Below, piece by piece: positions 1-64,000 of a stretch of 64,000 bases of DNA. The stretch is from Candidatus Versatilivorator sp. Its GTDB lineage: Bacteria > Acidobacteriota > Terriglobia > Versatilivoradales > Versatilivoraceae. Location: contig OZ242296.1 in the NCBI GenBank assembly GCA_965207735.1, positions 796,257-860,256 on the forward strand, given 5' to 3'. Position 1 is the stretch's first letter, and the number at the start of each line of letters is the position of its first letter. The notes beneath the pieces were generated by a model. It searched no databases, had not been told where the DNA came from, and worked only from the letters and a program-made list of their open reading frames with translations. Position numbers and translations under genes: made by a program.

Positions 1-2091
1 GTGACACTGCTCTTTCTTGCCCACCTCCGCAGCGCTCTGGTGATCGTTGCCACCCTGCCGGTGGGAATCCTGATGGCCTTCATTGTGCTCAACTTTCAGG
101 GTCTGACGGTCAACATCATGTCCCTGGGTGGCATCGCCGTCGCCATCGGAACCATGGTCGATTCGGGGATCGTGCTGGCCGACGCCGTTCACCGGCGGTT
201 GCAGGAACGGGCCGGAAAGGATCCTCACTGGCGGATTGTCGGCGATGCCTGCAAGGAAGTGGGGCCGTCTCTGTTTTTCTCGCTGTTGATCATCACCGTC
301 TCCTTCCTGCCCGTCTTTACCCTGGAGGAGCAGGAAGGGCGTCTCTTCAAGCCCCTGGCCTTTACCAAGACCTATGCCATGGCCGCGGCGGCGCTTCTCA
401 CCGTGACCCTGGTCCCCGTCCTGGTCGGCTATTGCATCGGCGGCAGGCTCAGGCCCGAGAGAAAAAACCTCCTTCAGCGCTGGTCGACTGCGCTTTATCG
501 CCCGCTGCTGGGCTTCGCCTTCCGTTTCAAGTGGCTGGTGTTGGTGTTGGCCCTGCTGCTAATGGCGATCAGCCTGCTGCCCTTCTCTCAGTTAGGCTCC
601 GAATTCATGCCCGCCCTCTGGGAAGGCGATCTTCTTTACATGCCCACCACGCTACCCGGAATCTCCATCACCAAGGCGCGCGAGGTCTTGCAGCAGACCG
701 ACAGGATCCTCAAGAGCTTCCCCGAGGTCGATCGGGTTTTCGGCAAGGTGGGCCGAGCCGAGACCTCCACCGATCCGGCGCCTCTCTCCATGATCGAGAC
801 CACCATCATGCTCAAACCGGAGAGCCAATGGCGGGAAGGTATGACCCCGGACAAACTCATTGAAGCCATGGATGCGGCCATTCAGGTGCCCGGGCTCACC
901 AATGCCTGGACCATGCCGATCAAGACCCGCATCGATATGCTCTCCACGGGTATCAAGACGCCGGTGGGAATCAAGATTTCCGGTCCTGATCTGCGGGAAC
1001 TGGAACGCCTGGGCAAGGAGGTGGAGCAGATCGTCCGTCAAGTGCCGGGAACATTGAGCGTCTATGCCGAGCGGGTGATGGGAGGCCACTACCTGGATTT
1101 CCGGATCGACCGCAATGCGCTGGCGGTCTACGGACTCCAGGTCGGCGATGTACAGGAGGTCATTCAATCCGCCATCGGCGGCATGAACATCACCACTACT
1201 GTGGAAGGCCTGGAACGATACCCGGTGAATCTGCGCTACAGCCGCGAACTACGGCACAACCTGCCGGCCCTGAACGCCATTCTGGTATCGGCGCCCAGCG
1301 GCCGGACGGTCCCCCTGGGCCAACTGGGCAAATTCCGCTATGTGAGCGGTCCCGCAGGAATCAAGAGCGAGAACGGCAAGCCCAACGCCTGGGTCTACGT
1401 GGACATCCGGAACGTAGACATCGGCGGCTACGTGGCCCAGGCCCGGCAGAGGGTCGATCGGGGGATCCAGGTCCCGCCGGGCTACACCATCGACTGGAGC
1501 GGCCAGTTCGAGTCCATGCAGCGGGCTCGCCGTCGACTGATGCTGGTCGTTCCGCTCACACTGGTCCTCATCTTTGTGATGATCTATGTCAACACCCGTT
1601 CCCTGGTGGAAACCGGAATGGTCCTGCTGGGGGCGCCCCTGGCCTTGACCGGAGCCATTTGGCTGCTATACCTGCTGGACTACAACCTGAGTGTGGCCGT
1701 CTGGGTAGGGATCATCGCGCTGGCCGGGCTCTATGCGGAAACGGCGCTGGTTCTGCTGCTCTACTTGAGAGTGGCCTACCGGCAATTTCAAAAAGATACC
1801 CGGCAGCGAGATCGCAACGGCTTGCTTCAAGCTATCGGCAACGGTTCCACCCAACGATTGCGGCCGATCCTGATGACCATTGCCACCGACGTGATTGGCC
1901 TGATGCCGATCATGTGGAGCCAGGAGACCGGAGCCGAGGTGATGAAGCGGATTGCGGCTCCCCTGGTTGGAGGGGTGATGACTTCGGGGCTGGTGGTGCT
2001 GGTGGTGCTCCCCCTGGTCTATTCCATGTGGAAAAGTCGGGGACTGCCCAAGGGAGAGACGTTTACTGCGCTGCATGCCCCCAACGAGTAA
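1..2091 (+). CDS. cusA: Heavy-metal efflux RND permease, CusA/CzcA (HME) family; C-terminal 696 aa, 5' end outside window
   Basis: ORF is open at the window start. CusA-like strings are 'EGDLLYMPTTLPGIS', 'APLSMIETT' and 'WTMPIKTRIDMLSTGIKTPVGIKISG'. The Met residues of the CusA Cu/Ag-binding triad appear conserved. A C-terminal 12-TM-type hydrophobic bundle follows. Stop TAA at 2089-2091. Confidence 0.85.
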   Translation: MTLLFLAHLRSALVIVATLPVGILMAFIVLNFQGLTVNIMSLGGIAVAIGTMVDSGIVLADAVHRRLQERAGKDPHWRIVGDACKEVGPSLFFSLLIITVSFLPVFTLEEQEGRLFKPLAFTKTYAMAAAALLTVTLVPVLVGYCIGGRLRPERKNLLQRWSTALYRPLLGFAFRFKWLVLVLALLLMAISLLPFSQLGSEFMPALWEGDLLYMPTTLPGISITKAREVLQQTDRILKSFPEVDRVFGKVGRAETSTDPAPLSMIETTIMLKPESQWREGMTPDKLIEAMDAAIQVPGLTNAWTMPIKTRIDMLSTGIKTPVGIKISGPDLRELERLGKEVEQIVRQVPGTLSVYAERVMGGHYLDFRIDRNALAVYGLQVGDVQEVIQSAIGGMNITTTVEGLERYPVNLRYSRELRHNLPALNAILVSAPSGRTVPLGQLGKFRYVSGPAGIKSENGKPNAWVYVDIRNVDIGGYVAQARQRVDRGIQVPPGYTIDWSGQFESMQRARRRLMLVVPLTLVLIFVMIYVNTRSLVETGMVLLGAPLALTGAIWLLYLLDYNLSVAVWVGIIALAGLYAETALVLLLYLRVAYRQFQKDTRQRDRNGLLQAIGNGSTQRLRPILMTIATDVIGLMPIMWSQETGAEVMKRIAAPLVGGVMTSGLVVLVVLPLVYSMWKSRGLPKGETFTALHAPNE

Positions 2092-2103
2092 TCCTGAGGC
2101 AGG

Positions 2104-2589
2104 CTAGTTCAGTGGCAGTGCGCTGAAGGGGAGCAGCCTGCCGCCATGCTGCTGCCTGAAGGTTTCGGCCGCCTGTTGGCTGGAGAATGCCAAGACGCTG
2201 GGCGAGCACCGGTCGAACCGCATCGAGGCCGGTTGTTTTTGCGAGTCCGTGAGTACGGGATGTTGCAGGCAGAGATTGACGTCGCTTCCCTCTACCACGT
2301 AGGCCTCTTCGGGCGCAATCCTGGACCCGGTCTCGAAGTCGGTGAGCTCGACCACCGTGACCGCCTCTCCCGCTTGACGGCCCAATGTCATGGCGCAGGT
2401 CGGGCAACAGAAGGCTTCTTGCCGCCCCTGGCTCAGGGCAACCACCTGGCTGCCCGCATGCAGGTGGCGCTGGCAGACACGACAGCTATCCGACCCGGAA
2501 TCCTGCCTCCATTGCCAGGCAGTGTAGGTCAACCCTCCAACCACCACCAGCAAGACCAAAAGAACGATTTTCTCGGTCGCGTACTTCAT
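2104..2589 (-). CDS. Membrane-anchored Cys-rich putative metal-binding protein (NosL/TRASH-like by eye)
   Basis: 161 aa with N-terminal TM helix 'IVLLVLLVVVGGLTYTAW', followed by 'CRVCQRHLH...FCCPTC'. Convergent with cusA. Family assignment is from motif resemblance only. Confidence 0.5.
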   Translation of the reverse strand: MKYATEKIVLLVLLVVVGGLTYTAWQWRQDSGSDSCRVCQRHLHAGSQVVALSQGRQEAFCCPTCAMTLGRQAGEAVTVVELTDFETGSRIAPEEAYVVEGSDVNLCLQHPVLTDSQKQPASMRFDRCSPSVLAFSSQQAAETFRQQHGGRLLPFSALPLN

Positions 2590-2649
2590 GGCAATGATTC
2601 AGGATGCCGGCAGGCGCCGTGCCGTTTCCTATGCATACTACTGGACATT

Positions 2650-2738
2650 TGGTGCCCGGGACCGGAGTCGAACCGGTATGGAGGAGAACCTCCGAAGGAT
2701 TTTAAGTCCTTTGCGTCTACCAATTCCGCCACCCAGGC
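2650..2738 (-). tRNA. tRNA-Leu (anticodon UAA), class II with long variable arm, CCA encoded
   Basis: Reverse complement reads gcctgggtggcggaattggtagacgc-aagga-CTTAAAA-tcctt-cggaggttctcctccat-accggttcgactccggt-cccgggc-a-cca. The 7-bp acceptor stem has one G-U pair. The anticodon loop is cT-TAA-aa and the T-arm is accgg/TTCGACT/ccggt. Confidence 0.9.
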
Positions 2739-2994
2739 CTACCCTCCTGCCCAAAGGGTTGGTGTGCCTTGGCCGATCAGGCAAAGTGATCGAGATATAC
2801 CACCTTGCGGACGAACCTGTCAATCGAGCCCCAATCGGAACGTGGGGGATCGGGGTTGACCAAGTGATTGTCGATCCGTGATTAACGTTTCCTCGACAAT
2901 CTGAAATCTACAATTCAAAATCCGCAATTGGAGTTGCACCCTCGCCGGTCTTGCCAAAAGGCCCTGCCTTGCCCAATAATTCGGAACAGCCGTT

Positions 2995-3927
2995 ATGCAA
3001 TCAATCGGGGCGCACGCGATGGAACAAGCTCAGACTCGCTTTCCCAGGCACCCTCCCTGGCTGAAGGTCCGCTTTCCCGGCGGAGAGAACTACCATAACC
3101 TCAAGAAGCTGGTCCGTTCCCACTCTCTGCATACCGTTTGCGAGAGTGCGCGCTGTCCCAACATCGGGGAGTGTTGGGAAGCCGGTACCGCCACCTTCAT
3201 GATTCTGGGAGATATCTGTACCCGAAGATGCGGTTTCTGCGCCGTCCAGACCGGCAGACCGCTGGGGTATGACCTGGCTGAGCCCCTGCGGGTGGCTCAG
3301 GCCGTTCGCACGCTCCACCTCAGGCACGCCGTCATCACTTCAGTAGATCGAGACGATCTGGAAGATGAAGGGTCTCAGGTGTTTGCCCGGACTATTCTCG
3401 ACATACGCCGGACCAGCCCGACCACCAAGGTGGAGGTACTGATCCCCGACTTCAAACGAGACTCCGCCAACCTCGATCGGGTCATCGAGGCCAAGCCGGA
3501 CGTGCTGGCTCACAATCTTGATACCGTGCCGCGGCTGTTTGCCAAGGTGAAGCCCCGCGGCTCCTACCGCCGTTCCCTCGACTTGTTGAGATACGTCAAG
3601 AAACAGGACCCGTCCATCAAGACCAAGGCCGGATTCATGTTGGGACTCGGGGAGGAGCTCTATGAAATCGAGCAAGGCATGGAGGACATGCGCTCGGCCG
3701 GTGTGGACATCCTGACTATCGGGCAGTACCTGAGGCCTTCAAAGAAACACCTGCCGCTCTTGAAGTACTATCGGCCGGAGGAATTTCACGAACTCAAGAG
3801 GAAAGGGGAGGCGCTCGGAATCCCCCACGTGGAGTCGGGTCCCCTGGTGCGAAGCTCCTATCACGCCGCCGAACAGGTGGACGATCTTCTCGCCAGAGAC
3901 AGCCGGCCCTTCAAGATCCTGCAGTGA
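2995..3927 (+). CDS. lipA: Lipoyl synthase
   Basis: 310 aa. Two Cys clusters typical of LipA: 'CESARCPNIGEC' and the radical SAM 'CTRRCGFC'. C-terminal 'RSSYHA'. An alternative start is at 3019. Confidence 0.9.
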   Translation: MQSIGAHAMEQAQTRFPRHPPWLKVRFPGGENYHNLKKLVRSHSLHTVCESARCPNIGECWEAGTATFMILGDICTRRCGFCAVQTGRPLGYDLAEPLRVAQAVRTLHLRHAVITSVDRDDLEDEGSQVFARTILDIRRTSPTTKVEVLIPDFKRDSANLDRVIEAKPDVLAHNLDTVPRLFAKVKPRGSYRRSLDLLRYVKKQDPSIKTKAGFMLGLGEELYEIEQGMEDMRSAGVDILTIGQYLRPSKKHLPLLKYYRPEEFHELKRKGEALGIPHVESGPLVRSSYHAAEQVDDLLARDSRPFKILQ

Positions 3928-3928
3928 G

Positions 3929-4594
3929 TTAATCCCGCCGCGTCAAGAAACCCTCCAGGCCCTCGGAGCGGAGCTTTTCCAGCGCTTCCGTGGCTTTGGA
4001 ACGACTCGGGAAATCGCCGACCAGGACCCTGTGGAATTCTCCGCGGGGCGATTGGAAGAGGCTAACCGTCACCGGGTCGTAGTCTCCTTCCAATCTTCTC
4101 TTGAGACGCTGAGCCCGGGACTCTTGGGTGAATGAACCCACTTGAACGGCAAGGCTCTCGGTAACCGTCTCGATTCTCAGGATTTCGAGCCGGACTCTGG
4201 CCGTCCCGGGTCGGACCATGTCGATTTCTTCGGCAGCCGCGCGGGAAAGATCGATGATGCGCCCCTTGACAAAGGGCCCGCGGTCGTTGACGCGTATCTG
4301 AACCCTTTTGCCGTTGTCCAGGTTGTGCACTCGAACAACAGTCTGGAAGGGCAAAGTTCGATGAGCCGCCGTCATGGCTTGCATGTCGTAGACTTCCCCG
4401 CTGCTGGTCCTCTCCCCGTGGAAGGGGTCGCCGTACCAGGAGGCCATCCCGTAGATCTCGGAACGCGCCACCCTCAGATCCGGGGAGCCTGGAACCGGCA
4501 CCAGGAGCCGCTTCTTCCCGCATCCGGCCGAGAACAGCAACAGGGCCAAGCCGGCCCACAAGAAACAGCGGCATTGACGGTGGGACCAGCGCAT
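3929..4594 (-). CDS. rlpA: Septal ring lytic transglycosylase RlpA family lipoprotein with C-terminal SPOR domain
   Basis: DPBB domain '[20 protein letters not shown]...[18 protein letters not shown]' plus a SPOR-like C-terminus. I place the start at the ATG at 4594 ('MRWSH...LLLFSAGC' lipobox) rather than the track ORF start at 4810. Confidence 0.8.
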
Positions 4595-4841
4595 TGAACG
4601 AGGGCAACGGGAGTTGATTGAATTCAGGAGAGGTCTCTGGCTAGCCACTGGGTGGATCAACGAGGGAAAGTCCACCCGAGGCGGTGCTTCCCTGCTGTTC
4701 GACTTATTACGTGCCCGGGAAACCGGCCACACTATTCCTCGCGTCTTGGAACTGTACCGAAAAAACTGTTCTTCGGAGCCGACAGACCTGCTCGGGCCGG
4801 TTTTTTCCAACGGGCATCAGGGTAGCGACCTGCCGGCCGGG

Positions 4842-5081
4842 CTAAACTCTGGCATCGTCCAACGGCCAACTGTAGAGCCTGCCCTGGCGACGATCGAATT
4901 CCAACTGTCGCTCTTCCCTGTCCATCAGTTCCTGAATGTACTCCAGGACCTGTTCCTCGCCCCGTTCTGAAATCTGTTCCAGACAATTGATGATAGCGTC
5001 ACGCAACTGCGTATGATGAGCGCCGGCTTTACCGGCATCCTGCTGCGAGCAGGATTGGCTCACTGACTTCGAATTTTCCAT
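4842..5081 (-). CDS. Hypothetical small protein (79 aa)
   Basis: ATG is preceded by AAGGAG at 6 nt spacing (reverse complement of 5082-5100). No recognisable family. Confidence 0.45.
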   Translation of the reverse strand: MENSKSVSQSCSQQDAGKAGAHHTQLRDAIINCLEQISERGEEQVLEYIQELMDREERQLEFDRRQGRLYSWPLDDARV

Positions 5082-5485
5082 TCTCGCTCCTTTCCGTGGG
5101 ACGGTACCTCAAGTCGCCGGATTTGGGACAAAAAAGACCCTGGTTGAAGCGCCTTGCAGCGCTTCATCGAGAGGCCACGGAAATCAGGTCTCTCTGCAAA
5201 AGATACGGTCAAGAACAGGGCCACTATATTCCGAAATTTGTATTTAGGCAATACTTGTTTCTGCCTATTTTTTTCTCATTTTCGCGGTCGGAAACCGTCC
5301 CGGATTTTTCAGGTTCCTTCTAAGATTAGTTGACTCAATATGTTGTTAATTAGAGACTTATAGAAACTGTTCCCAAGCCTGAACCCACCGAGCCCGGGTT
5401 TTTGGGATCGCCAAGCGGGTCTCGAATGCCGGATAGGCGAGCTGCCTCGAAACTGCTCGGGCGCCGCATCCTTCCGGAGTTGATT

Positions 5486-6901
5486 TCAAGCCTGTCCGTC
5501 CGGCTTCAGTTTTTGCAGAATCTCTCCAACTCGTCTCTTTAGAGCGGCCTCGTCCAGCGTTGTCACGGTGCCCTGATCGAACAGCACCTTCCCCTCTGCC
5601 ATGGTCAGGATCACATCCGACGCTCTGGCGGAATGAACGATGGCAGTCACCGGAGAAAACACCGGCTGGGTGTGGATTCCGGACAGATCGACCGCGATCA
5701 AGTCGGCTTTCTTGCCGGCTTCCAGAGACCCGATCGAGCTGGACAACCCCAGTGCCTGGGCACCCCCCAGGGTTGCCAGTTGGAGTGCCTGCTCGGCCGC
5801 AAAGCCCTCCCGCGTGCTGCCGGCGTCCACCGACCCGTCTCCCCGGTCGAGCCAGGAGGGATTGAACAGGCCGAATCGCATCTCCTCAAACAGATCCATG
5901 CTGTTGTTGCTGGCCACGCTGTCGCTTCCCAACCCTAGCGGGATTCCGGCGTGGAACAGCCGTTTCAGGTTCATCGATCCGTGGCCCAGTTTCCAATTGG
6001 ACTTGGGGCAGTGGGCCACCGAGACGCGGCTCTTTCTGAGCAGGGGCATGTCGGCGGGCTGCAGCCGAACGCAGTGAACCAGCAGGGTTCCGGGGACCAG
6101 GGCCCCAAGACCGTGCAGGTATTGAATCGGACTGCACCCCGGAGTCGACCACCGGATGCCCCTGGCGCGCAGGGCATCCGCCATCGGTCCCTTGCCCGAC
6201 TCGATCAGCAGGCTCTCCTCCTCGGACTCGGCCGCATGAATGCACACCGGCAGATCTCTGGAGGCCGCCCATTGGCCGACCTTGCGGAACAGAGGCCCGC
6301 TCACGCTGTAGGGGGCGTGGGGAGACACTCCCAGAACGATCCTGTCGGAAAGGCTTCCACTGGATCGAGGCGACTGGTCGGCTGCACTCCCGATTCGCTC
6401 TTGCAGCTTCTCCAGTTTTCCCTCCAGGTCCTTTAGCCGCTCATCGGCTTCCTCCGGCCTGGGCGAGAAGACCTCCTGAAACAAGACTCCCCGAAGGCCG
6501 CTGGCGGTGAGGGCATCCAGGCCGGCGCCCAGATCCATGGCGTCACCCAGGGTGGTGACGCCGGCCCGAATGGCTTCGCAGGCGCCCGCCATGGCCGAGA
6601 CTTCGAGGTCCCGGCGGGTCAGGAGCTCATACTTGGTCCGGGTGAGGCGCCGGATCCAGTCCCAAAAGGGAAGGTTCTCCAGGTAGCCCCGCAGCAGCGT
6701 GAGCTCCAGGTGGGAGTGCACATTGACCAGGCCGGGAAGCAGAGCCGCGCCCCTGAATTCCCGCACTTCCTGTCCGGGGTAGCTCCTGACCATGTCCGCG
6801 GCGGGGCCAAGGTCCTGGATGCGCTCGCCACTAAGGACCACCGCTCCCTTGGAAATCGGCGGGGAGCTGATCGGGATCACCCAGCTGGCGGAGAGAATCA
6901 T
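5486..6901 (-). CDS. Amidohydrolase family protein (nucleoside/MTA-SAH deaminase-like)
   Basis: 471 aa. Metal ligands 'VNVHSHLELT' (HxH), 'CIHAAES' and 'LGSDS'. The start overlaps the upstream gene stop by 4 nt (ATGA). Confidence 0.8.
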   Translation of the reverse strand: MILSASWVIPISSPPISKGAVVLSGERIQDLGPAADMVRSYPGQEVREFRGAALLPGLVNVHSHLELTLLRGYLENLPFWDWIRRLTRTKYELLTRRDLEVSAMAGACEAIRAGVTTLGDAMDLGAGLDALTASGLRGVLFQEVFSPRPEEADERLKDLEGKLEKLQERIGSAADQSPRSSGSLSDRIVLGVSPHAPYSVSGPLFRKVGQWAASRDLPVCIHAAESEEESLLIESGKGPMADALRARGIRWSTPGCSPIQYLHGLGALVPGTLLVHCVRLQPADMPLLRKSRVSVAHCPKSNWKLGHGSMNLKRLFHAGIPLGLGSDSVASNNSMDLFEEMRFGLFNPSWLDRGDGSVDAGSTREGFAAEQALQLATLGGAQALGLSSSIGSLEAGKKADLIAVDLSGIHTQPVFSPVTAIVHSARASDVILTMAEGKVLFDQGTVTTLDEAALKRRVGEILQKLKPDGQA

Positions 6902-7674
6902 GAGGCCAGTACCCGCGGGCCGAACGGGGCCAGGCGATAGCTGACCTTGCCGGGGGAAGAGGCTATTTCAAAACCCGTGACACAAAATCCCCCTCCAAAA
7001 AGATCGGTGACCTGTCGCCTGAACTCCTGCTGAATGGCCGCTGTCCGGGCAGGATCCCCGCTCCGGATTAGCGCAATGTCGGCCGGAAGATGCACGTCCA
7101 CCGATTCTGCCGGAAGCCGGTTTTCCTCCCGATTCATGCCGCTCTCAACTCGGGAGCGCACCCGGGGACTGCGCAGGTGCCATTCGGCCACCAGGCGATC
7201 GGTGGGAAGGCGGCCGTGCAGGGTGCTGGTGCTGGGGCCGTAGGCATCGGCCACGTAGCGTCGGCAAATGACTCCCAGACCTTCCAGATTGAAGTTCGCG
7301 TTGTGGATTTCCAGCGGATCGAAGGTCCACTCGATGCGGTGAAATCCCCGGCGGATGGCCTCCTTACGCTGGGCCAGCTTGAGCGCCCTGCCAATGCCTC
7401 TGCGTCGAAACCCGCGCAGCACCCCTAGCATCTGGGAGTGAAGGTAGGATTCCCCCTCCCGGAAACCGGGGAACGCGTTGATGAATCCGGTGACCCGCCC
7501 TCCTCCATCCAGGGCCCCCAGCACCAGGCCTCCGATCTTGTCGAGGAGCAGCAACGTCCTCAAGGGCAGCAGGTCTTCATCCTTCCAGCCCCAGGTCGCC
7601 CGCTGGATCTCGACGCATTGACGCAGTGCCTCAAGCGAGGTCAGCTCTTCGATTCGAATCTTGGAGTCCGGCAT
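6898..7674 (-). CDS. GNAT-family N-acetyltransferase-like protein
   Basis: 258 aa. Acetyl-CoA motif A-like 'RGFRRRGIGRALKLA'. Translationally coupled to the amidohydrolase. Confidence 0.6.
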   Translation of the reverse strand: MPDSKIRIEELTSLEALRQCVEIQRATWGWKDEDLLPLRTLLLLDKIGGLVLGALDGGGRVTGFINAFPGFREGESYLHSQMLGVLRGFRRRGIGRALKLAQRKEAIRRGFHRIEWTFDPLEIHNANFNLEGLGVICRRYVADAYGPSTSTLHGRLPTDRLVAEWHLRSPRVRSRVESGMNREENRLPAESVDVHLPADIALIRSGDPARTAAIQQEFRRQVTDLFGGGFCVTGFEIASSPGKVSYRLAPFGPRVLAS

Positions 7675-7717
7675 GGGTTGCTATCGGTGGAGGGGGACCG
7701 CCTGAGGTGTCCCGGCG

Positions 7718-8533
7718 TCACTCGCCCACGTAGGTGAGATTGAAGAAAATGAAGTCTGCCACAAAATGGGAGACCAGGGCTGTCTCGAATCCCGCCCGCC
7801 AAAAGATGCCTCCGAACACCATCCCCGCCAGAAAGGCGGTCGTGAAGCCGAAGCTGCCATGGACCAGTCCGAACAACCAGGCGGACAGAAGAATGGAACC
7901 CAGGACCGCGAGCCACCCCAGGCGGGTCCATCCGCGATCCCTCAGGGGCTGGAGCATGCGAGCCAAAATATAGTAGAAGGCGGTCAACAGGAAGAAGCGA
8001 AAGACCAGTTCCTCGGTTGCCGCGGCCCGTAGCGACAGGACGAAGCTGTCGTAGAAACTGTCCATTTCACGCAAGTAGTACGGGATCCTTGGACTGAAGC
8101 GAAAGTGAGCGAACATGCGATGAAACGAAAGGCCGATGGCTGCTCCCGGAATGACCCCGAAGATCATGAGTCGTCGTCCCTTGCCGAGCCAGCCCGAGGG
8201 ACGGTTGGCCAGGAAGGGCTGCAGGCCGGTCTTCATAGCGAATACCGCTCCCAGAAAGGCGCAGGGCCCGTACAGACAAGACAGCCTCAGGAATTCCCAC
8301 CAGGGCCAGTCCCGGCTTTGCTGGAGATTCAGGTCCGACAGGCATTGGCTGAAGCTGGCCAGAAGACCCAGGACGGCGGCGTATCTGGCGGCCGTACGCC
8401 AATCGATTCCCTGAAAGAACCAGGGGGGGTGCCTGGCGGGCGCGCGGGGCGACCCGGTGGCTGTCGTCGTGTCTGATGGTGAGTCCGGATTCAACGGGTC
8501 GCACCCCTTTGCGGGCCGAAACTGCCGACCCAA
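7718..8533 (-). CDS. CPBP family intramembrane glutamic endopeptidase (CAAX protease/Abi family)
   Basis: Multi-TM protein with 'AATEELVFRFFLL' (EExxxR motif) and 'FGLVHG' (H motif). The start codon is uncertain. Confidence 0.7.
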   Translation of the reverse strand: MGRQFRPAKGCDPLNPDSPSDTTTATGSPRAPARHPPWFFQGIDWRTAARYAAVLGLLASFSQCLSDLNLQQSRDWPWWEFLRLSCLYGPCAFLGAVFAMKTGLQPFLANRPSGWLGKGRRLMIFGVIPGAAIGLSFHRMFAHFRFSPRIPYYLREMDSFYDSFVLSLRAAATEELVFRFFLLTAFYYILARMLQPLRDRGWTRLGWLAVLGSILLSAWLFGLVHGSFGFTTAFLAGMVFGGIFWRAGFETALVSHFVADFIFFNLTYVGE

Positions 8534-8601
8534 TGCCCTAAAACAAGGTGGCTAGGGCAACGCGAAACCGTCCGAAGCACAGGCCACCCTGTCTCCCCGG
8601 T

Positions 8602-9780
8602 TCAGCCCGGGGGGACTTCGACTTCCTGACCGCACCTCTCCGCAGACAGGTAGGAGGCGTACATCACGGCCAGCGTGTCTTCCGCCAATTCCCCACCGGA
8701 CTGCGGCTCCCGCCCGGTGAAGACGCACTCCATGAAGTCCTGCAGCTCTTGCGGGTAGCCGCTCATCCAGTCTTCGTCGGGCGCCGGATGGCTCCAGCCC
8801 TGCTTGGTCCCAATTTTCTCCACGATATAGACATCCCGGAGCTGAACATCCTTGGGGTTGTAGGTGGTAACGGAGTCGGTCGGATTGATATTGCAGCGGG
8901 TGCGATGGTTGTTGGCCGTGACTTCCAGCCAGTTGTGCACGCCGCCCATCACGATCTCGCTGGAGAAGATGTCGGCCACCATGCCGTCCTCGAAGACCAC
9001 ATGCATCTGGCCGTAGTCCTCGACATCCTGGTAGTCGGTCCGCAGCAGTCCGGCGTCCCGATAGGTGTCCAACCGGGTGATCTCATGGACCCGGGCGCTG
9101 ACCGAGCGGGGACGCAACGGTCGGCCCAGCCTGGCCAGGCCTTCCTCCCGCTTGAGGTAGAGCGCTGCCGTCAGGGGGTGGCAACCCTTGCCCACGATGG
9201 AGCCTCCTCCCGCCTGGGACCAGTGCCCGTAAGCTTCTGAGTGGGATCCGCTGTGGGATTCCTCTCCCATTATCCACAGGATTTGACCCTGGCTGGAGCG
9301 CAGAATCTCCCGCTCTTTTTGAACGGAGGGCGCGTAGACCCAGTTCTCGGCATACATGAGCTGCCGCCCCGAGCGGGCGGCTTCCTCCCGTATCCGGCGA
9401 GAGCTCGACAAGGCCTCCCGCATCATGGTTTCCCTGGAAAAGCTGCGGGCATCGAAGGAGTCCTGTCCTGCCCCGAAGTAACCGGTGAGCGGCTTTTCCA
9501 CAATGACGTGCTTGTTGGCTTTGAAGGCCTCGACAGCCACGGCTTCGTGCACATAGGCAGGCGCGCAGATATCCACTACGTCCACTGCATTCAACAGGCC
9601 CTGCAGGGAGTCGAACGCCGTCAGACCGTGGACACCGGCAAAAGCCGCAGCGCTTTTCCGGGACCGGGACACGACACCCACCACCTCCAACGGGACGCCA
9701 AAGACCTGCTGGTAGCAGGCCAGGTGAAAACGGGCGGCGAATTGAGCCCCAACGATGCCGACTCGAATTGTTGAATGCAT
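8602..9780 (-). CDS. Gfo/Idh/MocA family oxidoreductase
   Basis: 392 aa. N-terminal Rossmann fold 'IRVGIVGAQFAARFH', 'EKPL' motif, length typical of the family. Confidence 0.75.
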   Translation of the reverse strand: MHSTIRVGIVGAQFAARFHLACYQQVFGVPLEVVGVVSRSRKSAAAFAGVHGLTAFDSLQGLLNAVDVVDICAPAYVHEAVAVEAFKANKHVIVEKPLTGYFGAGQDSFDARSFSRETMMREALSSSRRIREEAARSGRQLMYAENWVYAPSVQKEREILRSSQGQILWIMGEESHSGSHSEAYGHWSQAGGGSIVGKGCHPLTAALYLKREEGLARLGRPLRPRSVSARVHEITRLDTYRDAGLLRTDYQDVEDYGQMHVVFEDGMVADIFSSEIVMGGVHNWLEVTANNHRTRCNINPTDSVTTYNPKDVQLRDVYIVEKIGTKQGWSHPAPDEDWMSGYPQELQDFMECVFTGREPQSGGELAEDTLAVMYASYLSAERCGQEVEVPPG

Positions 9781-9845
9781 GGATTCTTGTCCTCCCGTAG
9801 GGGGGACACGCGGGTGGCAAGAGAGCCCGGTGACCTTTCGACGGG

Positions 9846-11042
9846 TTATCGAGGTGTCCCGGAAGTTCCCTTGGCTCCGTCCTCAGCCAGAAAGGTTCCG
9901 AGCCTTTGCAGGGCTTCCCGCAGGATGTCTCGGTCGGCCGCGTAGCAGAGGCGCACCGAGCCTTCCCCTCCGGCCCCGAAGGCCACACCGGGAGCGAACC
10001 CGACTCGCATCCGGAGCAGAAACCTGCGGCAGAAGTCGAAAGAGTCGGACAAGCCCTCGATACGGGGAAACAGGTAGAAGGCTCCCAGCGGTTCGGGAAG
10101 CGTGACTCCCGGCATGGCCTCCAGGGCCTGCCGGCAAAAATCGAGGTTGTCCCGCAGCCGCTCTCGCATCGACTCCAACTCCGATTCCCCGTCCCGTAGA
10201 GCCGCTTCTCCCGCTTTCTGAGCCATGGCCGGAGCGTGGGAGACCACGAACTCGTTCAGTTCGGTAGACTTTTTGGCCGCATCCCGGCGGGTCACCAGCC
10301 ATCCCAGACGCCAGCCGGTCATGCAGTAGGTCTTGGAGAAGGATTGCACCACCAGCACGGCGTCGTCCCGGTCACACAGGCGCAATATCGACGGGGCCAC
10401 CTGCCCGCCGTAATAGAGGCGTTCATAGACTTCATCGGCCAGCAGCCACAAACGGTGGCGGCGGCAGAACTCGAGCAGCGACTCCTGGTCCTGCAAGGAA
10501 GCCACCCAGCCCAGCGGGTTGGAAGGCGAGGTATAGAGGAGCAGCCGGGTTCGCGTGGTGAGGCAGGACTTGAGCCGGTCGAAATCGATCTCGTAACGGG
10601 AGCCCCTCAAGACCATCGGCACCTGCCTGGGTTTGGCGTTGAACATCTGCACGATGGCCGAACCGTTGGGCCAGGCCGGAGTCAAGAGCAAGGCCTCGTC
10701 CCCCGGATCCAGGGCGCAGCGAATGCCGACATTGAGGGCCTGTACCCCGGAGCTGGTAATGACAATCTCCGATCCGGGGTCCAGTTCCACCCGGTGCAGC
10801 TCCCGGTACTTTTCCGCCAGGGCCTTTCGCAGGCTGGGAAGACCGGCGTTTTCGGTATAGAAGGTGTATCCGTCGGCCAACGCCCGGATTGCCGCCTGCT
10901 TGATGTAGTCGGGCGTGGGTTGGTCCGACTCACCGAAATAGAGCTTCAGCACCCCGTCCATGGAAAAGGCGATATCGGCGATCTCGCGAATGCGTGAAGC
11001 CGGCACCGCGGCGACCGAAGATGCCAGGGGAGCCTTTTCCAT
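9846..11042 (-). CDS. Pyridoxal-phosphate-dependent aminotransferase, class I/II (aspartate/aromatic type)
   Basis: PLP-lysine motif 'SFSKTYCMTGWRLGW', 'SPSNPLG'. Start placed at the ATG at 11042 ('MEKAPL'); the track ORF extends to 11099. Confidence 0.85.
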   Translation of the reverse strand: MEKAPLASSVAAVPASRIREIADIAFSMDGVLKLYFGESDQPTPDYIKQAAIRALADGYTFYTENAGLPSLRKALAEKYRELHRVELDPGSEIVITSSGVQALNVGIRCALDPGDEALLLTPAWPNGSAIVQMFNAKPRQVPMVLRGSRYEIDFDRLKSCLTTRTRLLLYTSPSNPLGWVASLQDQESLLEFCRRHRLWLLADEVYERLYYGGQVAPSILRLCDRDDAVLVVQSFSKTYCMTGWRLGWLVTRRDAAKKSTELNEFVVSHAPAMAQKAGEAALRDGESELESMRERLRDNLDFCRQALEAMPGVTLPEPLGAFYLFPRIEGLSDSFDFCRRFLLRMRVGFAPGVAFGAGGEGSVRLCYAADRDILREALQRLGTFLAEDGAKGTSGTPR

Positions 11043-11190
11043 GATGGCTTCAGACTGTCCGGGACAGCGGGAAACGTTCTTGTTGAGTTGGGTCGGCACT
11101 GTTCGAGCTCGTGGCTGCCACCCAGATCACGGGAAGACCTGCCGAATTCATTGAAATAGCGGAGAGGCTGTGGTACAAGAAAACTCAAGT

Positions 11191-11267
11191 GGCGCTATGG
11201 TGTAATTGGTTAACACGCTGCCCTCTCAAGGCAGAGAGTACGGGTTCGATCCCCGTTAGCGCTACCA
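11191..11267 (+). tRNA. tRNA-Glu (anticodon CUC), CCA encoded
   Basis: 77 nt cloverleaf built by hand. Acceptor ggcgcta/tagcgct (G1-U72), D-arm gtgt/acac, anticodon stem ctgcc/ggcag with loop cT-CTC-aa, T-arm acggg/TTCGATC/cccgt. Confidence 0.8.
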
Positions 11268-11605
11268 ACCTCCTCAAGCCCTGAAATCCTCTCCTCAATC
11301 TTCTGATCCGCGCGAAGGCACCAGGCAACCTGGTGGTCGACGCCCGATAACGCAGGTTCGATTCCGAACCTGAATTCTATCCAAACAGTATCAGAAGAAG
11401 CCACGGGCAGGCGAGTCCTTTGAGATCCACGCTGCCTTCAAGTCGTTCCCGTTCGATCTCCTCCAGGTTTAGCTGAAGGGTGATGCTGGTTGGACCGCGG
11501 AAAACATTCTTTTTGCCCTCCTTTCGATCCAGGCAAAAATCAAAGAGGAGGGCAGCGGCGCCGGTCGGAATGTTAATGAACATGCATATCATTATCATTA
11601 TAGTA

Positions 11606-11634
11606 TTGACATCCTTCACCGACGCTCCTATCCT
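11606..11634 (+). promoter_or_regulatory. Putative sigma70-type promoter (TTGACA-17 nt-TATCCT) upstream of the beta-propeller gene
   Basis: TTGACA at 11606-11611, a 17-nt spacer, TATCCT at 11629-11634. It sits in a local AT-rich patch about 65 nt upstream of the ATG at 11700. Pattern match only. Confidence 0.3.
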
Positions 11635-11699
11635 GGCCACTTGGGTGCGGCAACTGTCATTGTCAGTTTTCGCCGCTCCCCGGGAGGAGGTGTCCCTTC

Positions 11700-12941
11700 A
11701 TGTCAGAGAGTCCTTTCGTCCAACGCCTTGGCCGCAGAGCATTTCTGGGGGCACTCTTTGCCCCGACCGCTCTCGCACTTGCCGACTGGAAGGAGTTCCG
11801 CGGAAACGGCTCCAGCTTGCTTGCCGGCCGGGAGCGCCTGCCGCTGGAGTGGTCGGATCAGACCAATCTCTCCTGGAATGCCACAACTCCCGGGTATGGT
11901 CAGTCCAGCCCCGTCATCTTCGATCGACACGTCTTTGTGACCTCCGTTGAAGGGGCTCGCAAGGATACTCTGATCCTCTCGGCCTTCGACCTTGCCGACG
12001 GAAGAGTACTCTGGACCCATCGAGCGGCGCCGGCACAGTCCATCCAGGAATCGGACATGATCAGCAAGGCGGCGCCCACTCCCATTGCCGATGCCGCCGG
12101 TGTCTACGCCTTCTTTGAAACAGGCAACCTCGTGGCCCTCGATCACCAGGGACAACTCCGGTGGGAACGCCGGCTGACGGAGGAATTCGGAGAATTCAGG
12201 GGAAGGCACGGCATCGGAAGCTCGCTTCGCCTCTGCCAGTCCGGCGTGATGGCCCTGGTGGCCCACGCCGGGCCTTCCTATCTGATCTGTGTCGATCCGC
12301 GGACAGGCAAGACCGTTTGGAAAACGGACCGCCCCAAGAAGGTTTCCTGGACGACCCCCGCGGTGACGGAGCAGGATGGTCGCGAGTTGGCGCTGGTCAG
12401 CGGCGGCGACCGCGTGGACGCCTACGATACAAAGGACGGTTCACTGCTGTGGACCCTGGAGGGGTTCGAACGGGCCTCCGTTCCGTCACCCACCCCCACC
12501 CCGGGAGGCGCGATCATCGGTTCCAGCAAGAAGGGCTGGACCTCGGCCATCCGGTTCGGCTCGGCTGCTTCTACAAAGCCCGAGATCGCCTGGAGAGCCG
12601 CCGAGGCTACTTCCTATTTCAGCTCTCCCCTGGTGCACCGCTCGCGCGTGTATATGGTCAACAAGGCCGGCGTCGCCTTCTGCCTGGACCTCGAGACAGG
12701 TCAGGAAGTGTGGCATCAGCGGCTCGAGGGGCCCTGCTGGGCCTCCTCCATCGCGGCCGGCGATTCCCTTTACTTTTTCGGCGTGAATGGAACCGTTGAA
12801 GTCTATAGCCCAGCGGACTTTCCTTCGAAGATTGCCGAGAATAAGCTATCGGAAGAATCACGCCTTTACGGCATTGCCGTGGACGAAGGACAGTTGGTCC
12901 TCCGCTTTGGCCGCCGACTCACCTGCATCCGGCAAGCCTGA
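11700..12941 (+). CDS. Exported PQQ-like/BamB-like beta-propeller repeat protein (Tat signal)
   Basis: 413 aa. 'RRAFLGALFAPTALALA' twin-arginine leader. Repeated '...G..LW...' blades ('GRVLWTH', 'GQLRWER', 'GKTVWKT', 'GSLLWTL', 'GQEVWHQ'). GGAGG RBS upstream. Confidence 0.7.
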   Translation: MSESPFVQRLGRRAFLGALFAPTALALADWKEFRGNGSSLLAGRERLPLEWSDQTNLSWNATTPGYGQSSPVIFDRHVFVTSVEGARKDTLILSAFDLADGRVLWTHRAAPAQSIQESDMISKAAPTPIADAAGVYAFFETGNLVALDHQGQLRWERRLTEEFGEFRGRHGIGSSLRLCQSGVMALVAHAGPSYLICVDPRTGKTVWKTDRPKKVSWTTPAVTEQDGRELALVSGGDRVDAYDTKDGSLLWTLEGFERASVPSPTPTPGGAIIGSSKKGWTSAIRFGSAASTKPEIAWRAAEATSYFSSPLVHRSRVYMVNKAGVAFCLDLETGQEVWHQRLEGPCWASSIAAGDSLYFFGVNGTVEVYSPADFPSKIAENKLSEESRLYGIAVDEGQLVLRFGRRLTCIRQA

Positions 12942-12997
12942 GCGGCGGCAACACTCTCGGATAGTCCTCCCGCCGTCGCTCCCTGCCATCCATTCCC

Positions 12998-13132
12998 TTA
13001 TCTGAAACAATCGACAACCGAAAAAGACAAAAGAAAAAGAGTGATCCACGAAGGGCCACTAAGGCGTTGAGGTTAACCGCGACGGGATGTCAAGGTCGCG
13101 AAGAGATGGTCGATTTCTGATTGTTTCACTCT
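12998..13132 (-). repeat. MITE-like intergenic repeat, copy A (same family as 46973-47130 and 51172-51322, opposite orientation)
   Basis: The reverse complement aligns by eye over about 135 nt with copies B and C. Shared blocks are 'AGAGTGAAACAATCAGAAATCGA', 'GGTTAACCTCAACGCCTTAGTGGCCCTTCGTG' and 'CTCTTTTTCTTTTGTCT'. Short terminal inverted repeat TGAAACAATC/GATTGTTTCA. Confidence 0.75.
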
Positions 13133-13179
13133 ATGTAGAATCCGCCCGGGCGGGCCGGACTTGCCTGGAGAGTCCGATA

Positions 13180-13220
13180 GAAAAAATTCATTGCAATTGA
13201 AATTCATTTTCATAATAATC
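13180..13220 (+). promoter_or_regulatory. AT-rich putative Fur-family operator/promoter upstream of the TonB-dependent receptor
   Basis: 'aaaaATTCATTgcaattgaaATTCATTttcataataatc' contains a duplicated AAATTCATT and ATAAT-type hexamers reminiscent of Fur boxes. It lies 100-140 nt upstream of the ATG at 13320. Not a strict consensus match. Confidence 0.35.
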
Positions 13221-13319
13221 TCCTGAGTGAAACGCCCTCCGCGGGGATTCGCTTCCGGCGCCCCATTCCCAAATCGCCACCTCAAGGAAAATCCGCACGT
13301 GCCGAAGAGAAGGAGTCGC

Positions 13320-15779
13320 ATGCTTCAGGTAATGGTCGGCACACTCGCCATCGTTCTGGCCTCGACCGTATTCGCTCACACTTCGACACTTTGGATCCGC
13401 GGCCGGGTGCTGGACTCCTCCGGCACTCCCATGTCCGACGCTAGGGTGCAATTGACATCTGGCGATCAGCGTTTTGAGAGAAGCTTCCAGACCGGAGAGG
13501 AGGGCCTTTTCCAGTTCGGTGAGTTAAGCCTGGGCAACTATCGAATCACTGTTTCCAGCCGGGGCTATCGTACGATTGACCGGATTCTTAGCCTGCCGGA
13601 AGATGCGGCGGATGAAGTCCGACTGACCTTGCAACCGGACCCGAGCTTGACGATCTACGAGCGCATTATGGTGGTTGGCGATCCCGAGCGTTTGGATGAA
13701 ATCCCCGGTGCCGCCCACATCATCGGACCAAGGGAGTTGAAGCGACAAAAGCAGGGGCTAGACGATATCCACCGCATGCTGAGGCAGATCCCTGGAGTCA
13801 ATATTCAGGAAGAGGAGGGCTACGGGCTGCGGCCCAACATCGGGATGCGAGGGACGGGTGTGGATCGAAGCTCCAAGATTACCCTGATGGAAGACGGAGT
13901 TCTGATTGCCCCGGCCCCCTACGCGGCCCCCTCGGCCTACTACTTCCCCACCTCCGGACGCATGCGATCGCTGGAAGTTCGCAAGGGGTCCAGCCAGATC
14001 AAGTACGGCCCCAGAACCAATGGCGGGGTCCTGAATCTCGTGTCCAGCGAAATCCCTCGAGCATTGAGTTTGGAGGGCAAGCTCGGTTTCGGATCGGACT
14101 CGGCGGGTCAGGGACACCTCAACCTGGGAGGCACGCACGGCAACGTCGGATGGTTGGTGGAAAGCTACCAGGTGAAAACCGATGGCTTCAAGGAACTGGA
14201 CGGCGGAGGAAACACGGGATTCTATGTCGGCGACTACCTGGCCAAGCTTCGCTTTCAAACCCCTCTGGATGCCAGAGTTTTTCAGCAATTCGAGGTAAAG
14301 CTAGGATCCACCGAGCAGGACTCGGAAGAAACTTATCTGGGCCTGACCGACGACGACTTTGCCCTCAACCCCAACCGTCGCTACGCGGCTTCTCAGGCCG
14401 ACCGCTTCGATTCCAATCACCGTCAATATCAGGCCCGGTATTTCGTTGCCGTTCCGGGTGGCCTGGACGTGACCATGGTGGTTTACCGCAACAACTTCGC
14501 CCGGAACTGGTTCAAGCTCCAGAGCATTGGCGGCAACAGCATCTCGAGGATTTTCGGGGATCCTGACGCGTACGCCGGCGAGTTGGATATCGCCCGTGGG
14601 AGAGACAGTGACCCTGACATATTGAAGATCAGAGCCAACAACCGCCAGTATTTTTCACAAGGCATTCAGTCCGTGTTGGGTCTGCACCGCCACCTGGGAG
14701 GGGCTCAACATCGATTTGAATTCGGCTTTCGCTACCACCAGGATCAGGAGGCTCGGCTTCAGCACGAGGACGGTTTCCAGATGAGTGGCGGCCGCATGAA
14801 CCGAACCAGTTTTGGCGCTCCCGGAAGCCAGTCGAATCGACTCAGTGATGCCGAAGCCCGGTCCTTTTTTTTCCAGGACGAGATTCAATGGGACCGCTGG
14901 ACGGTCATACCCGGTATCCGTTACGAGAATATCGACCTGACCCGAACCGATTTCTCCAAAACCGATCCGGGGAGAACCAACCCAACCCGGGTCGGAACCA
15001 ATGCCGTGGAGGTGGCGATCCCGGGTGTCGGCATCAATTTCGATGCCAGTCAAGACGTGCGGCTCTTTGGCGGCGTCCACAAGGGATTCTCTCCACCGGG
15101 GCCCGGATCGAACGAGTTTACCGAGGCGGAGAACAGCATCAATTACGAATTCGGCTTCGGTCTGGGCCAGCCGGGCTTCAACACCCAACTGGTGGCCTTC
15201 TACAGCGATTACGGCAATCTCCTGGGGGCGGATACCTTGGCAGCGGGAGGACAGGGAACGGGCGACCTCTATAACGGAGGAGAAGCCCGTGTCGTGGGCA
15301 TGGAGGCCTCGGTATCCTTCGACCCGGTTTCAAACTTGCAGTCCGGGTTTTCTCTTCCCGTGCAGATGACCTATACGGTCACCCACGGTGAGTTTCGAAA
15401 CGCCTTCGATAGCGCTTTCGGGCCCTGGGGGGACGTGATCGTGGGAGACAGGCTTCCCTATCTTCCTCGCCACCAGTTCTATGCAAGCTTTGGAGTGAGA
15501 ACCGGCAAATGGGATGCAGGTTTCGATACGCACTGGGGGAGCAGCATGAGAACCGTGGCCGGTCAGGGGCGAGCCCCCCTGCTGGAGCGCACCGACGCCT
15601 ACGCCGTGCTCAACCTTTCGACAGAGTATGAGCTCTCACAACGGGCCAGTCTGTTTGCCAACCTGCAGAATGTGACCAACAATCGCTACATCGTGGCTCG
15701 CCGCCCCGCCGGAGCTCGACCGGCGCTTCCCCGTTTGTTCATGGCCGGGATTCACTTCAGGCTGGGCAGCGATCGCTAG
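13320..15779 (+). CDS. TonB-dependent outer-membrane receptor with N-terminal carboxypeptidase-regulatory-like domain
   Basis: Start at the ATG at 13320 with AAGGAG upstream and signal peptide 'MLQVMVGTLAIVLASTVFA'. 'IRGRVLDSSGTPMSDARVQL' (CarboxypepD_reg-like), plug 'KITLMEDGVLIAPAPY', long beta-barrel region. Confidence 0.85.
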   Translation: MLQVMVGTLAIVLASTVFAHTSTLWIRGRVLDSSGTPMSDARVQLTSGDQRFERSFQTGEEGLFQFGELSLGNYRITVSSRGYRTIDRILSLPEDAADEVRLTLQPDPSLTIYERIMVVGDPERLDEIPGAAHIIGPRELKRQKQGLDDIHRMLRQIPGVNIQEEEGYGLRPNIGMRGTGVDRSSKITLMEDGVLIAPAPYAAPSAYYFPTSGRMRSLEVRKGSSQIKYGPRTNGGVLNLVSSEIPRALSLEGKLGFGSDSAGQGHLNLGGTHGNVGWLVESYQVKTDGFKELDGGGNTGFYVGDYLAKLRFQTPLDARVFQQFEVKLGSTEQDSEETYLGLTDDDFALNPNRRYAASQADRFDSNHRQYQARYFVAVPGGLDVTMVVYRNNFARNWFKLQSIGGNSISRIFGDPDAYAGELDIARGRDSDPDILKIRANNRQYFSQGIQSVLGLHRHLGGAQHRFEFGFRYHQDQEARLQHEDGFQMSGGRMNRTSFGAPGSQSNRLSDAEARSFFFQDEIQWDRWTVIPGIRYENIDLTRTDFSKTDPGRTNPTRVGTNAVEVAIPGVGINFDASQDVRLFGGVHKGFSPPGPGSNEFTEAENSINYEFGFGLGQPGFNTQLVAFYSDYGNLLGADTLAAGGQGTGDLYNGGEARVVGMEASVSFDPVSNLQSGFSLPVQMTYTVTHGEFRNAFDSAFGPWGDVIVGDRLPYLPRHQFYASFGVRTGKWDAGFDTHWGSSMRTVAGQGRAPLLERTDAYAVLNLSTEYELSQRASLFANLQNVTNNRYIVARRPAGARPALPRLFMAGIHFRLGSDR

Positions 15780-15826
15780 GAATGGAGGACTGCTTCCGGA
15801 GCACCCTTCGACCGCCCGACGCAGTG

Positions 15827-16837
15827 TCATGCCGTCGTTTCAGAGCCGACCCCAGGTTCTGGACTTTGTGGGCGAGGATTCGAGGAACCGAGTAGGCGAT
15901 CGCACTCCTGCTGAATCAATTCGCAGTGCTCCAACTCCTCCTCGGCAAACTTCTGAAAAATGGCCTTGCCTCGGGTGTCGTTGAACTTTTCGGCGTAGCG
16001 TTTGAAGAAACGGTGGGCTCCCCGCTCCATGGACAGAGCTAGGTGTAGAGCTTCTTCCAGGCTCAACTGTTCCAGTTGCCTCTCTTGCAGCTCTTCGGGA
16101 CTGGGAAACAACCGATTGAGCTCGTTGTAGTCGAAGTGCAGGAAGACGGGCGCCTTCAGAACCCGCTTGTTCCTCTTGACGAGGGCATCCCACTCACCCT
16201 CGAGTTCCCGCAGGTGTTTTTCTTCCTCGGCTGCCATTTCGAGGAAAGCGTTCCTTCCCCGCGCGTCCGTGGCTGCTTTGGCCAGTGACTGGTAGAAATT
16301 GACGCCGTTTTTCTCGGTCTGCAGGGCGATACGGAGGGCGTCGCGGGCGAAAACCAGGTCTGAGTCGAAATCTTCGTGCTTGGCCGGGCGATGTTTCTGG
16401 CAATCCTCACAGACGCCAAACACCTGGAAATGGTGTCGCACCGGCTGGAAGCGGTAGCGTGAGACCACCTGCTCCTGAAGTTGCTCCAATTCAGGGCTGA
16501 GGAACTCAATTGCCTTCTGGCACTCCACACAGATGATGTGGTGGTGGTGAGGGCGCTTGTAGAGCGGCTCAAATCGGCTGCGGCTGTCCCCCAGGTCGAT
16601 TTCCCTTGCCAGACCCGCGTCGGTCAGGGCCTTCATGGTTCGCGAGACGGTGGCATACCCGATAGTCCTGTCCTTCTGCCGGACCTGGTGGTAGAGCTCC
16701 TCGGTGCTCAAGTGGCCTTCGGTCTTGAGGAAATTTTCAAGGATTACCTGCCGCTGCCGGGTGATCTTGAGCTTTTTCTTCTTCAGATAGGCAGCAAAGA
16801 TCGCCTTCTGTTCGACCAGCTCTTTGTTAGAGGCCAT
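15827..16837 (-). CDS. Fur-family transcriptional regulator fused to a C-terminal ferritin-like/rubrerythrin-type diiron domain
   Basis: 336 aa. The N-terminal ~140 aa is Fur-like: winged helix 'YATVSRTMKALTDAGL', 'HHHHIICVECQKAIEF', 'CEDCQ'. The C-terminal ~190 aa carries two ExxH-type motifs, 'EEEKHLRELE' and 'EEELEHCELI'. Single uninterrupted ORF. Confidence 0.75.
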   Translation of the reverse strand: MASNKELVEQKAIFAAYLKKKKLKITRQRQVILENFLKTEGHLSTEELYHQVRQKDRTIGYATVSRTMKALTDAGLAREIDLGDSRSRFEPLYKRPHHHHIICVECQKAIEFLSPELEQLQEQVVSRYRFQPVRHHFQVFGVCEDCQKHRPAKHEDFDSDLVFARDALRIALQTEKNGVNFYQSLAKAATDARGRNAFLEMAAEEEKHLRELEGEWDALVKRNKRVLKAPVFLHFDYNELNRLFPSPEELQERQLEQLSLEEALHLALSMERGAHRFFKRYAEKFNDTRGKAIFQKFAEEELEHCELIQQECDRLLGSSNPRPQSPEPGVGSETTA

Positions 16838-17160
16838 TGTCCAGCCTTTGGAGAGGGCGCCCGTATGACGGTTGGCTTGTAGAGGATCGTGGTTTAGACA
16901 GGAACGCTAGCCGGCAGAGTATAGCATCTCCTCGGAGCCGGCCACAACCGCGCCCGTAACCGGCCCTTGGCCGTTCGGGTGCATTCTATCTCCAGCCCGA
17001 ACTTCCCACTCATGCCCCCAGCTTCAGCAAGCGCAGGCGCAGCTCTTCGTTTGCGTCCTGGCGAAGCGCGTCTCCTGGCCCGTCACCGAAACTCCTGCGG
17101 CTAGACGAAGGCGACCGCCGACAGTAGGAGAGGAAAATTCTCTGGAAAATTCTCTCTTGT

Positions 17161-18647
17161 GAGCCTTTTGCAAAATTCGCAGATAGCGGGAATTTTCACG
17201 TGGGGAAAGATCAAGGAGGGCAGGTGGAAGGAGGGGCAAGACCACTGTCTGTTGTATCATGAAGGTGTCTGAACCACATGATGAACGGAGGTGGAACTTG
17301 CCCCTTAGGGAAACCCTATCACGACACTGGTTCCGGTTTCAACGAGAGCTGTTTCCCCTGCTGGAGGAAGTTTTGGGGCCTCTGGGAGAGCGTTACCAGC
17401 GGCTGGTGCAGGTATTGGAGTTGGTGCGGGTGGAGGAGTTGCTGCCTTACAGTCGGGGCTGGCGTGGCCGGCCGCTGGAGGATCGGGCAGTGCTGGCGCG
17501 AGCCTATCTGGCGAAGTCGATGCTGGAGGTGGCGACCACGCGGGGATTGGTGGAGCGGCTGAGGAGTGAGGGGAGGCTGCGGCGGCTGTGCGGCTGGGAG
17601 AGGGCGTGGGAGGTACCGAGCGAGTCGACCTTCTCGCGGGCCTTTGCGGAATTCGCTGAGAGCGACCTGCCGGGGCGTTTGCACGAGGCATTGCTGGAGG
17701 AGACGCTGAAGGGCCACTTGGCGGGGCATGTGTCGAGGGACTCGACGGCGATTGCGGGACGGGAAAAGCCAGCGGCCAAGGCTGCGCCGGAGGCCAAGCG
17801 GAAACGCCGGCGGGGCCGGCCGCCGAAGGGCGAGCGACGGCCCAAGCGGTTGAGCCGGCTGGAGCGGCAGGGGTCGATGACGCTGGAGGAAATGTTGAAG
17901 GAGTTGCCCAAGGCCTGCGACATCGGCGTCAAGCGCAACGCCAAGGGGCATCAGGAGAGCTGGACCGGCTACAAGCTACACCTCGACGCCATTGACGGCG
18001 GGATTCCGGTCAGTTGTCTGCTGACCTCGGCCTCGGTGCATGACTCTCAGGCAGCCATTCCGCTGGCGACGCTGACGGCAAGGCGGGTCGAGAGTCTCTA
18101 CGACTTGATGGACAGCGCCTACGATGCGCCGGAGATCCGGGCCTTCAGTGAGAAGCTGGGGCATGTGCCGATTATTGACGTCAACCCCCGCCGAAGAGCT
18201 ACCTTGAAAGCCGAGCGGAAGCGGGAGGCACTGGCCCGGCGCTGTATCGGCCAAGTGACTCCCGAGGCGCGGCGCTACCGGGAACGCTCGACGGTGGAGC
18301 GGGTCAACGGACGGCTCAAGGAGGAGTTTGGCGGGAGGCAGGTGAGGGTTCGCGGCCCCGACAAGGTGAGGTGCCACCTGATGTTCGGCATTCTGGCCCT
18401 GACGGTGGATCAGTTGATGCGCCTGACGCTCTGAAGACCGGGTTGCCACCCCCAACCGCACAGCAGGTTCGCCCGCCTCAAGGCCGGGAGAGGGTAAGCT
18501 GTGCCTGCGTCCGGCGACCGCTGGCCATCCGGCCATCAGATTCGGGCTTTTTCCTTCAAAAGGGTCTTTGCAGCTGGGTAGTCACCGCCGGAACATCACT
18601 GTTGCCAGCCCAATGTCATGCCCGATTCCGAATTTTGCAAAAGGCTC
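17161..18647 (+). mobile_element. IS element (IS4/IS5-type DDE transposase), 1487 bp, with 18-bp perfect terminal inverted repeats and 4-bp TSD
   Basis: IRL 'gagccttttgcaaaattc' at 17161-17178 and IRR 'gaattttgcaaaaggctc' at 18630-18647 are exact reverse complements. Flanking direct repeat TTGT at 17157-17160 and 18648-18651. Confidence 0.85.
17259..18434 (+). CDS. IS4/IS5-family DDE transposase
   Basis: 391 aa. 'SRDSTAI', 'YKLHLDA', 'DSAYDA' and 'YRERSTVERVNGRLKEEFG' are typical of DDE_Tnp_1 transposases. Confidence 0.85.
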   Translation: MKVSEPHDERRWNLPLRETLSRHWFRFQRELFPLLEEVLGPLGERYQRLVQVLELVRVEELLPYSRGWRGRPLEDRAVLARAYLAKSMLEVATTRGLVERLRSEGRLRRLCGWERAWEVPSESTFSRAFAEFAESDLPGRLHEALLEETLKGHLAGHVSRDSTAIAGREKPAAKAAPEAKRKRRRGRPPKGERRPKRLSRLERQGSMTLEEMLKELPKACDIGVKRNAKGHQESWTGYKLHLDAIDGGIPVSCLLTSASVHDSQAAIPLATLTARRVESLYDLMDSAYDAPEIRAFSEKLGHVPIIDVNPRRRATLKAERKREALARRCIGQVTPEARRYRERSTVERVNGRLKEEFGGRQVRVRGPDKVRCHLMFGILALTVDQLMRLTL

Positions 18648-18653
18648 TTGTGT

Positions 18654-19023
18654 GAGCCTTTTGCAAAATTCCGTAGGCGACGGTTTTGGGGGTCGGGAGA
18701 GGGAACAGGGAATGCGAGGGACAGGTCGGCTCTGTGTCTGAATGGCCACAAAAGGCACAAAAGCCGGAATCGGCAGGTCTCAAATCTCATGGAGGCATCC
18801 GGGTTCAGAGAACACGGCTCTCCGTGGAACGGCCACAAAAGGCACAAAAACGGGATTGGGCAAGACTGGAGCCCTGTTTTGTGCTTTTTGTGGTTGAGCC
18901 GTTTCCCATTCGCCGGGCAGCGGGACCTTTCCCGGGAGAAGCCAGTGGAGAGGTCAGTCACGGGACAGGCCGATCCTCTATTGTTTCATGCAAATGCCCC
19001 ATTCCGCATTTTGCAAAGGCCTC
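18654..19023. mobile_element. Non-autonomous (MITE-like) derivative of the adjacent IS, ~370 bp
   Basis: Starts with an exact copy of the IRL ('gagccttttgcaaaattc', 18654-18671). Ends with a near-copy of the IRR plus subterminal sequence ('ccccattccgcattttgcaaaggcctc', ending at 19023). Flanked by GTGT at 18650-18653 and 19024-19027. No transposase inside. Confidence 0.65.
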
Positions 19024-19266
19024 GTGTGTTATCTTTTTTGTGCTCTGTGCGGGCGCAAGAAGCGAACCGCCAAGGCCCTGACCGCCACAACGGCAAGAAG
19101 AGCGGGCTCTTTGGTGATGGCGATACGGGAGGTGCAGCATGAATGTGGCCGCCTCGGAAACGTTCATATCAACCATTGTGGGCCGCATCGTGAGAGGCTT
19201 CCAGTCTTCGCGGGTCGTCCTATTTGGATCCCTTGCACGGGGCGTGGCAACCGAACAGAGGAATCC

Positions 19267-19710
19267 ATGGCCAACCAGGTGCAAATCCGAATAGACCAGA
19301 CGAGCCCGGCGGCCTCCACCACCCAGGTCCGAGGCCATCGGATTTCAGTGGACCGTCCTTTGGAAAAGGGGGGCGAGGACCGGGGACCCATGGGGGGCGA
19401 GCTGATCCTGGTCGGTCTGGGGGGATGCTTTACCAGCAACCTTCTGGCAGCCATCCGAGCCCGTCAGGCGCCGGTGAGCCGGGTATCCACGACAGTCACC
19501 GCCACGCTGGCTGAGAGCCCTTCCCGCTTTGCCGCTATTGATCTGGCCGTATCCGCCGACTGCAGCGATGCCGCGCTTCTCCAAAAGCTGGTCAGCATCG
19601 CCGAACGGGCCTGTATTGCGGCCAATACCCTGCGGGGCGGTGTGAGTCTGAAGGTTCGTGTCGCCGCAATGGAGCCAGCCGAAGAGGTGTCCTGCCCTAA
19701 GAACGCCTAA
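19267..19710 (+). CDS. OsmC/Ohr family peroxiredoxin-like protein
   Basis: 147 aa from the internal ATG at 19267. 'GGELILVGLGGCFTSNL' and 'AERACIAANTL' carry the two conserved Cys of the OsmC family. The upstream part of the track ORF (18988-19266) overlaps the MITE. Confidence 0.75.
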   Translation: MANQVQIRIDQTSPAASTTQVRGHRISVDRPLEKGGEDRGPMGGELILVGLGGCFTSNLLAAIRARQAPVSRVSTTVTATLAESPSRFAAIDLAVSADCSDAALLQKLVSIAERACIAANTLRGGVSLKVRVAAMEPAEEVSCPKNA

Positions 19711-19929
19711 TCCCATTGTAGGAGTGCCCCTTGTGGGCACCCAATGAGGATGGCTGTGCTTGGACCGTCATATCCGCGGCGGGCTTCCCTCAGGTCCTCT
19801 GAAGCAACGTCACGCCATGATCGCCGCGGCCGTCTCGCGGAGGCAGTTTTGCCTTGCGGCTAAGCCATAAATCCAATAAAATCCGAAGCTTCGGGGCAAT
19901 AACCGATCCGTGACCGCCCGGACGACCCT

Positions 19930-21153
19930 ATGCCGGTGCTGTCGGAAGGGATGTTTCATCCACCCATGGCCGTTTATCTGGATTGCGCCGCCACCGCCCC
20001 GGTCGATCCCCGGGTGCAACGGGAGGTCATGACCTATCTGGGCGTTGAATTCGGCAATGCCGGCAGTCGGCACCACGGGTTCGGTTCCAGAGCTCGTAGC
20101 GCCGTGGAGAGGGCGCGTGTCCAAGTCGCGGCGGTGGTGGGCGCCACCCGGGGCGAAATTATCTTCACCAGCGGCGCTACCGAAAGCAACAACCTGGCCC
20201 TGCTGGGTTTGGCCGAGCACGGGGCCGGGACCGACAGGTTTCACCTTGTCAGCACCAGGATTGAGCACAAGTCCGTATTGGAACCCCTGCGGGCCCTTTC
20301 CGGCCGCGGTTTTGAAGTCACCCTGGTGGCTCCGGAGCCCGGCGGCTGGGTGCGTCCAGGGGCTATCCGGGACGCACTCCGAGAAAATACCCTGCTGGTC
20401 TCGGTCATGCAGGTCAACAACGAGACCGGCGTCATTCAGCCCATCCTGGAAATCGCCCGGCTGCTCGAGAACCATCCGGCTTACCTGCACGTGGATGCCG
20501 CCCAAGGCTTCGGGAAAGAGATCGCATCGCTACGCAACCGTCGCATCGACTTGATCAGCATCAGCGGTCATAAGGTCTACGCCCCCAAGGGCATCGGCGC
20601 CCTGGTCACCCGCCGGCGGAACGGACAGCGGCCTCCTCTCACCCCTTTAATGCATGGGGGAGGCCAGGAACTGGGGTTACGTCCCGGGACATTGCCGGTT
20701 CCGCTCATCGCCGGACTTGGCAAGGCCTCCGAACTGGCTTTGGCGGAGCACCAGGAACGCAACACGGTCTGTCGAAGGTTCAAGGAAATTCTCCTGCGGG
20801 AATTGCGGATGCTGAAGCCTGTCTTCAACGGGGATCTCGACCGCACGGTCCCTCAGATTGTCAACTTTTCCTTGCCGGGAATCAGCTCGGAGGAAGCCAT
20901 CGAGGCCGTGAGCCAGGTAGCCGCCATCTCCAACGGATCGGCCTGTACTTCGACCTCCGATAGCTGCAGCCACGTGCTGAGCGCTCAGAAGCTGGACGAG
21001 GCCCGCATGGAGGGGGCGCTTCGCCTTTCCTGGTGCCACCTGAGCCGTCAGCCCGACTGGAACGCCTTCATCCAGGCAGTCGAGGGGATTGGAGAACCGG
21101 CTCTCCCCGAAAGCTCAACCGCGGTGGGGATTGGCCAGGCCGGCGCCGCCTGA
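19930..21153 (+). CDS. Cysteine desulfurase (NifS/IscS-like, class V aminotransferase)
   Basis: 407 aa. 'FTSGATESNN', PLP-Lys 'SISGHKVYAPKGIGAL', catalytic Cys loop 'SNGSACTS'. A start at 19966 is also possible. Confidence 0.85.
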   Translation: MPVLSEGMFHPPMAVYLDCAATAPVDPRVQREVMTYLGVEFGNAGSRHHGFGSRARSAVERARVQVAAVVGATRGEIIFTSGATESNNLALLGLAEHGAGTDRFHLVSTRIEHKSVLEPLRALSGRGFEVTLVAPEPGGWVRPGAIRDALRENTLLVSVMQVNNETGVIQPILEIARLLENHPAYLHVDAAQGFGKEIASLRNRRIDLISISGHKVYAPKGIGALVTRRRNGQRPPLTPLMHGGGQELGLRPGTLPVPLIAGLGKASELALAEHQERNTVCRRFKEILLRELRMLKPVFNGDLDRTVPQIVNFSLPGISSEEAIEAVSQVAAISNGSACTSTSDSCSHVLSAQKLDEARMEGALRLSWCHLSRQPDWNAFIQAVEGIGEPALPESSTAVGIGQAGAA

Positions 21154-21173
21154 AAGCGGACGACACCATCCGA

Positions 21174-21650
21174 ATGGCACAAGACCGGCAGCAGCACATT
21201 CGGTACAAGCGATCCCGGTTTTCAACACGGCTGCCGCTGGACCGCCGCTATACGGCCTCGCACTTCTGGACTGTCGAGCAGCAAACCGGCCTTTGGCGGG
21301 TGGGAATGACCAAATTCGCCACACGGATGCTCGGTGATCTTGTAGAATTCGAATTCGATGCCAAGCCCGGCCAGCAGGTCAGTGTCGGACAGACCATCGG
21401 CTGGATCGAAGCCTTCAAGGCCCTGACCGACCTCTATTGCGTGGTCGACGGAGTATTCAGGAGTGTGAACCCCCTGATCGAAGAGGATATCAGTCTGGTC
21501 GACTCCGATCCCTACGGAAAGGGGTGGCTCTACAGCGCCAGCGGTACTCCTGAGTCCAAGAGCGTGGACGTGCACGGATACGTGGAGATTCTGGATCTCA
21601 CCATCGACAAGATGAAAGAGCAGTCGGGAAACAGGGATAGCGATGGATAA
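21174..21650 (+). CDS. Glycine-cleavage H-protein-like lipoyl/biotinyl-type carrier protein
   Basis: 158 aa from the ATG at 21174. 'YTASHFW...VGMTKFATRMLGDLVEFEF', 'IGWIEAFKALTDLY' (matches the ESVKAASD lipoyl-Lys region) and 'DPYGKGWL'. Confidence 0.75.
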   Translation: MAQDRQQHIRYKRSRFSTRLPLDRRYTASHFWTVEQQTGLWRVGMTKFATRMLGDLVEFEFDAKPGQQVSVGQTIGWIEAFKALTDLYCVVDGVFRSVNPLIEEDISLVDSDPYGKGWLYSASGTPESKSVDVHGYVEILDLTIDKMKEQSGNRDSDG

Positions 21651-22782
21651 GGCCCGCTACATCATGATCGGTGGGTTTCTGGGGGCCGGCAAGACGACAG
21701 CGGTGCTGCGACTGGCCAAGCTCTTGGAAGGCCGCGGGTCGCAAGTGGGACTGATCACCAACGACCAGAGCCACGGGTTGGTCGATACCGCCCTGCTCGG
21801 CTCCAGCGGGTTTCCCGTGGAGGAAATCACCGGCGGTTGCTTCTGCTGCAAGTTCGATTCCCTGGTGAGCGCCTCCGAACGGCTTTCCCGAGAGCGGCAG
21901 CCCGATGTCTTCCTGGCCGAGCCGGTGGGAAGCTGCACCGATTTGAAAGCCACCGTGGATTATCCCCTGCGCCGCATGTACGGGGAGAACTACTGGATTG
22001 CTCCCTTGAGCGTGATGGTGGATCCGGTTCGCGCCCTGCGCATTCTGGAGCTGGAGCCCGGGAGGTCTTTCTCACCCAAGGTGGTTTACGTCTACCGCAA
22101 GCAATTGGAGGAAGCCGACATCATCGTCATCAACAAGATCGATCTGCTCAGCCCGCAACGCCTGGAGCGGCTTCGCGGGGCCCTGCAGGAGTCCTTTTCC
22201 CCGCACCTTGTGTTGTCCGTTTCCGCTCGCCAGGACAAAGGCCTGGAGGAATGGTTCGAACAGATCACCCAGCCCCGGGCCTGCACACGGGGTGATCTGG
22301 CCGTGGACTACGACACCTACGCCGAGGGAGAGGCGCTTCTCGGCTGGCTAAACTGCAGCTTGCGGGTCGGGGCTGCGGCTCCCTTTGACGGTAACCTTTT
22401 TCTGCGGGACGCCATGGCAGCCATCCAGCGACGGATACGATCCCGGGAAATCGCCCACTTGAAGATGACCTTGACCCCTGACGAACAGGGCCAGGATATC
22501 GGGGTGGCCAATCTCACCGGTAGCGATGTCGCTCCTGACCAGTCCCATGTGTTGCAGGAACCTCTGAGGGCCGGGGAACTCATCGTCAATCTGAGGGCGG
22601 AGGCCGACCCGGACGCCTTGCGGACCCAGGTTCAGGAAGCCCTCGCGGCCCTCCGCCGGGATGGGGGCCTGGAATTCGAGATCGAGCATCTGGAATCGTT
22701 CCGTCCGGCCCGGCCCACCCCCACCCACCGGCTGCAGGCGTCGGAGACCGGGGTCGCGGCCTCACAGTCCGTTTCGGCTTGA
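21643..22782 (+). CDS. G3E-family P-loop GTPase (CobW/HypB/UreG-like) with CxCC motif and extra C-terminal domain
   Basis: 379 aa. Walker A 'GGFLGAGKTT', 'ITNDQ', 'GGCFCCK' (GCxCC), 'VINKIDL' (NKxD). The start overlaps the GcvH-like stop by 8 nt. Confidence 0.75.
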   Translation: MDKARYIMIGGFLGAGKTTAVLRLAKLLEGRGSQVGLITNDQSHGLVDTALLGSSGFPVEEITGGCFCCKFDSLVSASERLSRERQPDVFLAEPVGSCTDLKATVDYPLRRMYGENYWIAPLSVMVDPVRALRILELEPGRSFSPKVVYVYRKQLEEADIIVINKIDLLSPQRLERLRGALQESFSPHLVLSVSARQDKGLEEWFEQITQPRACTRGDLAVDYDTYAEGEALLGWLNCSLRVGAAAPFDGNLFLRDAMAAIQRRIRSREIAHLKMTLTPDEQGQDIGVANLTGSDVAPDQSHVLQEPLRAGELIVNLRAEADPDALRTQVQEALAALRRDGGLEFEIEHLESFRPARPTPTHRLQASETGVAASQSVSA

Positions 22783-22822
22783 ATATGGCGACAACCACCA
22801 CGTCAGGATACCGGGCCACCCA

Positions 22823-23191
22823 ATGCCGGGAGCGATGATGGCGCCAGCAGCAAAAATCCTCTATTGTCGTTGCGCCTACGCCAAGGTAATCGCTCCGGAA
22901 GTCAAGGACGAGGTCCTTCAAAGGCTCACGCAATCCGGGGTGCCCTTTGAGGCCGTGCCCGATTTGTGCGAGATGTCTGCCCGGCGCGATCCGGCGCTCA
23001 AACGCTTGGCGGCGGAGGATGGAACCAAGATTGCAGCCTGCTATCCTCGAGCCGTAAGGTGGCTTTTTTCAGCAGCCCAGTCCCCTCTGCCTAAAGACAC
23101 GGTTGATATTGTGAACATGCGCGTTGACAGTGCCGAAACCGTCGCCCAGGGTCTCCTTCAAGAGCATTCGAAAGGAGAAGATTCATCGTGA
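22823..23191 (+). CDS. Small Cys-containing protein of unknown function (~120 aa)
   Basis: In operon frame. 'KILYCRCAYAKVIAPEVKDEVLQRL...VPDLCEM...IAACYPRAV'. The start is ambiguous (ATG at 22823, 22835 or 22838). The stop overlaps the next gene's GTG start. Confidence 0.5.
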   Translation: MPGAMMAPAAKILYCRCAYAKVIAPEVKDEVLQRLTQSGVPFEAVPDLCEMSARRDPALKRLAAEDGTKIAACYPRAVRWLFSAAQSPLPKDTVDIVNMRVDSAETVAQGLLQEHSKGEDSS

Positions 23192-24081
23192 TCGCCCCCA
23201 AGCTGCCTCTCCAGATCGGCCTCTACCAGAACGGCGGCCACCACCTGCTCGGCGAGGACCGGCAGTACGACCTGACCCGCAGCCTTCTGGACAAGGGCTA
23301 TGCGGTTTCGGTTATCCGTTCGGACAGTCAAATTGGACAAATCCGGGAAGGGGCCTGGCTCTTTCTGGGGTGCTTCGGCAAGGAAGAAGCGTTTCCGTCC
23401 GTGGGAAACGGGAACGGAGCCAAGCTCTACTTCCGGGACATCGATGGTCTGGAAACCTCGCAGATACTGGAGGCCGTGGAGCAGGTGCGCGGTGAAACCG
23501 AGCTGCCCGATCCGGGCGGCTGGAAACCCTGGTTTCCGGTGATCGATTACAACCGCTGCACCAACTGCATGCAATGCCTGAGCTTCTGTCTGTTTGACGT
23601 CTACGGTGTACACGAGGACAAGATCCAGGTGCAGAACGAGAGCAATTGCAAGACGGACTGCCCCGCCTGCTCCCGAGTCTGCCCCGAGGTGGCCATTCTC
23701 TTTCCCAAGTACAAGAGCGGTCCCATCAACGGAGACGTGGTGCGGCAGGAGGACATTCAGCGTGAGGCCATGAAGGTGGACATCTCGGCCCTGCTGGGCG
23801 GGGATCTATACGGGTCCCTGCGGCAGCGCCAGACGGAAGCTCGCCAGCGTTTCTCCACCGAGCGGGACGAGTCTCGAGCCCTGCTGGAGCGCAAGAAGTG
23901 CCTGCGCAAGCTCAAGAAGGATTTTGACATCCCGGACGAGGTTCTGATGAGCCTGCCTTCGGCCGGCGACATCCAGGAGCGGGCCGAACGGGCCAAGGCA
24001 AAGCTGGCTGCCCGCCAGGAGCGCTCCCAGACCGTCAGGGACACCCGGCCGGCGCCCACCGAAGACGACTGGGGAATCTAG
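23188..24081 (+). CDS. 4Fe-4S dicluster ferredoxin-domain protein with unknown N-domain and long charged C-terminal tail
   Basis: 297 aa. GTG start with AAAGGAG upstream. 'CTNCMQCLSFCLFDV' and 'CKTDCPACSRVCPEVAI' are two CxxCxxCxxxC(P)-type clusters. The C-terminal ~110 aa is Arg/Lys/Glu-rich. Confidence 0.8.
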   Translation: MIAPKLPLQIGLYQNGGHHLLGEDRQYDLTRSLLDKGYAVSVIRSDSQIGQIREGAWLFLGCFGKEEAFPSVGNGNGAKLYFRDIDGLETSQILEAVEQVRGETELPDPGGWKPWFPVIDYNRCTNCMQCLSFCLFDVYGVHEDKIQVQNESNCKTDCPACSRVCPEVAILFPKYKSGPINGDVVRQEDIQREAMKVDISALLGGDLYGSLRQRQTEARQRFSTERDESRALLERKKCLRKLKKDFDIPDEVLMSLPSAGDIQERAERAKAKLAARQERSQTVRDTRPAPTEDDWGI

Positions 24082-24084
24082 CCG

Positions 24085-25290
24085 ATGCTCACAACTTTGC
24101 TCTCCTTTGGCTACCGCGTGGTTCGAACCACCGATGCCCGTCTGCTGTGGAAGATCGGCTACAACTTCGGGTACAAGGGCATCCGTTCCGTTCAGCGATT
24201 CAAGGCCCGGCTCAAGCAGGGACAGACCTTTCCCCCGTTTCTCTATATCTCCATCACCAATAGCTGCAACCTGCGCTGCCAGGGATGCTGGGTGGACGTC
24301 GACAAGCCCCAGTCCCTGATCAGCTTCGAGGACATGAACCGCTTGATCGGGAATGCCAAGCAGCATGGGAACAGCTTTTTCGGGATCCTGGGGGGAGAGC
24401 CGTTCCTCCATCCCGACCTCATCGCCATCCTGAAGGCTCACCCCGACTGCTACTTTCAGATCTTCACCAACGGGCACGCCATCACCGACAAGGTGGCCGC
24501 CGAGCTCCGCAAGGCCGGCAACGCCACACCCCTGGTCAGCGTGGAAGGGACCGAAGCCGTCAGCGACGTGCGGCGCGGCCGCAAAGGAGTCCTGAATCGG
24601 ACCCTGGCCGGCATCCAGGCCAGTCTTCGGCACCGTCTGATCACCGGGGTCGCCACCAGTGTCTGCCAGAGCAACTTCGACGACCTGGTCCGGGAGTCCT
24701 GGATCGACAACCTCATCGATATGGGAGTGCACTACACCTGGTTCCACACCTATCGCGCCGTAGGGCCCGTAGCCAACCCCCAGCTGGCCCTGACCGCCGA
24801 GCAGGGGCTCCGACTGCGCCGGTTCGTGCTGGATATGCGCAACCGCAAGCCCATCGGGATCGTGGATGCCTACTACGACGACCGGGGGGAGGCGCTGTGC
24901 CCGGCGGCCACCGGGATCAGCCACCACATCAGTCCCTTTGGCGACGTGGAGCCCTGCCCCGTGGTCCAGTTCGCCAACGAGTCCATCCACGACAACCAGG
25001 GGGACCTGTTCAAGACCATGACCGAGTCGCCCTTGCTGGAGGACTTTCGGCGCACGGCCGCCGGGGCTACCCGGGGCTGCATCGTGCTGGAACGACCCGA
25101 TCTCCTCAAGCAGGTGGTGGAGCGCAACAGCGCTCAAGACACCACCCTGCGGCACACAGCCATGCCGGAACTGGAGCAGATGCAATCCAGGCCCAGCCAG
25201 TACAATCCGGGCAACGAGCTGCCGGAGGAGAACTGGGCCTACCGTTTCGCCAAGAAGCACTGGTTCTTCGGATTTGGAGCCTACACCTGA
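24085..25290 (+). CDS. Radical SAM enzyme (no B12-binding domain evident)
   Basis: 401 aa. 'ISITNSCNLRCQGCW' (CxxxCxxC), 'GILGGEPFLH' (GGEP). C-terminal Cys pairs 'ALCPAATG...VEPCPV' and 'TRGCIV'. Confidence 0.85.
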   Translation: MLTTLLSFGYRVVRTTDARLLWKIGYNFGYKGIRSVQRFKARLKQGQTFPPFLYISITNSCNLRCQGCWVDVDKPQSLISFEDMNRLIGNAKQHGNSFFGILGGEPFLHPDLIAILKAHPDCYFQIFTNGHAITDKVAAELRKAGNATPLVSVEGTEAVSDVRRGRKGVLNRTLAGIQASLRHRLITGVATSVCQSNFDDLVRESWIDNLIDMGVHYTWFHTYRAVGPVANPQLALTAEQGLRLRRFVLDMRNRKPIGIVDAYYDDRGEALCPAATGISHHISPFGDVEPCPVVQFANESIHDNQGDLFKTMTESPLLEDFRRTAAGATRGCIVLERPDLLKQVVERNSAQDTTLRHTAMPELEQMQSRPSQYNPGNELPEENWAYRFAKKHWFFGFGAYT

Positions 25291-25331
25291 AGAGGAGTCC
25301 CGCCGCGGGAATCCAGGAGGGAGTCGCCAGC

Positions 25332-27122
25332 ATGATCCGGAAGGTAGTGGACGATCTCAAGCAGGCGCCGGATTCCGGAAACGGAGTTCTGCTGACACTT
25401 CCGGCCAAGGTCCCCAAGCAAGCCTATCGCCCGGCTCAGTCCAATATTCCCGACGACAAGCGGGTCCGGGTCTTTCTGAAGAAGGTCGTGGCCGATCATG
25501 TCCGCACGGTGGGCGCGGTGCCGCCGCTGACCATGGATGAGCTGCGGGACCATGCCACCGCCGTATTGACGAAGGCCGGGCTGGAAAGCAAGTACCGGGA
25601 CTACGCCGCCATTCTGGTCGGCAACGAGTCCTGGAGGGATACCCTGGCGCAGATTCCCTTCAACCGCCGTCTCCTGCTGCTCCCCAAGTGCCTGCGGGTG
25701 GAAGAACGCTGTCCGGCCCCCTTCGACGAGTTCGGGCTGCTCTGCAAGGAGTGCGGGCTGTGCTCTATCCAGGACCTGTCGGTGGAGGCCGAGAGGCTGG
25801 GCTACGCCGTCCTGGTTGCGGAGGGTTCGGCTATCGTGCGGCAGATGATCGAGACGGGCAAGATCGAAGCGGTGGTGGGAGTCAGTTGCATCAACGTGCT
25901 GGAGAAGTGCTTCCCCCATATGGAAGCGGCAGCCGTGCCGGGAATGGCCATTCCGCTGCTTCAGGACGATTGCGTGAACACCACCGTGGACCTGGACTGG
26001 GTCTGGGACCTGATTCACCTGACGGCCGACGACAAGACCTATCGCCTCGACCTGGACGGGCTCAAGAGCGAGGTTCAGAGTTGGTTCCGCAGGGAGGCGT
26101 TGGCGGAGCTGATGGGCGCGCCCTCGGAGGAGACGGCTGTCATCGCCCAGGACTGGCTGGCCAAGGCCGGAAAGCGCTGGAGACCCTATCTGGCCACCTG
26201 CACCACCATGGCGCTGCAGAGCCACCGGCAGGAGGCCTCCCCCCAAGCCTCGGCAGACCTGAAGAAGCTGGCGGTGGCCATTGAATGCTTCCACAAGGCC
26301 TCCCTGATCCACGACGACATCGAGGACGGCGACCTGGAGCGCTACGGCAGCCAAGCGCTGCACGCCGAGGTTGGAATGCCGGTAGCTCTCAACGTGGGAG
26401 ACTATCTGCTGGGAGAGGGCTACCGCTTGATCTCCGAGCTTTCCATCGATCCGGCCGTTCGGGTGGAGATGCTGCGGCTGGCCTCGGAAGGCCACCTGAC
26501 CTTGAGTCGCGGTCAGGGGTTGGAACTCTGCTGGGCCAGGAGTCCCAAGCCCCTCTCCTCCCTGCAGGTGCTGGATATCTTCCGCAAGAAGACGGCGCCG
26601 GCCTTCGAAGTGGCGCTGCGTCTGGGAGCCTGCCTGGCAGGCGCCGACGAAGAAACCCACTCCGTCCTGCGCCAGTACAGCCAATCGCTGGGCATCGCCT
26701 ATCAGATCCGCGACGATCTGGAGGACTACAACGGAAGCGGCGATTCCAACGACCTGGAGGCCCTGCGGCCCTCCCTGATTCTGGCCATTGCGCACAAGCG
26801 CGCCCTGCAGGGCCGCGAAAAGGACCTCATTTCCTCCCTCTTTTGCTTGGAGCGTGGCTATTCCCAGGTCTCGGCTGAAGTGCAGCGCATCCTGGTGGAA
26901 CGCGGGGTCACCGAGAAGGCCGAAGAACTTCTGGAGGCCTACAAGGAAGAGGCGGTTCGTTCCTTGCGCTTTCTCTCCAACCCGACGCTGAAGGGATTGC
27001 TGCGCCGGGTGGTGGGCAAGATCTTCGGCGAGCAGTTCATCGAGGGCTACTGCAGTGAGTTTGAGGCTCGAAATGCTGCAGGTCGCGCGCCTGGCCCCCA
27101 ACCTGTTGCGCGAAGCCACTGA
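25332..27122 (+). CDS. DUF116-like Cys-rich domain fused to a trans-polyprenyl diphosphate synthase domain
   Basis: 596 aa from the ATG at 25332 (GGAGGG RBS). N-half: 'RRLLLLPKCLRVEERCPAPFDEFGLLCKECGLCSI...VVGVSCINVLEKC...IPLLQDDCVNTTVD' (DUF116 pattern as I recall it). C-half: 'GKRWRP', first Asp-rich 'LIHDDIEDGD', second 'QIRDDLEDY'. The upstream 349 codons of track ORF 24285-27122 are off-frame overlap with the rSAM gene. Confidence 0.8.
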   Translation: MIRKVVDDLKQAPDSGNGVLLTLPAKVPKQAYRPAQSNIPDDKRVRVFLKKVVADHVRTVGAVPPLTMDELRDHATAVLTKAGLESKYRDYAAILVGNESWRDTLAQIPFNRRLLLLPKCLRVEERCPAPFDEFGLLCKECGLCSIQDLSVEAERLGYAVLVAEGSAIVRQMIETGKIEAVVGVSCINVLEKCFPHMEAAAVPGMAIPLLQDDCVNTTVDLDWVWDLIHLTADDKTYRLDLDGLKSEVQSWFRREALAELMGAPSEETAVIAQDWLAKAGKRWRPYLATCTTMALQSHRQEASPQASADLKKLAVAIECFHKASLIHDDIEDGDLERYGSQALHAEVGMPVALNVGDYLLGEGYRLISELSIDPAVRVEMLRLASEGHLTLSRGQGLELCWARSPKPLSSLQVLDIFRKKTAPAFEVALRLGACLAGADEETHSVLRQYSQSLGIAYQIRDDLEDYNGSGDSNDLEALRPSLILAIAHKRALQGREKDLISSLFCLERGYSQVSAEVQRILVERGVTEKAEELLEAYKEEAVRSLRFLSNPTLKGLLRRVVGKIFGEQFIEGYCSEFEARNAAGRAPGPQPVARSH

Positions 27123-27939
27123 GCGGGTCGACGACTTCCTGCGGAACCAGATCAATCCGGACGGAGGATTCCGGGATCGTGTCGGCCAAAGCGATCTCTA
27201 CTACACCGTCTTCGGCCTTGAAGGTCTGATCGCCCTGCGACAAGAGCCGCCTTACTCGCGGGTGCGCCCCTTCCTGGAAGGATTCGGGGACGGCGATGGG
27301 TTGGACCTGGTCCATCTGGCCTGCCTGGCCCGCTGCTGGGCAGCTCTTCCTTCCGGCAGCCTCTCTCCCGAAACCTGCCGGTGCCTGGTCGAAAGGCTGG
27401 AATCCTTTCGAGCCGGGGACGGAGGATACGCACCCACCCCTGGTGCCCCCGCGGGCGCCGTTTACCACGGCTTTTTGGTCCTGGGAGCTTACCAGGACCT
27501 GGGGGTTCCCATCCCAGACCCTACGGGGTTGGCAACTTCGGTCCAGGCGCTTCAATTGGACAGCGGGGGCTTTTCCGGCCGCCCCGGCCTACCGGCCCCT
27601 TCCACCCCCAATACCGCGGCAGCCCTGACCCTTCTCCGGCAATTCGGCTCCCCTGCCCTCCCCGGAGGCTCCGACTGGCTCTTGAGCCAGGCCTGCCCCG
27701 ACGGCGGCTTTCGTGCAGCGGAAGACACGCCCATTCCCGACCTGCTCTCGACAGCTACCGCCCTGCATGCCCTGGCCGGGCAACAGGTTTCCTTCCAACA
27801 CCTCAAGGAACCAACGCTGGATTTTCTAGACACCCTCTGGACCAGCCGGGGAGCCTTCTACGGAAACTGGACCGACGAGGTGGCCGACTGCGAATACACC
27901 TACTACGCCTTGCTCGCCCTGGGCCACCTGAGCCTGTGA
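27055..27939 (+). CDS. Prenyltransferase/squalene-oxidase-repeat (alpha/alpha-barrel) protein, single barrel
   Basis: About 290 aa. Four or five repeats of the type 'INPDGGFRD', 'AGDGGYAPTPG', 'LDSGGFSGRPG', 'CPDGGFRAAED'. Possible starts are GTG 27055, TTG 27061 or ATG 27073. Overlaps the end of the upstream gene. Confidence 0.75.
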   Translation: MSLRLEMLQVARLAPNLLREATERVDDFLRNQINPDGGFRDRVGQSDLYYTVFGLEGLIALRQEPPYSRVRPFLEGFGDGDGLDLVHLACLARCWAALPSGSLSPETCRCLVERLESFRAGDGGYAPTPGAPAGAVYHGFLVLGAYQDLGVPIPDPTGLATSVQALQLDSGGFSGRPGLPAPSTPNTAAALTLLRQFGSPALPGGSDWLLSQACPDGGFRAAEDTPIPDLLSTATALHALAGQQVSFQHLKEPTLDFLDTLWTSRGAFYGNWTDEVADCEYTYYALLALGHLSL

Positions 27940-28010
27940 GACTCGGTAGCCCCGGGAGCGCGGGCATCCCGCCCCCATCCTTATTCCTGCAAATAGTCTC
28001 CCGTCCAGGG

Positions 28011-28160
28011 TCACTCCCTCGCAAAGCGCACCAAACCCACCTTCACGGGGTTCTCTTCCATAAGGCGGAAGGTAAGAAATTGCATTGTTTCCGCTTCGTC
28101 GAAGTGCGGGAGGTAGCCACGATCGTGCCAATTCCTCTGCGGGCGGGACGCCCGCGCTCC
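28011..28160 (-). pseudogene. Remnant of a REP-associated tyrosine transposase (RayT/IS200-like), N-terminal fragment only
   Basis: 'RPQRNWHDRGYLPHFDEAETMQFLTFRL' matches the characteristic N-terminus 'RGYLPH(F/W)..(x)..(Q/Y)F(V/L)TFRL' of this family. The ORF stops after ~45 aa of homology. Confidence 0.45.
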
Positions 28161-28281
28161 CGGGTGGGCCTTGTTGACGGACACCATTGCTTGCACCGCT
28201 AAACCAGTCCGAGAAATGATTGCAGTGTAGCCAATGCCCATTGAAGATAAAATCTCAGGAAATCTCAGGTTTTGGGCTAAC

Positions 28282-30363
28282 CCATCTTTAACACGGCTTC
28301 CAAGTATACGTTTATTATCAACAGGTTACAAAAGGCTCAACGCGCAAGTGGCACTACAAACGCGTTGAAACCGGAGATTTTGGAGGAATCAGACGATCAT
28401 CTTGCGGATCCCTCCAGGAGAGGGATCGATGCCCAGGGCGTCGTAGATGGCCCTCTGATCGGGTTCGGCCCGTGTGGCCTTGCGGACGTGCAAGGTCCGC
28501 CCGTCCTGACGCCGGAAGGTGACCGTGACCCGCTGCTGTCCTTCCAGGATGCGCCGCAGCGTGGTCCAACTGGAGGCCTCGCCGCGCTGCTTGAGGCGTT
28601 TGCGGATGACCTGCACCAGTTGATAGGCGATGACCGTCAGAAACAGGTGACCTTCCGAGCGCACCGGCTTGTGATGATAGATGGGCCGCAGGCCCAGCTC
28701 GGACTTCAGGGAGCGAAACACCGCTTCCACGTCGGTCAGAGTCGTGTAGGTACGCCAGAGACTTTCCTCGTCCCAGTCAGTCTGGTTGCTGCGCAGGCAG
28801 TAGACCCCCGGATGGGTGGCCATCGAGCCCTGGCGGGGACGGTGCTTCCATCTCAGCGCTGTCGCCTTGCGGCCGCTCTCGTCGGTGAGGACCTCGATGC
28901 TGTAGTGTTGCCCCACCCCGCGGCTCTGTTCCTTCAGCCGCCCGATCCTCTCCCGGACCTTCTCGACGCCTTTGTGAGTCCGCGGCCGGGAAAGCCCCTC
29001 GGAGAGTCGGGTGAGCCCCTGCTCGAAGCGCCGGCTGAAGCGCTCCACGATGCCCTTCTCCTTCTCAGCCCGCTGCTGTGAGCGGCAGTAGAGACGCACT
29101 TCCTGCCCGTCGTCGGAGATCTCCTTGTGGAGCTGCAGCTCGGCCTTGGAAGCCGTCTCCACCGTCACGGCCGCCTCGGCATCGAACTGCCTCCGGCCCT
29201 GGCGGCTGGCCACCAGGTAGCGATACCCTTCCTCCCTCAACCACTGGATCCGGTCCTCGGTCGCCACCCCCCGATCCATCACCACCAAGGCTCCCCGGGG
29301 CGCCTCCAGCGCCTCCAGCATCCCCTCCAGGGTGCGGGGCTCATCCACCCTACCGGCAAAGACCTCCGAGCGGCGCACAAACCCCGCCCCGTCCAGCACC
29401 AACCCCAGCGTCAGCAGCCGACAGTCGCTGCGCTTGTCCTTCGAGTGGCCCCGCTCGGCCTTGGGCTGATGGCTGGCCGCCCCTTCGAAGAAGGTGTTGG
29501 TCAGATCGAACAGGGTGACGGTCGGCTCCAGATCGAACAACCCCATGGCCCGGGTGAAGAGGTGACGCTCGATGGCCTCCCGATGCTTCATCAGCGCGTC
29601 CGAGGCCCGATACATCTGCATCAGACTCAGGCTCTCGAAGTCAACCTCCAGCAACTCGCCCAAGCCGCTGCGCCGCCTGAGCCAGCCCCAGGTGGCCCTC
29701 TCCGAGCCCGGTCGGGCCAGACGGCCTACCATGGCCCCCAACGCCGCTGCCCGCATCGGTCCGTTCAGCCCTAACTCGGTCAGCAGATCCCCCAGCCCCA
29801 ACTGCTCCAGCGCCCAGCAACCGACCTGCTCCACCCCCACGCTGCGCGGACGTGTCAAGGCCACCGAATCCACCTCGACCGTCTGCAGGTCCTCTGAGGC
29901 GGCCTCCCCGCCAACGCCGGTCACGTCGGCTTCGCCCTCAAGCAAGCGCTGGGCCATGCGTTGGGCTTCCTCCTCCAACGGGGTGGAAGCCACCGGCAAG
30001 AGAGGCAACTGACCGGTGAGGATCTGATCGAGACGGCGGCACAACAAGGGCCAGTCCTCACGGGGGATCGAGAAGTGTCGACCGAGGTTGAGGAGGGTCT
30101 GCTGGCGGACCTTGCCACTGACGCGATGGGAGCGGACGAGGCGGTGGGTGAAGTAGGTCTGTCCGGAATGGAGGCTGCGGGTCTGGGTGCGTCGGATGAA
30201 CATGGGAGGGACGCTACCAGAGGAGAGAGAGGGGGTCAAGCCCATCCCATACGATTATGGCACTACATTCACCTCCTCAACCAAGAATCAACAACTTACG
30301 GGTGGTTTTAGGCTAAAATGGGGGTAAAATACCTCAAATCGGCCGTTTCTTTGTTAAAGATGG
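28282..30363 (-). mobile_element. IS1634-family insertion sequence, 2082 bp, 12-bp TIRs, 6-bp TSD
   Basis: Ends 'ccatctttaaca' (28282-28293) and 'tgttaaagatgg' (30352-30363) are exact reverse complements. Direct repeat GCTAAC at 28276-28281 and 30364-30369. Confidence 0.85.
28389..30203 (-). CDS. IS1634-family (IS4 superfamily) transposase
   Basis: About 604 aa from 'MFIRRTQTRSLHSGQTYFTHRLVRS...' (typical IS1634 N-terminus). DDE-type core. The track ORF starts 14 codons further upstream. Confidence 0.85.
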   Translation of the reverse strand: MFIRRTQTRSLHSGQTYFTHRLVRSHRVSGKVRQQTLLNLGRHFSIPREDWPLLCRRLDQILTGQLPLLPVASTPLEEEAQRMAQRLLEGEADVTGVGGEAASEDLQTVEVDSVALTRPRSVGVEQVGCWALEQLGLGDLLTELGLNGPMRAAALGAMVGRLARPGSERATWGWLRRRSGLGELLEVDFESLSLMQMYRASDALMKHREAIERHLFTRAMGLFDLEPTVTLFDLTNTFFEGAASHQPKAERGHSKDKRSDCRLLTLGLVLDGAGFVRRSEVFAGRVDEPRTLEGMLEALEAPRGALVVMDRGVATEDRIQWLREEGYRYLVASRQGRRQFDAEAAVTVETASKAELQLHKEISDDGQEVRLYCRSQQRAEKEKGIVERFSRRFEQGLTRLSEGLSRPRTHKGVEKVRERIGRLKEQSRGVGQHYSIEVLTDESGRKATALRWKHRPRQGSMATHPGVYCLRSNQTDWDEESLWRTYTTLTDVEAVFRSLKSELGLRPIYHHKPVRSEGHLFLTVIAYQLVQVIRKRLKQRGEASSWTTLRRILEGQQRVTVTFRRQDGRTLHVRKATRAEPDQRAIYDALGIDPSPGGIRKMIV

Positions 30364-30377
30364 GCTAACCATATCCG

Positions 30378-32294
30378 ATGAATTCAAATACTGTGCTCGA
30401 TCGCGAAAAACTCAGGCACACCTTGGCTCGCGCCACCCGCAAGCTGCTGGATTCCCGGGTCCCGGCAGGCCACTGGGAAGGTGAGTTGTCGAGCAGCGCC
30501 CTCTCCACCGCCACCGCGGTGCTGGCTTTGGCCCTGCTGCTGCGGGAGGGAGAAGGGCGTCTGGATCCGAGTCTGGCGGCCACCTGTCGGAATTTGACGG
30601 CCAAGGGAAGGGACTGGCTGGTTGAGAACCAAAATCCGGACGGTGGTTTCGGCGATACAGTCGGGAGCCCCGGCAACCTGAGCACCACGGCGCTGGGCTG
30701 GGGGGCCTTGACAGCCGCGGACGGTGGTTGTGACCAGACTCTGAACGCTACTCGGGCCTGGCTGACGGCCAGGACCGGAGGTCTGGACGCCGGGGCGCTG
30801 GCCACGGCCATTACCGCCCGCTATGGGGATGATCGCACCTTCTCGGCACCCATCCTGACCGCCTGCGCCCTGGCCGGAGCCTTCGGACCGGATAAAGGCG
30901 TCTGGAGCCGCGTCCCTCAGCTCCCTTTCGAGCTGGCCGTCTGTCCCCCGCAGTGGTTCAAGTGGCTGCGCCTGCCGGTGGTCAGCTATGCCCTGCCGGC
31001 CCTGATCGCCATCGGCCAGGTCCGCCACTGCTTCCATGCCACTCGAAATCCCTTGCTGCGCCTGATCCGCTCCCTGGCACGACGAAGGAGCCTGGAGATC
31101 CTGCAGACCATTCAGCCGGCAAGCGGCGGTTACCTGGAAGCGGTTCCTCTCACCAGCTTCGTGATCATGAGCCTGGCGGCCAGCGGGCAGGCATGCCACC
31201 CGGTCGTCTTGCGGGGTGTGGATTTTTTGGCGGCCACCGCTCGGGCCGACGGATCCTGGCCCATCGATACCAACCTGGCAACCTGGGTGACCACCCAGTC
31301 CCTCGCTTCCCTGGCGGCCGGAGGGGATCTCGAATCCCACCTGGATGCGGAAGAGCGCCGAGACCTCCGGCGCTGGCTGCTGGATCAGCAATATCACAGC
31401 CTGCACCCCTATACCCATGCCGAGCCTGGCGGCTGGGCCTGGACCGATCTGCCGGGCGGGGTTCCGGATGCCGACGATACCGCCGGCGCCCTGCTGGCCT
31501 TGAGCTACCTGGGACCCGGCGATGTCGAGTCGATTCAAGCCGCTTCCGCCGGCGTGGAGTGGCTGCTCGATCTGCAGAACTCTGACGGAGGCATTCCAAC
31601 CTTCTGTCGTGGCTGGGGCCGGCTGCCCTTCGACCGCAGCAGCCCCGATCTCACGGCCCATGCGCTGCTGGCCTGGTCAAGCTGGCAACAGGCTGTTCCG
31701 CTCCGGCTTCGATCCCGCCTGCAGTCGGCCGGGAGGCGCGGTGTGAACTATCTGTCCGTTTCCCAACGAGAGGACGGCGCCTGGGTGCCGCTCTGGTTCG
31801 GTAACCAGGCGGCCCGAGGCGAAGAGAACCCGACCTATGGCACGGCCCGGGTAGTGCTGGCTCTCAACCGTCTGAGCGACGACGGAGACTTTCCGGTTGA
31901 AGGAATGAGGAGTCGAGGCATCGACTGGTTGCTGGCTGCGCAGAACGCCGACGGTGGCTGGGGCGGATCTGCAGGAGTGGCATCCACCATCGAAGAGACG
32001 GCTCTGGCGGTACAGACCCTGGCGGATGCCCCGGATGTGGCTTCGCATTCCCTGGACCTGACGAGGAGCCCCGTGGAGGTCGCCATCGCCAAGGGGGTAT
32101 CCTTGCTGGTCGCTGCCACCCGAGGGGGGCGGGATTTCAAGCCGTCGCCCATCGGACTCTACTTTTCCAAGCTGTGGTACTTCGAGCGCCAGTATCCGGT
32201 TATCTTCTCCGTGGCCGCCCTGGGTCGGGCAGCCTCCACGGATTATCGATGCACCCTTTCCAATACCTCGGCCGGCGGAGGCGGAAACAGGTAG
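30378..32294 (+). CDS. shc: Squalene-hopene cyclase
   Basis: 638 aa. Catalytic 'GVPDADDTAGALLAL' (DxDD). Multiple QW-type repeats: 'QNPDGGFG', 'QNSDGGIP', 'QREDGAWVPLWF', 'QNADGGWGG'. Confidence 0.9.
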   Translation: MNSNTVLDREKLRHTLARATRKLLDSRVPAGHWEGELSSSALSTATAVLALALLLREGEGRLDPSLAATCRNLTAKGRDWLVENQNPDGGFGDTVGSPGNLSTTALGWGALTAADGGCDQTLNATRAWLTARTGGLDAGALATAITARYGDDRTFSAPILTACALAGAFGPDKGVWSRVPQLPFELAVCPPQWFKWLRLPVVSYALPALIAIGQVRHCFHATRNPLLRLIRSLARRRSLEILQTIQPASGGYLEAVPLTSFVIMSLAASGQACHPVVLRGVDFLAATARADGSWPIDTNLATWVTTQSLASLAAGGDLESHLDAEERRDLRRWLLDQQYHSLHPYTHAEPGGWAWTDLPGGVPDADDTAGALLALSYLGPGDVESIQAASAGVEWLLDLQNSDGGIPTFCRGWGRLPFDRSSPDLTAHALLAWSSWQQAVPLRLRSRLQSAGRRGVNYLSVSQREDGAWVPLWFGNQAARGEENPTYGTARVVLALNRLSDDGDFPVEGMRSRGIDWLLAAQNADGGWGGSAGVASTIEETALAVQTLADAPDVASHSLDLTRSPVEVAIAKGVSLLVAATRGGRDFKPSPIGLYFSKLWYFERQYPVIFSVAALGRAASTDYRCTLSNTSAGGGGNR

Positions 32295-32339
32295 CTTGCC
32301 GTGTAACCGACGAACAGGTCTGCCATGGTTCGACTCCGT

Positions 32340-33914
32340 TCAATAGGTCGGCTTCCCTACCCCGCGGGGAGCATGGAAGCTCCCGCGGGTGAGTCCCCGG
32401 CCGGCTTCGATGTAGTCGTCCAGCTTCCGCTTCAGATCCGCCACTACATCCGGGTATTGCGCGGCCACATCCGTCAGCTCGTCGGGGTCCTTTTCGCGGC
32501 TGTAGAGCTGGGGCGGATAGGTGCCGGAGTATTCGTCCGGATTCCACACCGCGCTGAAGTTCCATTCAGGGGTTCGCACCGCCCCGATCCATCCGTAGGC
32601 CATGACGGCGTGATCGTGAATGCTCCGGGTTTTCCCCGTGACCAGCGGCCAGAAGTCCTTTCCGGTGACCCGCGGGACCGGCTCCAGTTCCAGTCGTCCC
32701 AGCAGGGTGGGAACGTAGTCGGGGATCTGGACGAAGCCGCCCACTCGCCGGCCGGCGCCTTCCCTGCCGGGCAGGCGAACCAGCAGGGGCAGATGAGACA
32801 CTTGGCGGCGAATGCGTTCCGGCCCTTTGCAGAACTGGCCCTGCTCCCCCAGCAGTGCTCCATGATCAGACATGAAGGCCACGATGGAGTTGTCGAACAG
32901 TCCCAGTTCCTCGATCGCCTTGAAGATCTCTCCCAGCCAGTAGTCCACACATTCGCTTTCGGCGAAGTAGTTGGCTCTCAAGCGTTTGACTCCCTCCTCC
33001 GGAACCTCGACATCATCATAGGGCGGCGTGGCCCAGGTGGGTCCCTTGGCATTGGGCATGTAATTGTCCAGAAACCTCCTGGGCGGGTCCCAGGGCTCGT
33101 GGGGATCGAAGGCCTCCATTTGGAGGAAAAAGGGCTTGTGGCCGTGATTTTCCCTGAGCCAGGCAATGACCTTCCTGGCAGTAATTTCAATCAGGGATTC
33201 GCCCTCCTTCAGCCACCGGCTCATGTTCAGCTTACCCTGGTTGACTTCCCACCGCAGGTCGGCTCTGGAGAAAGGGCTGAAATTCTCCAAGTAGGCTTCC
33301 GGGACCACATCGGTGATCTCCGGCAGTTGGTGAGGCAAGGTGGCGTAGTAATCGAAGGAATGGCCTCTGACCCAGTCGAAATAGCGGAAACCTCGATGAA
33401 AGTTTCGCCCCGGCCGGGTGAAATGGAGAATGTCGGCGATCAGGGCGGTGGCGTAGCCGGCTTCATGAAGGGTCTCGGCCAGGGTGACATCTTCGAAAAA
33501 CAATGGATGCCAGCCAGGCATTTGCACCGGATCATGCTGCTGATAGTAGTCGAAAGGCACGATTCTTCGTCCGGTCATGAGGTTTCGCCGAATGGGAACC
33601 GTCGGCAAGGCCTCCGGGTAGGCATCTTCGAAGATGACGCTGTCTTGCGCAAAGCGGTTGAGGTTGGGGCAGTCCACCTGGTTACCCCCATAGCAGGCCA
33701 GGTTGTCGGCACGAAAGGTGTCCACGTCCAGCAGGATGAGATTCAGCCGGTTGCCCTTGTCCCTCTGGTCCGGCGGTTTTTCCCAGACTCCGCCGGAAGC
33801 ATCAGTGTCACTCCCCTCAGGCCGGCTGCCGGCGCAGCCCGCCAGGCCGACGGCCGCCGCCGAGGCCGGAGCCCGCGTCAGAAATTCCCTTCTGGAGAAA
33901 TGTTTGGGCGCCAT
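32340..33914 (-). CDS. Tat-exported sulfatase-family (alkaline-phosphatase superfamily) hydrolase with Thr at the nucleophile position
   Basis: Start at the ATG at 33914 (AAGGAG upstream). 'SRREFLTRAPASAAAVGLAGC' Tat/lipobox leader, 'LILLDVDTFRAD'. The signature region reads 'TVPIRRNLMTGR' where sulfatases have (C/S)xPxRxxx(L/M)TGR. Confidence 0.75.
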   Translation of the reverse strand: MAPKHFSRREFLTRAPASAAAVGLAGCAGSRPEGSDTDASGGVWEKPPDQRDKGNRLNLILLDVDTFRADNLACYGGNQVDCPNLNRFAQDSVIFEDAYPEALPTVPIRRNLMTGRRIVPFDYYQQHDPVQMPGWHPLFFEDVTLAETLHEAGYATALIADILHFTRPGRNFHRGFRYFDWVRGHSFDYYATLPHQLPEITDVVPEAYLENFSPFSRADLRWEVNQGKLNMSRWLKEGESLIEITARKVIAWLRENHGHKPFFLQMEAFDPHEPWDPPRRFLDNYMPNAKGPTWATPPYDDVEVPEEGVKRLRANYFAESECVDYWLGEIFKAIEELGLFDNSIVAFMSDHGALLGEQGQFCKGPERIRRQVSHLPLLVRLPGREGAGRRVGGFVQIPDYVPTLLGRLELEPVPRVTGKDFWPLVTGKTRSIHDHAVMAYGWIGAVRTPEWNFSAVWNPDEYSGTYPPQLYSREKDPDELTDVAAQYPDVVADLKRKLDDYIEAGRGLTRGSFHAPRGVGKPTY

Positions 33915-34181
33915 GGAGATACTCCTTTCCCTTGTCGGGAACACACCTGTTTCACTCTGTATCAGCCGCCTCATTATATGGGACGGCAGCGCAGCCGGGT
34001 GAGAAGTGAATAGTGGAGAGTGGAGAGTTATTTGACCGGTTGGTGTTTCACTCTGCATGATTTGCACGCCAGGGCGGTGCTGGACTTGTAGCCGCTGGGC
34101 CAGCCGGTGCACGACTTCGCTGAAGAAGGATCGGTTTCGTGAGAAAATACCATCCCTCACGATGACCATAAAGGAGGCGCC

Positions 34182-35147
34182 TTGAAGAAAATCACTCGTG
34201 ATCAGGCCAGAAAGTATGCCTTTGATTGGGAAGACGAGCCGCTGTTGAGAGTCAGGCCCGGCGAGAGCTTCGAAATCGAGACCTGGGATGCCAGCACCGG
34301 CTATTTTCGCACCCCGGACGACAAGGCCATTCCAAGCCTGCGGCCCGGATTCGACCGAGACCCTCCGCTGGCCAATCCCATTGGCGGACCGGTCTGGCTG
34401 GAGGGCGCTGAAGCGGGAGACCTGCTCGAAGTGAACATCGAGGCCATCACGGTGGCGGAGTATTCCTGGACGGCGGTGGGTCCCAACCGCGGACCTCTGG
34501 GCGCCTCAACCCGCTGGCCGGAGCTTTCATCCCAATACGCCACCAGGATCTTCCGTCATGCTTCAGGGCCCAGCGGCACCACCCGGGACGGCACCTTGCA
34601 TTTCAATCAACGGATCCAGTGGCCCATCACTCCCTTTGTCGGGACTCTGGGGGTGGCCCCTGACCGCGAGGTAACTACCAGCGGCGACGGACAGGGCCCC
34701 TGGGGCGGCAACCTGGACATCCGTGATCTGGCCCCCGGAAATAAAATCTATCTTCCCATCTTTCATCCGGGCGCCCGTTTTTACCTGGGCGATATCCACG
34801 CCAGTCAAGGGGACACCGAATTCACCGGTACGGCCGCGGAAACCAATGCCACCGTGCGCCTGAGCCTTGAACTGGCGAAGGGCAAGACCATTCCCTTCAT
34901 GCGGATCGAAAAGCCCGACTCCATCGTTGCCGTCCACGCCTACCGGCCCCTGGAAGTTGCCGTGGAGACGGCCACCTTCCACCTGATGGACTGGCTCATC
35001 ACCGATTACGGATTCACCCCCACCGACGCCTACTGCCTGGTGAGCGTCTGTCCCGACTTCCGCATCAACGTCTATCAGATGTGCAAGCTGGGAAAGCTGA
35101 ACTTCGTGGCGGGGGCAGAGATTCCCACCCGCTACCTCGACCGGTAA
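34182..35147 (+). CDS. Acetamidase/formamidase family protein
   Basis: 321 aa. TTG start with AAGGAGG 5 nt upstream. 'GPVWLEGAEAGDLLEV', 'GGNLDIRDL' and 'GDIHASQGDTEFTGTA' are typical FmdA/AmdA family strings. Confidence 0.8.
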   Translation: MKKITRDQARKYAFDWEDEPLLRVRPGESFEIETWDASTGYFRTPDDKAIPSLRPGFDRDPPLANPIGGPVWLEGAEAGDLLEVNIEAITVAEYSWTAVGPNRGPLGASTRWPELSSQYATRIFRHASGPSGTTRDGTLHFNQRIQWPITPFVGTLGVAPDREVTTSGDGQGPWGGNLDIRDLAPGNKIYLPIFHPGARFYLGDIHASQGDTEFTGTAAETNATVRLSLELAKGKTIPFMRIEKPDSIVAVHAYRPLEVAVETATFHLMDWLITDYGFTPTDAYCLVSVCPDFRINVYQMCKLGKLNFVAGAEIPTRYLDR

Positions 35148-35443
35148 AGGCTTCCTTGGGTCCGGCAGACGGGAATTCTGTGCTCAGTGCGAGCGGTCCA
35201 GGCCGCCACGTCCTGGGAGAGCAGGTCGGAAGTTAACGTGAATGCATCTTGCACCCCGGAAACGCTCCCAGGACGATTTTGGCTCTCTCAGCGGGCACTT
35301 TCTCCCCGCCTGTGGGCTATCCGGAATTTCTGTCCCGATCGTCCGAAAAACGAGGCTGTAGGATTCGCCGTACTGCATCCTCTCGGGGGCCGGCGATCTG
35401 GAGCACCTGGAGGCAGGAGGCCGTACGTGATAGGATAGGCTGT

Positions 35444-35677
35444 ATGAGCCCTGAAAGCATCACTCTCATCGGTATCGGAGTTGCCCTGCTCAGTGCCCTG
35501 GTGCTCCTCTTCCGCTGGCTGCGCCGGGACCTCCAGGGTCTACGCCAGGACATGAGGGACATGGAAGGCCGCCTAAATGCCCGGATCGACGCCTTGAGCT
35601 CGCGGATCGACTCGGTCAACTCCCGGATCGACGCTCTCTTTCAGGCCCTCTTCAGCCGCAAAGACCCCGCAGCGTGA
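35444..35677 (+). CDS. Small membrane-anchored coiled-coil protein (77 aa), hypothetical
   Basis: TM 'ITLIGIGVALLSALVLLF' followed by repeats 'RIDALSSRIDSVNSRIDAL'. No family recognised. Confidence 0.4.
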   Translation: MSPESITLIGIGVALLSALVLLFRWLRRDLQGLRQDMRDMEGRLNARIDALSSRIDSVNSRIDALFQALFSRKDPAA

Positions 35678-35784
35678 AGGCTTGGTTCCTTTTCTCTCCC
35701 CGTTATCCAACCTCACGTTAAAATCAGGACCCACGGAGATAAAGAGTGAACCACCAATGAACACGAAATAGTCTATCGTGTTTG

Positions 35785-36165
35785 CTACTTGGACCCCACT
35801 GACTTGCGGCCGGGGGCGGCCTGATAGAGGCGGTCGATTTTGGCCGCCAGGATGAAGTCGTTCTGGCTCAGGCCGTCGATCTTGTGGGTGTAGATCTTGA
35901 TGTCGACCTTGCCCCAGGCCAGGGCCAGGTCAGGGTGGTGCCATTCCCGCTCGGCGAGTTCGCCCACTCCGTTCACGAAGTCGAGGGCTGTCCTGAAATT
36001 CTTGAACCGGAAGCTCTTGACCAGGTGGTGCTCTTCCACGGCTTCCCAGGCGTTTACTTCCTGCAGGAACTTCCCGATCGCTTTCCCTTTGAGTGGTGGA
36101 ATCCCACCGCGGCAGGGAACGCAGTTCTTGTGGATCAAGCCGCCGACTTCGGGTTTCGTGGTCAT
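35785..36165 (-). CDS. 4a-hydroxytetrahydrobiopterin dehydratase (PCD/DCoH)
   Basis: 126 aa from the ATG at 36165 (AAGGAG upstream). 'FRFKNFRTALDFVNGVGELAEREWHHPDLALAWGKVDIKIYTH'. Confidence 0.8.
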   Translation of the reverse strand: MTTKPEVGGLIHKNCVPCRGGIPPLKGKAIGKFLQEVNAWEAVEEHHLVKSFRFKNFRTALDFVNGVGELAEREWHHPDLALAWGKVDIKIYTHKIDGLSQNDFILAAKIDRLYQAAPGRKSVGSK

Positions 36166-36244
36166 ACCCGCTCCTTCCGTCGCCCTCAGGGCGCTTTCCG
36201 CAGGGCCGGCTGCCGGTTTCCCCGGTCCCTCGCAGCCACTCTCC

Positions 36245-36724
36245 TCACTCCGACTCAATCAAGGCCACCGCGTAGGCAGCGCATCCCTCTCCTTTTCCCA
36301 AAGGCCCCAGCCTCTCGTGGGTGGTCGCCTTGACGGATACCCGGCCGGTTTCCAGGCCCAGCACCCCGGCGATGGCCTCCCTCATCCGGGGGACGTAGGC
36401 GGCAATCCTGGGAGCTTCCAGCACCACCGTCGCATCCAGGTTGACAACGGTGTAGTCATGAGTCTTGATCAGCCGGGCTACTTCTCTCAGGAAGTCCGCG
36501 CTGGGCGCATCCCGGAACCGCTCGTCGTTGTCCGGGAAATGGCTGCCGATGTCGCCCAGCGCCGCCGCTCCCAGGAGCGCATCGCAGATGGCATGCAACA
36601 ACACGTCGGCATCCGAGTGGCCCAGCAGTCCGCGCTCCCCGGGAATCTCAACTCCCCCGAGAATCAGGCTGCGTCCCGGCGAAAACGCGTGAATGTCGTA
36701 CCCGAATCCAATGCGAGTCATCAA
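36245..36724 (-). CDS. ispF: 2-C-methyl-D-erythritol 2,4-cyclodiphosphate synthase
   Basis: 159 aa. 'RIGFGYDIHAF', 'GHSDADVLLHAICDALLGA', 'DIGSHFPD'. Confidence 0.9.
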   Translation of the reverse strand: MMTRIGFGYDIHAFSPGRSLILGGVEIPGERGLLGHSDADVLLHAICDALLGAAALGDIGSHFPDNDERFRDAPSADFLREVARLIKTHDYTVVNLDATVVLEAPRIAAYVPRMREAIAGVLGLETGRVSVKATTHERLGPLGKGEGCAAYAVALIESE

Positions 36725-37002
36725 TGTCGGATTTCAAAGTGGGTGTAGCTGTGCCGCCAAGCCCGCCATTCCATCCGGAGGTTGTCAACCCTGGCCGAAT
36801 AGGGTCCCTTGCGTGCCTGTACCAACAGGGCCTCGATGAGGGCTCGCTCACCCTCGAGTTCAATCTCGACCTCTCCGCTGGATAGATTCCTGGTGAATCC
36901 GACCAGCCCCAGGCGGGAGGCGTGGCGATAGATGAAGAAGCGGAATCCAACTCCCTGGACGGCGCCCCCAATTAGTATTCTGGCCCCGGCTTTCACAAGC
37001 AC
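36721..37002 (-). CDS. acyP: Acylphosphatase
   Basis: 93 aa. 'GAVQGVGFRFFIYRHASRLGLVGFTRNLSSGEVEIELEG'. The stop overlaps the ispF start (ATGA). Confidence 0.85.
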   Translation of the reverse strand: MLVKAGARILIGGAVQGVGFRFFIYRHASRLGLVGFTRNLSSGEVEIELEGERALIEALLVQARKGPYSARVDNLRMEWRAWRHSYTHFEIRH

Positions 37003-37142
37003 CGAACATAGATTCTCCCCTGGGGAATGTCAATTCGGTATTTCGCCAATCTGCAAAAGTCGAGGCTTGCATTTTTTCTGGAATTTGATAGGTTTGCTGC
37101 ATTCCGCGTTTCAATGATCCAAACCCAGCTAGGACGCCCAAG

Positions 37143-37613
37143 ATGAAAACCCAAATCAATGTTCGCATCAACGGACAAGAGCGCACCGACGAAGTCGAGC
37201 CTCGCCTGCTGTTGATCCACTATCTCCGCGAGGTCATCGGCCTCAAGGGGCCTCACATTGGATGTGAAACCTCCATCTGTGGCGCTTGCACGGTGGCTTT
37301 CAACGGAAAGACGGTCAAGTCTTGCGCCCTGTTGGCCGTACAAGCCGACGGCCAGGACATCGTGACGGTCGAAGGGCTGGCCACTGACGGGCAATTGCAT
37401 CCGGTTCAGGAGGCCTTCTGGAACGAGCATGGCCTGCAATGCGGCTTTTGCACCCCCGGCATGCTGATGACTACCAGAGAGCTGATCGAGAGGAATCCCG
37501 AGCCGACCGATGAGGAGATACGCCACGGCCTGGAAGGCAACCTGTGTCGCTGCACGGGTTATCAGCACATCGTCAATGCAGTGAAATCTGCCGCAGCCAA
37601 GGTAGGAGGGTAA
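37143..37613 (+). CDS. coxS: (2Fe-2S)-binding small subunit of a CoxSLM/xanthine-dehydrogenase-family molybdo-hydroxylase
   Basis: 156 aa. '[12 protein letters not shown]' and '[10 protein letters not shown]...CRCTGY'. Confidence 0.85.
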
Positions 37614-37616
37614 GCG

Positions 37617-39953
37617 ATGGAGACGACCGTAACAAAGAAGATCGACAAACTGGTTGGAAAACCCATCCGGCGGCGGGAGGACCCGAGGCTCATCACCGGC
37701 ACCGCCACCTACGTGGAGGACATCGAGCTACCCGGTATGCACTACGCCGCGGTGGTACGCAGCCCCCATCCGGCGGCCAATATCAAGAGCATCGACACCC
37801 AGGCGGCCGAACAGCACCCGGGCGTGGTGGCCGTTTACACCGGGAAGGATATTGACCACCTGGGAGCCGTTCCCTGTGGGATTTCCCTGCCTGACCTGAG
37901 GATCCCCCACCATCACCTGCTGGCCCAGGACCGCGTCTACTACGTGGGCCATCCCGTGGCCGTTGTGGTCGCCAGGGATCGTTATATCGTCGCCGACGCC
38001 GTGGACTTGGTGGAGGTGGAATACGAGCCTACGGACTCGGTATCAGATCCCGAGGAGGCACTGGAATCGGCCGCTCCCCCGGTCCACTCCGAGTGGCCCG
38101 ACAACGTGGCCTTTACCCACCATCAGGAGGGTGGAGACATCGAGAAGGCCTTTGCGGAAGCCGACGTGATCGTCAAGGAGCGCATCGTCAGCCAGCGCCT
38201 GGCCCCGTCGGCCATGGAGCCCCGGGGCACAGTGGCCTCCTGGAATTCAGGCGACGAGACGCTCACGGTCTACAGTTCGACTCAAATCCCTCACATCCTG
38301 AGAACTCTCATGGCAGGTGTGCTGGGTTTGCCCGAGCACAAACTGCGGGTGATAGCCCCGGAGGTCGGCGGCGGGTTTGGAAGCAAGTGCGAGCTCTATC
38401 CCGAGGAAGCCCTGACGGCCTTCATCGCCATGAAGATCGGCAAGCCGGTCAAGTGGGTCCTGACGCGGCGCGACGAGTTTCTGGCCACCATTCACGGCCG
38501 GGGCCACGTCGACTTCTACGAACTGGCCGCCAAGAAGGACGGCACCATGCTGGGACTCAAGGTCAAGATCATTCAGGATGTGGGGTCCTTCCACATGCTG
38601 TTGACGCCGGCCATGCCCACCCTCTCGGTGCTGATGTTGCCTGGCCTGTACCGGTTCAAGAATGTCAACGCCGACGTGGTGGGAGTCTTCACCCACAGGA
38701 TGGCCACCGATCTCTATCGGGGCGCGGGCCGGCCCGAAGCCACCCACGGGATTGAGCGCATGGTGGAAGTTCTGGCCGCCGAACTAAAGATGGACCCGGT
38801 GGAACTGCGAATCAAGAACTTCGTTCCACCCAGCGACTTCCCCTACGACACTCCCATGGGAGTCTCCTATGACAGCGGCAACTACGCGGCCATTCTGGAG
38901 AAGGCCGTGGAGACGGTCGGCTACTCTCAACTGCGGCAGGAGCAGCAGGAGGCCCGCCGACAGGGCCGTCTGATGGGGATCGGCATCGCGACCTACGGCG
39001 AAATCTGCGCCTTCGGCCCCTCTCCCGCTCTGCCCACCGGGGGTTGGGAGAGCGCTACCGTCAAGATCGAACCTTCCGGGCAGGTCACCGTTATGACGGG
39101 CACGTCCCCCCACGGCCAGGGGACGCAAACCACCTTCAGCCAGATTGCGGCCGACGAGCTGGGGGTGGACATCAACGACATTGTGGTGGCCCACGGGGAT
39201 ACGTCCACGGTGCAGCACGGAGTGGGCACCTTCGGCAGCCGCAACACCTCCGTTGGAGGAACAGCCCTGGTCCTGGCCATTCGGGAACTCAAGGAGAAGA
39301 TCGAAACCTATGGCGCCATGTTGCTCGAGTCCGACGACGTGACTTACGCCGCCGGCGCCTGCACTTGCAACAAGACCGGAAAGACCGTCACCCTGGGCGA
39401 AATCGCGATGACCAGCTGGACCGGTCCCACTTACCCCGCCAATACACAGCCTGGACTGGTTGCAACCAACTACTGGGAACCCCCCAACTTTGCCTTCCCC
39501 TTCGGGGCTCACATCGTGGTGAGCGAAGTCGATCCGGACACGGGTGAAGTGGCCATCAAGCGCTACCTGGCGGTGGATGACTGCGGAAAGGTCATCAATC
39601 CCCTGCTGGTGGACGGCCAGGTGCACGGCGGCGTCGCCCAAGGCCTGGGACAGGCGCTTTACGAGCAGGTGGTCTACGATGACGTGGGTCAGCTCGTCAC
39701 CGGGGAATACATGGACTACGCCCTGCCCAAGGCCGCCATGGTGCCGACCATCGAAACCGACCGCACCGAAACTCCCTCCCCGGTGAATCCTCTGGGCGTC
39801 AAGGGTGTCGGCGAAGCGGGCACCATCGCAGCCTCCCCCGCCGTGGTAAATTCGGTGGTGGACGCTCTTTCCCACCTGGGGGTTCGGCATATCAACATGC
39901 CTCTGACCCCGGAAAAAATCTGGAAACTTGTTCAGCAAGGAGGTTCAGCGTGA
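37617..39953 (+). CDS. coxL: Molybdopterin-binding large subunit, CoxL-like; active-site loop is form-II-like, not bona fide CO dehydrogenase
   Basis: 778 aa. Typical N-terminus 'GKPIRRREDPRLITG'. The active-site region reads 'DLYRGAGRPEA' (form II AYRGAGR-type, not form I AYxCSFR). Confidence 0.8.
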   Translation: METTVTKKIDKLVGKPIRRREDPRLITGTATYVEDIELPGMHYAAVVRSPHPAANIKSIDTQAAEQHPGVVAVYTGKDIDHLGAVPCGISLPDLRIPHHHLLAQDRVYYVGHPVAVVVARDRYIVADAVDLVEVEYEPTDSVSDPEEALESAAPPVHSEWPDNVAFTHHQEGGDIEKAFAEADVIVKERIVSQRLAPSAMEPRGTVASWNSGDETLTVYSSTQIPHILRTLMAGVLGLPEHKLRVIAPEVGGGFGSKCELYPEEALTAFIAMKIGKPVKWVLTRRDEFLATIHGRGHVDFYELAAKKDGTMLGLKVKIIQDVGSFHMLLTPAMPTLSVLMLPGLYRFKNVNADVVGVFTHRMATDLYRGAGRPEATHGIERMVEVLAAELKMDPVELRIKNFVPPSDFPYDTPMGVSYDSGNYAAILEKAVETVGYSQLRQEQQEARRQGRLMGIGIATYGEICAFGPSPALPTGGWESATVKIEPSGQVTVMTGTSPHGQGTQTTFSQIAADELGVDINDIVVAHGDTSTVQHGVGTFGSRNTSVGGTALVLAIRELKEKIETYGAMLLESDDVTYAAGACTCNKTGKTVTLGEIAMTSWTGPTYPANTQPGLVATNYWEPPNFAFPFGAHIVVSEVDPDTGEVAIKRYLAVDDCGKVINPLLVDGQVHGGVAQGLGQALYEQVVYDDVGQLVTGEYMDYALPKAAMVPTIETDRTETPSPVNPLGVKGVGEAGTIAASPAVVNSVVDALSHLGVRHINMPLTPEKIWKLVQQGGSA

Positions 39954-40795
39954 TTCCCCAGGAATTCAATTATTCCAGACCCGGAACGGTGCAGGAAGCC
40001 GTCGACCTGCTGGCCGACAACGACGCCAAAGTGCTGGCAGGGGGCATGAGCCTGATCCCCCTGATGAAGCTGCGGCTCTCCGCTCCCGAACACCTTGTCG
40101 ACCTGGGCCGCATTCCCGACTTGACTCGGATTACGGAGAATGGAGGAAGCCTGCATCTGGGGGCCCTGCTTACCCACCACCAAGTGGCCACCTCGGCCCT
40201 GGTTCAGGAGAAGTGCCCCCTTATCGCCGAGACCGCCGCCCATATCGGGGACGCCCAGGTGCGGAACATGGGTACCTTGGGCGGCAGCGCCGCCCACGCC
40301 GATCCTGCCGCCGATTATCCGGCGGCTCTTTGCGCCCTGGAGGCCAAGGTCAGGCTGGTTCGAAGGAATTCGGAACGCTTGGTGGACATCGGGGATTTCT
40401 TCGTGGATGCCCTCACCACGGACGTCGAGCCCGACGAGATCATCACCGAGCTCATCCTGCCCGTTGAAGAGCCTGGCACCGGCGTCAGCTACCAGAAGCT
40501 GCGCCAACCGGCATCGGGCTTTGCCATCGTGGGAGTTGCGGCGCGGGTGCGAACCTCCGGCGGGAAGATCTCCATGGCTCGAATCGGTGTGACCGGACTG
40601 GGCGCCACCGCCTACCGGGCTACCGGGGTGGAGGCGCTGCTGGAGGGCTCTGAGGGTTCCCAAGACGACGTCGCCAAGGCTTCCGCCGCGGTGGACGAGG
40701 GGGTCGACGCCCTTTCGGATCTGCACGCCTCCAGCGACTATCGCAGGCACGTGGCCCGCGTCTACACCGCTCGCGCCATCCAGGCCGCGTTGTAG
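39950..40795 (+). CDS. coxM: FAD-binding medium subunit (CoxM/CutM-like)
   Basis: 281 aa. 'AKVLAGGMSLIPLMKLRL', 'GTLGGSAAHADPAADYP'. The start overlaps the coxL stop. Confidence 0.85.
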   Translation: MIPQEFNYSRPGTVQEAVDLLADNDAKVLAGGMSLIPLMKLRLSAPEHLVDLGRIPDLTRITENGGSLHLGALLTHHQVATSALVQEKCPLIAETAAHIGDAQVRNMGTLGGSAAHADPAADYPAALCALEAKVRLVRRNSERLVDIGDFFVDALTTDVEPDEIITELILPVEEPGTGVSYQKLRQPASGFAIVGVAARVRTSGGKISMARIGVTGLGATAYRATGVEALLEGSEGSQDDVAKASAAVDEGVDALSDLHASSDYRRHVARVYTARAIQAAL

Positions 40796-40803
40796 GGGGC
40801 CCA

Positions 40804-41250
40804 TTGAAAATCAGCGGATCCCGTCTCCTTGCCGTGGACCAGGAGGAGTGTTACCGGTTGCTGCAGGACCCACGCGTACTGGAGCAATGCATGCCCGGCT
40901 GCCGGAGCCTGGTCCAGGTGGGCGAAAATACCTATGCCATGAAGATGAAGATGGCTCTGGCCAGCATTTCCGGCCTCTTCGACGGCAAGGTTCGCATTGC
41001 CGACCGCAACTCCCCCAACAGCTTTCGCCTCCTGGTTGAAGGATCCGGCAGAATCGGCTTCCTGAAGGGAGACGGCCTGCTGCAGTTGACCCCCGAAAAG
41101 GATGGAACGTCCATTGGCTATGAGGGAGAGGTGCGGGTGGGAGGCACCATCTCGGCCGTGGGGCAGCGGCTGCTGGACACGACCTCCAAGATGATGATCA
41201 AGCGTTTCTTCGACAAGTTGGCAAGCACCCTGCCCAATGTTGAGAGCTAA
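40804..41250 (+). CDS. coxG: SRPBCC-fold CoxG family protein
   Basis: 148 aa, TTG start. 'LQDPRVLEQCMPGC' and 'GGTISAVGQRLLDTTSKMMIKRFFDKL' are typical of CoxG. Confidence 0.75.
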   Translation: MKISGSRLLAVDQEECYRLLQDPRVLEQCMPGCRSLVQVGENTYAMKMKMALASISGLFDGKVRIADRNSPNSFRLLVEGSGRIGFLKGDGLLQLTPEKDGTSIGYEGEVRVGGTISAVGQRLLDTTSKMMIKRFFDKLASTLPNVES

Positions 41251-41589
41251 GCACCGGGTTTGCCGCCTTGACTTCCTGCCAACGAGTCATACCGTTCCCT
41301 CAGACGAAGCTTTCCCCGCGACTGAAAGACCGATTGCTTCCGCTCGTTTTGGTTTTCGGGTAGTCCAATACGCTGAGCCTGTACCTTAGCCCGCATTTCT
41401 CACCAGGGGGCATGTGCGCGCTGAAGGGAAAAAGACAAGCCAGGGCATGCCCAGCGCCGTCTGTTACCCGCAAGCCCTTACCATAGAGCCAATCAACGTA
41501 CTGAAGATAAACTACTGCACCAGCGACTTGGGTAGAGTCGAGGACTGGCGCGTTGACTATAGGGTCCGGTGGCTATTCCGTCGCTTTCG

Positions 41590-42400
41590 CTTCGGGCCTC
41601 AGTCCGGCTCCCTTATCACGTTTCCAGTCCCCGCTCTCCGAACCGGACGTGCGGTTTTCCCGCATCTCGGCTCTCCAGTGGGATCATGCGTCTCGCACAC
41701 AGGTCCCCGCTCGCATCCGTGGACGACTCCTATGGGATTGGCACCCGTCCCCCACTCCATCCACTTCCGCTCCCGGGTTGCCGCCAGGCCTGTTGATGCC
41801 CTGACGACGCCGTCCTCCTCCGACGACCCTTTCACTTTTGCATGTGATGCTTCCGGAGTCTCCGGCCCTTTTTTGGTCGGGGTTTCAGGCTTTCGCCACT
41901 CCCGGGACCCTTCCCCCTTCGGTCACCGCTCCTCACCTGAGGCCCCTTCCCTCCACCGGTATTACCCGGCTTCTCCGGTACTACAGGCCTCTCCGCCACC
42001 CTGTCGGCCTAGACTGACTCTCGCGAGCTTCCGGTTCGGTGCGTGCCTCACCACCCACAGGGCTTCCCATGTTGCTGCCTTCTTCCCCTTCCATGCGTGC
42101 CAGCGCCACTACCCCGGCGGGTCCAAAGGGGTGCCCGCGTCGCTCGCTTCCCCCTCCGTCTTCGGCCTTCCCCATTTCTCAGGTGGGTCGGCCCCCGCAT
42201 TGCCCGTTTCGAGGCCTGCTCGACGTTCACTCGCGTTCCGGCCCGCATGCTCGCTGAACCGCCTTAAGCGGCCCTTTGACACCAGAGGGCTTCAGACCAT
42301 ATCGTTACCTCCATGATCCGCCCTGGCTGCTACCAACCGGAGCGACAGTTGTTGGACGGGTTTCGCACCCGTTGGAAGAAGGCGCCTTTCCATGGCGCAC
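41590..42400 (-). mobile_element. ORF-less group II intron-like ribozyme (5' end and domain V recognisable; 3' boundary uncertain)
   Basis: The minus strand starts GTGCGCC at 42400. A 34-nt domain V candidate lies at 41673-41640: GAGCCGAGAUGCGG-GAAA-ACCGCACGUCCGGUUC (AGC triad, GNRA-type loop, 2-nt bulge). It lies 727 nt downstream of the 5' end, consistent with DI-DIV lacking an RT ORF. No RT-like ORF in any frame. Confidence 0.55.
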
Positions 42401-42413
42401 TGAGAAATGCGGG

Positions 42414-44001
42414 CTAGGAGTCTGCGCCGCAGAAAACCCGGGCAGGGCTGAATGATACAATAACGGGCTTAGAGACATCATAGGAGGTGGTGGATGGGGA
42501 CAAGGTTTCGCCCGTATCAGCCGAAGCAACTGTTGATGTTGCCGCCGGACCTGGGGGAGTGGGTACCGGAAGGGCACTTGGCCCATCAGGTGAGTGAGTT
42601 GGTGGATGGGCTGGAGTTGAGAGCGTTTTACCGGCCCTATGAAGAGGACGGGAGGCGCAACTCGCCCTACGAGCCGCGGATGATGGTGAAGGTGTTGATT
42701 TACGCCTATGCGACAGGGGTGTTCTCGTCGCGCAAGATCGCGAGGAAGCTGGAGGAAGACGTGGCGTTTCGGATGCTGGCGGCGGGGAACTTTCCGCAGC
42801 ATCGGACGTTGTGCGAGTTTCGCCGCCGGCATTTGAAGGACTTCAAGCAGCTGTTCGTACAGGTGGTGAGCTTGGCGCGGGAGATGGGGATGGTGGGGTT
42901 GGGGCGATTGGGGATCGACGGGACGAAGGTGCGGGCGAACGCGAGCCGGCGCAAGGCGATGAGCTATGGTCGGATGAAGGAGCGGGAGCGGCAACTGAAG
43001 GCAGAGATCCATGAGTTGTTGAAGAAGGCGCGGCGGGAGGACCGGGAGGAAGATGAGCGGTACGGGGAAGACCGGCGTGGGGATGAGTTGCCCGAGGAGT
43101 TGCGGCGGCGGGAGGACCGGCTGGCGGCGATCGAGGCGGCCAAGCAGCGGCTGGAGGCGGCCCAGCGGGAGGCCGATGAGGAGCGGGGGCGCAAACCGGG
43201 ACAGGACCGCAACCCGAAAGCACGACGGCCCTACAAGCGGGCCTACGGAGAACCGGAGGAGAAGGCGCAGAGTAATTTCACCGATCCGGAAAGCCGGATC
43301 ATGAAGACTTCCACCGAGGGGTTCCAGCAGTGCTACAACGCGCAGGTGGCGGTGGACGGAGAGCACCAGATCATTGTGGCCACCGAGGTAACGGCGCAGG
43401 CGAGCGATCAGGGGCAGATGATGGAGTTGCTGGAGGAGGTGGAGGAGAGCTTCCAGGAGATACCGAAACAGGTGCTGGCGGATGCGGGCTACTGCAATGA
43501 GGAGGACTTGCAGGCCCTGGAAGAGAGAGGAGTGGACGGTTATGTTGCGCTGGGGCGCGAGGGGAAGCGGGCGGTAGAGATCGATCCCAGGAAGCATCCG
43601 GCCAAGAGTCGTATGAGGAAGAAGCTGGCCAGCCTAGCCGGTCAGGTGGAGTATCGGCGGAGGAAGTGGATTGCCGAAGCCCCTCATGGGTGGATCAAGG
43701 AGGGGCTGGGATTCCGACGGTTCAGTCTGCGGGGCTTGCAATCAGTGCAGGGGGAGTGGGACTTGGTGTGTCTGGCCCTCAACATCAAGAGGATGAGTGC
43801 GTTGATGGCGGCCTGAAGCAAGGGATTTCCACCCAATACCCAGGGCCACGGAGGTCCTCAACCGCCCATTGTGGGAGCCCACAGGACGCTTGAGACTCTA
43901 TCAACGCCCAAGTGGCTCCCAAGCACTCCTTGGAACCGGCCTTGCGCAGTAGCCTCTCGCTCTTGAACTTTCCGAAATCGTCCTGCGGCGCAGACTCCTA
44001 G
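42414..44001 (+). mobile_element. IS1182-family (IS5 superfamily) insertion sequence, ~1.58 kb
   Basis: The ends are exact inverted repeats: 'ctaggagtctgcgccgcag' at 42414-42432 and 'ctgcggcgcagactcctag' at 43983-44001. The outer CTAG is palindromic, so it is either part of the IR or a 4-bp CTAG target duplication (element proper 42418-43997). Confidence 0.85.
42494..43816 (+). CDS. IS1182-family transposase
   Basis: 440 aa. N-terminus 'FRPYQPKQLLMLPPDLGEWVPEGHLA' and 'YSSRKIARKLEEDVAFRML' (transposase DUF772-type domain), charged linker, DDE C-domain 'DAGYCNEEDL'. Confidence 0.9.
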   Translation: MGTRFRPYQPKQLLMLPPDLGEWVPEGHLAHQVSELVDGLELRAFYRPYEEDGRRNSPYEPRMMVKVLIYAYATGVFSSRKIARKLEEDVAFRMLAAGNFPQHRTLCEFRRRHLKDFKQLFVQVVSLAREMGMVGLGRLGIDGTKVRANASRRKAMSYGRMKERERQLKAEIHELLKKARREDREEDERYGEDRRGDELPEELRRREDRLAAIEAAKQRLEAAQREADEERGRKPGQDRNPKARRPYKRAYGEPEEKAQSNFTDPESRIMKTSTEGFQQCYNAQVAVDGEHQIIVATEVTAQASDQGQMMELLEEVEESFQEIPKQVLADAGYCNEEDLQALEERGVDGYVALGREGKRAVEIDPRKHPAKSRMRKKLASLAGQVEYRRRKWIAEAPHGWIKEGLGFRRFSLRGLQSVQGEWDLVCLALNIKRMSALMAA

Positions 44002-44179
44002 TACCGAAAGGCCTTCGGAAGCTGTGCGTCCGGCCTCTTCAGCAGAATATTCCGTGAAAGATTAGCGGTTTGGAGATCCTCGGGCAAACTGCAGATGGAA
44101 CATCCGAACGCTTGGCGGCAACACCCTGATCCAACCCGACTTTGCCTTCTTGCTATAGCGGGAAGAATCAAGGCAACGA

Positions 44180-44211
44180 CAAAGCCGCCTGTCGATACTC
44201 CGACAGGCGGC
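44180..44211 (-). terminator. Putative intrinsic terminator downstream of atpE
   Basis: The minus strand reads agccgcctgtcg-gagtat-cgacaggcggct, an 11-12 bp GC-rich stem. It is followed by TTTGTCGTT. The T-tract is weak. Confidence 0.45.
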
Positions 44212-44230
44212 TGGAGATCATCCGCAAAAA

Positions 44231-44593
44231 CTAGAAGGGAGTTGGGGGAATTGCGGGTAGCTTGAAGTAAAGCATGAAGGCGATCAGCAGCGTGTAGAGG
44301 ACCAGCGATTCGATAAGCACCAGTCCCAGCAACAGGGCGAATCGGATGGAGGCCGCCGCCCCCGGATTTCTGGCGAGGCTTTCGCAGGCTGCCGAGACGG
44401 CCCGCCCTTGGGCCAAGCCGCAAATGGCGGCGGCGAAGGCCATGGCGAAACCGATGCTGATGTAATGCCAGTGGCTGCCAGTACCTTCCGTAGAGAACGG
44501 CCACCAACTGGTGGCATCGGTTTGGGCAAAGACTGGTGATGCCGCGAACAGAACGACGATGCTGATGAAAACTACCGAGTAAAATCGCTTCAC
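44231..44593 (-). CDS. atpE: F0F1 ATP synthase subunit c with N-terminal signal-peptide-like extension
   Basis: Core 'AAICGLAQGRAVSAACESLARNPGAA...ALLLGLVLIESLVLYTLLIAF' is a c-subunit hairpin with the carboxylate Glu. I favour the GTG start at 44593 (AAAGGAGAA upstream), giving 120 aa. The track ORF extends to 44671. Confidence 0.8.
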   Translation of the reverse strand: MKRFYSVVFISIVVLFAASPVFAQTDATSWWPFSTEGTGSHWHYISIGFAMAFAAAICGLAQGRAVSAACESLARNPGAAASIRFALLLGLVLIESLVLYTLLIAFMLYFKLPAIPPTPF

Positions 44594-44768
44594 GATGGAT
44601 TCTCCTTTCGGTTGGGGTTCGGCACGGATGCCCGATCTAACGGAAATCCGCTGGAACCGATAAAGCGCCACTTGGAGGTGGTTCCCGGGAACCCCTCGTG
44701 CATCCCGGGCTCACACAAGTGGCAGGGATGGTCGAATTCGACCCTGCCGGCGCCGTGACGTCCGAGGC

Positions 44769-45518
44769 TCAATGCTCCTCCGAGACGGCGCCCGCAATGT
44801 AAATCATGGTCAGGACCATGAAGATGAAAGCCTGCAGAAAACTGGCAAATACTCCCAGTGCCATGATGGGAAGCGGCACTATGAAGGGGACAAGGCCAAA
44901 GAACACGGCCACGACCTGGTGCTCGCCGAAGATGTTTGCGAAAAGACGGACCGACAGCGAAAAGGGTCGGGCCAGGTGGCTGATGATTTCTATCGGAACC
45001 ATCAACGGCGCCATCAAGGGCACCGGACCGGCAAAGTGCTTGAGATAGGGAACCAACCCCTGCTTTCGAATTCCCAGGTAGTTGTAGTAGAGGAACACCA
45101 CCAGGGCGCAGCCGACGGTCACGTTGATGCTGCTGGTCGGGGAGGCAAATCCCGGGATCTGCCCGCAAAGGTTCATCAGCAGGATGAAGATCCCGATGGT
45201 GGCCACCATGGGAAGGTACTTTTTGGCCCCATGGCCGATGATCTCCTCCAACTGCCCGTTGAGGAATTCAACCACCAGCTCCAAAATCTGTTGAATCTTG
45301 CCTGGCTTCTCCAGAGAAAAGGACCGCCCGGCGATGGGGAAAAACACCGCACAGAAGAGAAACACCACCCCGGCAAAGGTTACGTGCTCAGGGACGATCA
45401 TGTGCCCGGGAGCGTACGTGTAGCCAAACAGTCCAAAGAGGCTGCCGAGCAGGGCCGCTACCGCCGGGCCCAAGGTGCTGTTGACCCATTCGGCTATCCA
45501 GGTGCTACCGTGTTCCAT
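44769..45518 (-). CDS. atpB: F0F1 ATP synthase subunit a
   Basis: 249 aa. 'ARPFSLSVRLFANIFGEH' contains the essential Arg motif (LRLFGN-type). Confidence 0.9.
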   Translation of the reverse strand: MEHGSTWIAEWVNSTLGPAVAALLGSLFGLFGYTYAPGHMIVPEHVTFAGVVFLFCAVFFPIAGRSFSLEKPGKIQQILELVVEFLNGQLEEIIGHGAKKYLPMVATIGIFILLMNLCGQIPGFASPTSSINVTVGCALVVFLYYNYLGIRKQGLVPYLKHFAGPVPLMAPLMVPIEIISHLARPFSLSVRLFANIFGEHQVVAVFFGLVPFIVPLPIMALGVFASFLQAFIFMVLTMIYIAGAVSEEH

Positions 45519-45963
45519 GGCAGGGGTCCTCGTTCCAACCTTTGATCACCTGCAGCACACACTCGACCAGCACGGCGCCGACTACCAGAACCAAGCCCGA
45601 GAAAAATCCGAAGACCTCCAGCAGATCAACGCGGAATGTAGCATAGAGCGACAGCCCAATCAAGGCGTATCTTAAGACATACTTGAAGATAGCAGTACGG
45701 GCCGTTCTCCTGGGGGGGGGCTGGGTCGCGCGGGTGATTTCCAGGAGATGGTCTACCCCTTGCTTGAGCCACCGGAAGTTGATCCAGGAGAGCACAGCCC
45801 CTGTCAGGAAGCCCAGTCCCGAGTCGAGTCCACCGAGAATCAGAGCCGCCAGGCAGGCCGGAATGCCCAGGCCAACGCTGATCTTCCACAGCCGACGGTC
45901 AAGGCCCTCGTCGATCAAAGCCGAGATGGAGAGACTCCTTGAATGCAACTCATTCCTTCCCAT
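45505..45963 (-). CDS. atpI: ATP synthase protein I (AtpI)
   Basis: About 150 aa hydrophobic protein immediately upstream of atpB (14-nt overlap). Start placed at the ATG at 45963; the start is uncertain. Confidence 0.6.
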   Translation of the reverse strand: MGRNELHSRSLSISALIDEGLDRRLWKISVGLGIPACLAALILGGLDSGLGFLTGAVLSWINFRWLKQGVDHLLEITRATQPPPRRTARTAIFKYVLRYALIGLSLYATFRVDLLEVFGFFSGLVLVVGAVLVECVLQVIKGWNEDPCHGTR

Positions 45964-46159
45964 CGACCTTCTTGACCACTCGAAAGAGATTGACGAACGC
46001 CGCTGCGATCCCGAACAGGATTCCGATGAAGCTGAAGGTGTTTCGGTTGCCGGTCCAGCCGTCCAGCAGGTATCCCAGGCCGTAACCAACGGCGATACAA
46101 ACCGGAAACATGATCCCCAGCGTCAGCAGGTCGCCGTACTGTTTATACTTGGCCGCCAC
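45950..46159 (-). CDS. atpZ: AtpZ/AtpI-family small membrane protein
   Basis: 69 aa with two TM helices, 'LTLGIMFPVCIAVGYGLGYLLD' and 'FSFIGILFGIAAAFVNLF'. It sits at the head of the atp operon. Confidence 0.65.
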   Translation of the reverse strand: MAAKYKQYGDLLTLGIMFPVCIAVGYGLGYLLDGWTGNRNTFSFIGILFGIAAAFVNLFRVVKKVDGKE

Positions 46160-46240
46160 CTTGTTTGCGCTCCTGCCTGCGGATGCATTATTATCCCGTT
46201 TCAGTCAATGTCTGCCGCCCATGTTCACCTGGAGGACGCC

Positions 46241-46852
46241 ATGTCCGGAAAATACACTCTTGGGGTTGCATTCGTCGTCGCTTCGTTTCTTTTTGCCGGC
46301 TGTAGTCAGGCACCCGAGCCTCCGCAGCCAACCGACTCCGGGACGGAAGCTCCCAAAACGGAAGAAGCGGCTGCAGCACCGGAGGAAATCAAGGTCCACG
46401 ATCTGGCGAAGGAAGATATCACCCAAATCCCGGACCTTACCAGCCGCAACCTGTCGGTCATGGGAGTCAAGCTCGGAGACCCGACGGCAGAGGTCAACCA
46501 GAACAAGCAGTTGGGAAAATCCCTCGGAACCACTCCCGTCGGCGGCCTCTATCGCTCCGCTTATCAGGAACGGGGCATCTACCTGGACTTCGACAAACAG
46601 ACCGGCAAGGTCATCGCAATCTACGTCAACACCAGCTTGGCCAGAAAGGTGAAGGGGCGATTTCGTTCGATTCTGCGGCGGGGGAACCTGGACCTGTTCA
46701 AGAAGATGTTCGGGCCGGAGCCTCGCCGTCTGCGGCCCGATCTCCAGACCACAAGCTGGCGCTATCCCAAGAAAGGCGTAGAGCTGATCCAGACCCGAAG
46801 CGGGAATCAGAGAACCTACACCTTCAAGCTGGTGAGACCCCGAAGAGGCTGA
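46241..46852 (+). CDS. Hypothetical lipoprotein
   Basis: 203 aa from the ATG at 46241 (GGAGGA upstream). Lipobox 'SFLFAGC'. The upstream 186 codons of the track ORF are antisense to atpI/atpZ. Confidence 0.6.
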   Translation: MSGKYTLGVAFVVASFLFAGCSQAPEPPQPTDSGTEAPKTEEAAAAPEEIKVHDLAKEDITQIPDLTSRNLSVMGVKLGDPTAEVNQNKQLGKSLGTTPVGGLYRSAYQERGIYLDFDKQTGKVIAIYVNTSLARKVKGRFRSILRRGNLDLFKKMFGPEPRRLRPDLQTTSWRYPKKGVELIQTRSGNQRTYTFKLVRPRRG

Positions 46853-46972
46853 TTCCCGGTTCTCGCCCCCGGGAAGTCCGATGGCAGGCCCCGAACCCTG
46901 AACCTGCGATCAAGGCAGACTTCCCTTTCCGACAACTAAGCCCACCCCCGGCCCTGCCTGACGGATCACACG

Positions 46973-47130
46973 AGAGTGAAACAATCGGAAATCGATCATC
47001 CCTTCCTAATCTTGGTTTCCCGTTGCGTTTAACCCCAACGCCTTAGTGGCCCTTCGTCGTTCTTCGTGCCCCTTCGTGGATAAGTCTTTTTCTTTTGTCT
47101 CTTGTCGTTTTTCGGTTGTTTCAGGCAAGC
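46973..47130 (+). repeat. MITE-like intergenic repeat, copy B
   Basis: Aligns with copy C over about 150 nt at roughly 85-90% identity by eye. Termini are 'AGAGTGAAACAATCGG' and 'CGGTTGTTTCAGGCAAGC'. It lies 23 nt downstream of the nuoM stop. Confidence 0.75.
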
Positions 47131-47152
47131 CGGGCCCCTGCCTGCCGGGTCG

Positions 47153-48760
47153 TTACTTCTTCCTGGCTTCCTGGACCGGCGGCAGCTTTGCCAGCCGAGC
47201 CTCGGTACGATCGAAGAAGCCCGGCTGTACCCGCTGCACAATCTTCTCAACCGGTTTTTCGATGTACTTGAAGAAGGGCTTGGGATAGATACCGATCCAG
47301 AAACACATGATCACCAGAGGCAGCAGCGTGGCGTACTCTCTGACACTCAGGTCCTTCAAATCCTTGTTCTTGGGATTGGTCACCGGCCCGAACATCATGC
47401 GTTGATACAGCCAGAGCATGTAGGCCGCTCCCAGCACGATCCCCGCGCAGCCCCAGGCTCCCCAGCTCCAATGTCGCTGGAAGGCGCCCGCCAGAATGGT
47501 GAATTCACCGATAAATCCGTTGAGCAGCGGCAGCCCGATGGAAGCCATGGTGATGATCAGGAAAATGACGGCATAGCCCGGCATGACTCGGGAGAGTCCG
47601 CCATATTCCGATATCTCCCGCGTGTGCCTCCGTTCATAGACGATTCCCACGATCAGGAAGAGAGCGCCGGTCGAAATTCCGTGATTGATCTGTTGCAGGA
47701 TGCTGCCGTTGATCCCGTTGGGATTGAGCGCAAACAATCCCAGCATGCAGAATCCCAGGTGGCTGACCGACGAGTATGCGACCAGTTTCTTGGCATCCTT
47801 CTGCATCATGGCCACCAGGGCTCCATAGATGATCCCGACGATCGACAGGAAGATCATCAGGTGGAGCAGTCCGAACTGCTGGTCAAACCAACCAAAGGTC
47901 AGATAGGCAAAGCTCAGCGAAGTGGTGTCCTGTACCGCATCCGGAAACATGGGCAGGCTGAAGCGGATGAAACCGTAGGTGCCCATCTTCAGCAGCACGC
48001 CGGCCAGGATAACCGAACCGGCGGTGGGGGCCTCCACGTGGGCATCCGGGAGCCAGGTATGGAACGGGAACATGGGGACCTTGATGGCAAAACCGATGAA
48101 GAAGGCCAGGAACACCCAGAACTGGTACTCCCAGGGATAATCCAGCTCCAGCAGCGCCGGGATGCTGAAGGTGTAGACCCCGGTCACCTCGTGGTTGTAG
48201 AAGTAGAGAGCCAGGATGCCCAGCAGCAGCAGCACCGATCCGAACAGCGTGTACAGGAAGAATTTAATTGCCGCGTACAGCTTTCTGGCCCCTCCCCACA
48301 CGCCGATCAGGAAGTACATGGGGACCAGCATGACCTCCCAGAAGACGTAAAAGAGAAAGAGATCCATGGCCATGAAGACGCCCAGCATGCCGGTCTGGAG
48401 CATCAGCATGAAGATGTAATATTCCTTGACTCTCTCCTGAATCGCATTCCAGGAGGAGAGAATGGACAGGAATCCCAGTCCGGTGGTCAACACGATCAAC
48501 AACAGGCTGATGCCGTCGATGCCGAAGTGATATTCCACACCGATGGAGGGGATCCAGGACGCCCGCTCCACGAATTGCAGTCCTTCAGCTTCCGTGTCGA
48601 ACCCGGTGATTAGGGGGATCGACACCAGAAATCCGATGGCGGCCACGATGTTGGCAAACCAGCGAATGAACTCGGTCTTTTCCTTGTTCACCAGCAGCAG
48701 CAGCAGGGCGCCCAGCAGCGGCGTGTAGGCGACAATGGACAAGAGATGGTTTTCAAACAT
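47153..48760 (-). CDS. nuoM: NADH-quinone oxidoreductase subunit M (antiporter-like)
   Basis: 535 aa, about 14 TM. 'FFLYTLFGSVLLLLGIL', 'HTWLPDAHVEAPTAGSVILAGVLLKMG', 'AYSSVSHLGF'. Confidence 0.85.
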   Translation of the reverse strand: MFENHLLSIVAYTPLLGALLLLLVNKEKTEFIRWFANIVAAIGFLVSIPLITGFDTEAEGLQFVERASWIPSIGVEYHFGIDGISLLLIVLTTGLGFLSILSSWNAIQERVKEYYIFMLMLQTGMLGVFMAMDLFLFYVFWEVMLVPMYFLIGVWGGARKLYAAIKFFLYTLFGSVLLLLGILALYFYNHEVTGVYTFSIPALLELDYPWEYQFWVFLAFFIGFAIKVPMFPFHTWLPDAHVEAPTAGSVILAGVLLKMGTYGFIRFSLPMFPDAVQDTTSLSFAYLTFGWFDQQFGLLHLMIFLSIVGIIYGALVAMMQKDAKKLVAYSSVSHLGFCMLGLFALNPNGINGSILQQINHGISTGALFLIVGIVYERRHTREISEYGGLSRVMPGYAVIFLIITMASIGLPLLNGFIGEFTILAGAFQRHWSWGAWGCAGIVLGAAYMLWLYQRMMFGPVTNPKNKDLKDLSVREYATLLPLVIMCFWIGIYPKPFFKYIEKPVEKIVQRVQPGFFDRTEARLAKLPPVQEARKK

Positions 48761-48846
48761 GAATCAAGCTCCCGATCGTGTGTCTGCGATGACCCTGCCG
48801 GCCGGGCTCCCCAACCCGGCCTCCGTGCCCTCCAACCGTCCTGGGT

Positions 48847-50904
48847 TCATGTCAGAATGAAATAGCCGACAATCAAAAGTATGCCGCCGATGGTCAGTGC
48901 CGCGTAGGTCTGGATAACGCCGGTCTGAATTCGTCGCAGGGGAAAGCTGAGGTAATAGATAAGGTCGGAACGTCGAACTGCCAGATCGACAATCCAGTAG
49001 TCGAAGAATCCGGAAATCGAGGCCGCCACCCGGGTCAACCAGGCCGAGCCGTTCACTGCCCCGTCAACCACCGAGTTGTCGAATCCCGACAAACGGTTGC
49101 CCAAGTCCTTGGTCCGATTGACGAAGAGCAGGTCGTAAAGTTCATCCACCCAGTACTTGTTGAGCAACGTCGTGTAGATTTTCCTGAAGCGGGACATCAG
49201 CCGTTCCGGTACCGCCGGGTCGGTCAGATAGAAGTGTCGTGCAACCCCCAGCCCGACCAGGGCGATGGCTACTGAAAACGCCATGAGTCCCCACTCCAGG
49301 CCTTCGGAAGCATGTCCTCCTTCGCCTGCTGCCGCATGGGCAAGGACCGGCGCCAGAAAATGCTCGAAGTATTGTGGCAGGTGGTGAAGATACTGGCCGA
49401 TCAGGTGGGGAATGCCGACCCAACCCGAGACCACCGCCCCAACCGCCAGCAGCCCCAGGGGGACCGTCATGACCCGCGGAGACTCATGAACGTGGGAATC
49501 CACCTCCGGAGACATCCGGGACTTGCCCAAAAAGGTCAGGAACATCATTCGAAACATATAGAAGGAGGTCATTCCCGCCGCCAGGACTCCCACCGCCCAC
49601 AACAGCAGGTGCCCCTGTGAACCGGAGAAGGCGCGCCACAAAATTTCGTCCTTGCTGAAGAAGCCCGCCAGGGGAGGAAACCCCGCGATCGCCACCGTTC
49701 CGATCATCATGGTCCAGAAGGTGACCGGGATGCGTGACTTGAGTCCCCCCATTCGGCGCATGTCCTGCTCCCCGCTCAGGGCGTGGATGACGCTGCCGGC
49801 CCCCAGGAACAGCAGCGCCTTGAAGAAGGCATGGGTCATCAGGTGGAACACGCCGGCGCCGAATGCCCCCACGCCGCAGGCCAGGAACATGTAGCCCAAC
49901 TGACTGACGGTGGAGTAGGCCAGTACCCGCTTGATATCGTTCTGAACCAGGCCGATCGAGGCCGCAAAAATAGCGGTGAAGGCTCCCACTACGGCCACCA
50001 GCAGCATGGCCTCGGGAGAAAAAACGAACAGCGGGCTGCAGCGGGCCACCATGTAGACGCCGGCGGTAACCATGGTGGCGGCGTGAATCAGGGCGCTGAC
50101 GGGTGTAGGCCCTTCCATGGCGTCCGGAAGCCAGACGTAGAGCGGGACCTGGGCCGACTTGCCCATGGCCCCCACAAACAGCAGCAGGCAGATCGCGGTA
50201 ATGGTGGCGTCGCCGCTGGCCAGTGCTCCGGCCTCAGCCTGGCTTTCAACCAGTCCGAAGACCCGGGTGAAGTCGAGGGTCCCAAAGGCAGTGAAGATCA
50301 GGAACATTCCCAGCATGAAGCCGAAGTCCCCGATCCGATTGACGATAAAAGCCTTCTTGCCTGCGTCGGCGGCGCTCTTCCTCTCGAAGTAGAAGCCAAT
50401 CAGCAGGTAGGAACAGAGTCCGACTCCCTCCCAGCCCACGAACATGACCACGAAGTTGTTGGCCAGGACCAGCGTCAACATCGAGAACATGAACAGGTTC
50501 ATGTAGGTGAAGAAGCGGGCGTAGCCTCCTTCGTGGGCCATGTATCCGATGGAATAGATGTGGATCAGGAACCCCACGCCGGTAACGACCAGAATCATCA
50601 CCGCCGACAAGGGATCCAGTTGATATCCCCACTGCACCAGAAACTGGGAGATGGCTCCCGAGCTGAGCTCTCCCGCGCCGGCAGGGATCCAGGTGAACAG
50701 TTCCTGCTCCACCAGCCGCTGCCCTTCGGGTCTGCCCAAAAGTTGGTAAAAAGCGCCCAGCGACAGCAGAAAAGAAACCCCTACCACCCCGCAGGCCACC
50801 GTGCTGATGCAGGCCTTCGAGCATCGTCTGCCCAGAAGGCCGTTAACGAGGGCTCCCGCCGCCGGGAACAACGGAATCAGCGCGAGCATCTCCAGAAAAT
50901 TCAT
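48847..50904 (-). CDS. nuoL: NADH-quinone oxidoreductase subunit L (antiporter-like, with long C-terminal extension)
   Basis: 685 aa. 'GWEGVGLCSYLLIGF', 'KSAQVPLYVWLPDAMEGPTPVSALIHAATMVTAGVY', 'AYSTVSQLGYM'. Confidence 0.85.
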   Translation of the reverse strand: MNFLEMLALIPLFPAAGALVNGLLGRRCSKACISTVACGVVGVSFLLSLGAFYQLLGRPEGQRLVEQELFTWIPAGAGELSSGAISQFLVQWGYQLDPLSAVMILVVTGVGFLIHIYSIGYMAHEGGYARFFTYMNLFMFSMLTLVLANNFVVMFVGWEGVGLCSYLLIGFYFERKSAADAGKKAFIVNRIGDFGFMLGMFLIFTAFGTLDFTRVFGLVESQAEAGALASGDATITAICLLLFVGAMGKSAQVPLYVWLPDAMEGPTPVSALIHAATMVTAGVYMVARCSPLFVFSPEAMLLVAVVGAFTAIFAASIGLVQNDIKRVLAYSTVSQLGYMFLACGVGAFGAGVFHLMTHAFFKALLFLGAGSVIHALSGEQDMRRMGGLKSRIPVTFWTMMIGTVAIAGFPPLAGFFSKDEILWRAFSGSQGHLLLWAVGVLAAGMTSFYMFRMMFLTFLGKSRMSPEVDSHVHESPRVMTVPLGLLAVGAVVSGWVGIPHLIGQYLHHLPQYFEHFLAPVLAHAAAGEGGHASEGLEWGLMAFSVAIALVGLGVARHFYLTDPAVPERLMSRFRKIYTTLLNKYWVDELYDLLFVNRTKDLGNRLSGFDNSVVDGAVNGSAWLTRVAASISGFFDYWIVDLAVRRSDLIYYLSFPLRRIQTGVIQTYAALTIGGILLIVGYFILT

Positions 50905-51171
50905 GAAATGACCTTGGTGGCGTTGCGGGAGCCCCGAATCAAAAGGACCTCAGGTAGAGCCAAGGAGAAGAACACGGAATGGCCGCTGGCCGGGTTCCGG
51001 CGTGTTGGGCTGGAAATGGCTACCGCCGATTGCGGGTTGCTCGAGAACCTCGAGAAATCCGCGTTTGCCGGACCCTATAGGTAAGCCGCTGGATTTTTAG
51101 CACAAGTCCATTTTTGAAGTCAATGGGTTTCAGGCAAGTGAGGCCCCCGCCTTGGTGTGCGGATCATACAT

Positions 51172-51322
51172 AGAGTGAAACAATCAGAAATCGATCATCC
51201 CTTCGCGAACTTGGCACCCCGTCTCGGTTAACCTCAGCGCCTTAGTGCCCCGTCGTCGTTCTTTGTGCCCCTTGGTGGATAACTCTTTTTCTTTTGTCTC
51301 TTGTCGGTTGTTTCAGACAAGC
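51172..51322 (+). repeat. MITE-like intergenic repeat, copy C
   Basis: Same family as copies A and B. It lies about 270 nt upstream of the nuoL start. A partial extra right end ('gggtttcaggcaag', ~51126-51139) lies just before it. Confidence 0.75.
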
Positions 51323-51641
51323 TGGCGGATTTTCCTCACCTCAGCGAGACCCACGTGGCCGTAGAAACCATGAACCGCCATTTGCTGCTGGCAGCCCTAG
51401 GAAACCTGGTCGTGACCATCGGATTGGCTATTTATCTGTCTACCCATCGCAAGATGGAGGTCACCGACGTCGCGGAAGCCAATGAGCCCTGACGCCGGCA
51501 AGACCCTTTTGCCGGGTCCAGTCGAGATGGGTTGCCACCCTATAGGGTTTCCCGGATCCTGGCGGGTTTGGTGGCGTCCCAGATGGTCCTGTTTCTCGAA
51601 TCCGCTACCTCAACCAGGACGGCCAGCTTGTGGCGGCCCCA

Positions 51642-52928
51642 TCACTCCTCGCCGAAACCGAACCGGTAGACGAAGCCGATCAGGAACACACTCTGGCTTG
51701 TGACCAATTCGTCGGCCCCCTTGATGAAGAATGGCTGGTCTGACCAGTCGTAGCGGTACTCGAACTTGGTGCTGAAGTTCGGACGCACGCGATAGTCGGC
51801 CGTCAGGGTGATTTCCTTCAAGTCCTGGGCGATCCCGGTAGCAAAGGCATCCTTGTCCGCGAAGTACTCGAACCGGGGTGAAAAAGCCCACTTCTTGTCG
51901 GTAGTGCTGAAACGCACGGCGCCGGCAATGCCCTGCCAGGCCGTTCGCTCGAAATGGGGTTGGGACTCGGCATCGAATCCATAGTCATAGTTGATCAATA
52001 CCTCGACCTGATCGTTGACGCTGGCGCTGATCACTGTGTCGAAAAGATGCCTCCATGGGTTGTTGAGACCGTCCAGTTCCGGGCCTCCCAGATACCCTTG
52101 ACTGATGCTGAAATTGTCGTTCGGCGAAACCGCGATCGACCACCCGACGCTCTTCCCCGTATTGTTGTCGGTGGAGTTGTTCCAGCCGTTCACAAGATAG
52201 AAACCCACGTCGACCGTGTCCGAAGCCGAATAACTGGTACGGACTCCCGTGTGGTAATAGGGCTGGGCAAAGCCGAAGAGGATCGACTGCTGGTATTGAT
52301 AGTTGTCGATGGTGTCCAGGACTTCCGCACCCACAAAGGTTCCGAACTTGCCCACGTCGACGGTCAAACCGTCTCCGACGGGGGCGACATAGCTGACGTA
52401 AGCCTGCTGAATGTTTTTGATGATTTCTTGCTGCCCGCCAACGGGCTCGAAGGAGTGATAGGTGTCGGCAGCCGGGCCGTAGACCAGATCGATGCGGTAG
52501 CCCAGGCTATTGGCGTCACCGACGGGCCGGTCAAAAATTACTTTTGCCAGATCGAACTGAAAGCTGTTGTGTCTGGTGTCGAGCCCGCGAAGATCGACAA
52601 TGCCGCTCTCGGGATCGTTTGAGTTATAGCCGTAATAGGCATCCACGTAGCCACTGATTTTGGTCTGCTTGAAAAAATCCAATATGGGCGCCGTGTCGCT
52701 GGACTCTACCTCAGGTGCGGCCGCCTCGACGGTTTTGGTTTCGCCGGGCGGTTCGGTTTTCTGAGAAGTCGTTTCGCTCTTTCCTTCCAGTTCGGCGATC
52801 CGCTCCTCCAGCTTCTTGATTCGTTCCAGCAGCTTCTCCTGACTACTGTCCTCTGCAAAGGTCACCCCATTCGACAAACCCGTGGCCAGTAGTCCAGCCA
52901 AAAACAGCGTGACCCATTTCGTTTTCAT
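51642..52928 (-). CDS. Outer-membrane beta-barrel porin with N-terminal coiled-coil (OmpL-like 'porin-2' type)
   Basis: Start at the ATG at 52928 (AAAGGAG upstream). Signal peptide 'MKTKWVTLFLAGLLATGLSNGVTFA', 'LLERIKKLEERIAELEG', alternating beta-strand pattern, C-terminal 'FVYRFGFGEE'. Confidence 0.7.
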   Translation of the reverse strand: MKTKWVTLFLAGLLATGLSNGVTFAEDSSQEKLLERIKKLEERIAELEGKSETTSQKTEPPGETKTVEAAAPEVESSDTAPILDFFKQTKISGYVDAYYGYNSNDPESGIVDLRGLDTRHNSFQFDLAKVIFDRPVGDANSLGYRIDLVYGPAADTYHSFEPVGGQQEIIKNIQQAYVSYVAPVGDGLTVDVGKFGTFVGAEVLDTIDNYQYQQSILFGFAQPYYHTGVRTSYSASDTVDVGFYLVNGWNNSTDNNTGKSVGWSIAVSPNDNFSISQGYLGGPELDGLNNPWRHLFDTVISASVNDQVEVLINYDYGFDAESQPHFERTAWQGIAGAVRFSTTDKKWAFSPRFEYFADKDAFATGIAQDLKEITLTADYRVRPNFSTKFEYRYDWSDQPFFIKGADELVTSQSVFLIGFVYRFGFGEE

Positions 52929-53247
52929 TGATCTCCTTTCCTTTCCGGTTCCATTCAGTCCCAAATTGTGGAACCCATAGAGGCCCCAAACAAAAAAAGA
53001 CGCCCATCGGCACGAGTCCCCACTCGGATCCAATGGACGTCTCTGTCCAAATCACCACCACCGGGCCACTCCCGTCGGCGGTGGGCGATCTATCCCCCTT
53101 CGATACGACTCTGTATCAAAGAAGTACTCTCATTTTAAGGTTACCGCTCCAATGGTCAAATCATTTTTGTTTATGCCATCTATCAAAGCAGATTATGGAT
53201 CGGTCGCGAAATCCACAGCCCGTCCCGGCAGTTCTCTGCCGCGGTGC

Positions 53248-53808
53248 TCACTGGTTCAATTCGTGGCAGAAGTGACAGGCTAGGGAAGCTCCTTGGGATT
53301 CGTGGCAACTCATACAGTGTTCCATGGACGTTGGCACCTCCTGCGTGAGGCTGTCCCGCAGCTCCACCGAACCGTGGCAGGTGGCACAGGTAACTCCAGA
53401 GGCCAGATGTTCCTGGTGGCTGAAGAAGACAAAATCGGGGATCTTGTAGACACGAACCCAAGGAATGGATTCGCCCCTTTGCTCGTAGCCCTCCAACATT
53501 GTTCCCACGGCTGATATCTCGCCCCCGGCTCCACGGTGGCAGGACAGGCAAAGAGACAAGGACGGGAACCCTGCGCTACCGCCTCTACCCTTCATGGTAT
53601 GGCAGGCGGCGCATTGCAGCCCCAGCTCGGCGTGGGTGCGATGGCTGAATGGAACCGGCTGCGGGACCGGTTCCGGCGCAGGCTGGGTTCGGGAGGCATT
53701 GTCGCGTGCACCCGAGATCCAGGGGATTGCCGCCAGCAAGGCCAGGCAAAGCGCAGGAACCAACGGCTTGCAAGCTCGCTGAAGACGGTGCGTCAAGAGA
53801 GTGACCAT
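53248..53808 (-). CDS. Periplasmic pentaheme c-type cytochrome (cytochrome c3 superfamily-like)
   Basis: 186 aa with signal peptide. Five CxxCH motifs: CAACH, CLSCH, CATCH, CMSCH, CHFCH. Confidence 0.8.
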   Translation of the reverse strand: MVTLLTHRLQRACKPLVPALCLALLAAIPWISGARDNASRTQPAPEPVPQPVPFSHRTHAELGLQCAACHTMKGRGGSAGFPSLSLCLSCHRGAGGEISAVGTMLEGYEQRGESIPWVRVYKIPDFVFFSHQEHLASGVTCATCHGSVELRDSLTQEVPTSMEHCMSCHESQGASLACHFCHELNQ

Positions 53809-53842
53809 GAAGTCGAACTGAACGATCCTGGAGGAAGGTCCT

Positions 53843-55744
53843 TCATGGTAAGGCGAAGGCTACCAGGGCATCGCCATAGCTGTCGTTGTATTTGTTGCCG
53901 CCGCCGGCGGCGATGACCACCAGTTGTTTCTTCAAACGGCTCGACCAGAAGGTCATGGGAGTGGCGTGACCGCTGAAATCGAGCCGGGTAACCCAAAGCT
54001 CCCGGCCGGTTTCGGAATGGAAGGCCCGAAAGCGGCGGTCATTGGTTGCGGCGATAAACACCAGTCCTCCGGCAGTCACGATGGACCCGCCCAGGTTGGG
54101 TGAGCCTGTTCCGGTGATGCCTCGAGCTGCCAGATCCTCCACCAGGCCGAGCGGCACTTGCCAGCGCAGGCTTCCCCGGTTCAGGTCGATGGCCGTGAGC
54201 GTCCCCCAGGGGGGATCCTGACAGGGGACCCTGCGGGAATCCCAGAAACGTCCTTGGCGGATCCCCCGGGCCAGATAGGGCAGGCGGCTTCCTGCGCGCC
54301 CCTCCACCATCCTTACCACCTGCCCCACATCCATGGAGTTGACGAACAACAAATTCAAGCTGGGATCGTAGGATGCGCCGCCCCAATTGGGCCCTCCATT
54401 GGTGCCGGGGAACAGCACCGTGTACTCCAGGCCCTGTGGCTGATACATTTTACCCAGGATTGCCGTTTCCAGGATGGTCCTGCACTCGGCCTCCGTTTTA
54501 GGGTCCAGCCGGTTGATCTCCTCGAGCTCCATGCCTTGACGCGCAATCGCCGGCGGCTTGAGCGGAACCGGCTGAGTAGGCCAGGCCTCCTCTCCGGGAA
54601 CCGGGCTCGCCGGAACGGGCCGCTCTTCGATTGGAAAGAGGGGTTTCCCCGTCACCCGATTGAACAGAAAGAGGAATCCCATCTTGGTGATTTGGGCCAC
54701 CCCTGGCACCCTTCTCCCCTGTCGGCGCACCTCAACCAGATTGGGCTGCGCCGGCAGGTCCCAGTCCCAAAGGTCATGGTGGGTGATCTGGTAGTGCCAC
54801 AGGCGCCGCCCGGTGCGAATGTCCAGGGCGACCAGGCAATCTCCGAACCAGTTCTTTCCCTTGCGTCCGCCTCCGTAGCGGTCGGGGGACGGAGAGCTCA
54901 CCGGAAGATAGAGGATGCCACGTTCGGGATCGCAACTCATGGGAGCCCAGACGTTGGTCCCTCCCCGGTCCCTCCAGGACTCCGGTTCCCAGGTGTCGTT
55001 CCCCACTTCGCCGGGTTTAGGCACGGTGTTGAAACGCCAGACCAATCGGCCGCTATCGGCATCGAAGGCACGGACGTCTCCATCGGGCCCCTCGGGCAGC
55101 CCGTCCGACACCACCGAGCCCACAATCACCAGATTCTCAAAGATCAGGGGAGGTGAGCTCACCCCGTAGACGCGTTTTGGAAAACGGTCGGCCATGCCTG
55201 TTCGAAGATTCACGACACCCCTGCTGCCGAAACTTCCGACCGGCAGCCCGGTTCGGGCGTTCAAGGCAAACAGTCGACCGTCCAGCGTTCCCCAATAGAG
55301 CCGTTTTTCCTTGCCTCGACGCCAGTAGGCCGGGCCTCGATTGATAAACAGGTTATAGGGCCGATGCTTGTCGAGCTTGGGGTCGAAGGCCCAGAGCTCC
55401 TTCCCCGTCGCCGAGTCCAGAGCAATCGCCCGGCCGAAGGGGGTGGTCAGATAAAGGACGCCGTCGACCGCCAGGGGTGTGCATTCAAAGGCAGAACGCA
55501 CGGGATATTCCGATCCGTCGCTGATGTCGCCGGTATGGTAGGTCCAGGCGACCTTCAGTTGACCGACGTTTTCCCGGTCGATCTGCTTCAAGGGCGAATA
55601 TTTTCGCGCCGCCAGGTCCCCGCCGTAATGGGGCCATTCCTGGGCAAGGGACTTTCCGGCGACGGCATGCAGACTCAGCAGCAGGACGGGCAATCCCCAC
55701 CGCAGCCACCCAATGGGACACCCGGATCTCAATAGTAGATTCAT
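53843..55744 (-). CDS. PQQ-dependent dehydrogenase (8-bladed quinoprotein, glucose/sugar dehydrogenase-like)
   Basis: 633 aa with signal peptide. 'WPHYGGDLAARKYSPL' is the typical quinoprotein N-terminus. Repeated W-docking motifs are 'GKELWAF', 'GRLVWRF', 'GRRLWHY', 'GSLRWQV' and 'GRELWVT'. Confidence 0.8.
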   Translation of the reverse strand: MNLLLRSGCPIGWLRWGLPVLLLSLHAVAGKSLAQEWPHYGGDLAARKYSPLKQIDRENVGQLKVAWTYHTGDISDGSEYPVRSAFECTPLAVDGVLYLTTPFGRAIALDSATGKELWAFDPKLDKHRPYNLFINRGPAYWRRGKEKRLYWGTLDGRLFALNARTGLPVGSFGSRGVVNLRTGMADRFPKRVYGVSSPPLIFENLVIVGSVVSDGLPEGPDGDVRAFDADSGRLVWRFNTVPKPGEVGNDTWEPESWRDRGGTNVWAPMSCDPERGILYLPVSSPSPDRYGGGRKGKNWFGDCLVALDIRTGRRLWHYQITHHDLWDWDLPAQPNLVEVRRQGRRVPGVAQITKMGFLFLFNRVTGKPLFPIEERPVPASPVPGEEAWPTQPVPLKPPAIARQGMELEEINRLDPKTEAECRTILETAILGKMYQPQGLEYTVLFPGTNGGPNWGGASYDPSLNLLFVNSMDVGQVVRMVEGRAGSRLPYLARGIRQGRFWDSRRVPCQDPPWGTLTAIDLNRGSLRWQVPLGLVEDLAARGITGTGSPNLGGSIVTAGGLVFIAATNDRRFRAFHSETGRELWVTRLDFSGHATPMTFWSSRLKKQLVVIAAGGGNKYNDSYGDALVAFALP

Positions 55745-55930
55745 GACGGAGGGACCTGTGGCAGGTGAGTCAATGGGATGTCGGTCGCAATCAACGAAGA
55801 GAGAGATGGTCGTCCACGGTGGGCATATGCTCGAACGAGTCCGGCATGGAAAAAAGCAGGATGTTCACGGGAGACCTCCCTGGGAGTCGATGGTTTCCGG
55901 ACGGTTCGGCAATGTGGAGGGCACAGCCGA

Positions 55931-57286
55931 TCAGTAGATGAAATCCGCCTCGTAGCCGCGAGTCGAACGGGCTTGCCGTGTTGGTTCCGGTGGAGGAGGG
56001 AGGGCCGCCAACCTTTTCTGCCACTTCAGCTTGAGTTTCTGAAACGCGCTTCTGTATTCCGGCTTCAGTGGCTTCGACGGCTTCATCTTGAGGGTGAGCG
56101 GATTCACGAAGACGCCGTTTCGCCGCACTCGGTAATCCAGATGAGGGCCGGTTGACAATCCAGTCGACCCTACGTAGCCGATCACCTGGCCCTGGGTGAC
56201 TTTGGAGCCTCTCCGCAATCCCCTGGCATAGCGGGACAGGTGGGCGTAGCTGGTCGTAAAGCCGTTGCCGTGCTTGATCTGAACCAGCTTGCCATACCCG
56301 CCCTTCCGTCCGCGAAACTGCACTCGGCCGTTGCCGGCAGCCACTACCGGAGTGCCGGTGGGGGCCGCGTAGTCGACTCCGAGGTGCGGCCGTAGCTTTC
56401 TCAGGACAGGATGAAGTCTGCGGTAGGAGAAACGCGAGCTGATGCGGGAAAACTTGACTGGAGACCTCAGAAAGTCCCGTTTGAGCGATCGTCCGACATC
56501 GTCGAAGTATCCCACTTCACCCTCGGGATCCTCGAATCGGTATCCAGTGAAGAGTTTCCCCGAGTTTTGGAACTCAACGGCCAGGATTTTGCCATATCTG
56601 ACCATCCGATCTGCCAGATAGAGCTTTTCCACCATTAGGCGAAAGTGATCCCCTCTTTGGATCTCGGTGTTGAAGTCAATATCCCAGGAAAAGATCTCCG
56701 CCAAGTCCAGGGCCAATTGATCCTTTTCCTGCAATTTGGCAAGCGTGCGGAACAATGACGATTCAATGGTTCCAACCACCGGCAGAATGCGCTTTTCATA
56801 CTCGATGGGAATCAGTTGAGCACGAAAGTCATCCTCGGTGCGATCCACCTTCAGAAACTTGAAGGCATCCACCTGGTAGCGAAACCCGGTCAGCCTGCCG
56901 TCCGGGAACCGTTCCAGCTCGAACCGATTCCCCGCCCTGATCTTGGCCAGGTTGTAGATTGGCCGGGTGGCTTGCACCACCTGCAAAACGGTTTCAGGGG
57001 AGAAACCATAGGTCCTCAGCAAATTGTCGAAGGAAGTGTTTCTGGGAATTTTCCCTTGAATCAACTCCGCTTGGGGTGGGGGTGGGGGAAGATTGGGGGC
57101 AGGCGCGCCCCGGCGGACCACGGGCTTCATGGGTGCAGCCGCAGGATCGTCAGGCAGCAACCACAGGCAGGCCAGGGACAACCCGACGATTGCGCTGACC
57201 ATGACAACGGACTCGAGCCGCTCGTTCAGATTGGAAGCGAGACGGCGAGGTCGTTGTTGGACCATGGCGTCAACCAAGGGGGACAA
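55931..57286 (-). CDS. M23 family peptidoglycan DD-metalloendopeptidase
   Basis: 'HLGVDYAAPTGTPVVAAGNGRV', 'GGYGKLVQIKHGNGFTTSYAHLS', 'VGSTGLSTGPHLDY' (HxxxD / HxH motifs). Confidence 0.85.
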   Translation of the reverse strand: MSPLVDAMVQQRPRRLASNLNERLESVVMVSAIVGLSLACLWLLPDDPAAAPMKPVVRRGAPAPNLPPPPPQAELIQGKIPRNTSFDNLLRTYGFSPETVLQVVQATRPIYNLAKIRAGNRFELERFPDGRLTGFRYQVDAFKFLKVDRTEDDFRAQLIPIEYEKRILPVVGTIESSLFRTLAKLQEKDQLALDLAEIFSWDIDFNTEIQRGDHFRLMVEKLYLADRMVRYGKILAVEFQNSGKLFTGYRFEDPEGEVGYFDDVGRSLKRDFLRSPVKFSRISSRFSYRRLHPVLRKLRPHLGVDYAAPTGTPVVAAGNGRVQFRGRKGGYGKLVQIKHGNGFTTSYAHLSRYARGLRRGSKVTQGQVIGYVGSTGLSTGPHLDYRVRRNGVFVNPLTLKMKPSKPLKPEYRSAFQKLKLKWQKRLAALPPPPEPTRQARSTRGYEADFIY

Positions 57287-57370
57287 TCAGAGCCGATTCG
57301 GGTCTTTCGAAAGGCCGGGAAAGCTCCTTAAGCTAACAGATCATCCCAGCGCATACAAGCAAAAGGCTCT

Positions 57371-57778
57371 CTAGATGTACTTGCTGTGCTCCTTGAGCAG
57401 GCAGCGATCCATGACCACCGTCAAGCCGGCTCCCTCGGCCCTGTCCGCAGCCTTCCCATCCACGACACCCTCTTGCATCCAAATGGCCCCGACCCCGATC
57501 TGCATGGTCTGATCCACCACCAGGGAGACGGCCTCCGGACGGCGGAAGACATTGACCAGATCAATGGGAGTGGAAGGAGGAATATCGAGCAGGCTGGGAT
57601 AGCAGAATTCTCCCAGGATCGCCTGGTGGTTGGGATTTACGGGAACGATACGGTAGCCCTGGGTTTGCATGTAGCGGGCTACCGCATTGCTGGGCCTGCT
57701 TGGATTGGCCGAAAGACCGACTACGGCAATGGTCTTGGAATGTTCAAGCAAGCGCTTGATTTCCGTGGGATCGTTCAT
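57371..57778 (-). CDS. CoA-binding domain protein (YccU-like)
   Basis: 135 aa. 'KTIAVVGLSANPSRPSNAVARYMQTQGYRIVPVNP'. Confidence 0.8.
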   Translation of the reverse strand: MNDPTEIKRLLEHSKTIAVVGLSANPSRPSNAVARYMQTQGYRIVPVNPNHQAILGEFCYPSLLDIPPSTPIDLVNVFRRPEAVSLVVDQTMQIGVGAIWMQEGVVDGKAADRAEGAGLTVVMDRCLLKEHSKYI

Positions 57779-57946
57779 GGGTCCGCAGGCTTGGATGAGC
57801 CCGCAAGTTTCATCGGATCACTATTACGGGCCAAGCGATTCGGGCCAACTGCCCCGGATTCATGCGCATGCGTCGATTGCGGGCCGCCATGGAGTGGGTA
57901 TCCGGCTTGTTCCCGGCTTCGCGGATCCAATTTGAGCCAGCCGACC

Positions 57947-58684
57947 TCACCCCTTGCCGCTTGCGTCCGCAGTCGAATCCAGGAACCGCATCACTTCCTG
58001 GCGGCTCAAGTGGCGGTACTCGCCCGGTTTGAGTCGACCGTCTTTCAAAAAGCCGATCTGAACACGGCGCAACTTGATCACAGAGTGCCCGACACGGTCA
58101 AACACTTTCCGGATCTGGTTGTTCCTGCCCTCGACCAGCATGATTCTCAGCCAGCAGTTGTCGGCCTGCCTCACGACGGCAATCTTGCAGGGCGCCAACT
58201 TTTTTCCTTCCAGGGAGAGTCCCTTCGAGATCCTTGCCAGAATCGACCGACTGGGAGCACCCCGCACCTTGGCCATATAGGTCTTGGGACAATGGGGTCC
58301 GGCTGAGGCGACTCGGTTGGCAAACTGACCGTCGTTGGTCAACAGGAGCAGTCCTTCAGTGTTGAAATCCAGCCGCCCAACCGTGCTCACTCCCGGCGGG
58401 CACCCCCGGATCAGCTGACTTACCAGAGGCCTTCCAGCCGGGTCCGAAAGGGTGCACAAGTACCCTCGAGGCTTGTTCAGGAGCAGATAGGTCTGCCTTC
58501 CGGGAGGACGAATACGTCTTCCATCGACCCGAACATGGTCGCAGGAAGTATCCACTTTGGCTCCCGGCCGATTGATCGACCTGCCGTTTACGGTGACCCG
58601 TCCCTCCTGGATCAACACCTCGGCCTTGCGCCGGGAACAGACACCTGCATTGGCAATGACTTTCTGTAGCCGATCCGTCACCAC
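57947..58684 (-). CDS. rluB: Pseudouridine synthase, RsuA/RluB family (S4 domain + catalytic domain)
   Basis: 'RLQKVIANAGVCSRRKAEVLIQEGRVTVNG' (S4 domain) and 'TVGRLDFNTEGLLLLTNDG' (catalytic Asp). Confidence 0.8.
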   Translation of the reverse strand: MVTDRLQKVIANAGVCSRRKAEVLIQEGRVTVNGRSINRPGAKVDTSCDHVRVDGRRIRPPGRQTYLLLNKPRGYLCTLSDPAGRPLVSQLIRGCPPGVSTVGRLDFNTEGLLLLTNDGQFANRVASAGPHCPKTYMAKVRGAPSRSILARISKGLSLEGKKLAPCKIAVVRQADNCWLRIMLVEGRNNQIRKVFDRVGHSVIKLRRVQIGFLKDGRLKPGEYRHLSRQEVMRFLDSTADASGKG

Positions 58685-59439
58685 GATTCCGATTCCCGAA
58701 CGGCTGGAGCCTGCCCGGAGACTCTGGCGCCGCCGCTGCGGTCCTGGCTGGCATCGGAAGGCTCCCTGCTCCGGGCCGCATTTTCATCCCCGGACGACAG
58801 TTCTTCAGCGCCCGAGGATCCGGCGGCCCTTTCCCCCCGGCTCATCTGTTCGACCGCTTCCCTGGCCCTCTCGGTTCCACTCACCACCGCCATTCCTTCC
58901 AGGGAGGCCTCGGCCAGTTCCTGGTATTCATCCAGGCTGGGGAGTTCACCCAAGTTCTTGAGCCCGAATTGAAACAAAAAGTCCCGAGTGGTCTTGTAGA
59001 GAATGGGCCTGCCTACCACGTTCTTTCGACCGCCGGTGGTTACCAGTTTCTTTTCGACCAGGGTCTTCATTACGGCAGCAGCATTGACGCCGCGAATTTC
59101 CTGGATTTCCGGAAGGGTGACCGGCTGCTTGTAGGCGATGACAGCCAGGGTCTCCAAGGCTGCCAGAGAGAGTCTGATCGACGGGGCCTGGTGTTTCAGG
59201 AACTTCCGAACCCAGACGTGATGTTCCGCCTTGGTGGCCATCTTGTAGCCGTCAGCGATTTCCTTGATTTCGATTCCGTATTCGGACGAGGCGTAGCGGC
59301 GACGGAGATGCGAAAGCGTTTGGCGAATGGCAGCCTCGTTCTCCTCGCCCAGCAACTCGACCATGGAAGCCATCGTGACGGGTTCCTCCGCCAGGTAAAT
59401 GAGCGCCTCCACAATGGGCCTCAGCTGTTCCTCATTCAT
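58678..59439 (-). CDS. scpB: Segregation and condensation protein B with Ser/Ala/Glu-rich C-terminal tail
   Basis: 'IVEALIYLAEEPV', 'LSLAALETLAVIAYKQPVTLPEIQEIRGV', 'GRPILYKTTRDFLFQFGL'. Confidence 0.85.
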   Translation of the reverse strand: MNEEQLRPIVEALIYLAEEPVTMASMVELLGEENEAAIRQTLSHLRRRYASSEYGIEIKEIADGYKMATKAEHHVWVRKFLKHQAPSIRLSLAALETLAVIAYKQPVTLPEIQEIRGVNAAAVMKTLVEKKLVTTGGRKNVVGRPILYKTTRDFLFQFGLKNLGELPSLDEYQELAEASLEGMAVVSGTERAREAVEQMSRGERAAGSSGAEELSSGDENAARSREPSDASQDRSGGARVSGQAPAVRESESW

Positions 59440-59463
59440 GCCGAATCCCGTTCCTCTCAGAAA

Positions 59464-60255
59464 TCACGACGGAATGCCCGCGACTGTCATTTCGATCCTG
59501 CCCGTCCATTGTTCAAGGTCACCCATCACTTCGGCAAATCGCTTCTTGCGCCTGGCCACAATCTCTCCGAAGCGCTGCTTTTGAACCAGAACAATGGCCT
59601 GCAGATAGGACATTTCCAACAGAGCGACAAACGCCACCACCAGGGCTCTTCGGCCCCGATAGGCGGCAAACAAACGCTCGACCGAAACCTCACCCGGCGA
59701 ATCCTCGAAAATGGTCTTCAAGTCTTGGAGAACCTGCCCGATGGTCACCTCCTCCTGCTCGATTTCCATCGCTCGGGCGACCTTGCGCCGCTCCTGGATT
59801 CTATGTAAGCAGATGATCAGGTCGAAAGAGCTGGCTTTCAGCTCGGATTCGACGGTTGCGTCCTGAAAATCCTTCACTCCAGGCAGCGTCCAGCTGGCCC
59901 GTTCCAACAGTTCCTTCTGGTGAAGCATTTGCGCGGCGTTTTTGAACTTTTCGTGCTCCAGCAGCCGATGCACCAACTCGGTCCGAGGATCTTCCTCCTG
60001 GCTTTCAGGCTGAAGCGGATCGGCCGGCAGGAGCATCCTGGACTTGATATGGATGAGGGTCGCCGCCATGAGCAGGAACTCGCCGGCCAGCTTGATGTCC
60101 AGCTCCTGCATGGCCTGGATCGTGTCCAGGTACTGCCGCGTAATCTTGGCGATGGGAATATCGTAGATGTCGATCTGCTGCTTTCGAATCAGTTCCAGCA
60201 ACAGATCCAGGGGGCCTTCGTAGGCCGGCAACTGAATCCTGTAAGGATCGTCCAT
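59464..60255 (-). CDS. scpA: Segregation and condensation protein A
   Basis: 'YEGPLDLLLELIRKQQIDIYDIPIAKITRQYL'. 263 aa. Located upstream of scpB. Confidence 0.85.
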   Translation of the reverse strand: MDDPYRIQLPAYEGPLDLLLELIRKQQIDIYDIPIAKITRQYLDTIQAMQELDIKLAGEFLLMAATLIHIKSRMLLPADPLQPESQEEDPRTELVHRLLEHEKFKNAAQMLHQKELLERASWTLPGVKDFQDATVESELKASSFDLIICLHRIQERRKVARAMEIEQEEVTIGQVLQDLKTIFEDSPGEVSVERLFAAYRGRRALVVAFVALLEMSYLQAIVLVQKQRFGEIVARRKKRFAEVMGDLEQWTGRIEMTVAGIPS

Positions 60256-60261
60256 GGGCGG

Positions 60262-61263
60262 TCAGGTGATCTTCATGGCCTGTCGCACGGCCTGCATGGT
60301 TTCACCGGCCACTTGAGCGGCCTGCCGATTCCCGTCCTGGATGATCTCACCGATCTCCTGGCGGCGGCCGGCGTAGTCCCGCCGGCGTTCCAGCAGGGGC
60401 GACAGCTCCCGGACCAGACCGTCGCTCATCCACTTCTTGCAGTCGACGCAACCGATCGCGGCCGTTCGGCAGTCCCGTTGGACAGTCGCCTGAATCTCCG
60501 GGGAGGAATAGATTTTGTGGTAGGAAAAAACCGGACAGATATCGGGATTCCCCGGATCGTGGCGACGTTTGCGGGCAGGATCGGTCATCATCGTCCTGAC
60601 CTTGGTGTGAATGGTCTGGGGAGAGTCGGAAAGAGAGATATCGTTGCCGTAACTCTTGCTCATCTTTCGCCCATCCAGTCCGGGAAGCCGCGGAACGGGG
60701 GTCAACAGGGCCTGGGGCTCTGGGAAGACGGGTCCGTAAAGGGCATTGAAACGCCGGCCGATCTCCCGAGTGAGTTCCACGTGCGGCACCTGGTCTTCGC
60801 CCACGGGAACGGCGTCTGCCCTGTACATCAGGATATCCGCCGCCTGTAGCACCGGATACCCCAGGAAGCCGTAGTTGCCCAGGTCCTTGTCGGTAACGTT
60901 GGCTCGCTGTTCCTTGTAGGTCGGGACCCTTTCCAGCCATCCCAGCGGCGTGATCATCGAAAACAGGAGGTGCAGCTCGGCGTGTTCTGGAACTGCCGAC
61001 TGCACGAACAGCACCGATTTTTCGGGGTCCAGGCCGGCAGCCAGCCAATCGATCATCATTTCAGTGCGGAACTGATCGATTTCCGAGGTATCGGCAAAAT
61101 CGGAGGTCAGGGCATGCCAATCGGCAATGAAATGGAAACTCCGGTACCGCTCCTGCAGTTCCACCCAATTCTTCAGGGCGCCCACCACGTGGCCGAGATG
61201 GAGCTTGCCTGTGGGACGCATCCCACTGGATATGCGAGGTCTGTTCGGCTCTGAGGAAACCAT
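60262..61263 (-). CDS. trpS: Tryptophan--tRNA ligase
   Basis: HIGH-type 'GKLHLGHVVGAL', 'KMSKS' ('RKMSKSYGN'). ATG at 61263 is preferred over the TTG at 61284 used by the track. Confidence 0.9.
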   Translation of the reverse strand: MVSSEPNRPRISSGMRPTGKLHLGHVVGALKNWVELQERYRSFHFIADWHALTSDFADTSEIDQFRTEMMIDWLAAGLDPEKSVLFVQSAVPEHAELHLLFSMITPLGWLERVPTYKEQRANVTDKDLGNYGFLGYPVLQAADILMYRADAVPVGEDQVPHVELTREIGRRFNALYGPVFPEPQALLTPVPRLPGLDGRKMSKSYGNDISLSDSPQTIHTKVRTMMTDPARKRRHDPGNPDICPVFSYHKIYSSPEIQATVQRDCRTAAIGCVDCKKWMSDGLVRELSPLLERRRDYAGRRQEIGEIIQDGNRQAAQVAGETMQAVRQAMKIT

Positions 61264-61295
61264 ATGGCAATGAGCGTCCGGCAACGGCTATTCCG

Positions 61296-61946
61296 CTAGG
61301 CGATAACCCAGTATACGATTCGTATGAACGGTCTCAGTACATCACCCAAGACGCCGAAATAGAAACAGACGAACAGAATGAGAAATCCATAGGGTCGAAT
61401 CCGGTCGTAGGCATCTGCCAGATCCCGAGGCAAAAAGTGCGGCAAAATCCAACTTCCGTCCAAGGGCGGAATGGGAATCATGTTGAACACGGCCAGGGCG
61501 GTATTGAGGATCGCTCCCAGCAGACACATCCGCCAGAGCGGCTCCAGCGCCGTCCCATCGATCACTCCTCCAGACATCTGATAGCTCTGGAGACCCTTTA
61601 TGCCCAGCAGAAAAACGGCCAGCAGCATAACGTTGCTGATAGGTCCCGCCGCCGAAATCCAGATGTCGGCCTTGCGGCGGTCCTTGACATGAAGGGGATT
61701 CCAGGGAACCGGCTTGGCCCAACCGAAGAGCAGCCCCCCCGAAAAGTAAGCAATGGTGGGGAAGATCAGGGTTCCAACCACGTCGATATGGGGGATCGGG
61801 TTCAAGGTGACCCTTCCGAGATAACGCGCCGTGGGGTCACCAAACCACTCCGCAGTCCAGGCATGAGCCGCCTCATGAACGCTGAGCGAAAACAAAAACA
61901 CGAGCATGAAAAAAAGAAACTGAACCAACTGAGCAGTGTCGATCAC
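61296..61946 (-). CDS. Site-2 protease family (M50) membrane metalloprotease
   Basis: 'HEAAHAWTA' (HExxH) and 'FNMIPIPPLDG' (NxxPxxxLDG). I propose the GTG at 61946 (GGAG 5 nt upstream, ~217 aa). The track ORF runs to 62147; the start is uncertain. Confidence 0.7.
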   Translation of the reverse strand: MIDTAQLVQFLFFMLVFLFSLSVHEAAHAWTAEWFGDPTARYLGRVTLNPIPHIDVVGTLIFPTIAYFSGGLLFGWAKPVPWNPLHVKDRRKADIWISAAGPISNVMLLAVFLLGIKGLQSYQMSGGVIDGTALEPLWRMCLLGAILNTALAVFNMIPIPPLDGSWILPHFLPRDLADAYDRIRPYGFLILFVCFYFGVLGDVLRPFIRIVYWVIA

Positions 61947-62176
61947 GGAAGCTCCGATGACGAAAACAGAACCCGACGCCCTGCCCCTTGAGGGAAGCCC
62001 GAACGCCACAATCAGCAGCAGCTTAGCATAGGTGAGCGGCGAAACTCTAGCCGGGTCGCCATCGCGGTTCGGCCCTCCGGCGGGCTTCCTTGTTGGATCG
62101 AAATGCTGATAGTATAATGGTTTGCAGCGGATAGCCCCGAGAGACAACCGCTGGCGAGATCCTCCCAGAGAGCCTT

Positions 62177-62977
62177 ATGAGCCTGCTGCTGCTTCGATTG
62201 ACCATCGGATTCTATTCGGTAGGCCTGCTCCACTCATTTCTGACCATCATCACCCGCAAGAAGACACTGTTTCGGGTCGCCCTGACCGGTATTTGCGTGG
62301 GATTCCTGTGCCATCTGCTGGCGATTTCCATGGCCTGGTACGAAACCCGCCACCCCCCGATCGACGAATTGCAGGGGGTGCTTTCCTTTTTCGCCCTGAT
62401 GATCGTGCTGGCATTCCTCCTGGCTTATGCCCGCTATCGTTTGGATTCATTGAGTGTGTTCGTTTTCCCGCTGGCTTTCATTCTGACGCTGGCAGCCAAT
62501 TTGACGTCGGAGCCCAGCCAGCCCTTTCCCGAGATCTTGGGAAGTCTTTGGCTTTACCTGCATGTGCCCTTCATCTTCCTTGCCTACGCGGCTTTTTTTG
62601 TGGCCTTCGCCTCCGGCTTGATGTACCTCATCCAGGAAAACGAGTTGAAACGTCGAAGACCTCAGGCGTTCTACTATCGTCTGCCCTCGCTTGAAGTCTG
62701 CGACGAATTGGGATACCGGGCTCTCAGTATCGGGTTTCCCCTGTTGACTTTGGGACTGGTGGCCGGTGTCCTCTGGCAGGCGCCGTGGGAACTGGACAAG
62801 AAGATCATCGCCTCCTTCAGCACCTGGATCGTCTATGCCGTTCTTATCGCCTATCGTCTCTCTGAAGGACTGCGCGGCAGGCGCGCGGCCTGGATGTCCA
62901 TCCTGGGATTCATTCTCATCCTGGCAACCTTTTTCGGGACCCGCTCCCAGGGAAGCGCCCATCCTTTCATACAATGA
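62177..62977 (+). CDS. Cytochrome c assembly family membrane protein (CcsA/HemX-like) preceding hemA
   Basis: 266 aa, about 8 TM. 'LWLYLHVPFIFLAYAAFFVAF' and 'WIVYAVLIAYRL' resemble the CcsA/YpjD family. The stop overlaps the hemA ATG (ATGA). Confidence 0.65.
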   Translation: MSLLLLRLTIGFYSVGLLHSFLTIITRKKTLFRVALTGICVGFLCHLLAISMAWYETRHPPIDELQGVLSFFALMIVLAFLLAYARYRLDSLSVFVFPLAFILTLAANLTSEPSQPFPEILGSLWLYLHVPFIFLAYAAFFVAFASGLMYLIQENELKRRRPQAFYYRLPSLEVCDELGYRALSIGFPLLTLGLVAGVLWQAPWELDKKIIASFSTWIVYAVLIAYRLSEGLRGRRAAWMSILGFILILATFFGTRSQGSAHPFIQ

Positions 62978-64000
62978 GTCTCCTACTGGTAGGACTAAGC
63001 CACAAGACAGCTCCGGTCGAAATCCGTGAGAGGCTTCACTTTCCGGATTCCAGTCTGCAAGAGGCATTGCAGCGCCTCACCTCCCAGTCGGCCATTGCCG
63101 AGAGTTTGATCCTGTCGACCTGCAATCGGACAGAGGTTCTGGCCCACTCGGCCGACGCTCAACGCGGGGTGATGCTGGTCAGAAACTTCATCTCCGATTT
63201 CCACCGCCAGCCGGAAAGGTCGTTACACCCCTACCTCTACGACCTGACCCATTCCGAGGTGGTGCGCCATGTGTTCCGTGTTGCCAGCAGTCTGGATTCG
63301 ATGGTGCTGGGGGAACCTCAGATATTGGGTCAGTTCAAGACCGCGTTCAGTCTGGCCCGCAGGATCGGCTCCGTGGGGGATGCTCTGAGTCCGCTGATTC
63401 GTCGAGCCTTTTTTGTGGCTAAACGGGTGCGCTCGGAGACCGCCATCTCCAGCGCTGCAGTTTCGGTCAGCTTTGCCGCAGTGGAATTGGCCAGAAAGAT
63501 TTTCGACCACTTGAGCGGACGCACGGTATTGCTGATGGGCGCCGGAAAGATGAGCGAACTGGCGGCGAAGCACCTGATATCCCAGGGAATCACCCAACTG
63601 CTGGTCTGGAACCGGACCTATCGGCGAGCCGTGGAAATGGCCAGGGACCTGAATGGCGAGGCTATTCCCCCGGAAGAGCTCTTTCGCCATGTCGAACGGG
63701 CCGATATTCTCATATGCTCCACCGGTTCCCCCGGGTTCATCCTCACCAAGTCCGACGGGCAGCGGTTGATCCAGTTGCGCAAGAACCGGCCGGTCTTCAT
63801 CATCGATATCGCGGTTCCCCGAGACGTGGATCCCGAGGTGAACGACCTGGACAACCTGTTTCTCTACGACATCGACGACCTGCAGCATGTTGTCGACGCC
63901 AACCTCAAGCAGCGCCTCAGGGAGGCCCATGTTGCGGAAGCCATCGTCCAGGAGGAAGTCCAGTCCTTCATCAAGCAAGCGCGAGGGTTGGATGTGGCTC
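62974..64000 (+). CDS. hemA: Glutamyl-tRNA reductase, N-terminal ~342 aa (3' end outside window); absent from the supplied ORF track
   Basis: My own translation from the ATG at 62974: 'MSLLLVGLSHKTAPVEIRERLHF...LILSTCNRTEVL...SLDSMVLGEPQILGQFK...VLLMGAGKMSELAAKHL...FIIDIAVPRDVD'. This gives the catalytic TCNR(T)E Cys, the GEPQILGQ motif and an NADPH Rossmann fold. The frame is open to the window end. Confidence 0.9.
   Translation, partial: MSLLLVGLSHKTAPVEIRERLHFPDSSLQEALQRLTSQSAIAESLILSTCNRTEVLAHSADAQRGVMLVRNFISDFHRQPERSLHPYLYDLTHSEVVRHVFRVASSLDSMVLGEPQILGQFKTAFSLARRIGSVGDALSPLIRRAFFVAKRVRSETAISSAAVSVSFAAVELARKIFDHLSGRTVLLMGAGKMSELAAKHLISQGITQLLVWNRTYRRAVEMARDLNGEAIPPEELFRHVERADILICSTGSPGFILTKSDGQRLIQLRKNRPVFIIDIAVPRDVDPEVNDLDNLFLYDIDDLQHVVDANLKQRLREAHVAEAIVQEEVQSFIKQARGLDVA

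Follow-up and report, generated by a model that had tools for sequence, protein, structure and literature searches.

A conserved nine-gene operon with a DUF116–polyprenyl synthase fusion and an SHC-like cyclase, possibly for a cyclised polyprenyl-derived membrane lipid

What could a cysteine desulfurase, a GcvH-like carrier, a GTPase, a radical SAM enzyme and a polyprenyl synthase make together, in one gene block beside a cyclase resembling squalene-hopene cyclase (SHC)? The question is raised by a 64,000-nucleotide stretch of the Candidatus Versatilivorator sp. genome (contig OZ242296.1; hereafter the window), in which eight open reading frames, g1 to g8, lie on the + strand between 19930 and 27939. 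All eight were present at the coordinates first noted, and the junctions were recovered as the preliminary description had given them: g1 and g2 are 20 nt apart, g2 and g3 overlap by 8 nt, g3 and g4 are separated by 40–52 nt depending on the choice of start, g4 and g5 overlap by 4 nt, gaps of 3 nt and 41 nt follow between g5 and g6 and between g6 and g7, and g7 overlaps g8 by 50 nt if g8 starts at ATG 27073, which is most likely, or by 68 nt with GTG 27055. The Pfam families proposed for the products were also all found (PF00266, PF01597, PF02492, Fer4 families, PF04055, PF01976 with PF00348, PF00432, and PF13243/PF13249).

The cyclase gene, g10, is parted from g8 by two mobile-element traces, both of which had been suspected. 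The first (27940–28282, − strand) is a lineage-specific spacer outside the system; its − strand translation reads ...RNWHDRGYLPHFDEAETMQFLTFRL..., an N-terminal fragment of a RAYT-like transposase between inverted, GC-rich, REP-like palindromic repeats, and the closest relative, locus L005 (94% identical), also carries it. The second is an IS1634-family insertion (28283–30362, − strand) that stops 15 nt short of the ATG of the cyclase, with a transposase at 28389–30245 (− strand; NF033559, 283.9 bits) and terminal inverted repeats of 11 bp, CATCTTTAACA; 8 bp of target sequence, GGCTAACC, are duplicated at 28275–28282 and 30363–30370. The corresponding site in L005 is empty, and the insertion that split the cyclase from the operon is recent. 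At loci L001, L002, L004 and L085–L088 the cyclase gene comes immediately after g8, and in other phyla the two genes abut or overlap. Without the insertion sequence this is a nine-gene operon with g10 as its ninth gene, so that the "shc" described as a neighbour is indeed present, but as the last operon gene and of a divergent kind.

To describe the conservation of the block, we used the 54 related loci whose flanks reached at least 5.5 kb upstream and 5 kb downstream of the fusion gene g7, and counted a partner gene if it lay on the same strand within 9 kb. The products of g4 and g5 were present in all 54 loci, g8 in 52, g6 and g2 in 51 each, g3 in 50, the SHC-like cyclase in 45, and the desulfurase in 32. 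The order GcvH-like protein, G3E GTPase, 4-Cys protein, ferredoxin, radical SAM enzyme, DUF116–polyprenyl synthase, single-barrel toroid, and SHC-like cyclase is retained in 45–54 of the 54 loci, and the synteny spans at least six phyla (Acidobacteriota, Planctomycetota, Hydrogenedentota, Verrucomicrobiota, Methylomirabilota, and Bacteroidota). The neighbourhood is thus conserved well beyond close relatives, in keeping with its earlier reading as one functional unit.

Since a distant Bacteroidota-type clade retains only five genes (a fusion of the 4-Cys protein with the ferredoxin, the radical SAM enzyme, the DUF116–polyprenyl synthase, the toroid, and the cyclase), these form the core, which leaves the GcvH-like protein, the GTPase and the desulfurase as accessory members. 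Of the four distant-clade loci examined, three lack every accessory gene, while L090 retains the GTPase alone. The "sulfur/metal front end" of the preliminary description is therefore not one module: its small Cys protein and ferredoxin belong to the invariant core, while its other members are accessory. Five Verrucomicrobiota loci and one Methylomirabilota locus have no cyclase within 9 kb, so the cyclisation step may be optional, or its gene may lie elsewhere; in the first case the invariant chemistry would be that of the radical SAM enzyme, the DUF116–polyprenyl synthase and the toroid.

The signature gene of the core is g7 (25332–27122, + strand), encoding DUF116 (PF01976, 124.4 bits) fused to a trans-polyprenyl diphosphate synthase (PF00348, 145 bits). 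Relatives were found in at least 554 species genomes, the cluster being carried by hundreds of bacterial species of soil and water, and the fusion is still seen at 38–41% identity. The FARM DDIED and SARM DDLED motifs are intact. Seven DUF116 cysteines (C120, C127, C138, C141, C144, C186, and C214) are invariant, the distant clade included, a number compatible with two cluster sites, one of four Cys and one of three, a division that we infer. A housekeeping GGPP or octaprenyl synthase was considered for g7 and rejected, given the constant DUF116 fusion and a score under every NCBIfam equivalog cut-off. PDB and NCBIfam scores are alike for short- and long-chain synthases; small residues (Ala, Ser) occupy positions −5/−4 ahead of the first Asp-rich motif, so the chain is probably C20 or longer.

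The core gene g8 (27073–27939, + strand; PF00432, 49.2 bits) encodes a single (alpha/alpha)6-toroid of the prenyltransferase-beta-like kind with no DxDD motif, in which PDLLSTATALHAL occupies the site of the cyclase DxDDTA. In 54 of 62 loci g7 and g8 overlap by 41–62 nt and the ATG of g8 falls on one and the same codon of the alignment; g8 is translationally coupled to g7. Its PDB matches are RabGGTase beta subunits only, and weak (E 0.01, 37 residues); compared with FTase, g8 presumably lacks the Asp/Cys/His zinc ligands of prenyltransferases. Our guess is that g8 takes up or presents a hydrophobic chain.

The radical SAM enzyme g6 (24085–25290, + strand; PF04055, 59 bits) is the most conserved protein of the set, with 70–97% identity across phyla. 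From the window through to Bacteroidota there is no change in its CX3CX2C site CNLRCQGC, in the cysteines C272, C291 and C332, or in the C-terminal W.YR.AKK.WFFGFGAY; its termini are aromatic and amphipathic. The three additional cysteines may form a twitch-like auxiliary site. As a candidate HpnH, g6 was rejected (41.6 against a cut-off of 225), and it reached no NCBIfam equivalog.

Next to it, g4 (22823–23191, + strand, perhaps starting at ATG 22835) encodes a small core protein with no family match in Pfam or NCBIfam and four cysteines (C15, C17, C49, and C73) invariant in 58 sequences. An AF2 model (pLDDT 79.4) gave a flavodoxin-like alpha/beta fold with four strands; the predicted structures of g4, compared with the PDB, and of DUF116 found no significant match. 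Weak matches to PF11823, the "putative Se/S carrier", occur in 7 of 58 g4 homologues (best E 0.00097), under the gathering score. The core protein g5 (23188–24081, + strand) has a 2x[4Fe-4S] ferredoxin domain (Fer4 family matches, residues 115–170) with CxxCxxCxxxC and CxxxCxxCxxxCP both kept, between an N-terminal domain that varies and a charged C-terminal tail that is conserved. In L085, L086 and L088, g4 is fused to the ferredoxin domain (a Rosetta-stone fusion), and g4 is probably an Fe-S or metal electron-transfer domain. Further ferredoxin genes, along with NuoEF/GltD-like ones, lie close by in L086, L088 and L090, which fits a pathway needing a dedicated supply of low-potential electrons.

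The two-domain class II terpene cyclase g10 (30378–32294, + strand; PF13243, 109.8 bits; PF13249, 54.6 bits) is of the divergent SHC-like kind. It was rejected as a true SHC (TIGR01507, 94.3 bits against a cut-off of 431.1). Aligned to the SHC of A. acidocaldarius, DADDTA falls at D374–D377 and the equivalents of W312, D447, H451, W489 and Y495 are kept; VPDADDT is invariant among the homologues, Bacteroidota included. This operon is not the canonical hpn cluster: the SHC and HpnH scores fall far short and the scanned ORFs of the window hold no squalene synthase domain, which agrees with the preliminary description in setting the block apart from hpn. According to two independent papers, the SHC-like cyclases found in PVC, FCB and Acidobacteriota retain the catalytic residues and have no function assigned, branch beside cyclases of head-to-tail polyprenyl chains, and have a gene context that hints at a non-squalene precursor (PMC7306690; bioRxiv 10.1101/2024.10.28.620730). 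The system is thus not wholly undescribed, this clade and the non-squalene hint being published; for the set of radical SAM enzyme, DUF116, ferredoxin and GcvH-like protein we found no description in the literature. The cluster offers a defined gene set in which the role of the long-unexplained SHC-like cyclases can be tested.

Among the accessory genes, g1 (19930–21153, + strand; PF00266, 206.6 bits) encodes an IscS/NifS-type (class I) cysteine desulfurase, slightly under the cut-off of its closest NCBIfam model, DndA (465.8 against 480 bits); homologues keep the PLP lysine (HK) and the SACTS cysteine loop. The desulfurase gene is first in the window and in Terriglobia, last in Planctomycetota and Hydrogenedentota, and missing elsewhere. 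The GcvH-like lipoyl-carrier paralogue g2 (21174–21650, + strand; PF01597, 75.5 bits) scores under the GcvH equivalog cut-offs (72.3 against 115.85), and its lipoyl-lysine context EAFKALTD is kept in at least 90% of 61 homologues. Elsewhere in the window, 2995–3927 encodes a canonical lipoyl synthase. The frequent accessory g3 (21643–22782, + strand; PF02492, 85 bits) is a GTPase of the G3E/COG0523 type that carries a GCFCC motif and a C-terminal domain specific to its family; the Pfam scan gave no CobW_C match, and the best NCBIfam match is a CobW-related selenoprotein family. Homologues keep the Walker A GGFLGAGKTT, GGCFCC, NKxD and the C-terminal half, and the L090 protein is a full-length orthologue (37% identity over residues 5–365).

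Judging from these domains and motifs, we put at about an even chance the reading that the nine-gene operon makes a cyclised polyprenyl-derived membrane lipid, independently of squalene and with radical tailoring. In what we infer to be the order of steps, the synthase domain of g7 would join an allylic primer and IPP to an all-trans polyprenyl diphosphate; the toroid g8, kept in fixed ratio with g7 by the gene overlap, would receive or present the chain; and the DADDTA acid of g10 would protonate the terminal double bond, so that the chain is folded into rings. Radical tailoring or bond formation on the isoprenoid would fall to g6, probably at the membrane surface, with g4 and g5 passing low-potential electrons to it and possibly also to the Cys-rich DUF116. 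The GcvH-like protein, the GTPase and the desulfurase may be lineage-specific support for the supply or repair of metal and sulfur centres, or may supply sulfur itself. Neither a lipoyl carrier like GcvH nor a G3E GTPase is an obvious requirement of a lipid pathway, which counts against this reading. A prenylated or thiolated cofactor or protein, as also proposed earlier, is possible and less supported than a lipid.

A tentative alternative, clearly less probable, keeps the same pathway and lets g6 or DUF116 insert sulfur into the chain, whether polyprenyl or cyclised; the terpenoid would then be a thiol, a thioether or of the thiophene type. Sulfur would pass from the desulfurase to the 4-Cys protein, the dihydrolipoyl arm of the GcvH-like protein, or both, and the GTPase would aid the rebuilding of a sacrificial Fe-S cluster, as needed by lipoyl and biotin synthases after turnover. 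A dedicated IscS/DndA-like desulfurase recruited at two positions in different phyla, the kept lipoyl-lysine, the PF11823 matches and the selenoprotein-family match of g3 all agree with this, as does a 3-Cys auxiliary site like that of sulfur-inserting enzymes, although such sites also occur in non-sulfur enzymes, e.g. MoaA. However, 22 of the 54 loci have no desulfurase within 9 kb and the GcvH/desulfurase set is gone from the distant core-only clade, so the sulfur would need a housekeeping source; the PF11823 matches are sub-threshold, and we know of no bacterial membrane terpenoid of this kind that contains sulfur.

It is rather unlikely that the product, instead of being a bulk membrane lipid, serves an envelope redox system as a specialised redox cofactor soluble in lipid or as a membrane component, with the terpenoid genes belonging to a larger unit of secreted or membrane-anchored PQQ_2 beta-propellers, a polyferredoxin like NapH and a NuoEF/GltD-like module that oxidises NADH. 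PQQ_2 genes with signal peptides or anchors do stand beside the cluster in distant lineages (five each in L001 and L088, four in L086, two in L074, and a single copy in both L002 and L090), with operon-like placement for some of those in L001, L086 and L088; relatives of the window copy (11700–12941, Tat-like signal) occur in 20 of 87 loci by tblastn, and Fer4_5 polyferredoxin, ferredoxin, NuoEF-like and GltD-like genes are added in L086, L088 and L090. But PQQ_2 propellers abound in the genomes of Planctomycetota and Bacteroidota, where chance alone should put some beside the cluster, the majority of Acidobacteriota loci have none within 10 kb, the nearest copy in the window is 7 kb off with unrelated genes between, and no gene for quinone-type ring formation or an aromatic prenyltransferase is present. 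The recurrent secreted propeller genes lie outside what the lipid model explains.

Prenylation of a protein or protein-bound cofactor is improbable. In this scheme g7 would provide the donor, g8 would transfer it to a thiol (the dihydrolipoyl arm of the GcvH-like protein or a cysteine of a partner protein), and the radical SAM enzyme and cyclase would remodel the chain. The toroid family of g8 with its RabGGTase matches, a g7/g8 coupling that resembles two subunits, and an operon-encoded carrier-type protein whose modified lysine is conserved would suit it, but those matches are weak, the zinc site is not evident, the GcvH-like protein is missing from the distant core-only clade, the cluster proteins have no CaaX-like C-terminus, and Rce1-like genes, seen close to the cluster in the window and at L085, are not recurrent.

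Finally, housekeeping genes for Fe-S assembly, glycine cleavage, general polyprenyl synthesis and a divergent hopanoid cyclase that are merely adjacent would fit domain families each common when taken singly, and a lipoyl synthase gene that makes lipoate metabolism present anyway, but this reading is in effect refuted by the shared order and strand across phyla, the overlapping start and stop codons with the conserved g7/g8 overlap, the two domain fusions, and scores of all members under housekeeping equivalog cut-offs. A single recently transferred island is opposed by the 40–95% spread of identity among the loci.

Eight plus-strand genes with operon-like junctions had been described between 19930 and 27939, and both the genes and the junctions were recovered when the open reading frames were listed and translated. 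The Pfam searches proposed for each product, together with an NCBIfam scan, provided assignments for g1–g8 and for the cyclase gene g10. The first gene, g1 (19930–21153, +), encodes a class I cysteine desulfurase (PF00266, 206.6 bits), g2 (21174–21650, +) a GcvH-like protein (PF01597, 75.5 bits) and g3 (21643–22782, +) a G3E/COG0523 GTPase (PF02492, 85 bits). They are followed by g4 (22823–23191, +), encoding a 122-residue protein without a family, g5 (23188–24081, +), encoding a ferredoxin-domain protein (2×[4Fe-4S]), and g6 (24085–25290, +), encoding a radical SAM enzyme (PF04055, 59 bits). In g7 (25332–27122, +), a DUF116 domain (PF01976, 124.4 bits against a cut-off of 25) is fused to a polyprenyl diphosphate synthase (PPS; PF00348, 145 bits), and g8 (27055/27073–27939, +) encodes a single prenyltransferase-type (alpha/alpha)6 toroid (PF00432, 49.2 bits against a cut-off of 26.5). 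The two-domain cyclase encoded by g10 (30378–32294, +) matches the Pfam domains of squalene-hopene cyclase (SHC). In the NCBIfam scan, no model attained its cut-off for any of the cluster proteins. A promoter and terminator scan of 18900–32600 gave counts close to those of shuffled sequence and was thus uninformative on transcription units, and an Rfam scan of the whole window found no riboswitch or other RNA element near the cluster.

The gene neighbourhood, whose conservation had been named as a check, is retained far beyond the window. Relatives of the DUF116::PPS fusion number in the thousands at 70–93% identity, and scanning one genome per species placed one in at least 554 species. The carriers belong to Acidobacteriota (Terriglobia, Vicinamibacteria and Thermoanaerobaculia), Planctomycetota, Verrucomicrobiota, Hydrogenedentota and Methylomirabilota, and the best 80 of the at least 554 species are all metagenome-assembled genomes (MAGs). 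When the nine window proteins were compared with related loci by tblastn, gene order and strand were kept almost everywhere. Counting partners on the same strand within 9 kb in the 54 loci with enough flanking sequence, g4 and the ferredoxin gene were present in every locus (54/54 each), the toroid gene in 52, the radical SAM gene and the GcvH-like gene in 51 each, the GTPase gene in 50, the cyclase gene in 45 and the desulfurase gene in 32. The desulfurase gene stands first in Terriglobia and last in Planctomycetota and Hydrogenedentota, and no cyclase gene was found within range in five Verrucomicrobiota loci and one Methylomirabilota locus. Within the set, conservation is highest for the radical SAM enzyme, with 70–83% identity between phyla (tblastn). 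One MAG labelled Akkermansia muciniphila (L070, CAMAWP010000002.1) carries a Pedosphaera-like version of the cluster with 57% identity to g7; the species label probably reflects a mistake in binning or naming.

A transposase remnant and an IS insertion had been noticed behind g8, and both were confirmed. The 343-nt spacer after g8 (27940–28282) contains a RAYT-like transposase fragment and REP-like palindromes, and behind it lies an IS1634-family element (transposase model NF033559, 283.9 bits against a cut-off of 100). Its 11-bp terminal inverted repeats (CATCTTTAACA) and the 8-bp direct duplication of the target site (GGCTAACC) set its extent at 28283–30362, and its end lies 15 nt upstream of the cyclase ATG. 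The closest relative found, a Terriglobia MAG (L005, 94% nucleotide identity), has the empty site: it is collinear with 19278–28282 and 30361–34028 of the window, and these two blocks share about 10 bases of L005. The element is a recent insertion within the operon. Since g8 and the cyclase gene abut or overlap in other phyla, for example in L001 (12602/12599) and L086 (12693/12690), the cyclase gene is the ninth gene of the operon. The reported adjacency of shc therefore holds, while its treatment as a separate neighbour does not. The spacer with the RAYT remnant and REP-like palindromes is common to L005 and the window, and sister Terriglobia carry unrelated inserts of 2.3–2.8 kb between g8 and the cyclase gene (L006, 12609–15431; L008, 12609–15043; L012, 12645–14911). 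In L007, the cyclase gene is absent within 10 kb. The g8–cyclase junction is an insertion hot spot in the Terriglobia lineage of the window.

Searching cluster representatives with the DUF116 domain alone returned 884 representatives (E ≤0.001), and nearly all full-length ones have 480–660 residues with DUF116 at the N-terminus; the fusion was found in 8 of the 10 scanned (38–49% identity). A profile of distant fusions led to another large clade, with proteins of about 527 residues, part of which is named Bacteroidales, Tenuifilaceae and Salinivirgaceae. Four loci of this distant clade (L085, L086, L088 and L090) all encode a ferredoxin, a radical SAM enzyme, DUF116::PPS, a toroid and an SHC-like cyclase, and neither a GcvH-like protein nor a desulfurase was found in these four. 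In L085, L086 and L088, the N-terminal half of the “ferredoxin” corresponds to g4 and the C-terminal half to the 2×[4Fe-4S] domain of g5. Alignment of L085 and L086 confirmed this fusion and showed that all four g4 cysteines and both ferredoxin motifs are preserved. The fusion ties g4 functionally to the ferredoxin. In L090, a full-length g3 orthologue is present. The gene content of the distant clade thus separates three layers, namely a five-component core, a frequent G3E GTPase, and the GcvH-like protein with the desulfurase, the last two being confined to loci of the Acidobacteriota/PVC/Hydrogenedentota group. The sulfur- and metal-maturation-like front end of the preliminary description has to be divided accordingly: g4 and the ferredoxin belong to the core, while the GcvH-like protein, GTPase and desulfurase are accessory. 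A distant DUF116::PPS gene also stands alone after rho in L087 (2710–4320), with the cluster partners absent within reach, so the fusion can occur outside the cluster. A 493-residue protein of the representative library (P0372) joins DUF116 to a peptidase S46 fragment with no polyprenyl synthase, and is probably a gene-call or assembly chimera.

Within the synthase part of g7, the FARM (DDIED) and SARM (DDLED) are invariant. The best chain-length equivalog scored 112.9 bits against 450, and all 16 families listed remained far below their cut-offs, which sets g7 apart from the housekeeping synthases among them. PDB matches covered all chain lengths at 52–85 bits, and no chain length is assignable from them. 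Ala and Ser occupy positions −5 and −4 ahead of the FARM, which, given how chain length is controlled in these enzymes, argues against a short C15 product. The DUF116 part has seven cysteines that do not vary in either clade, near or distant, a number that would fit one four-cysteine and one three-cysteine iron-sulfur site. Structure prediction and Foldseek comparison, which had also been suggested, were run on g4 and DUF116, and gave a confident fold for g4 and significant neighbours for neither. The DUF116 model (pLDDT 68, mediocre) showed no significant resemblance to solved structures. Its best Foldseek matches were B12-binding domains (E 0.007, TM about 0.26–0.29), a reading that was rejected because DxHxxG is absent and the seven invariant cysteines point to Fe-S.

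In 54 of 62 loci, the g7 and g8 genes overlap by 41–62 nt, and an ATG stands at a fixed codon of the alignment. They are read in different frames, and both reading frames are conserved (27055–27122 in the window, and homologous positions elsewhere). Given this conserved overlap, g8 most likely starts at ATG 27073, with translational coupling to g7. The invariant C-terminal motif of g7, EGYCSEFEARNAA, falls within the overlap, and some of the apparent conservation seen ahead of ATG 27073 in the g8 N-terminus probably stems from dual coding. Protein g8 carries PDLLSTATALHAL at the position of the cyclase acid motif, and for this reason it is unlikely to protonate an alkene. Profile comparison of g8 with g10 gave a probability of 28%, with no meaningful relationship beyond the toroid repeat.

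The cyclase g10 exceeded the gathering scores of both toroid domains (PF13249, 54.6 bits; PF13243, 109.8 bits) but matched SHC in the PDB only at E 1.4e-18 (1gsz, 69.8 bits), and it scored 94.3 bits against the SHC equivalog TIGR01507, for which the cut-off is 431.1. Its DADDTA aligns with D374–A379 of the A. acidocaldarius SHC, and residues equivalent to W312, D447, H451, W489 and Y495 are retained. No variation in VPDADDT was seen across 45 homologues or in the distant clade. No squalene synthesis gene (PF00494) was present among the scanned window ORFs or among the genes called in L001–L004, L085, L086, L088 and L090. With the cyclase and the radical SAM enzyme both below the SHC and HpnH cut-offs and PF00494 missing from the scanned ORFs, the claim that this is not the canonical hpn cluster proved correct.

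An SHC-like group has been described before. Santana-Molina et al. (2020, PMC7306690) report that planctomycetal members retain the critical catalytic residues and that the genomic context hints at a non-squalene precursor, and a later preprint (bioRxiv 10.1101/2024.10.28.620730) states the function and structure of the group as undetermined. The cyclase g10 agrees with these descriptions in its PVC/FCB/Acidobacteriota range, its kept catalytic residues and its context free of squalene genes, and, placed by them, it is most probably a member of the SHC-like clade. The accessible portions of both main texts mention no radical SAM, DUF116::PPS, g4/ferredoxin, toroid or accessory partners, and our literature search found no description of the set of radical SAM enzyme, DUF116::PPS, g4/ferredoxin, toroid and GcvH-like protein/G3E GTPase/desulfurase. 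“Undescribed” therefore applies to the partner set within the literature searched, and not to the cyclase clade, which those two sources already cover. A Bipolaricaulota preprint shows one predicted cluster with DUF116, IspH, “SHC”, “adenosyl-hopene transferase” and polyprenyl synthetase; it gives no genetic link to a product, and serves as a lead only.

The radical SAM assignment of g6 is supported by an invariant CX3CX2C motif, read as CNLRCQGC. The residues C272, C291 and C332 and an aromatic stretch at the C-terminus, W.YR.AKK.WFFGFGAY, are invariant from Terriglobia to Bacteroidota. Against the HpnH model TIGR03470, g6 scored 41.6 bits where 225.05 is the cut-off, and better sub-threshold matches in NCBIfam went to unrelated radical SAM families; the enzyme is unlike HpnH, as had been suspected, and shows no HpnH orthology. 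Three conserved C-terminal cysteines were found instead of the seven of the SPASM motif, all SPASM family models stayed far below their cut-offs, and the three-cysteine pattern would be twitch-like at most, not SPASM. Protein g4 was modelled confidently as a four-stranded alpha/beta domain, and four cysteines are invariant in its family. Foldseek returned no significant structural neighbour for it, only generic Rossmann/flavodoxin-like matches (best E 0.012); matches to PF11823 (“Se/S carrier”) were weak and sub-threshold, and profile comparison with the g5 N-terminus gave a probability of 7%, with no meaningful relationship.

Given that a polyprenyl synthase, an intact class II cyclase and a radical SAM enzyme with its electron donors invariably occur together, the cluster is best read as a terpenoid pathway that runs parallel to hopanoid synthesis and is free of squalene. 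In such a pathway, g7 would build a polyprenyl chain, g8 would handle it, g10 would cyclise it and g6 would tailor it by radical chemistry, with g4 and g5 supplying the electrons. The preliminary interpretation survives in outline, with three corrections concerning the membership of the cyclase, the division into core and accessory genes, and the earlier literature on the cyclase clade. Like the hopanoid system (Shc and HpnH), the cluster combines a two-domain class II DxDDTA cyclase with a terpenoid-acting radical SAM enzyme, a polycyclic membrane lipid is its likely outcome, and g6 shares with HpnH an N-terminal amphipathic stretch followed by CX3CX2C. It differs in having a DUF116-fused polyprenyl diphosphate synthase and no hpnCDE or squalene synthase, and in adding a toroid, an Fe-S electron pair of its own and the GcvH/G3E/desulfurase module. 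A further comparison is offered by sesquarterpene (sporulene) synthesis (Bacillus heptaprenyl diphosphate synthase, YtpB and SqhC) and by the epoxy-polyprenyl cyclases Lon15 and AtoE, where a dedicated synthase makes a long head-to-tail polyprenyl chain and cyclisation by a class II enzyme of the SHC family proceeds without squalene. However, a class I-type synthase (YtpB) or an epoxidase precedes cyclisation there, and neither a radical SAM enzyme nor DUF116, a ferredoxin pair or a toroid takes part. Protein g10 has the alkene-protonating DxDD, and no epoxidase is encoded nearby.

The never-varying unit is formed by the radical SAM enzyme, the ferredoxin, DUF116::PPS and the toroid. In view of the Verrucomicrobiota loci without a nearby cyclase and the very strong conservation of the cysteine-rich DUF116, it may perform a not-yet-known reaction, such as a reductive or radical coupling or a functionalisation of the polyprenyl diphosphate. 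We tentatively propose, as a possibility well short of an even chance, that the cluster represents a widespread bacterial route, so far unrecognised, to a new class of polycyclic isoprenoids whose chain is made head-to-tail by the DUF116-fused synthase, cyclised by the SHC-like enzyme and modified by radical chemistry without a hopanoid or sterol counterpart.

Among the accessory proteins, the desulfurase g1 conserves the PLP lysine (HK) and the loop cysteine (SACTS) of class I enzymes, and no IscS, NifS or DndA equivalog was reached, DndA being closest (465.8 against 480). Protein g2 keeps the lipoyl-lysine context EAFKALTD and scored 82.1 against 117 and 72.3 against 115.85 with the GcvH equivalogs; judged by these features, it is probably a GcvH-like paralogue and not the housekeeping H protein. 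In g3, GGFLGAGKTT, GCFCC and NKID are present, and the conserved C-terminal 170 residues match no family, CobW_C (PF07683) being absent. Possible models for this module are sHdr-LbpA sulfur oxidation, lipoyl synthase acting on GcvH, and [FeFe]-hydrogenase maturation (HydE/G, HydF and H-protein). As in these systems, a GcvH-type lipoyl carrier is encoded with a radical SAM enzyme, Fe-S proteins and a sulfur source, and hydrogenase maturation also includes a GTPase (HydF). In contrast to them, the client here would be a terpenoid pathway, and the distant clade does without the module; the Pfam and NCBIfam scans returned no Hdr-like CCG proteins, lipoate ligase, hydrogenase or HydE/G/F orthologues. 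Taken together, the module points either to maintenance of metal centres that are sacrificial or labile, or to genuine incorporation of sulfur; a variant of the pathway in which the product contains sulfur is unlikely in our estimation. A canonical lipoyl synthase gene (Radical_SAM and LIAS_N) lies 16 kb upstream at 2995–3927, so the GcvH-like protein can be lipoylated without the cluster radical SAM enzyme. An OsmC-like peroxiredoxin gene (19267–19710) lies directly 5′ of the desulfurase gene, an arrangement seen only in Terriglobia-type loci (the window, L002/L003, L005, L006, L008 and L012). OsmC/Ohr enzymes are reduced by lipoylated proteins; the gene could be linked to the GcvH-like protein, or its position may be a coincidence.

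Protein prenylation is less likely than a sulfur-containing product: g8 shares the Pfam toroid of the FTase, GGTase-I and RabGGTase beta subunits and is encoded beside a prenyl diphosphate supplier, but no prenyltransferase alpha-subunit-like gene occurs in any locus, g8 appears to read Leu/Tyr at the zinc Cys/His positions of FTase beta, zinc ligands are not evident, and the similarity is that of the repeat motif, with only residues 29–65 aligned to a solved beta subunit. Rce1-like CAAX-protease genes (window 7718–8533; L085), considered as a hint of prenylation, were not recurrent.

The function of the SHC-like cyclases is of interest to the fields of bacterial lipids and molecular fossils, and the clade is large and occurs in abundant soil and aquatic phyla. 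The cyclase has a fixed partner set, and the five-gene core, as a minimal set, makes its function directly testable. DUF116 here receives its first functional context, always tied to a polyprenyl synthase, as does the g4 family, which partners both a ferredoxin and a radical SAM enzyme. If the proposed isoprenoid class is real, isoprenoid metabolism would gain in DUF116 a new catalytic Fe-S enzyme, the radical chemistry might include sulfur insertion or a reductive step, and the product could explain orphan terpane biomarkers of Acidobacteriota, PVC and Bacteroidota. Should the product prove to be a membrane lipid of Vicinamibacteria, Planctomycetota and others, it would also bear on lipid biomarker records. 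Recruitment of a lipoyl-carrier paralogue, a G3E GTPase and a cysteine desulfurase to a terpenoid pathway has happened repeatedly; if these proteins contribute chemistry and not maintenance, they would here be put to a new use.

Genes for PQQ_2 (BamB-like) beta-propellers with a signal peptide or N-terminal anchor recur beside the cluster in distant lineages (L001, L002, L074, L086, L088 and L090). Multiple copies are common, and in some cases the final gene of the cluster is overlapped. The window copy (11700–12941) has a Tat-like signal and relatives in 20 of 87 loci. This adjacency may reflect the mere abundance of propeller genes in these phyla. L086 (17553–21767), L088 (13477–17572) and L090 (1–4875) contain extra ferredoxin, Fer4_5 (NapH-like) polyferredoxin and GltD-like genes together with NuoEF-like genes (2Fe-2S_thioredx and Complex1_51K), a set resembling either a dedicated route for electrons from NADH to ferredoxin or a redox system of the envelope. 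A GT4-family glycosyltransferase gene lies beside the cluster in two unrelated loci (L001, 2919–4214, −; L090, 13415–14710) and could glycosylate the product. The product may thus serve an envelope redox system, or be glycosylated.

A Fur-family regulator domain fused to rubrerythrin/ferritin-like domains, an unusual architecture, is encoded upstream of the cluster (15827–16837, −) and also in L005. Between this gene and the OsmC-like gene lies a second IS (DDE_Tnp_1 and DUF772; about 17132–19277, transposase ORF 17259–18434), which is absent from L005: the interval there measures about 274 nt, whereas that of the window has about 2147 nt. A third transposase gene (42494–43816) has the same Pfam make-up as that at 17259–18434 and no similarity to it at the DNA level. 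It adjoins the ends of a group II intron (41532–42374, −; RF02003, 80.8 bits; RF00029, 41.2 bits), which are only about 840 nt apart and thus leave no room for a maturase ORF. A block at 51642–55744 (−) encodes a PQQ-dependent dehydrogenase (PF01011, 692 bits), a multihaem c-type cytochrome and a BBP2 porin, and is separate from and unrelated to the cluster.

Follow-up and report, generated by a model that had tools for sequence, protein, structure and literature searches.

Isoprenyl diphosphate synthases (IDSs) are among the best-understood enzymes of lipid and terpenoid metabolism, and we know of none that operates with a fused Fe-S-type domain. In other IDS fusions, i.e., the fungal prenyltransferase-terpene synthase chimeras and the IDS cargo of family 2 encapsulins, the synthase is joined to a partner for product handling or location, either a terpene synthase or a targeting domain; in the gene described here the partner is DUF116, a domain rich in Cys that is a putative metal binder. 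For this family, which has at least six conserved Cys residues, including a CxxCxxC motif, Makarova et al. proposed a flavodoxin-like fold and a part in electron transfer (PMC5898192). Two N-terminal transmembrane helices are found in the archaeal members, whose genes adjoin sulfite/nitrite reductase or ArsA-type genes (PMC5898192). The same 2015 paper states in one sentence that DUF116 is fused to a polyprenyl synthetase in some bacteria (Psta_0175), so the fusion itself has already been noted in print (PMC5898192). A literature search on the fusion, its operon, Psta_0175, PF01976, and COG1852 returned only this sentence and one figure legend; it gave no description of the operon and, in agreement with the preliminary description of this DNA, no assigned function for DUF116.

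The window (the whole 64,000-nt stretch of Candidatus Versatilivorator sp. DNA analyzed here) carries the fusion gene on its forward strand at positions 25332 to 27122, encoding 596 amino acids from an ATG at 25332 to a TGA at 27120 to 27122. Direct inspection of the sequence placed a ribosome-binding site, GGAGG, at 25316 to 25320 of the same strand, 11 nt 5' of the ATG. The mechanically called open reading frame (ORF) extends back to 24285 because an in-frame stop is absent; the stretch from there to the ATG overlaps, in a different frame, a radical SAM gene whose stop is at 25288 to 25290. Pfam scores for both halves are far above chance level. The DUF116 domain (residues 77 to 227, positions 25560 to 26012, forward strand), delimited by Pfam, AF2 secondary structure, and Kyte-Doolittle hydropathy, matched PF01976 with 124 bits (E = 3.6e-36, cutoff 25) over model positions 5 to 154 of 155. 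The polyprenyl synthetase domain of the trans-IDS fold (residues 272 to 490, positions 26145 to 26801, forward strand), assigned by Pfam and Foldseek, matched PF00348 with 145 bits (E = 3.1e-42, cutoff 27). The covalent joining of these two families, as the preliminary description had proposed, is therefore present in a single ORF, as is every motif quoted there: LLLLPKCL...C...CKECGLC...VVGVSC...IPLLQDDCVNTTVD in the N half and GKRWRP, LIHDDIEDGD, and QIRDDLEDY in the C half.

Some close database matches are DUF116-only proteins of 230 to 320 aa, which might suggest that the fusion is an artifact of a frameshift, of mis-assembly, or of read-through of two genes. These short matches, however, come from short contigs or contig ends, or from long-read assemblies in which every cluster gene is fragmented. 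A 9400-nt short-read contig (runs X1 and X2) matches window positions 24900 to 28167 with 0 mismatches and 0 gaps, leaving no frameshift or stop that would split the gene, and a related strain (X3) differs within the fusion ORF by substitutions only. The two-domain architecture is found in all 120 best database homologs, at 69 to 93% identity, and also in 77 full-length copies from genomes of several phyla, and the ORF is single and at least 470 aa long in 89 of 147 family representatives. With the independent contigs identical and the ORF intact in 77 genomes, an artifact is ruled out for practical purposes, its probability being vanishingly small, and the gene is genuine and intact and is conserved widely among bacteria.

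The family is also large and old. Relatives of the fusion occur in at least 589 species genomes from at least five phyla; identity across phyla is 52 to 95%, and all 80 relatives examined have the same two-domain arrangement. The DUF116 domain is matched by 237 clusters (50% identity) at an E value of 1e-30 or better. When this domain alone was the query, a word-indexed search returned fusion fragments only, with no standalone relatives, and an exhaustive search listed mainly full fusions.

The fusion gene belongs to a conserved nine-gene operon, which went unseen in the preliminary description and which is a stronger functional hint than the fusion itself. In order, the operon encodes a cysteine desulfurase, a GcvH-like protein, a CobW GTPase, a 4-Cys protein, a ferredoxin, a radical SAM enzyme, the fusion, a small alpha/alpha toroid, and a DxDD cyclase. 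The genes are closely packed or overlapping, and they appear in the same order and strand in 36 to 57 of 80 loci, across phyla that include Planctomycetota, Acidobacteriota, Verrucomicrobiota, Hydrogenedentota, and Gemmatimonadota. In one locus, L081, the operon is flanked by unrelated genes and has the cysteine desulfurase gene at its 3' end. The most persistent neighbor of the fusion is the radical SAM gene. Many Verrucomicrobiota loci have the fusion alone or with the radical SAM gene only, which indicates that the cyclase and the toroid are not obligatory neighbors.

All nine genes lie on the forward strand of the window. Gene 1 (19930 to 21153) encodes a class-V aminotransferase/cysteine desulfurase that keeps the HK motif of the pyridoxal phosphate (PLP) Lys and the active-site Cys in SxxxAC, and gene 2 (21180 to 21650) encodes a GcvH-like protein with a conserved lipoyl-type Lys (E-x-F-K-A). 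Gene 3 (21643 to 22782) encodes a CobW/COG0523-type metallochaperone GTPase with its GCFCC motif. The gene 4 product (22826 to 23191; start codon uncertain) is a small protein of ~120 aa with four invariant Cys residues (CxC...DLC...AAC), and it matched no Pfam family. Gene 5 (23188 to 24081) encodes a 2x[4Fe-4S] ferredoxin-domain protein with an N-terminal domain of no known family and a C-terminal tail. The radical SAM enzyme of gene 6 (24085 to 25290) has the Pfam radical SAM core, the CxxxCxxC motif, and five further conserved Cys residues, and it falls below every NCBIfam cutoff, including that of HpnH, TIGR03470 (41.6 bits against 225).

Downstream of the fusion, gene 8 (27055 to 27939) encodes a 294-aa alpha/alpha toroid resembling prenyltransferase beta subunits; its start overlaps the fusion stop, such that the last 68 nt of the fusion are shared. 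The toroid matched Pfam Prenyltrans with 49 bits (cutoff 26.5), and its match to the RabGGTase beta subunit is weak (E = 0.01). Of the possible Zn ligands, an Asp and a His near the C terminus are conserved, whereas conservation does not extend to the Cys adjoining this Asp, and its assignment as a classical Zn-dependent protein prenyltransferase beta subunit is therefore not supported. Gene 9 (30378 to 32294) encodes a class II terpene cyclase that resembles squalene-hopene cyclases and has a conserved VPDxDDT motif. Its DADDTA aligns with DVDDTA of the A. acidocaldarius squalene-hopene cyclase (SHC), PDxDDT is conserved in 46 cyclase orthologs, and both the N and C domains of Pfam SQHop_cyclase were matched. 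In the window this gene is split off from the operon by an insertion sequence (IS) element on the reverse strand (28283 to 30362, with a DDE transposase at 28389 to 30245). The element has the terminal inverted repeats CATCTTTAACA and TGTTAAAGATG and is flanked by an 8-bp target duplication, GGCTAACC, at 28275 to 28282 and 30363 to 30370. It is inserted 7 nt 5' of the cyclase start codon, and the empty site is present in another locus, L001.

The closest described gene sets are the hpn loci, with squalene-hopene cyclase, HpnH, and IspH; in common with these, the operon combines genes for Fe-S proteins with those for a radical SAM enzyme of lipid type and a class II cyclase of the DxDD type. 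A further likeness, taken from the literature, is an hpn-like cluster of Bipolaricaulota in which a standalone DUF116 gene is found with IspH, SHC, HpnH, and a polyprenyl synthetase. The GcvH, CobW, desulfurase, and toroid genes, by contrast, are without an hpn counterpart. A canonical hopanoid locus was considered and rejected, since neither the cyclase (94 bits against the cutoff of 431 for the hopene cyclase equivalog TIGR01507) nor the radical SAM enzyme comes anywhere near its SHC or HpnH cutoff and squalene synthase genes (HpnCDE or Sqs) are absent.

The most conspicuous feature of the DUF116 half is the Cys-rich loop C120-x6-C127-x10-C138-x2-C141-x2-C144 (positions 25689 to 25763, forward strand), a putative metal site together with C186 and C214; its last three Cys residues form the CxxCxxC motif. 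The seven Cys residues are located in the loop after the first predicted strand and directly after two later strands. They are invariant both in a set of 56 sequences and in a set of 78 that spans at least five phyla (with members from Acidobacteriota, Planctomycetota, Verrucomicrobiota, Hydrogenedentota, and Gemmatimonadales), which bears out the Cys-rich N half of the preliminary description. The seven invariant Cys residues are compatible with its suggestion of an Fe-S or Zn module, a putative one, metal binding being something that we infer from Cys conservation.

In the AF2 model the DUF116 half appears as a core of alternating beta strands and helices, preceded in the fused form by three amphipathic helices. 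The pLDDT is 45 to 70 in the core and <50 in the Cys loop, the latter as would be expected for a loop that depends on a cofactor. The full-length model has a pTM of 0.75, which hints at a defined packing of the two domains. A domain-only DUF116 model (pLDDT 66.6) gave no significant Foldseek match (best E = 0.066, TM-score at most 0.26); weak matches to Rossmann-like, B12-binding, and NifEN-type folds recurred, but they are uninterpretable because the model is weak. By sequence, a PDB search with the fusion matched the IDS half only, and a PDB profile search for a DUF116 relative gave nothing better than E = 0.06. The 19-residue Kyte-Doolittle window peaks at 1.24 over the whole protein and at 0.79 in its N-terminal region, and no transmembrane helix is predicted.

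Compared to standalone DUF116 proteins (COG1852/arCOG02078, e.g., MMP0162), the fusion covers the Pfam model at near full length and shares the conserved Cys residues, including CxxCxxC; the strand/helix core of its low-confidence model may correspond to the predicted alpha/beta (flavodoxin-like) core. It differs from the archaeal members in having the three amphipathic helices and the synthase where these have two N-terminal transmembrane helices. The covalent link to a prenyl-chain synthase had been read as a sign that DUF116 acts on or with polyprenyl diphosphates. The link is genuine, but the occurrence of archaeal DUF116 genes beside sulfite reductase or ArsA-type genes makes a polyprenyl-specific role of the domain less likely than that of a redox or metal module in general use.

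The synthase half is predicted with most of its length at a pLDDT of 85 to 98, and Foldseek comparison of this model with IDS structures (target-normalized TM-scores of 0.72 to 0.88, E values down to 4e-13) confirmed the IDS fold. The best named matches, with target-normalized TM-scores of 0.84 to 0.88, are canonical trans-IDSs: PATL_3739 (4jyx), the archaeal geranylgeranyl diphosphate (GGPP) synthases 6kd7 and 1wy0, and the E. coli octaprenyl synthase IspB (3wjk). With these enzymes the fusion shares the all-alpha fold, GKRxRP, the DDxxD first motif, KT, and the DDxxD second motif. It has in addition ~270 N-terminal residues that include DUF116, as well as RYG for RRG, YQ for FQ, no Lys257 equivalent, and a conserved C-terminal Cys tail, and it matches no chain-length equivalog model.

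The first Asp-rich motif, D328-D-I-E-D332, is followed by R337-Y338-G339 (26313 to 26348, forward strand), with RYG in place of the canonical RRG, and the second lies in Y457-Q458-I-R-D461-D-L-E-D465 (26700 to 26726, forward strand), preceded by YQ and not FQ. Both motifs, R337, Y338, Y457, Q458, and K420-T421 are invariant in the 78 sequences, where the positions D328-D329-x-x-D332 and D461-D462-x-x-D465 score at least 97% conservation. Within GKRWRP, G280 and R282 to P285 are invariant in the same set, and K281 is kept in at least 90% of the 56 sequences. Among 89 mutually diverse family representatives, RY-x is found in ~72 and the canonical RRG in 1. Ala323 and Ser324 occupy the -5 and -4 positions ahead of the first DDxxD, and Ala-Ser recurs in 82 of the 89.

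The C-terminal tail with the invariant G572-Y-C574 (27027 to 27119, forward strand; C574 in 78 of 78) is specific to the operon-type subfamily, a G[YWF]C tail occurring in only 6 of the 89 diverse representatives, and in 7 of them the second motif is NDxxD. Since most of the diverse subfamilies are without the Cys tail and some have NDxxD, one mechanism may not suit all.

In human farnesyl diphosphate synthase (hFPPS), Arg113 and Phe239 contact isopentenyl diphosphate (IPP), with Arg113 forming a salt bridge to it, and Arg112, Lys200, and Lys257 contact the allylic diphosphate (PMC4106277). Mapped onto this enzyme, R337 and Y338 of the fusion take the places of Arg112 and Arg113, and K281, R284, and H321 are the equivalents of the IPP-site residues Lys57, Arg60, and Gln96 (PMC4106277). 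After the second motif there is no conserved Lys (the sequence varies, e.g., YNGSG or FKGEA), and R479 stands in place of the later GK-x-T Lys. Judged from these alignments, the IPP subsite appears altered family-wide: RRG has become RYG, FQ has become YQ, and the Lys257 equivalent is absent.

One reading takes the C half for a trans-prenyl diphosphate synthase of the ordinary chain-elongating kind, with GGPP or longer chains as its products and with DUF116 in a solely regulatory or structural role, e.g., sensing redox state or iron and thereby gating isoprenoid flux. It draws on the presence and conservation of GKRWRP, both Asp-rich motifs, and KT, on the three retained IPP-site equivalents, and on the elongating synthases that are its structural neighbors. 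Helix D and the small -5/-4 residues presumably also speak for it, in that they resemble those of medium- and long-chain synthases, and, as the operon is without another IDS, the substrate of the cyclase has to come from somewhere. Against these points stand the family-wide loss of the IPP-binding Arg, the change of Phe to Tyr, the missing Lys257 equivalent, and the best NCBIfam chain-length equivalog, which scores 113 bits against cutoffs of 275 to 600. A purely regulatory DUF116 would, moreover, leave unexplained the seven invariant Cys residues, the fusion itself, and the link to the radical SAM and ferredoxin genes of the operon. We regard this reading as possible but rather doubtful. It is essentially the one offered by the preliminary description.

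Two claims of that description stand in part. Its label of trans-polyprenyl diphosphate synthase is sound as a family assignment, given the family, the fold, and both Asp-rich motifs, but the IPP subsite appears noncanonical and the closest solved relative is not an elongating enzyme. Its small -5/-4 residues are present, in common with medium- and long-chain enzymes and with type II/III GGPP synthases; the trend to C20 or longer chains that it attached to them is limited in that such residues cannot tell C20 products from longer ones. Assignment of a chain length by NCBIfam equivalogs was likewise set aside, every model scoring far below its cutoff; the encapsulin cargo IDS ranks first, with 113 bits against 450.

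Among solved structures, the nearest in sequence is Ord1 (PDB 9v4g; E = 1e-22), an IDS-fold, non-elongating indole farnesyltransferase in which the Tyr of AYQIRDD opens the acceptor site (PMC12510300). AYQIRDD is common to Ord1 and the fusion, as is GRP/LRP where GK-x-T is expected. The stretch includes a Tyr-Gln pair, which Ord1, one of the Ord1/XiaM/ComQ enzymes with non-IPP acceptors, employs at its acceptor site (PMC12510300). Ord1 keeps RR after the first motif, where the fusion has RY; its second motif is a degenerate pseudo-motif, DDxxA, whereas that of the fusion is complete; and it has no Cys-rich domain and is part of an indolosesquiterpene pathway.

The likeness to Ord1, the remodeled IPP subsite, and the subfamily with NDxxD as its second motif, which fits an altered chemistry, would agree with a non-elongating prenyltransferase of the Ord1/XiaM/ComQ type, with DUF116 binding, activating, or generating a non-IPP acceptor. 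Such an acceptor might be a sulfur species of the desulfurase and GcvH-like protein, both conserved in the operon and the former apparently active by its motifs, or a reductive intermediate. In the fusion, unlike in Ord1, the second motif is a complete DDxxD and the IPP-binding GKRxR basic pair is retained, and the desulfurase may serve Fe-S assembly only. We also know of no precedent for S-prenylation by an IDS-fold enzyme, and we consider a non-elongating enzyme of this type unlikely.

On balance we lean toward the fusion being a soluble two-domain enzyme, an IDS half with a DUF116 redox module, at the core of a redox-linked cyclic-polyprenoid operon, whose product is probably a modified cyclic isoprenoid lipid. 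With the Asp-rich Mg2+ motifs and the allylic-diphosphate contacts intact, the C half would bind and ionize an allylic (poly)prenyl diphosphate. Its IPP subsite appears remodeled by the replacement of the IPP-diphosphate Arg and the IPP-tail Phe with Tyr and by loss of the Lys257 equivalent, and the fusion might then either elongate with IPP to C20 or longer or couple the prenyl cation to another acceptor. The seven Cys residues may coordinate one or two Fe-S clusters, Zn being a less likely alternative, and would make DUF116 the redox module. In the order of steps and the electron flow that we infer, the fusion, which would be translationally coupled to the toroid gene, delivers a prenyl intermediate; the toroid and the cyclase would bind and cyclize it and the radical SAM enzyme would modify it, with electrons carried by the DUF116 domain, the ferredoxin, and the 4-Cys protein. 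The desulfurase and CobW would build clusters or donate sulfur. As an alternative to a part in terpenoid chemistry, the desulfurase, CobW, and GcvH-like genes could serve the maturation of the Fe-S proteins of the operon. Farther-reaching, and in our judgment improbable, is a catalytic Fe-S role in which DUF116 acts directly on the prenyl diphosphate or carbocation, by an IspH-like reduction or by forming a C-S bond with sulfur from the desulfurase and GcvH-like protein; the operon would then make undescribed cyclized, radical-SAM-modified, and possibly sulfur-bearing polyprenoid lipids.

The operon context is the new result beyond the fusion noted in 2015. It unites prenyl chemistry, a class II cyclase, radical SAM, ferredoxins, a metallochaperone, and sulfur mobilization around the fusion, and it provides a concrete gene set for joint expression. 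Solving the product of the fusion could give DUF116 its first function and could uncover a new redox-dependent step of isoprenoid biosynthesis. It could also reveal a lipid of Acidobacteriota, Planctomycetota, and Verrucomicrobiota, bacteria abundant in soil, freshwater, and sediment, and such a lipid could matter for membrane biology and for the interpretation of orphan terpenoid biomarkers.

The DUF116-polyprenyl synthetase fusion is a real and intact gene. Its open reading frame (ORF) runs on the plus strand from an ATG at 25332 to a stop codon at 27120-27122 and encodes 596 aa, with a GGAGG site 11 nt upstream of the ATG; the preceding gene ends at 25290. A start at 24285 was rejected, being merely the beginning of a stop-free in-frame run that shares sequence, in a different frame, with the radical SAM gene upstream. 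All of the motif strings quoted in the preliminary description were found in the ORF, and the DUF116 identity it proposed for the N-terminal half was borne out by Pfam, which assigned residues 77-227 to PF01976 (124 bits; E = 3.6e-36; nearly the entire model) and residues 272-490 to Polyprenyl_synt, PF00348 (145 bits; E = 3.1e-42). The reading as one gene, not split by a frameshift, also stands: a 9,400-nt contig from an independent short-read assembly (two public runs) matches window positions 24900-28167 exactly, and a related strain differs inside the ORF by substitutions only. An artefact is refuted by the identical independent contig and by the single ORF recovered from 77 genomes.

The architecture is already on record, since one sentence in Makarova et al. 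2015 (PMC5898192) mentions the fusion (Psta_0175), for which an electron-transfer domain of flavodoxin-like type is proposed; that sentence and one figure legend were all that the literature searched yielded on DUF116. Among 5.8 billion proteins, the best 120 matches all have these two domains (120/120; identity, 69 to 93%) and are named just "polyprenyl synthetase family protein" or "GGPP synthase." When one genome per species was scanned, at least 589 genomes proved to carry a relative. The nearest relatives among the matches listed are from Terriglobia/Ca. Versatilivorator MAGs of the Acidobacteriota (89 to 95%). Further carriers are Vicinamibacterales, Thermoanaerobaculia, and Holophagae; Phycisphaerae, Tepidisphaerales, Pirellulales, Fimbriiglobus, and isolate ZRK34 in the Planctomycetota; Chthoniobacteraceae and Verrucomicrobiales in the Verrucomicrobiota; and members of the Hydrogenedentota and Gemmatimonadales. 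With only the DUF116 domain as query, an exhaustive search against 1.84 billion cluster representatives gave 883 matches at E ≤ 1e-3 and 237 at E ≤ 1e-30, the best 150 being mostly 470 to 660 aa long, i.e., fused. The fusion is obligate within this family. Close DUF116-only matches were rejected as true standalone forms, as they were either contig-end fragments or from long-read assemblies with every gene of the locus broken.

Seven cysteines of the DUF116 half (C120, C127, C138, C141, C144, C186, and C214) are invariant in 78 full-length sequences from at least five phyla, with the spacing C-x6-C-x10-C-x2-C-x2-C...C...C. The AF2 model of the full-length fusion (pLDDT, 78; pTM, 0.75) has three N-terminal helices and then an alternating strand/helix core, with C120 placed after strand 1, C186 after strand 3, and C214 after the last strands. 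The Cys loop, residues 121-143, has a pLDDT below 50, as would be expected in a model of a cofactor-dependent loop. Sequence, profile, and fold searches returned no solved structure related to this half, and the domain-only model was weak (pLDDT, 66.6). From the invariant cysteines, we reasonably infer a putative metal or Fe-S site. A search for a transmembrane helix found none in the fusion, whereas archaeal DUF116 proteins have such helices. Two extra cysteines are invariant in the subfamily of the window: C319, nine residues ahead of the first Asp-rich motif, and C574, within a C-terminal G-[YW]-C tail that just 6 of the 89 diverse representatives share.

The C-terminal half has a trans-IDS fold, with Foldseek target-normalized TM-scores of 0.84 to 0.88 to 4jyx, 6kd7, 1wy0, and 3wjk, and conserves G280-K-R-W-R-P, D328-D-I-E-D332, K420-T421, and D461-D-L-E-D465. 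Of the allylic-site residues of human FPPS (hFPPS), both Asp motifs and the Arg112 and Lys200 equivalents are retained, which makes it very probable, judging from these residues, that the fusion binds and ionizes an allylic diphosphate. No NCBIfam chain-length equivalog came near its cut-off for the fusion. The residues at -5 and -4 before the first DDxxD, described earlier as small, are indeed Ala323 and Ser324, and would fit C20 or longer. Small residues at these positions occur in type II and III GGPP synthases too. The IPP site is only partly as in hFPPS: equivalents of Lys57, Arg60, and Gln96 are retained, and the counterparts of Arg113, Phe239, and Lys257 (PMC4106277) are changed family-wide. 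The RRG after the first motif has become R337-Y338-G (RY-x in about 72 of 89 representatives, RRG in 1), Tyr457 takes the place of the Phe in the FQ pair that precedes the second motif, and the second motif is not followed by a conserved Lys. In hFPPS, Arg113 is salt-bridged directly to the diphosphate of IPP, and Phe239 contacts the IPP tail (PMC4106277). A conventional elongating synthase whose Cys domain is regulatory would be in keeping with the three retained IPP-site residues and less so with the three changed ones; we consider it rather unlikely, if still a serious candidate. The closest solved relative by sequence is Ord1 (E = 1e-22), an IDS-fold enzyme that farnesylates indole without elongation and whose Tyr-Gln pair shapes the acceptor site (PMC12510300). 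AYQIRDD is common to Ord1 and the fusion, as Ord1-like prenyl transfer to an acceptor other than IPP (sulfur being one possibility) might lead one to expect, but with part of the IPP site retained we find such a transfer improbable. Three representatives of 650 to 664 aa (P0380, P0379, and P0307) form a divergent DUF116-IDS subfamily that keeps the seven cysteines and RYG, carries NDxxD at the second Asp-rich motif, and is without the C-terminal G-Y-C tail.

The main new result is the genomic context of the fusion, a nine-gene operon (window positions 19930-32294) whose gene order and strand are conserved across Acidobacteriota, Planctomycetota, Hydrogenedentota, Verrucomicrobiota, and Gemmatimonadales. 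A literature search found no description of it, and both the operon and the family-wide remodeling of the IPP site appear undescribed in the literature searched. The window ORFs were compared by tblastn with 80 related loci, and product names were taken from Pfam. All on the plus strand, the genes encode a cysteine desulfurase (19930-21153; 36/80 loci), a GcvH-like protein (21180-21650; 45/80), a CobW GTPase (21643-22782; 44/80), a 4-Cys protein of ~120 aa without a Pfam family (~22826-23191; 51/80), a ferredoxin-domain protein (23188-24081; 53/80), a radical SAM enzyme (24085-25290; 57/80), the fusion itself (25332-27122; 80/80), a 294-aa alpha/alpha toroid with Prenyltrans repeats (27055-27939; 56/80), and a squalene-hopene-cyclase-like protein (30378-32294; 52/80). 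In a Hydrogenedentota MAG, unrelated genes flank the same set, in which the desulfurase takes the opposite end.

The operon genes directly adjoin one another or overlap. In all phyla the fusion gene shares its final 68 nt (27055-27122) with the toroid start in a different frame, which suggests that the two are translationally coupled; over approximately the first 26 nt, both frames are conserved (SEFEARNAA in the fusion, VSLRLEMLQ in the toroid). Functional residues are kept in the orthologues, namely, the GcvH Lys, CobW GCFCC, the PLP Lys and active-site Cys of the desulfurase, CxxxCxxC and five additional Cys in the radical SAM enzyme, and the cyclase PDxDDT, matched in alignment by D374-x-D376-D377 of the A. 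acidocaldarius squalene-hopene cyclase (SHC). In many Verrucomicrobiota (loci L040, L043, L045, L049, L050, L053, L059, and L073) the fusion is solitary or accompanied by the radical SAM gene only, with no other operon gene within 8 kb; the radical SAM enzyme is therefore its most persistent partner. A lipoyl synthase gene (LIAS_N plus Radical_SAM; 2995-3927, plus strand) lies 17 kb upstream of the operon with its GcvH-like gene, which may be coincidence. In the window, an OsmC-like gene (18988-19710, plus strand) immediately precedes the operon, and another related locus, L083, has an OsmC gene (17285-17764) within 8 kb of the cluster.

A 2,080-bp insertion sequence (IS) at 28283-30362 sits 7 nt ahead of the start codon of the cyclase. 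It has a minus-strand DDE transposase, terminal inverted repeats of 11 bp, and the 8-bp target duplication GGCTAACC. The cyclase has therefore probably lost its coupling to the operon in this strain; in a 95% identical relative (L001), the site is empty. Two further relatives, L002 and L005, have gaps of 2.3 to 2.8 kb at the same position. The toroid-cyclase spacer (27951-28164) holds a 27-nt inverted repeat (93% complementary) around 160 nt, kept in L001; its short-read word depth, several hundred to 2,600 versus ~11 in the flanks, suggests a multi-copy MITE- or REP-like element. The window is IS-rich (at least three elements in 64 kb), with two more IS transposase genes (DDE_Tnp_1 with DUF772) at 17259-18434 and 42494-43816, both on the plus strand. 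In an ORF at 15827-16837 (minus strand), a FUR-family regulator domain is paired, unusually, with a C-terminal domain of the rubrerythrin/ferritin-like type.

A standard hopanoid locus was rejected, as the cyclase falls far under the hopene cyclase cut-off and the radical SAM enzyme far under that of HpnH, the hopanoid radical SAM enzyme. A published figure legend places a standalone DUF116 gene beside IspH, SHC, HpnH, and polyprenyl synthetase in a Bipolaricaulota cluster. From the architecture, conservation, operon, and motif states observed here, we lean slightly toward a four-part pathway, whose metal binding, electron flow, and order of steps we infer. The IDS half would supply or transfer a prenyl intermediate, which the toroid and the DxDD cyclase may bind and cyclize and the radical SAM enzyme may modify; the DUF116 domain, the ferredoxin, and the 4-Cys protein would form the electron path, and the desulfurase and CobW would serve in cluster building or sulfur donation.
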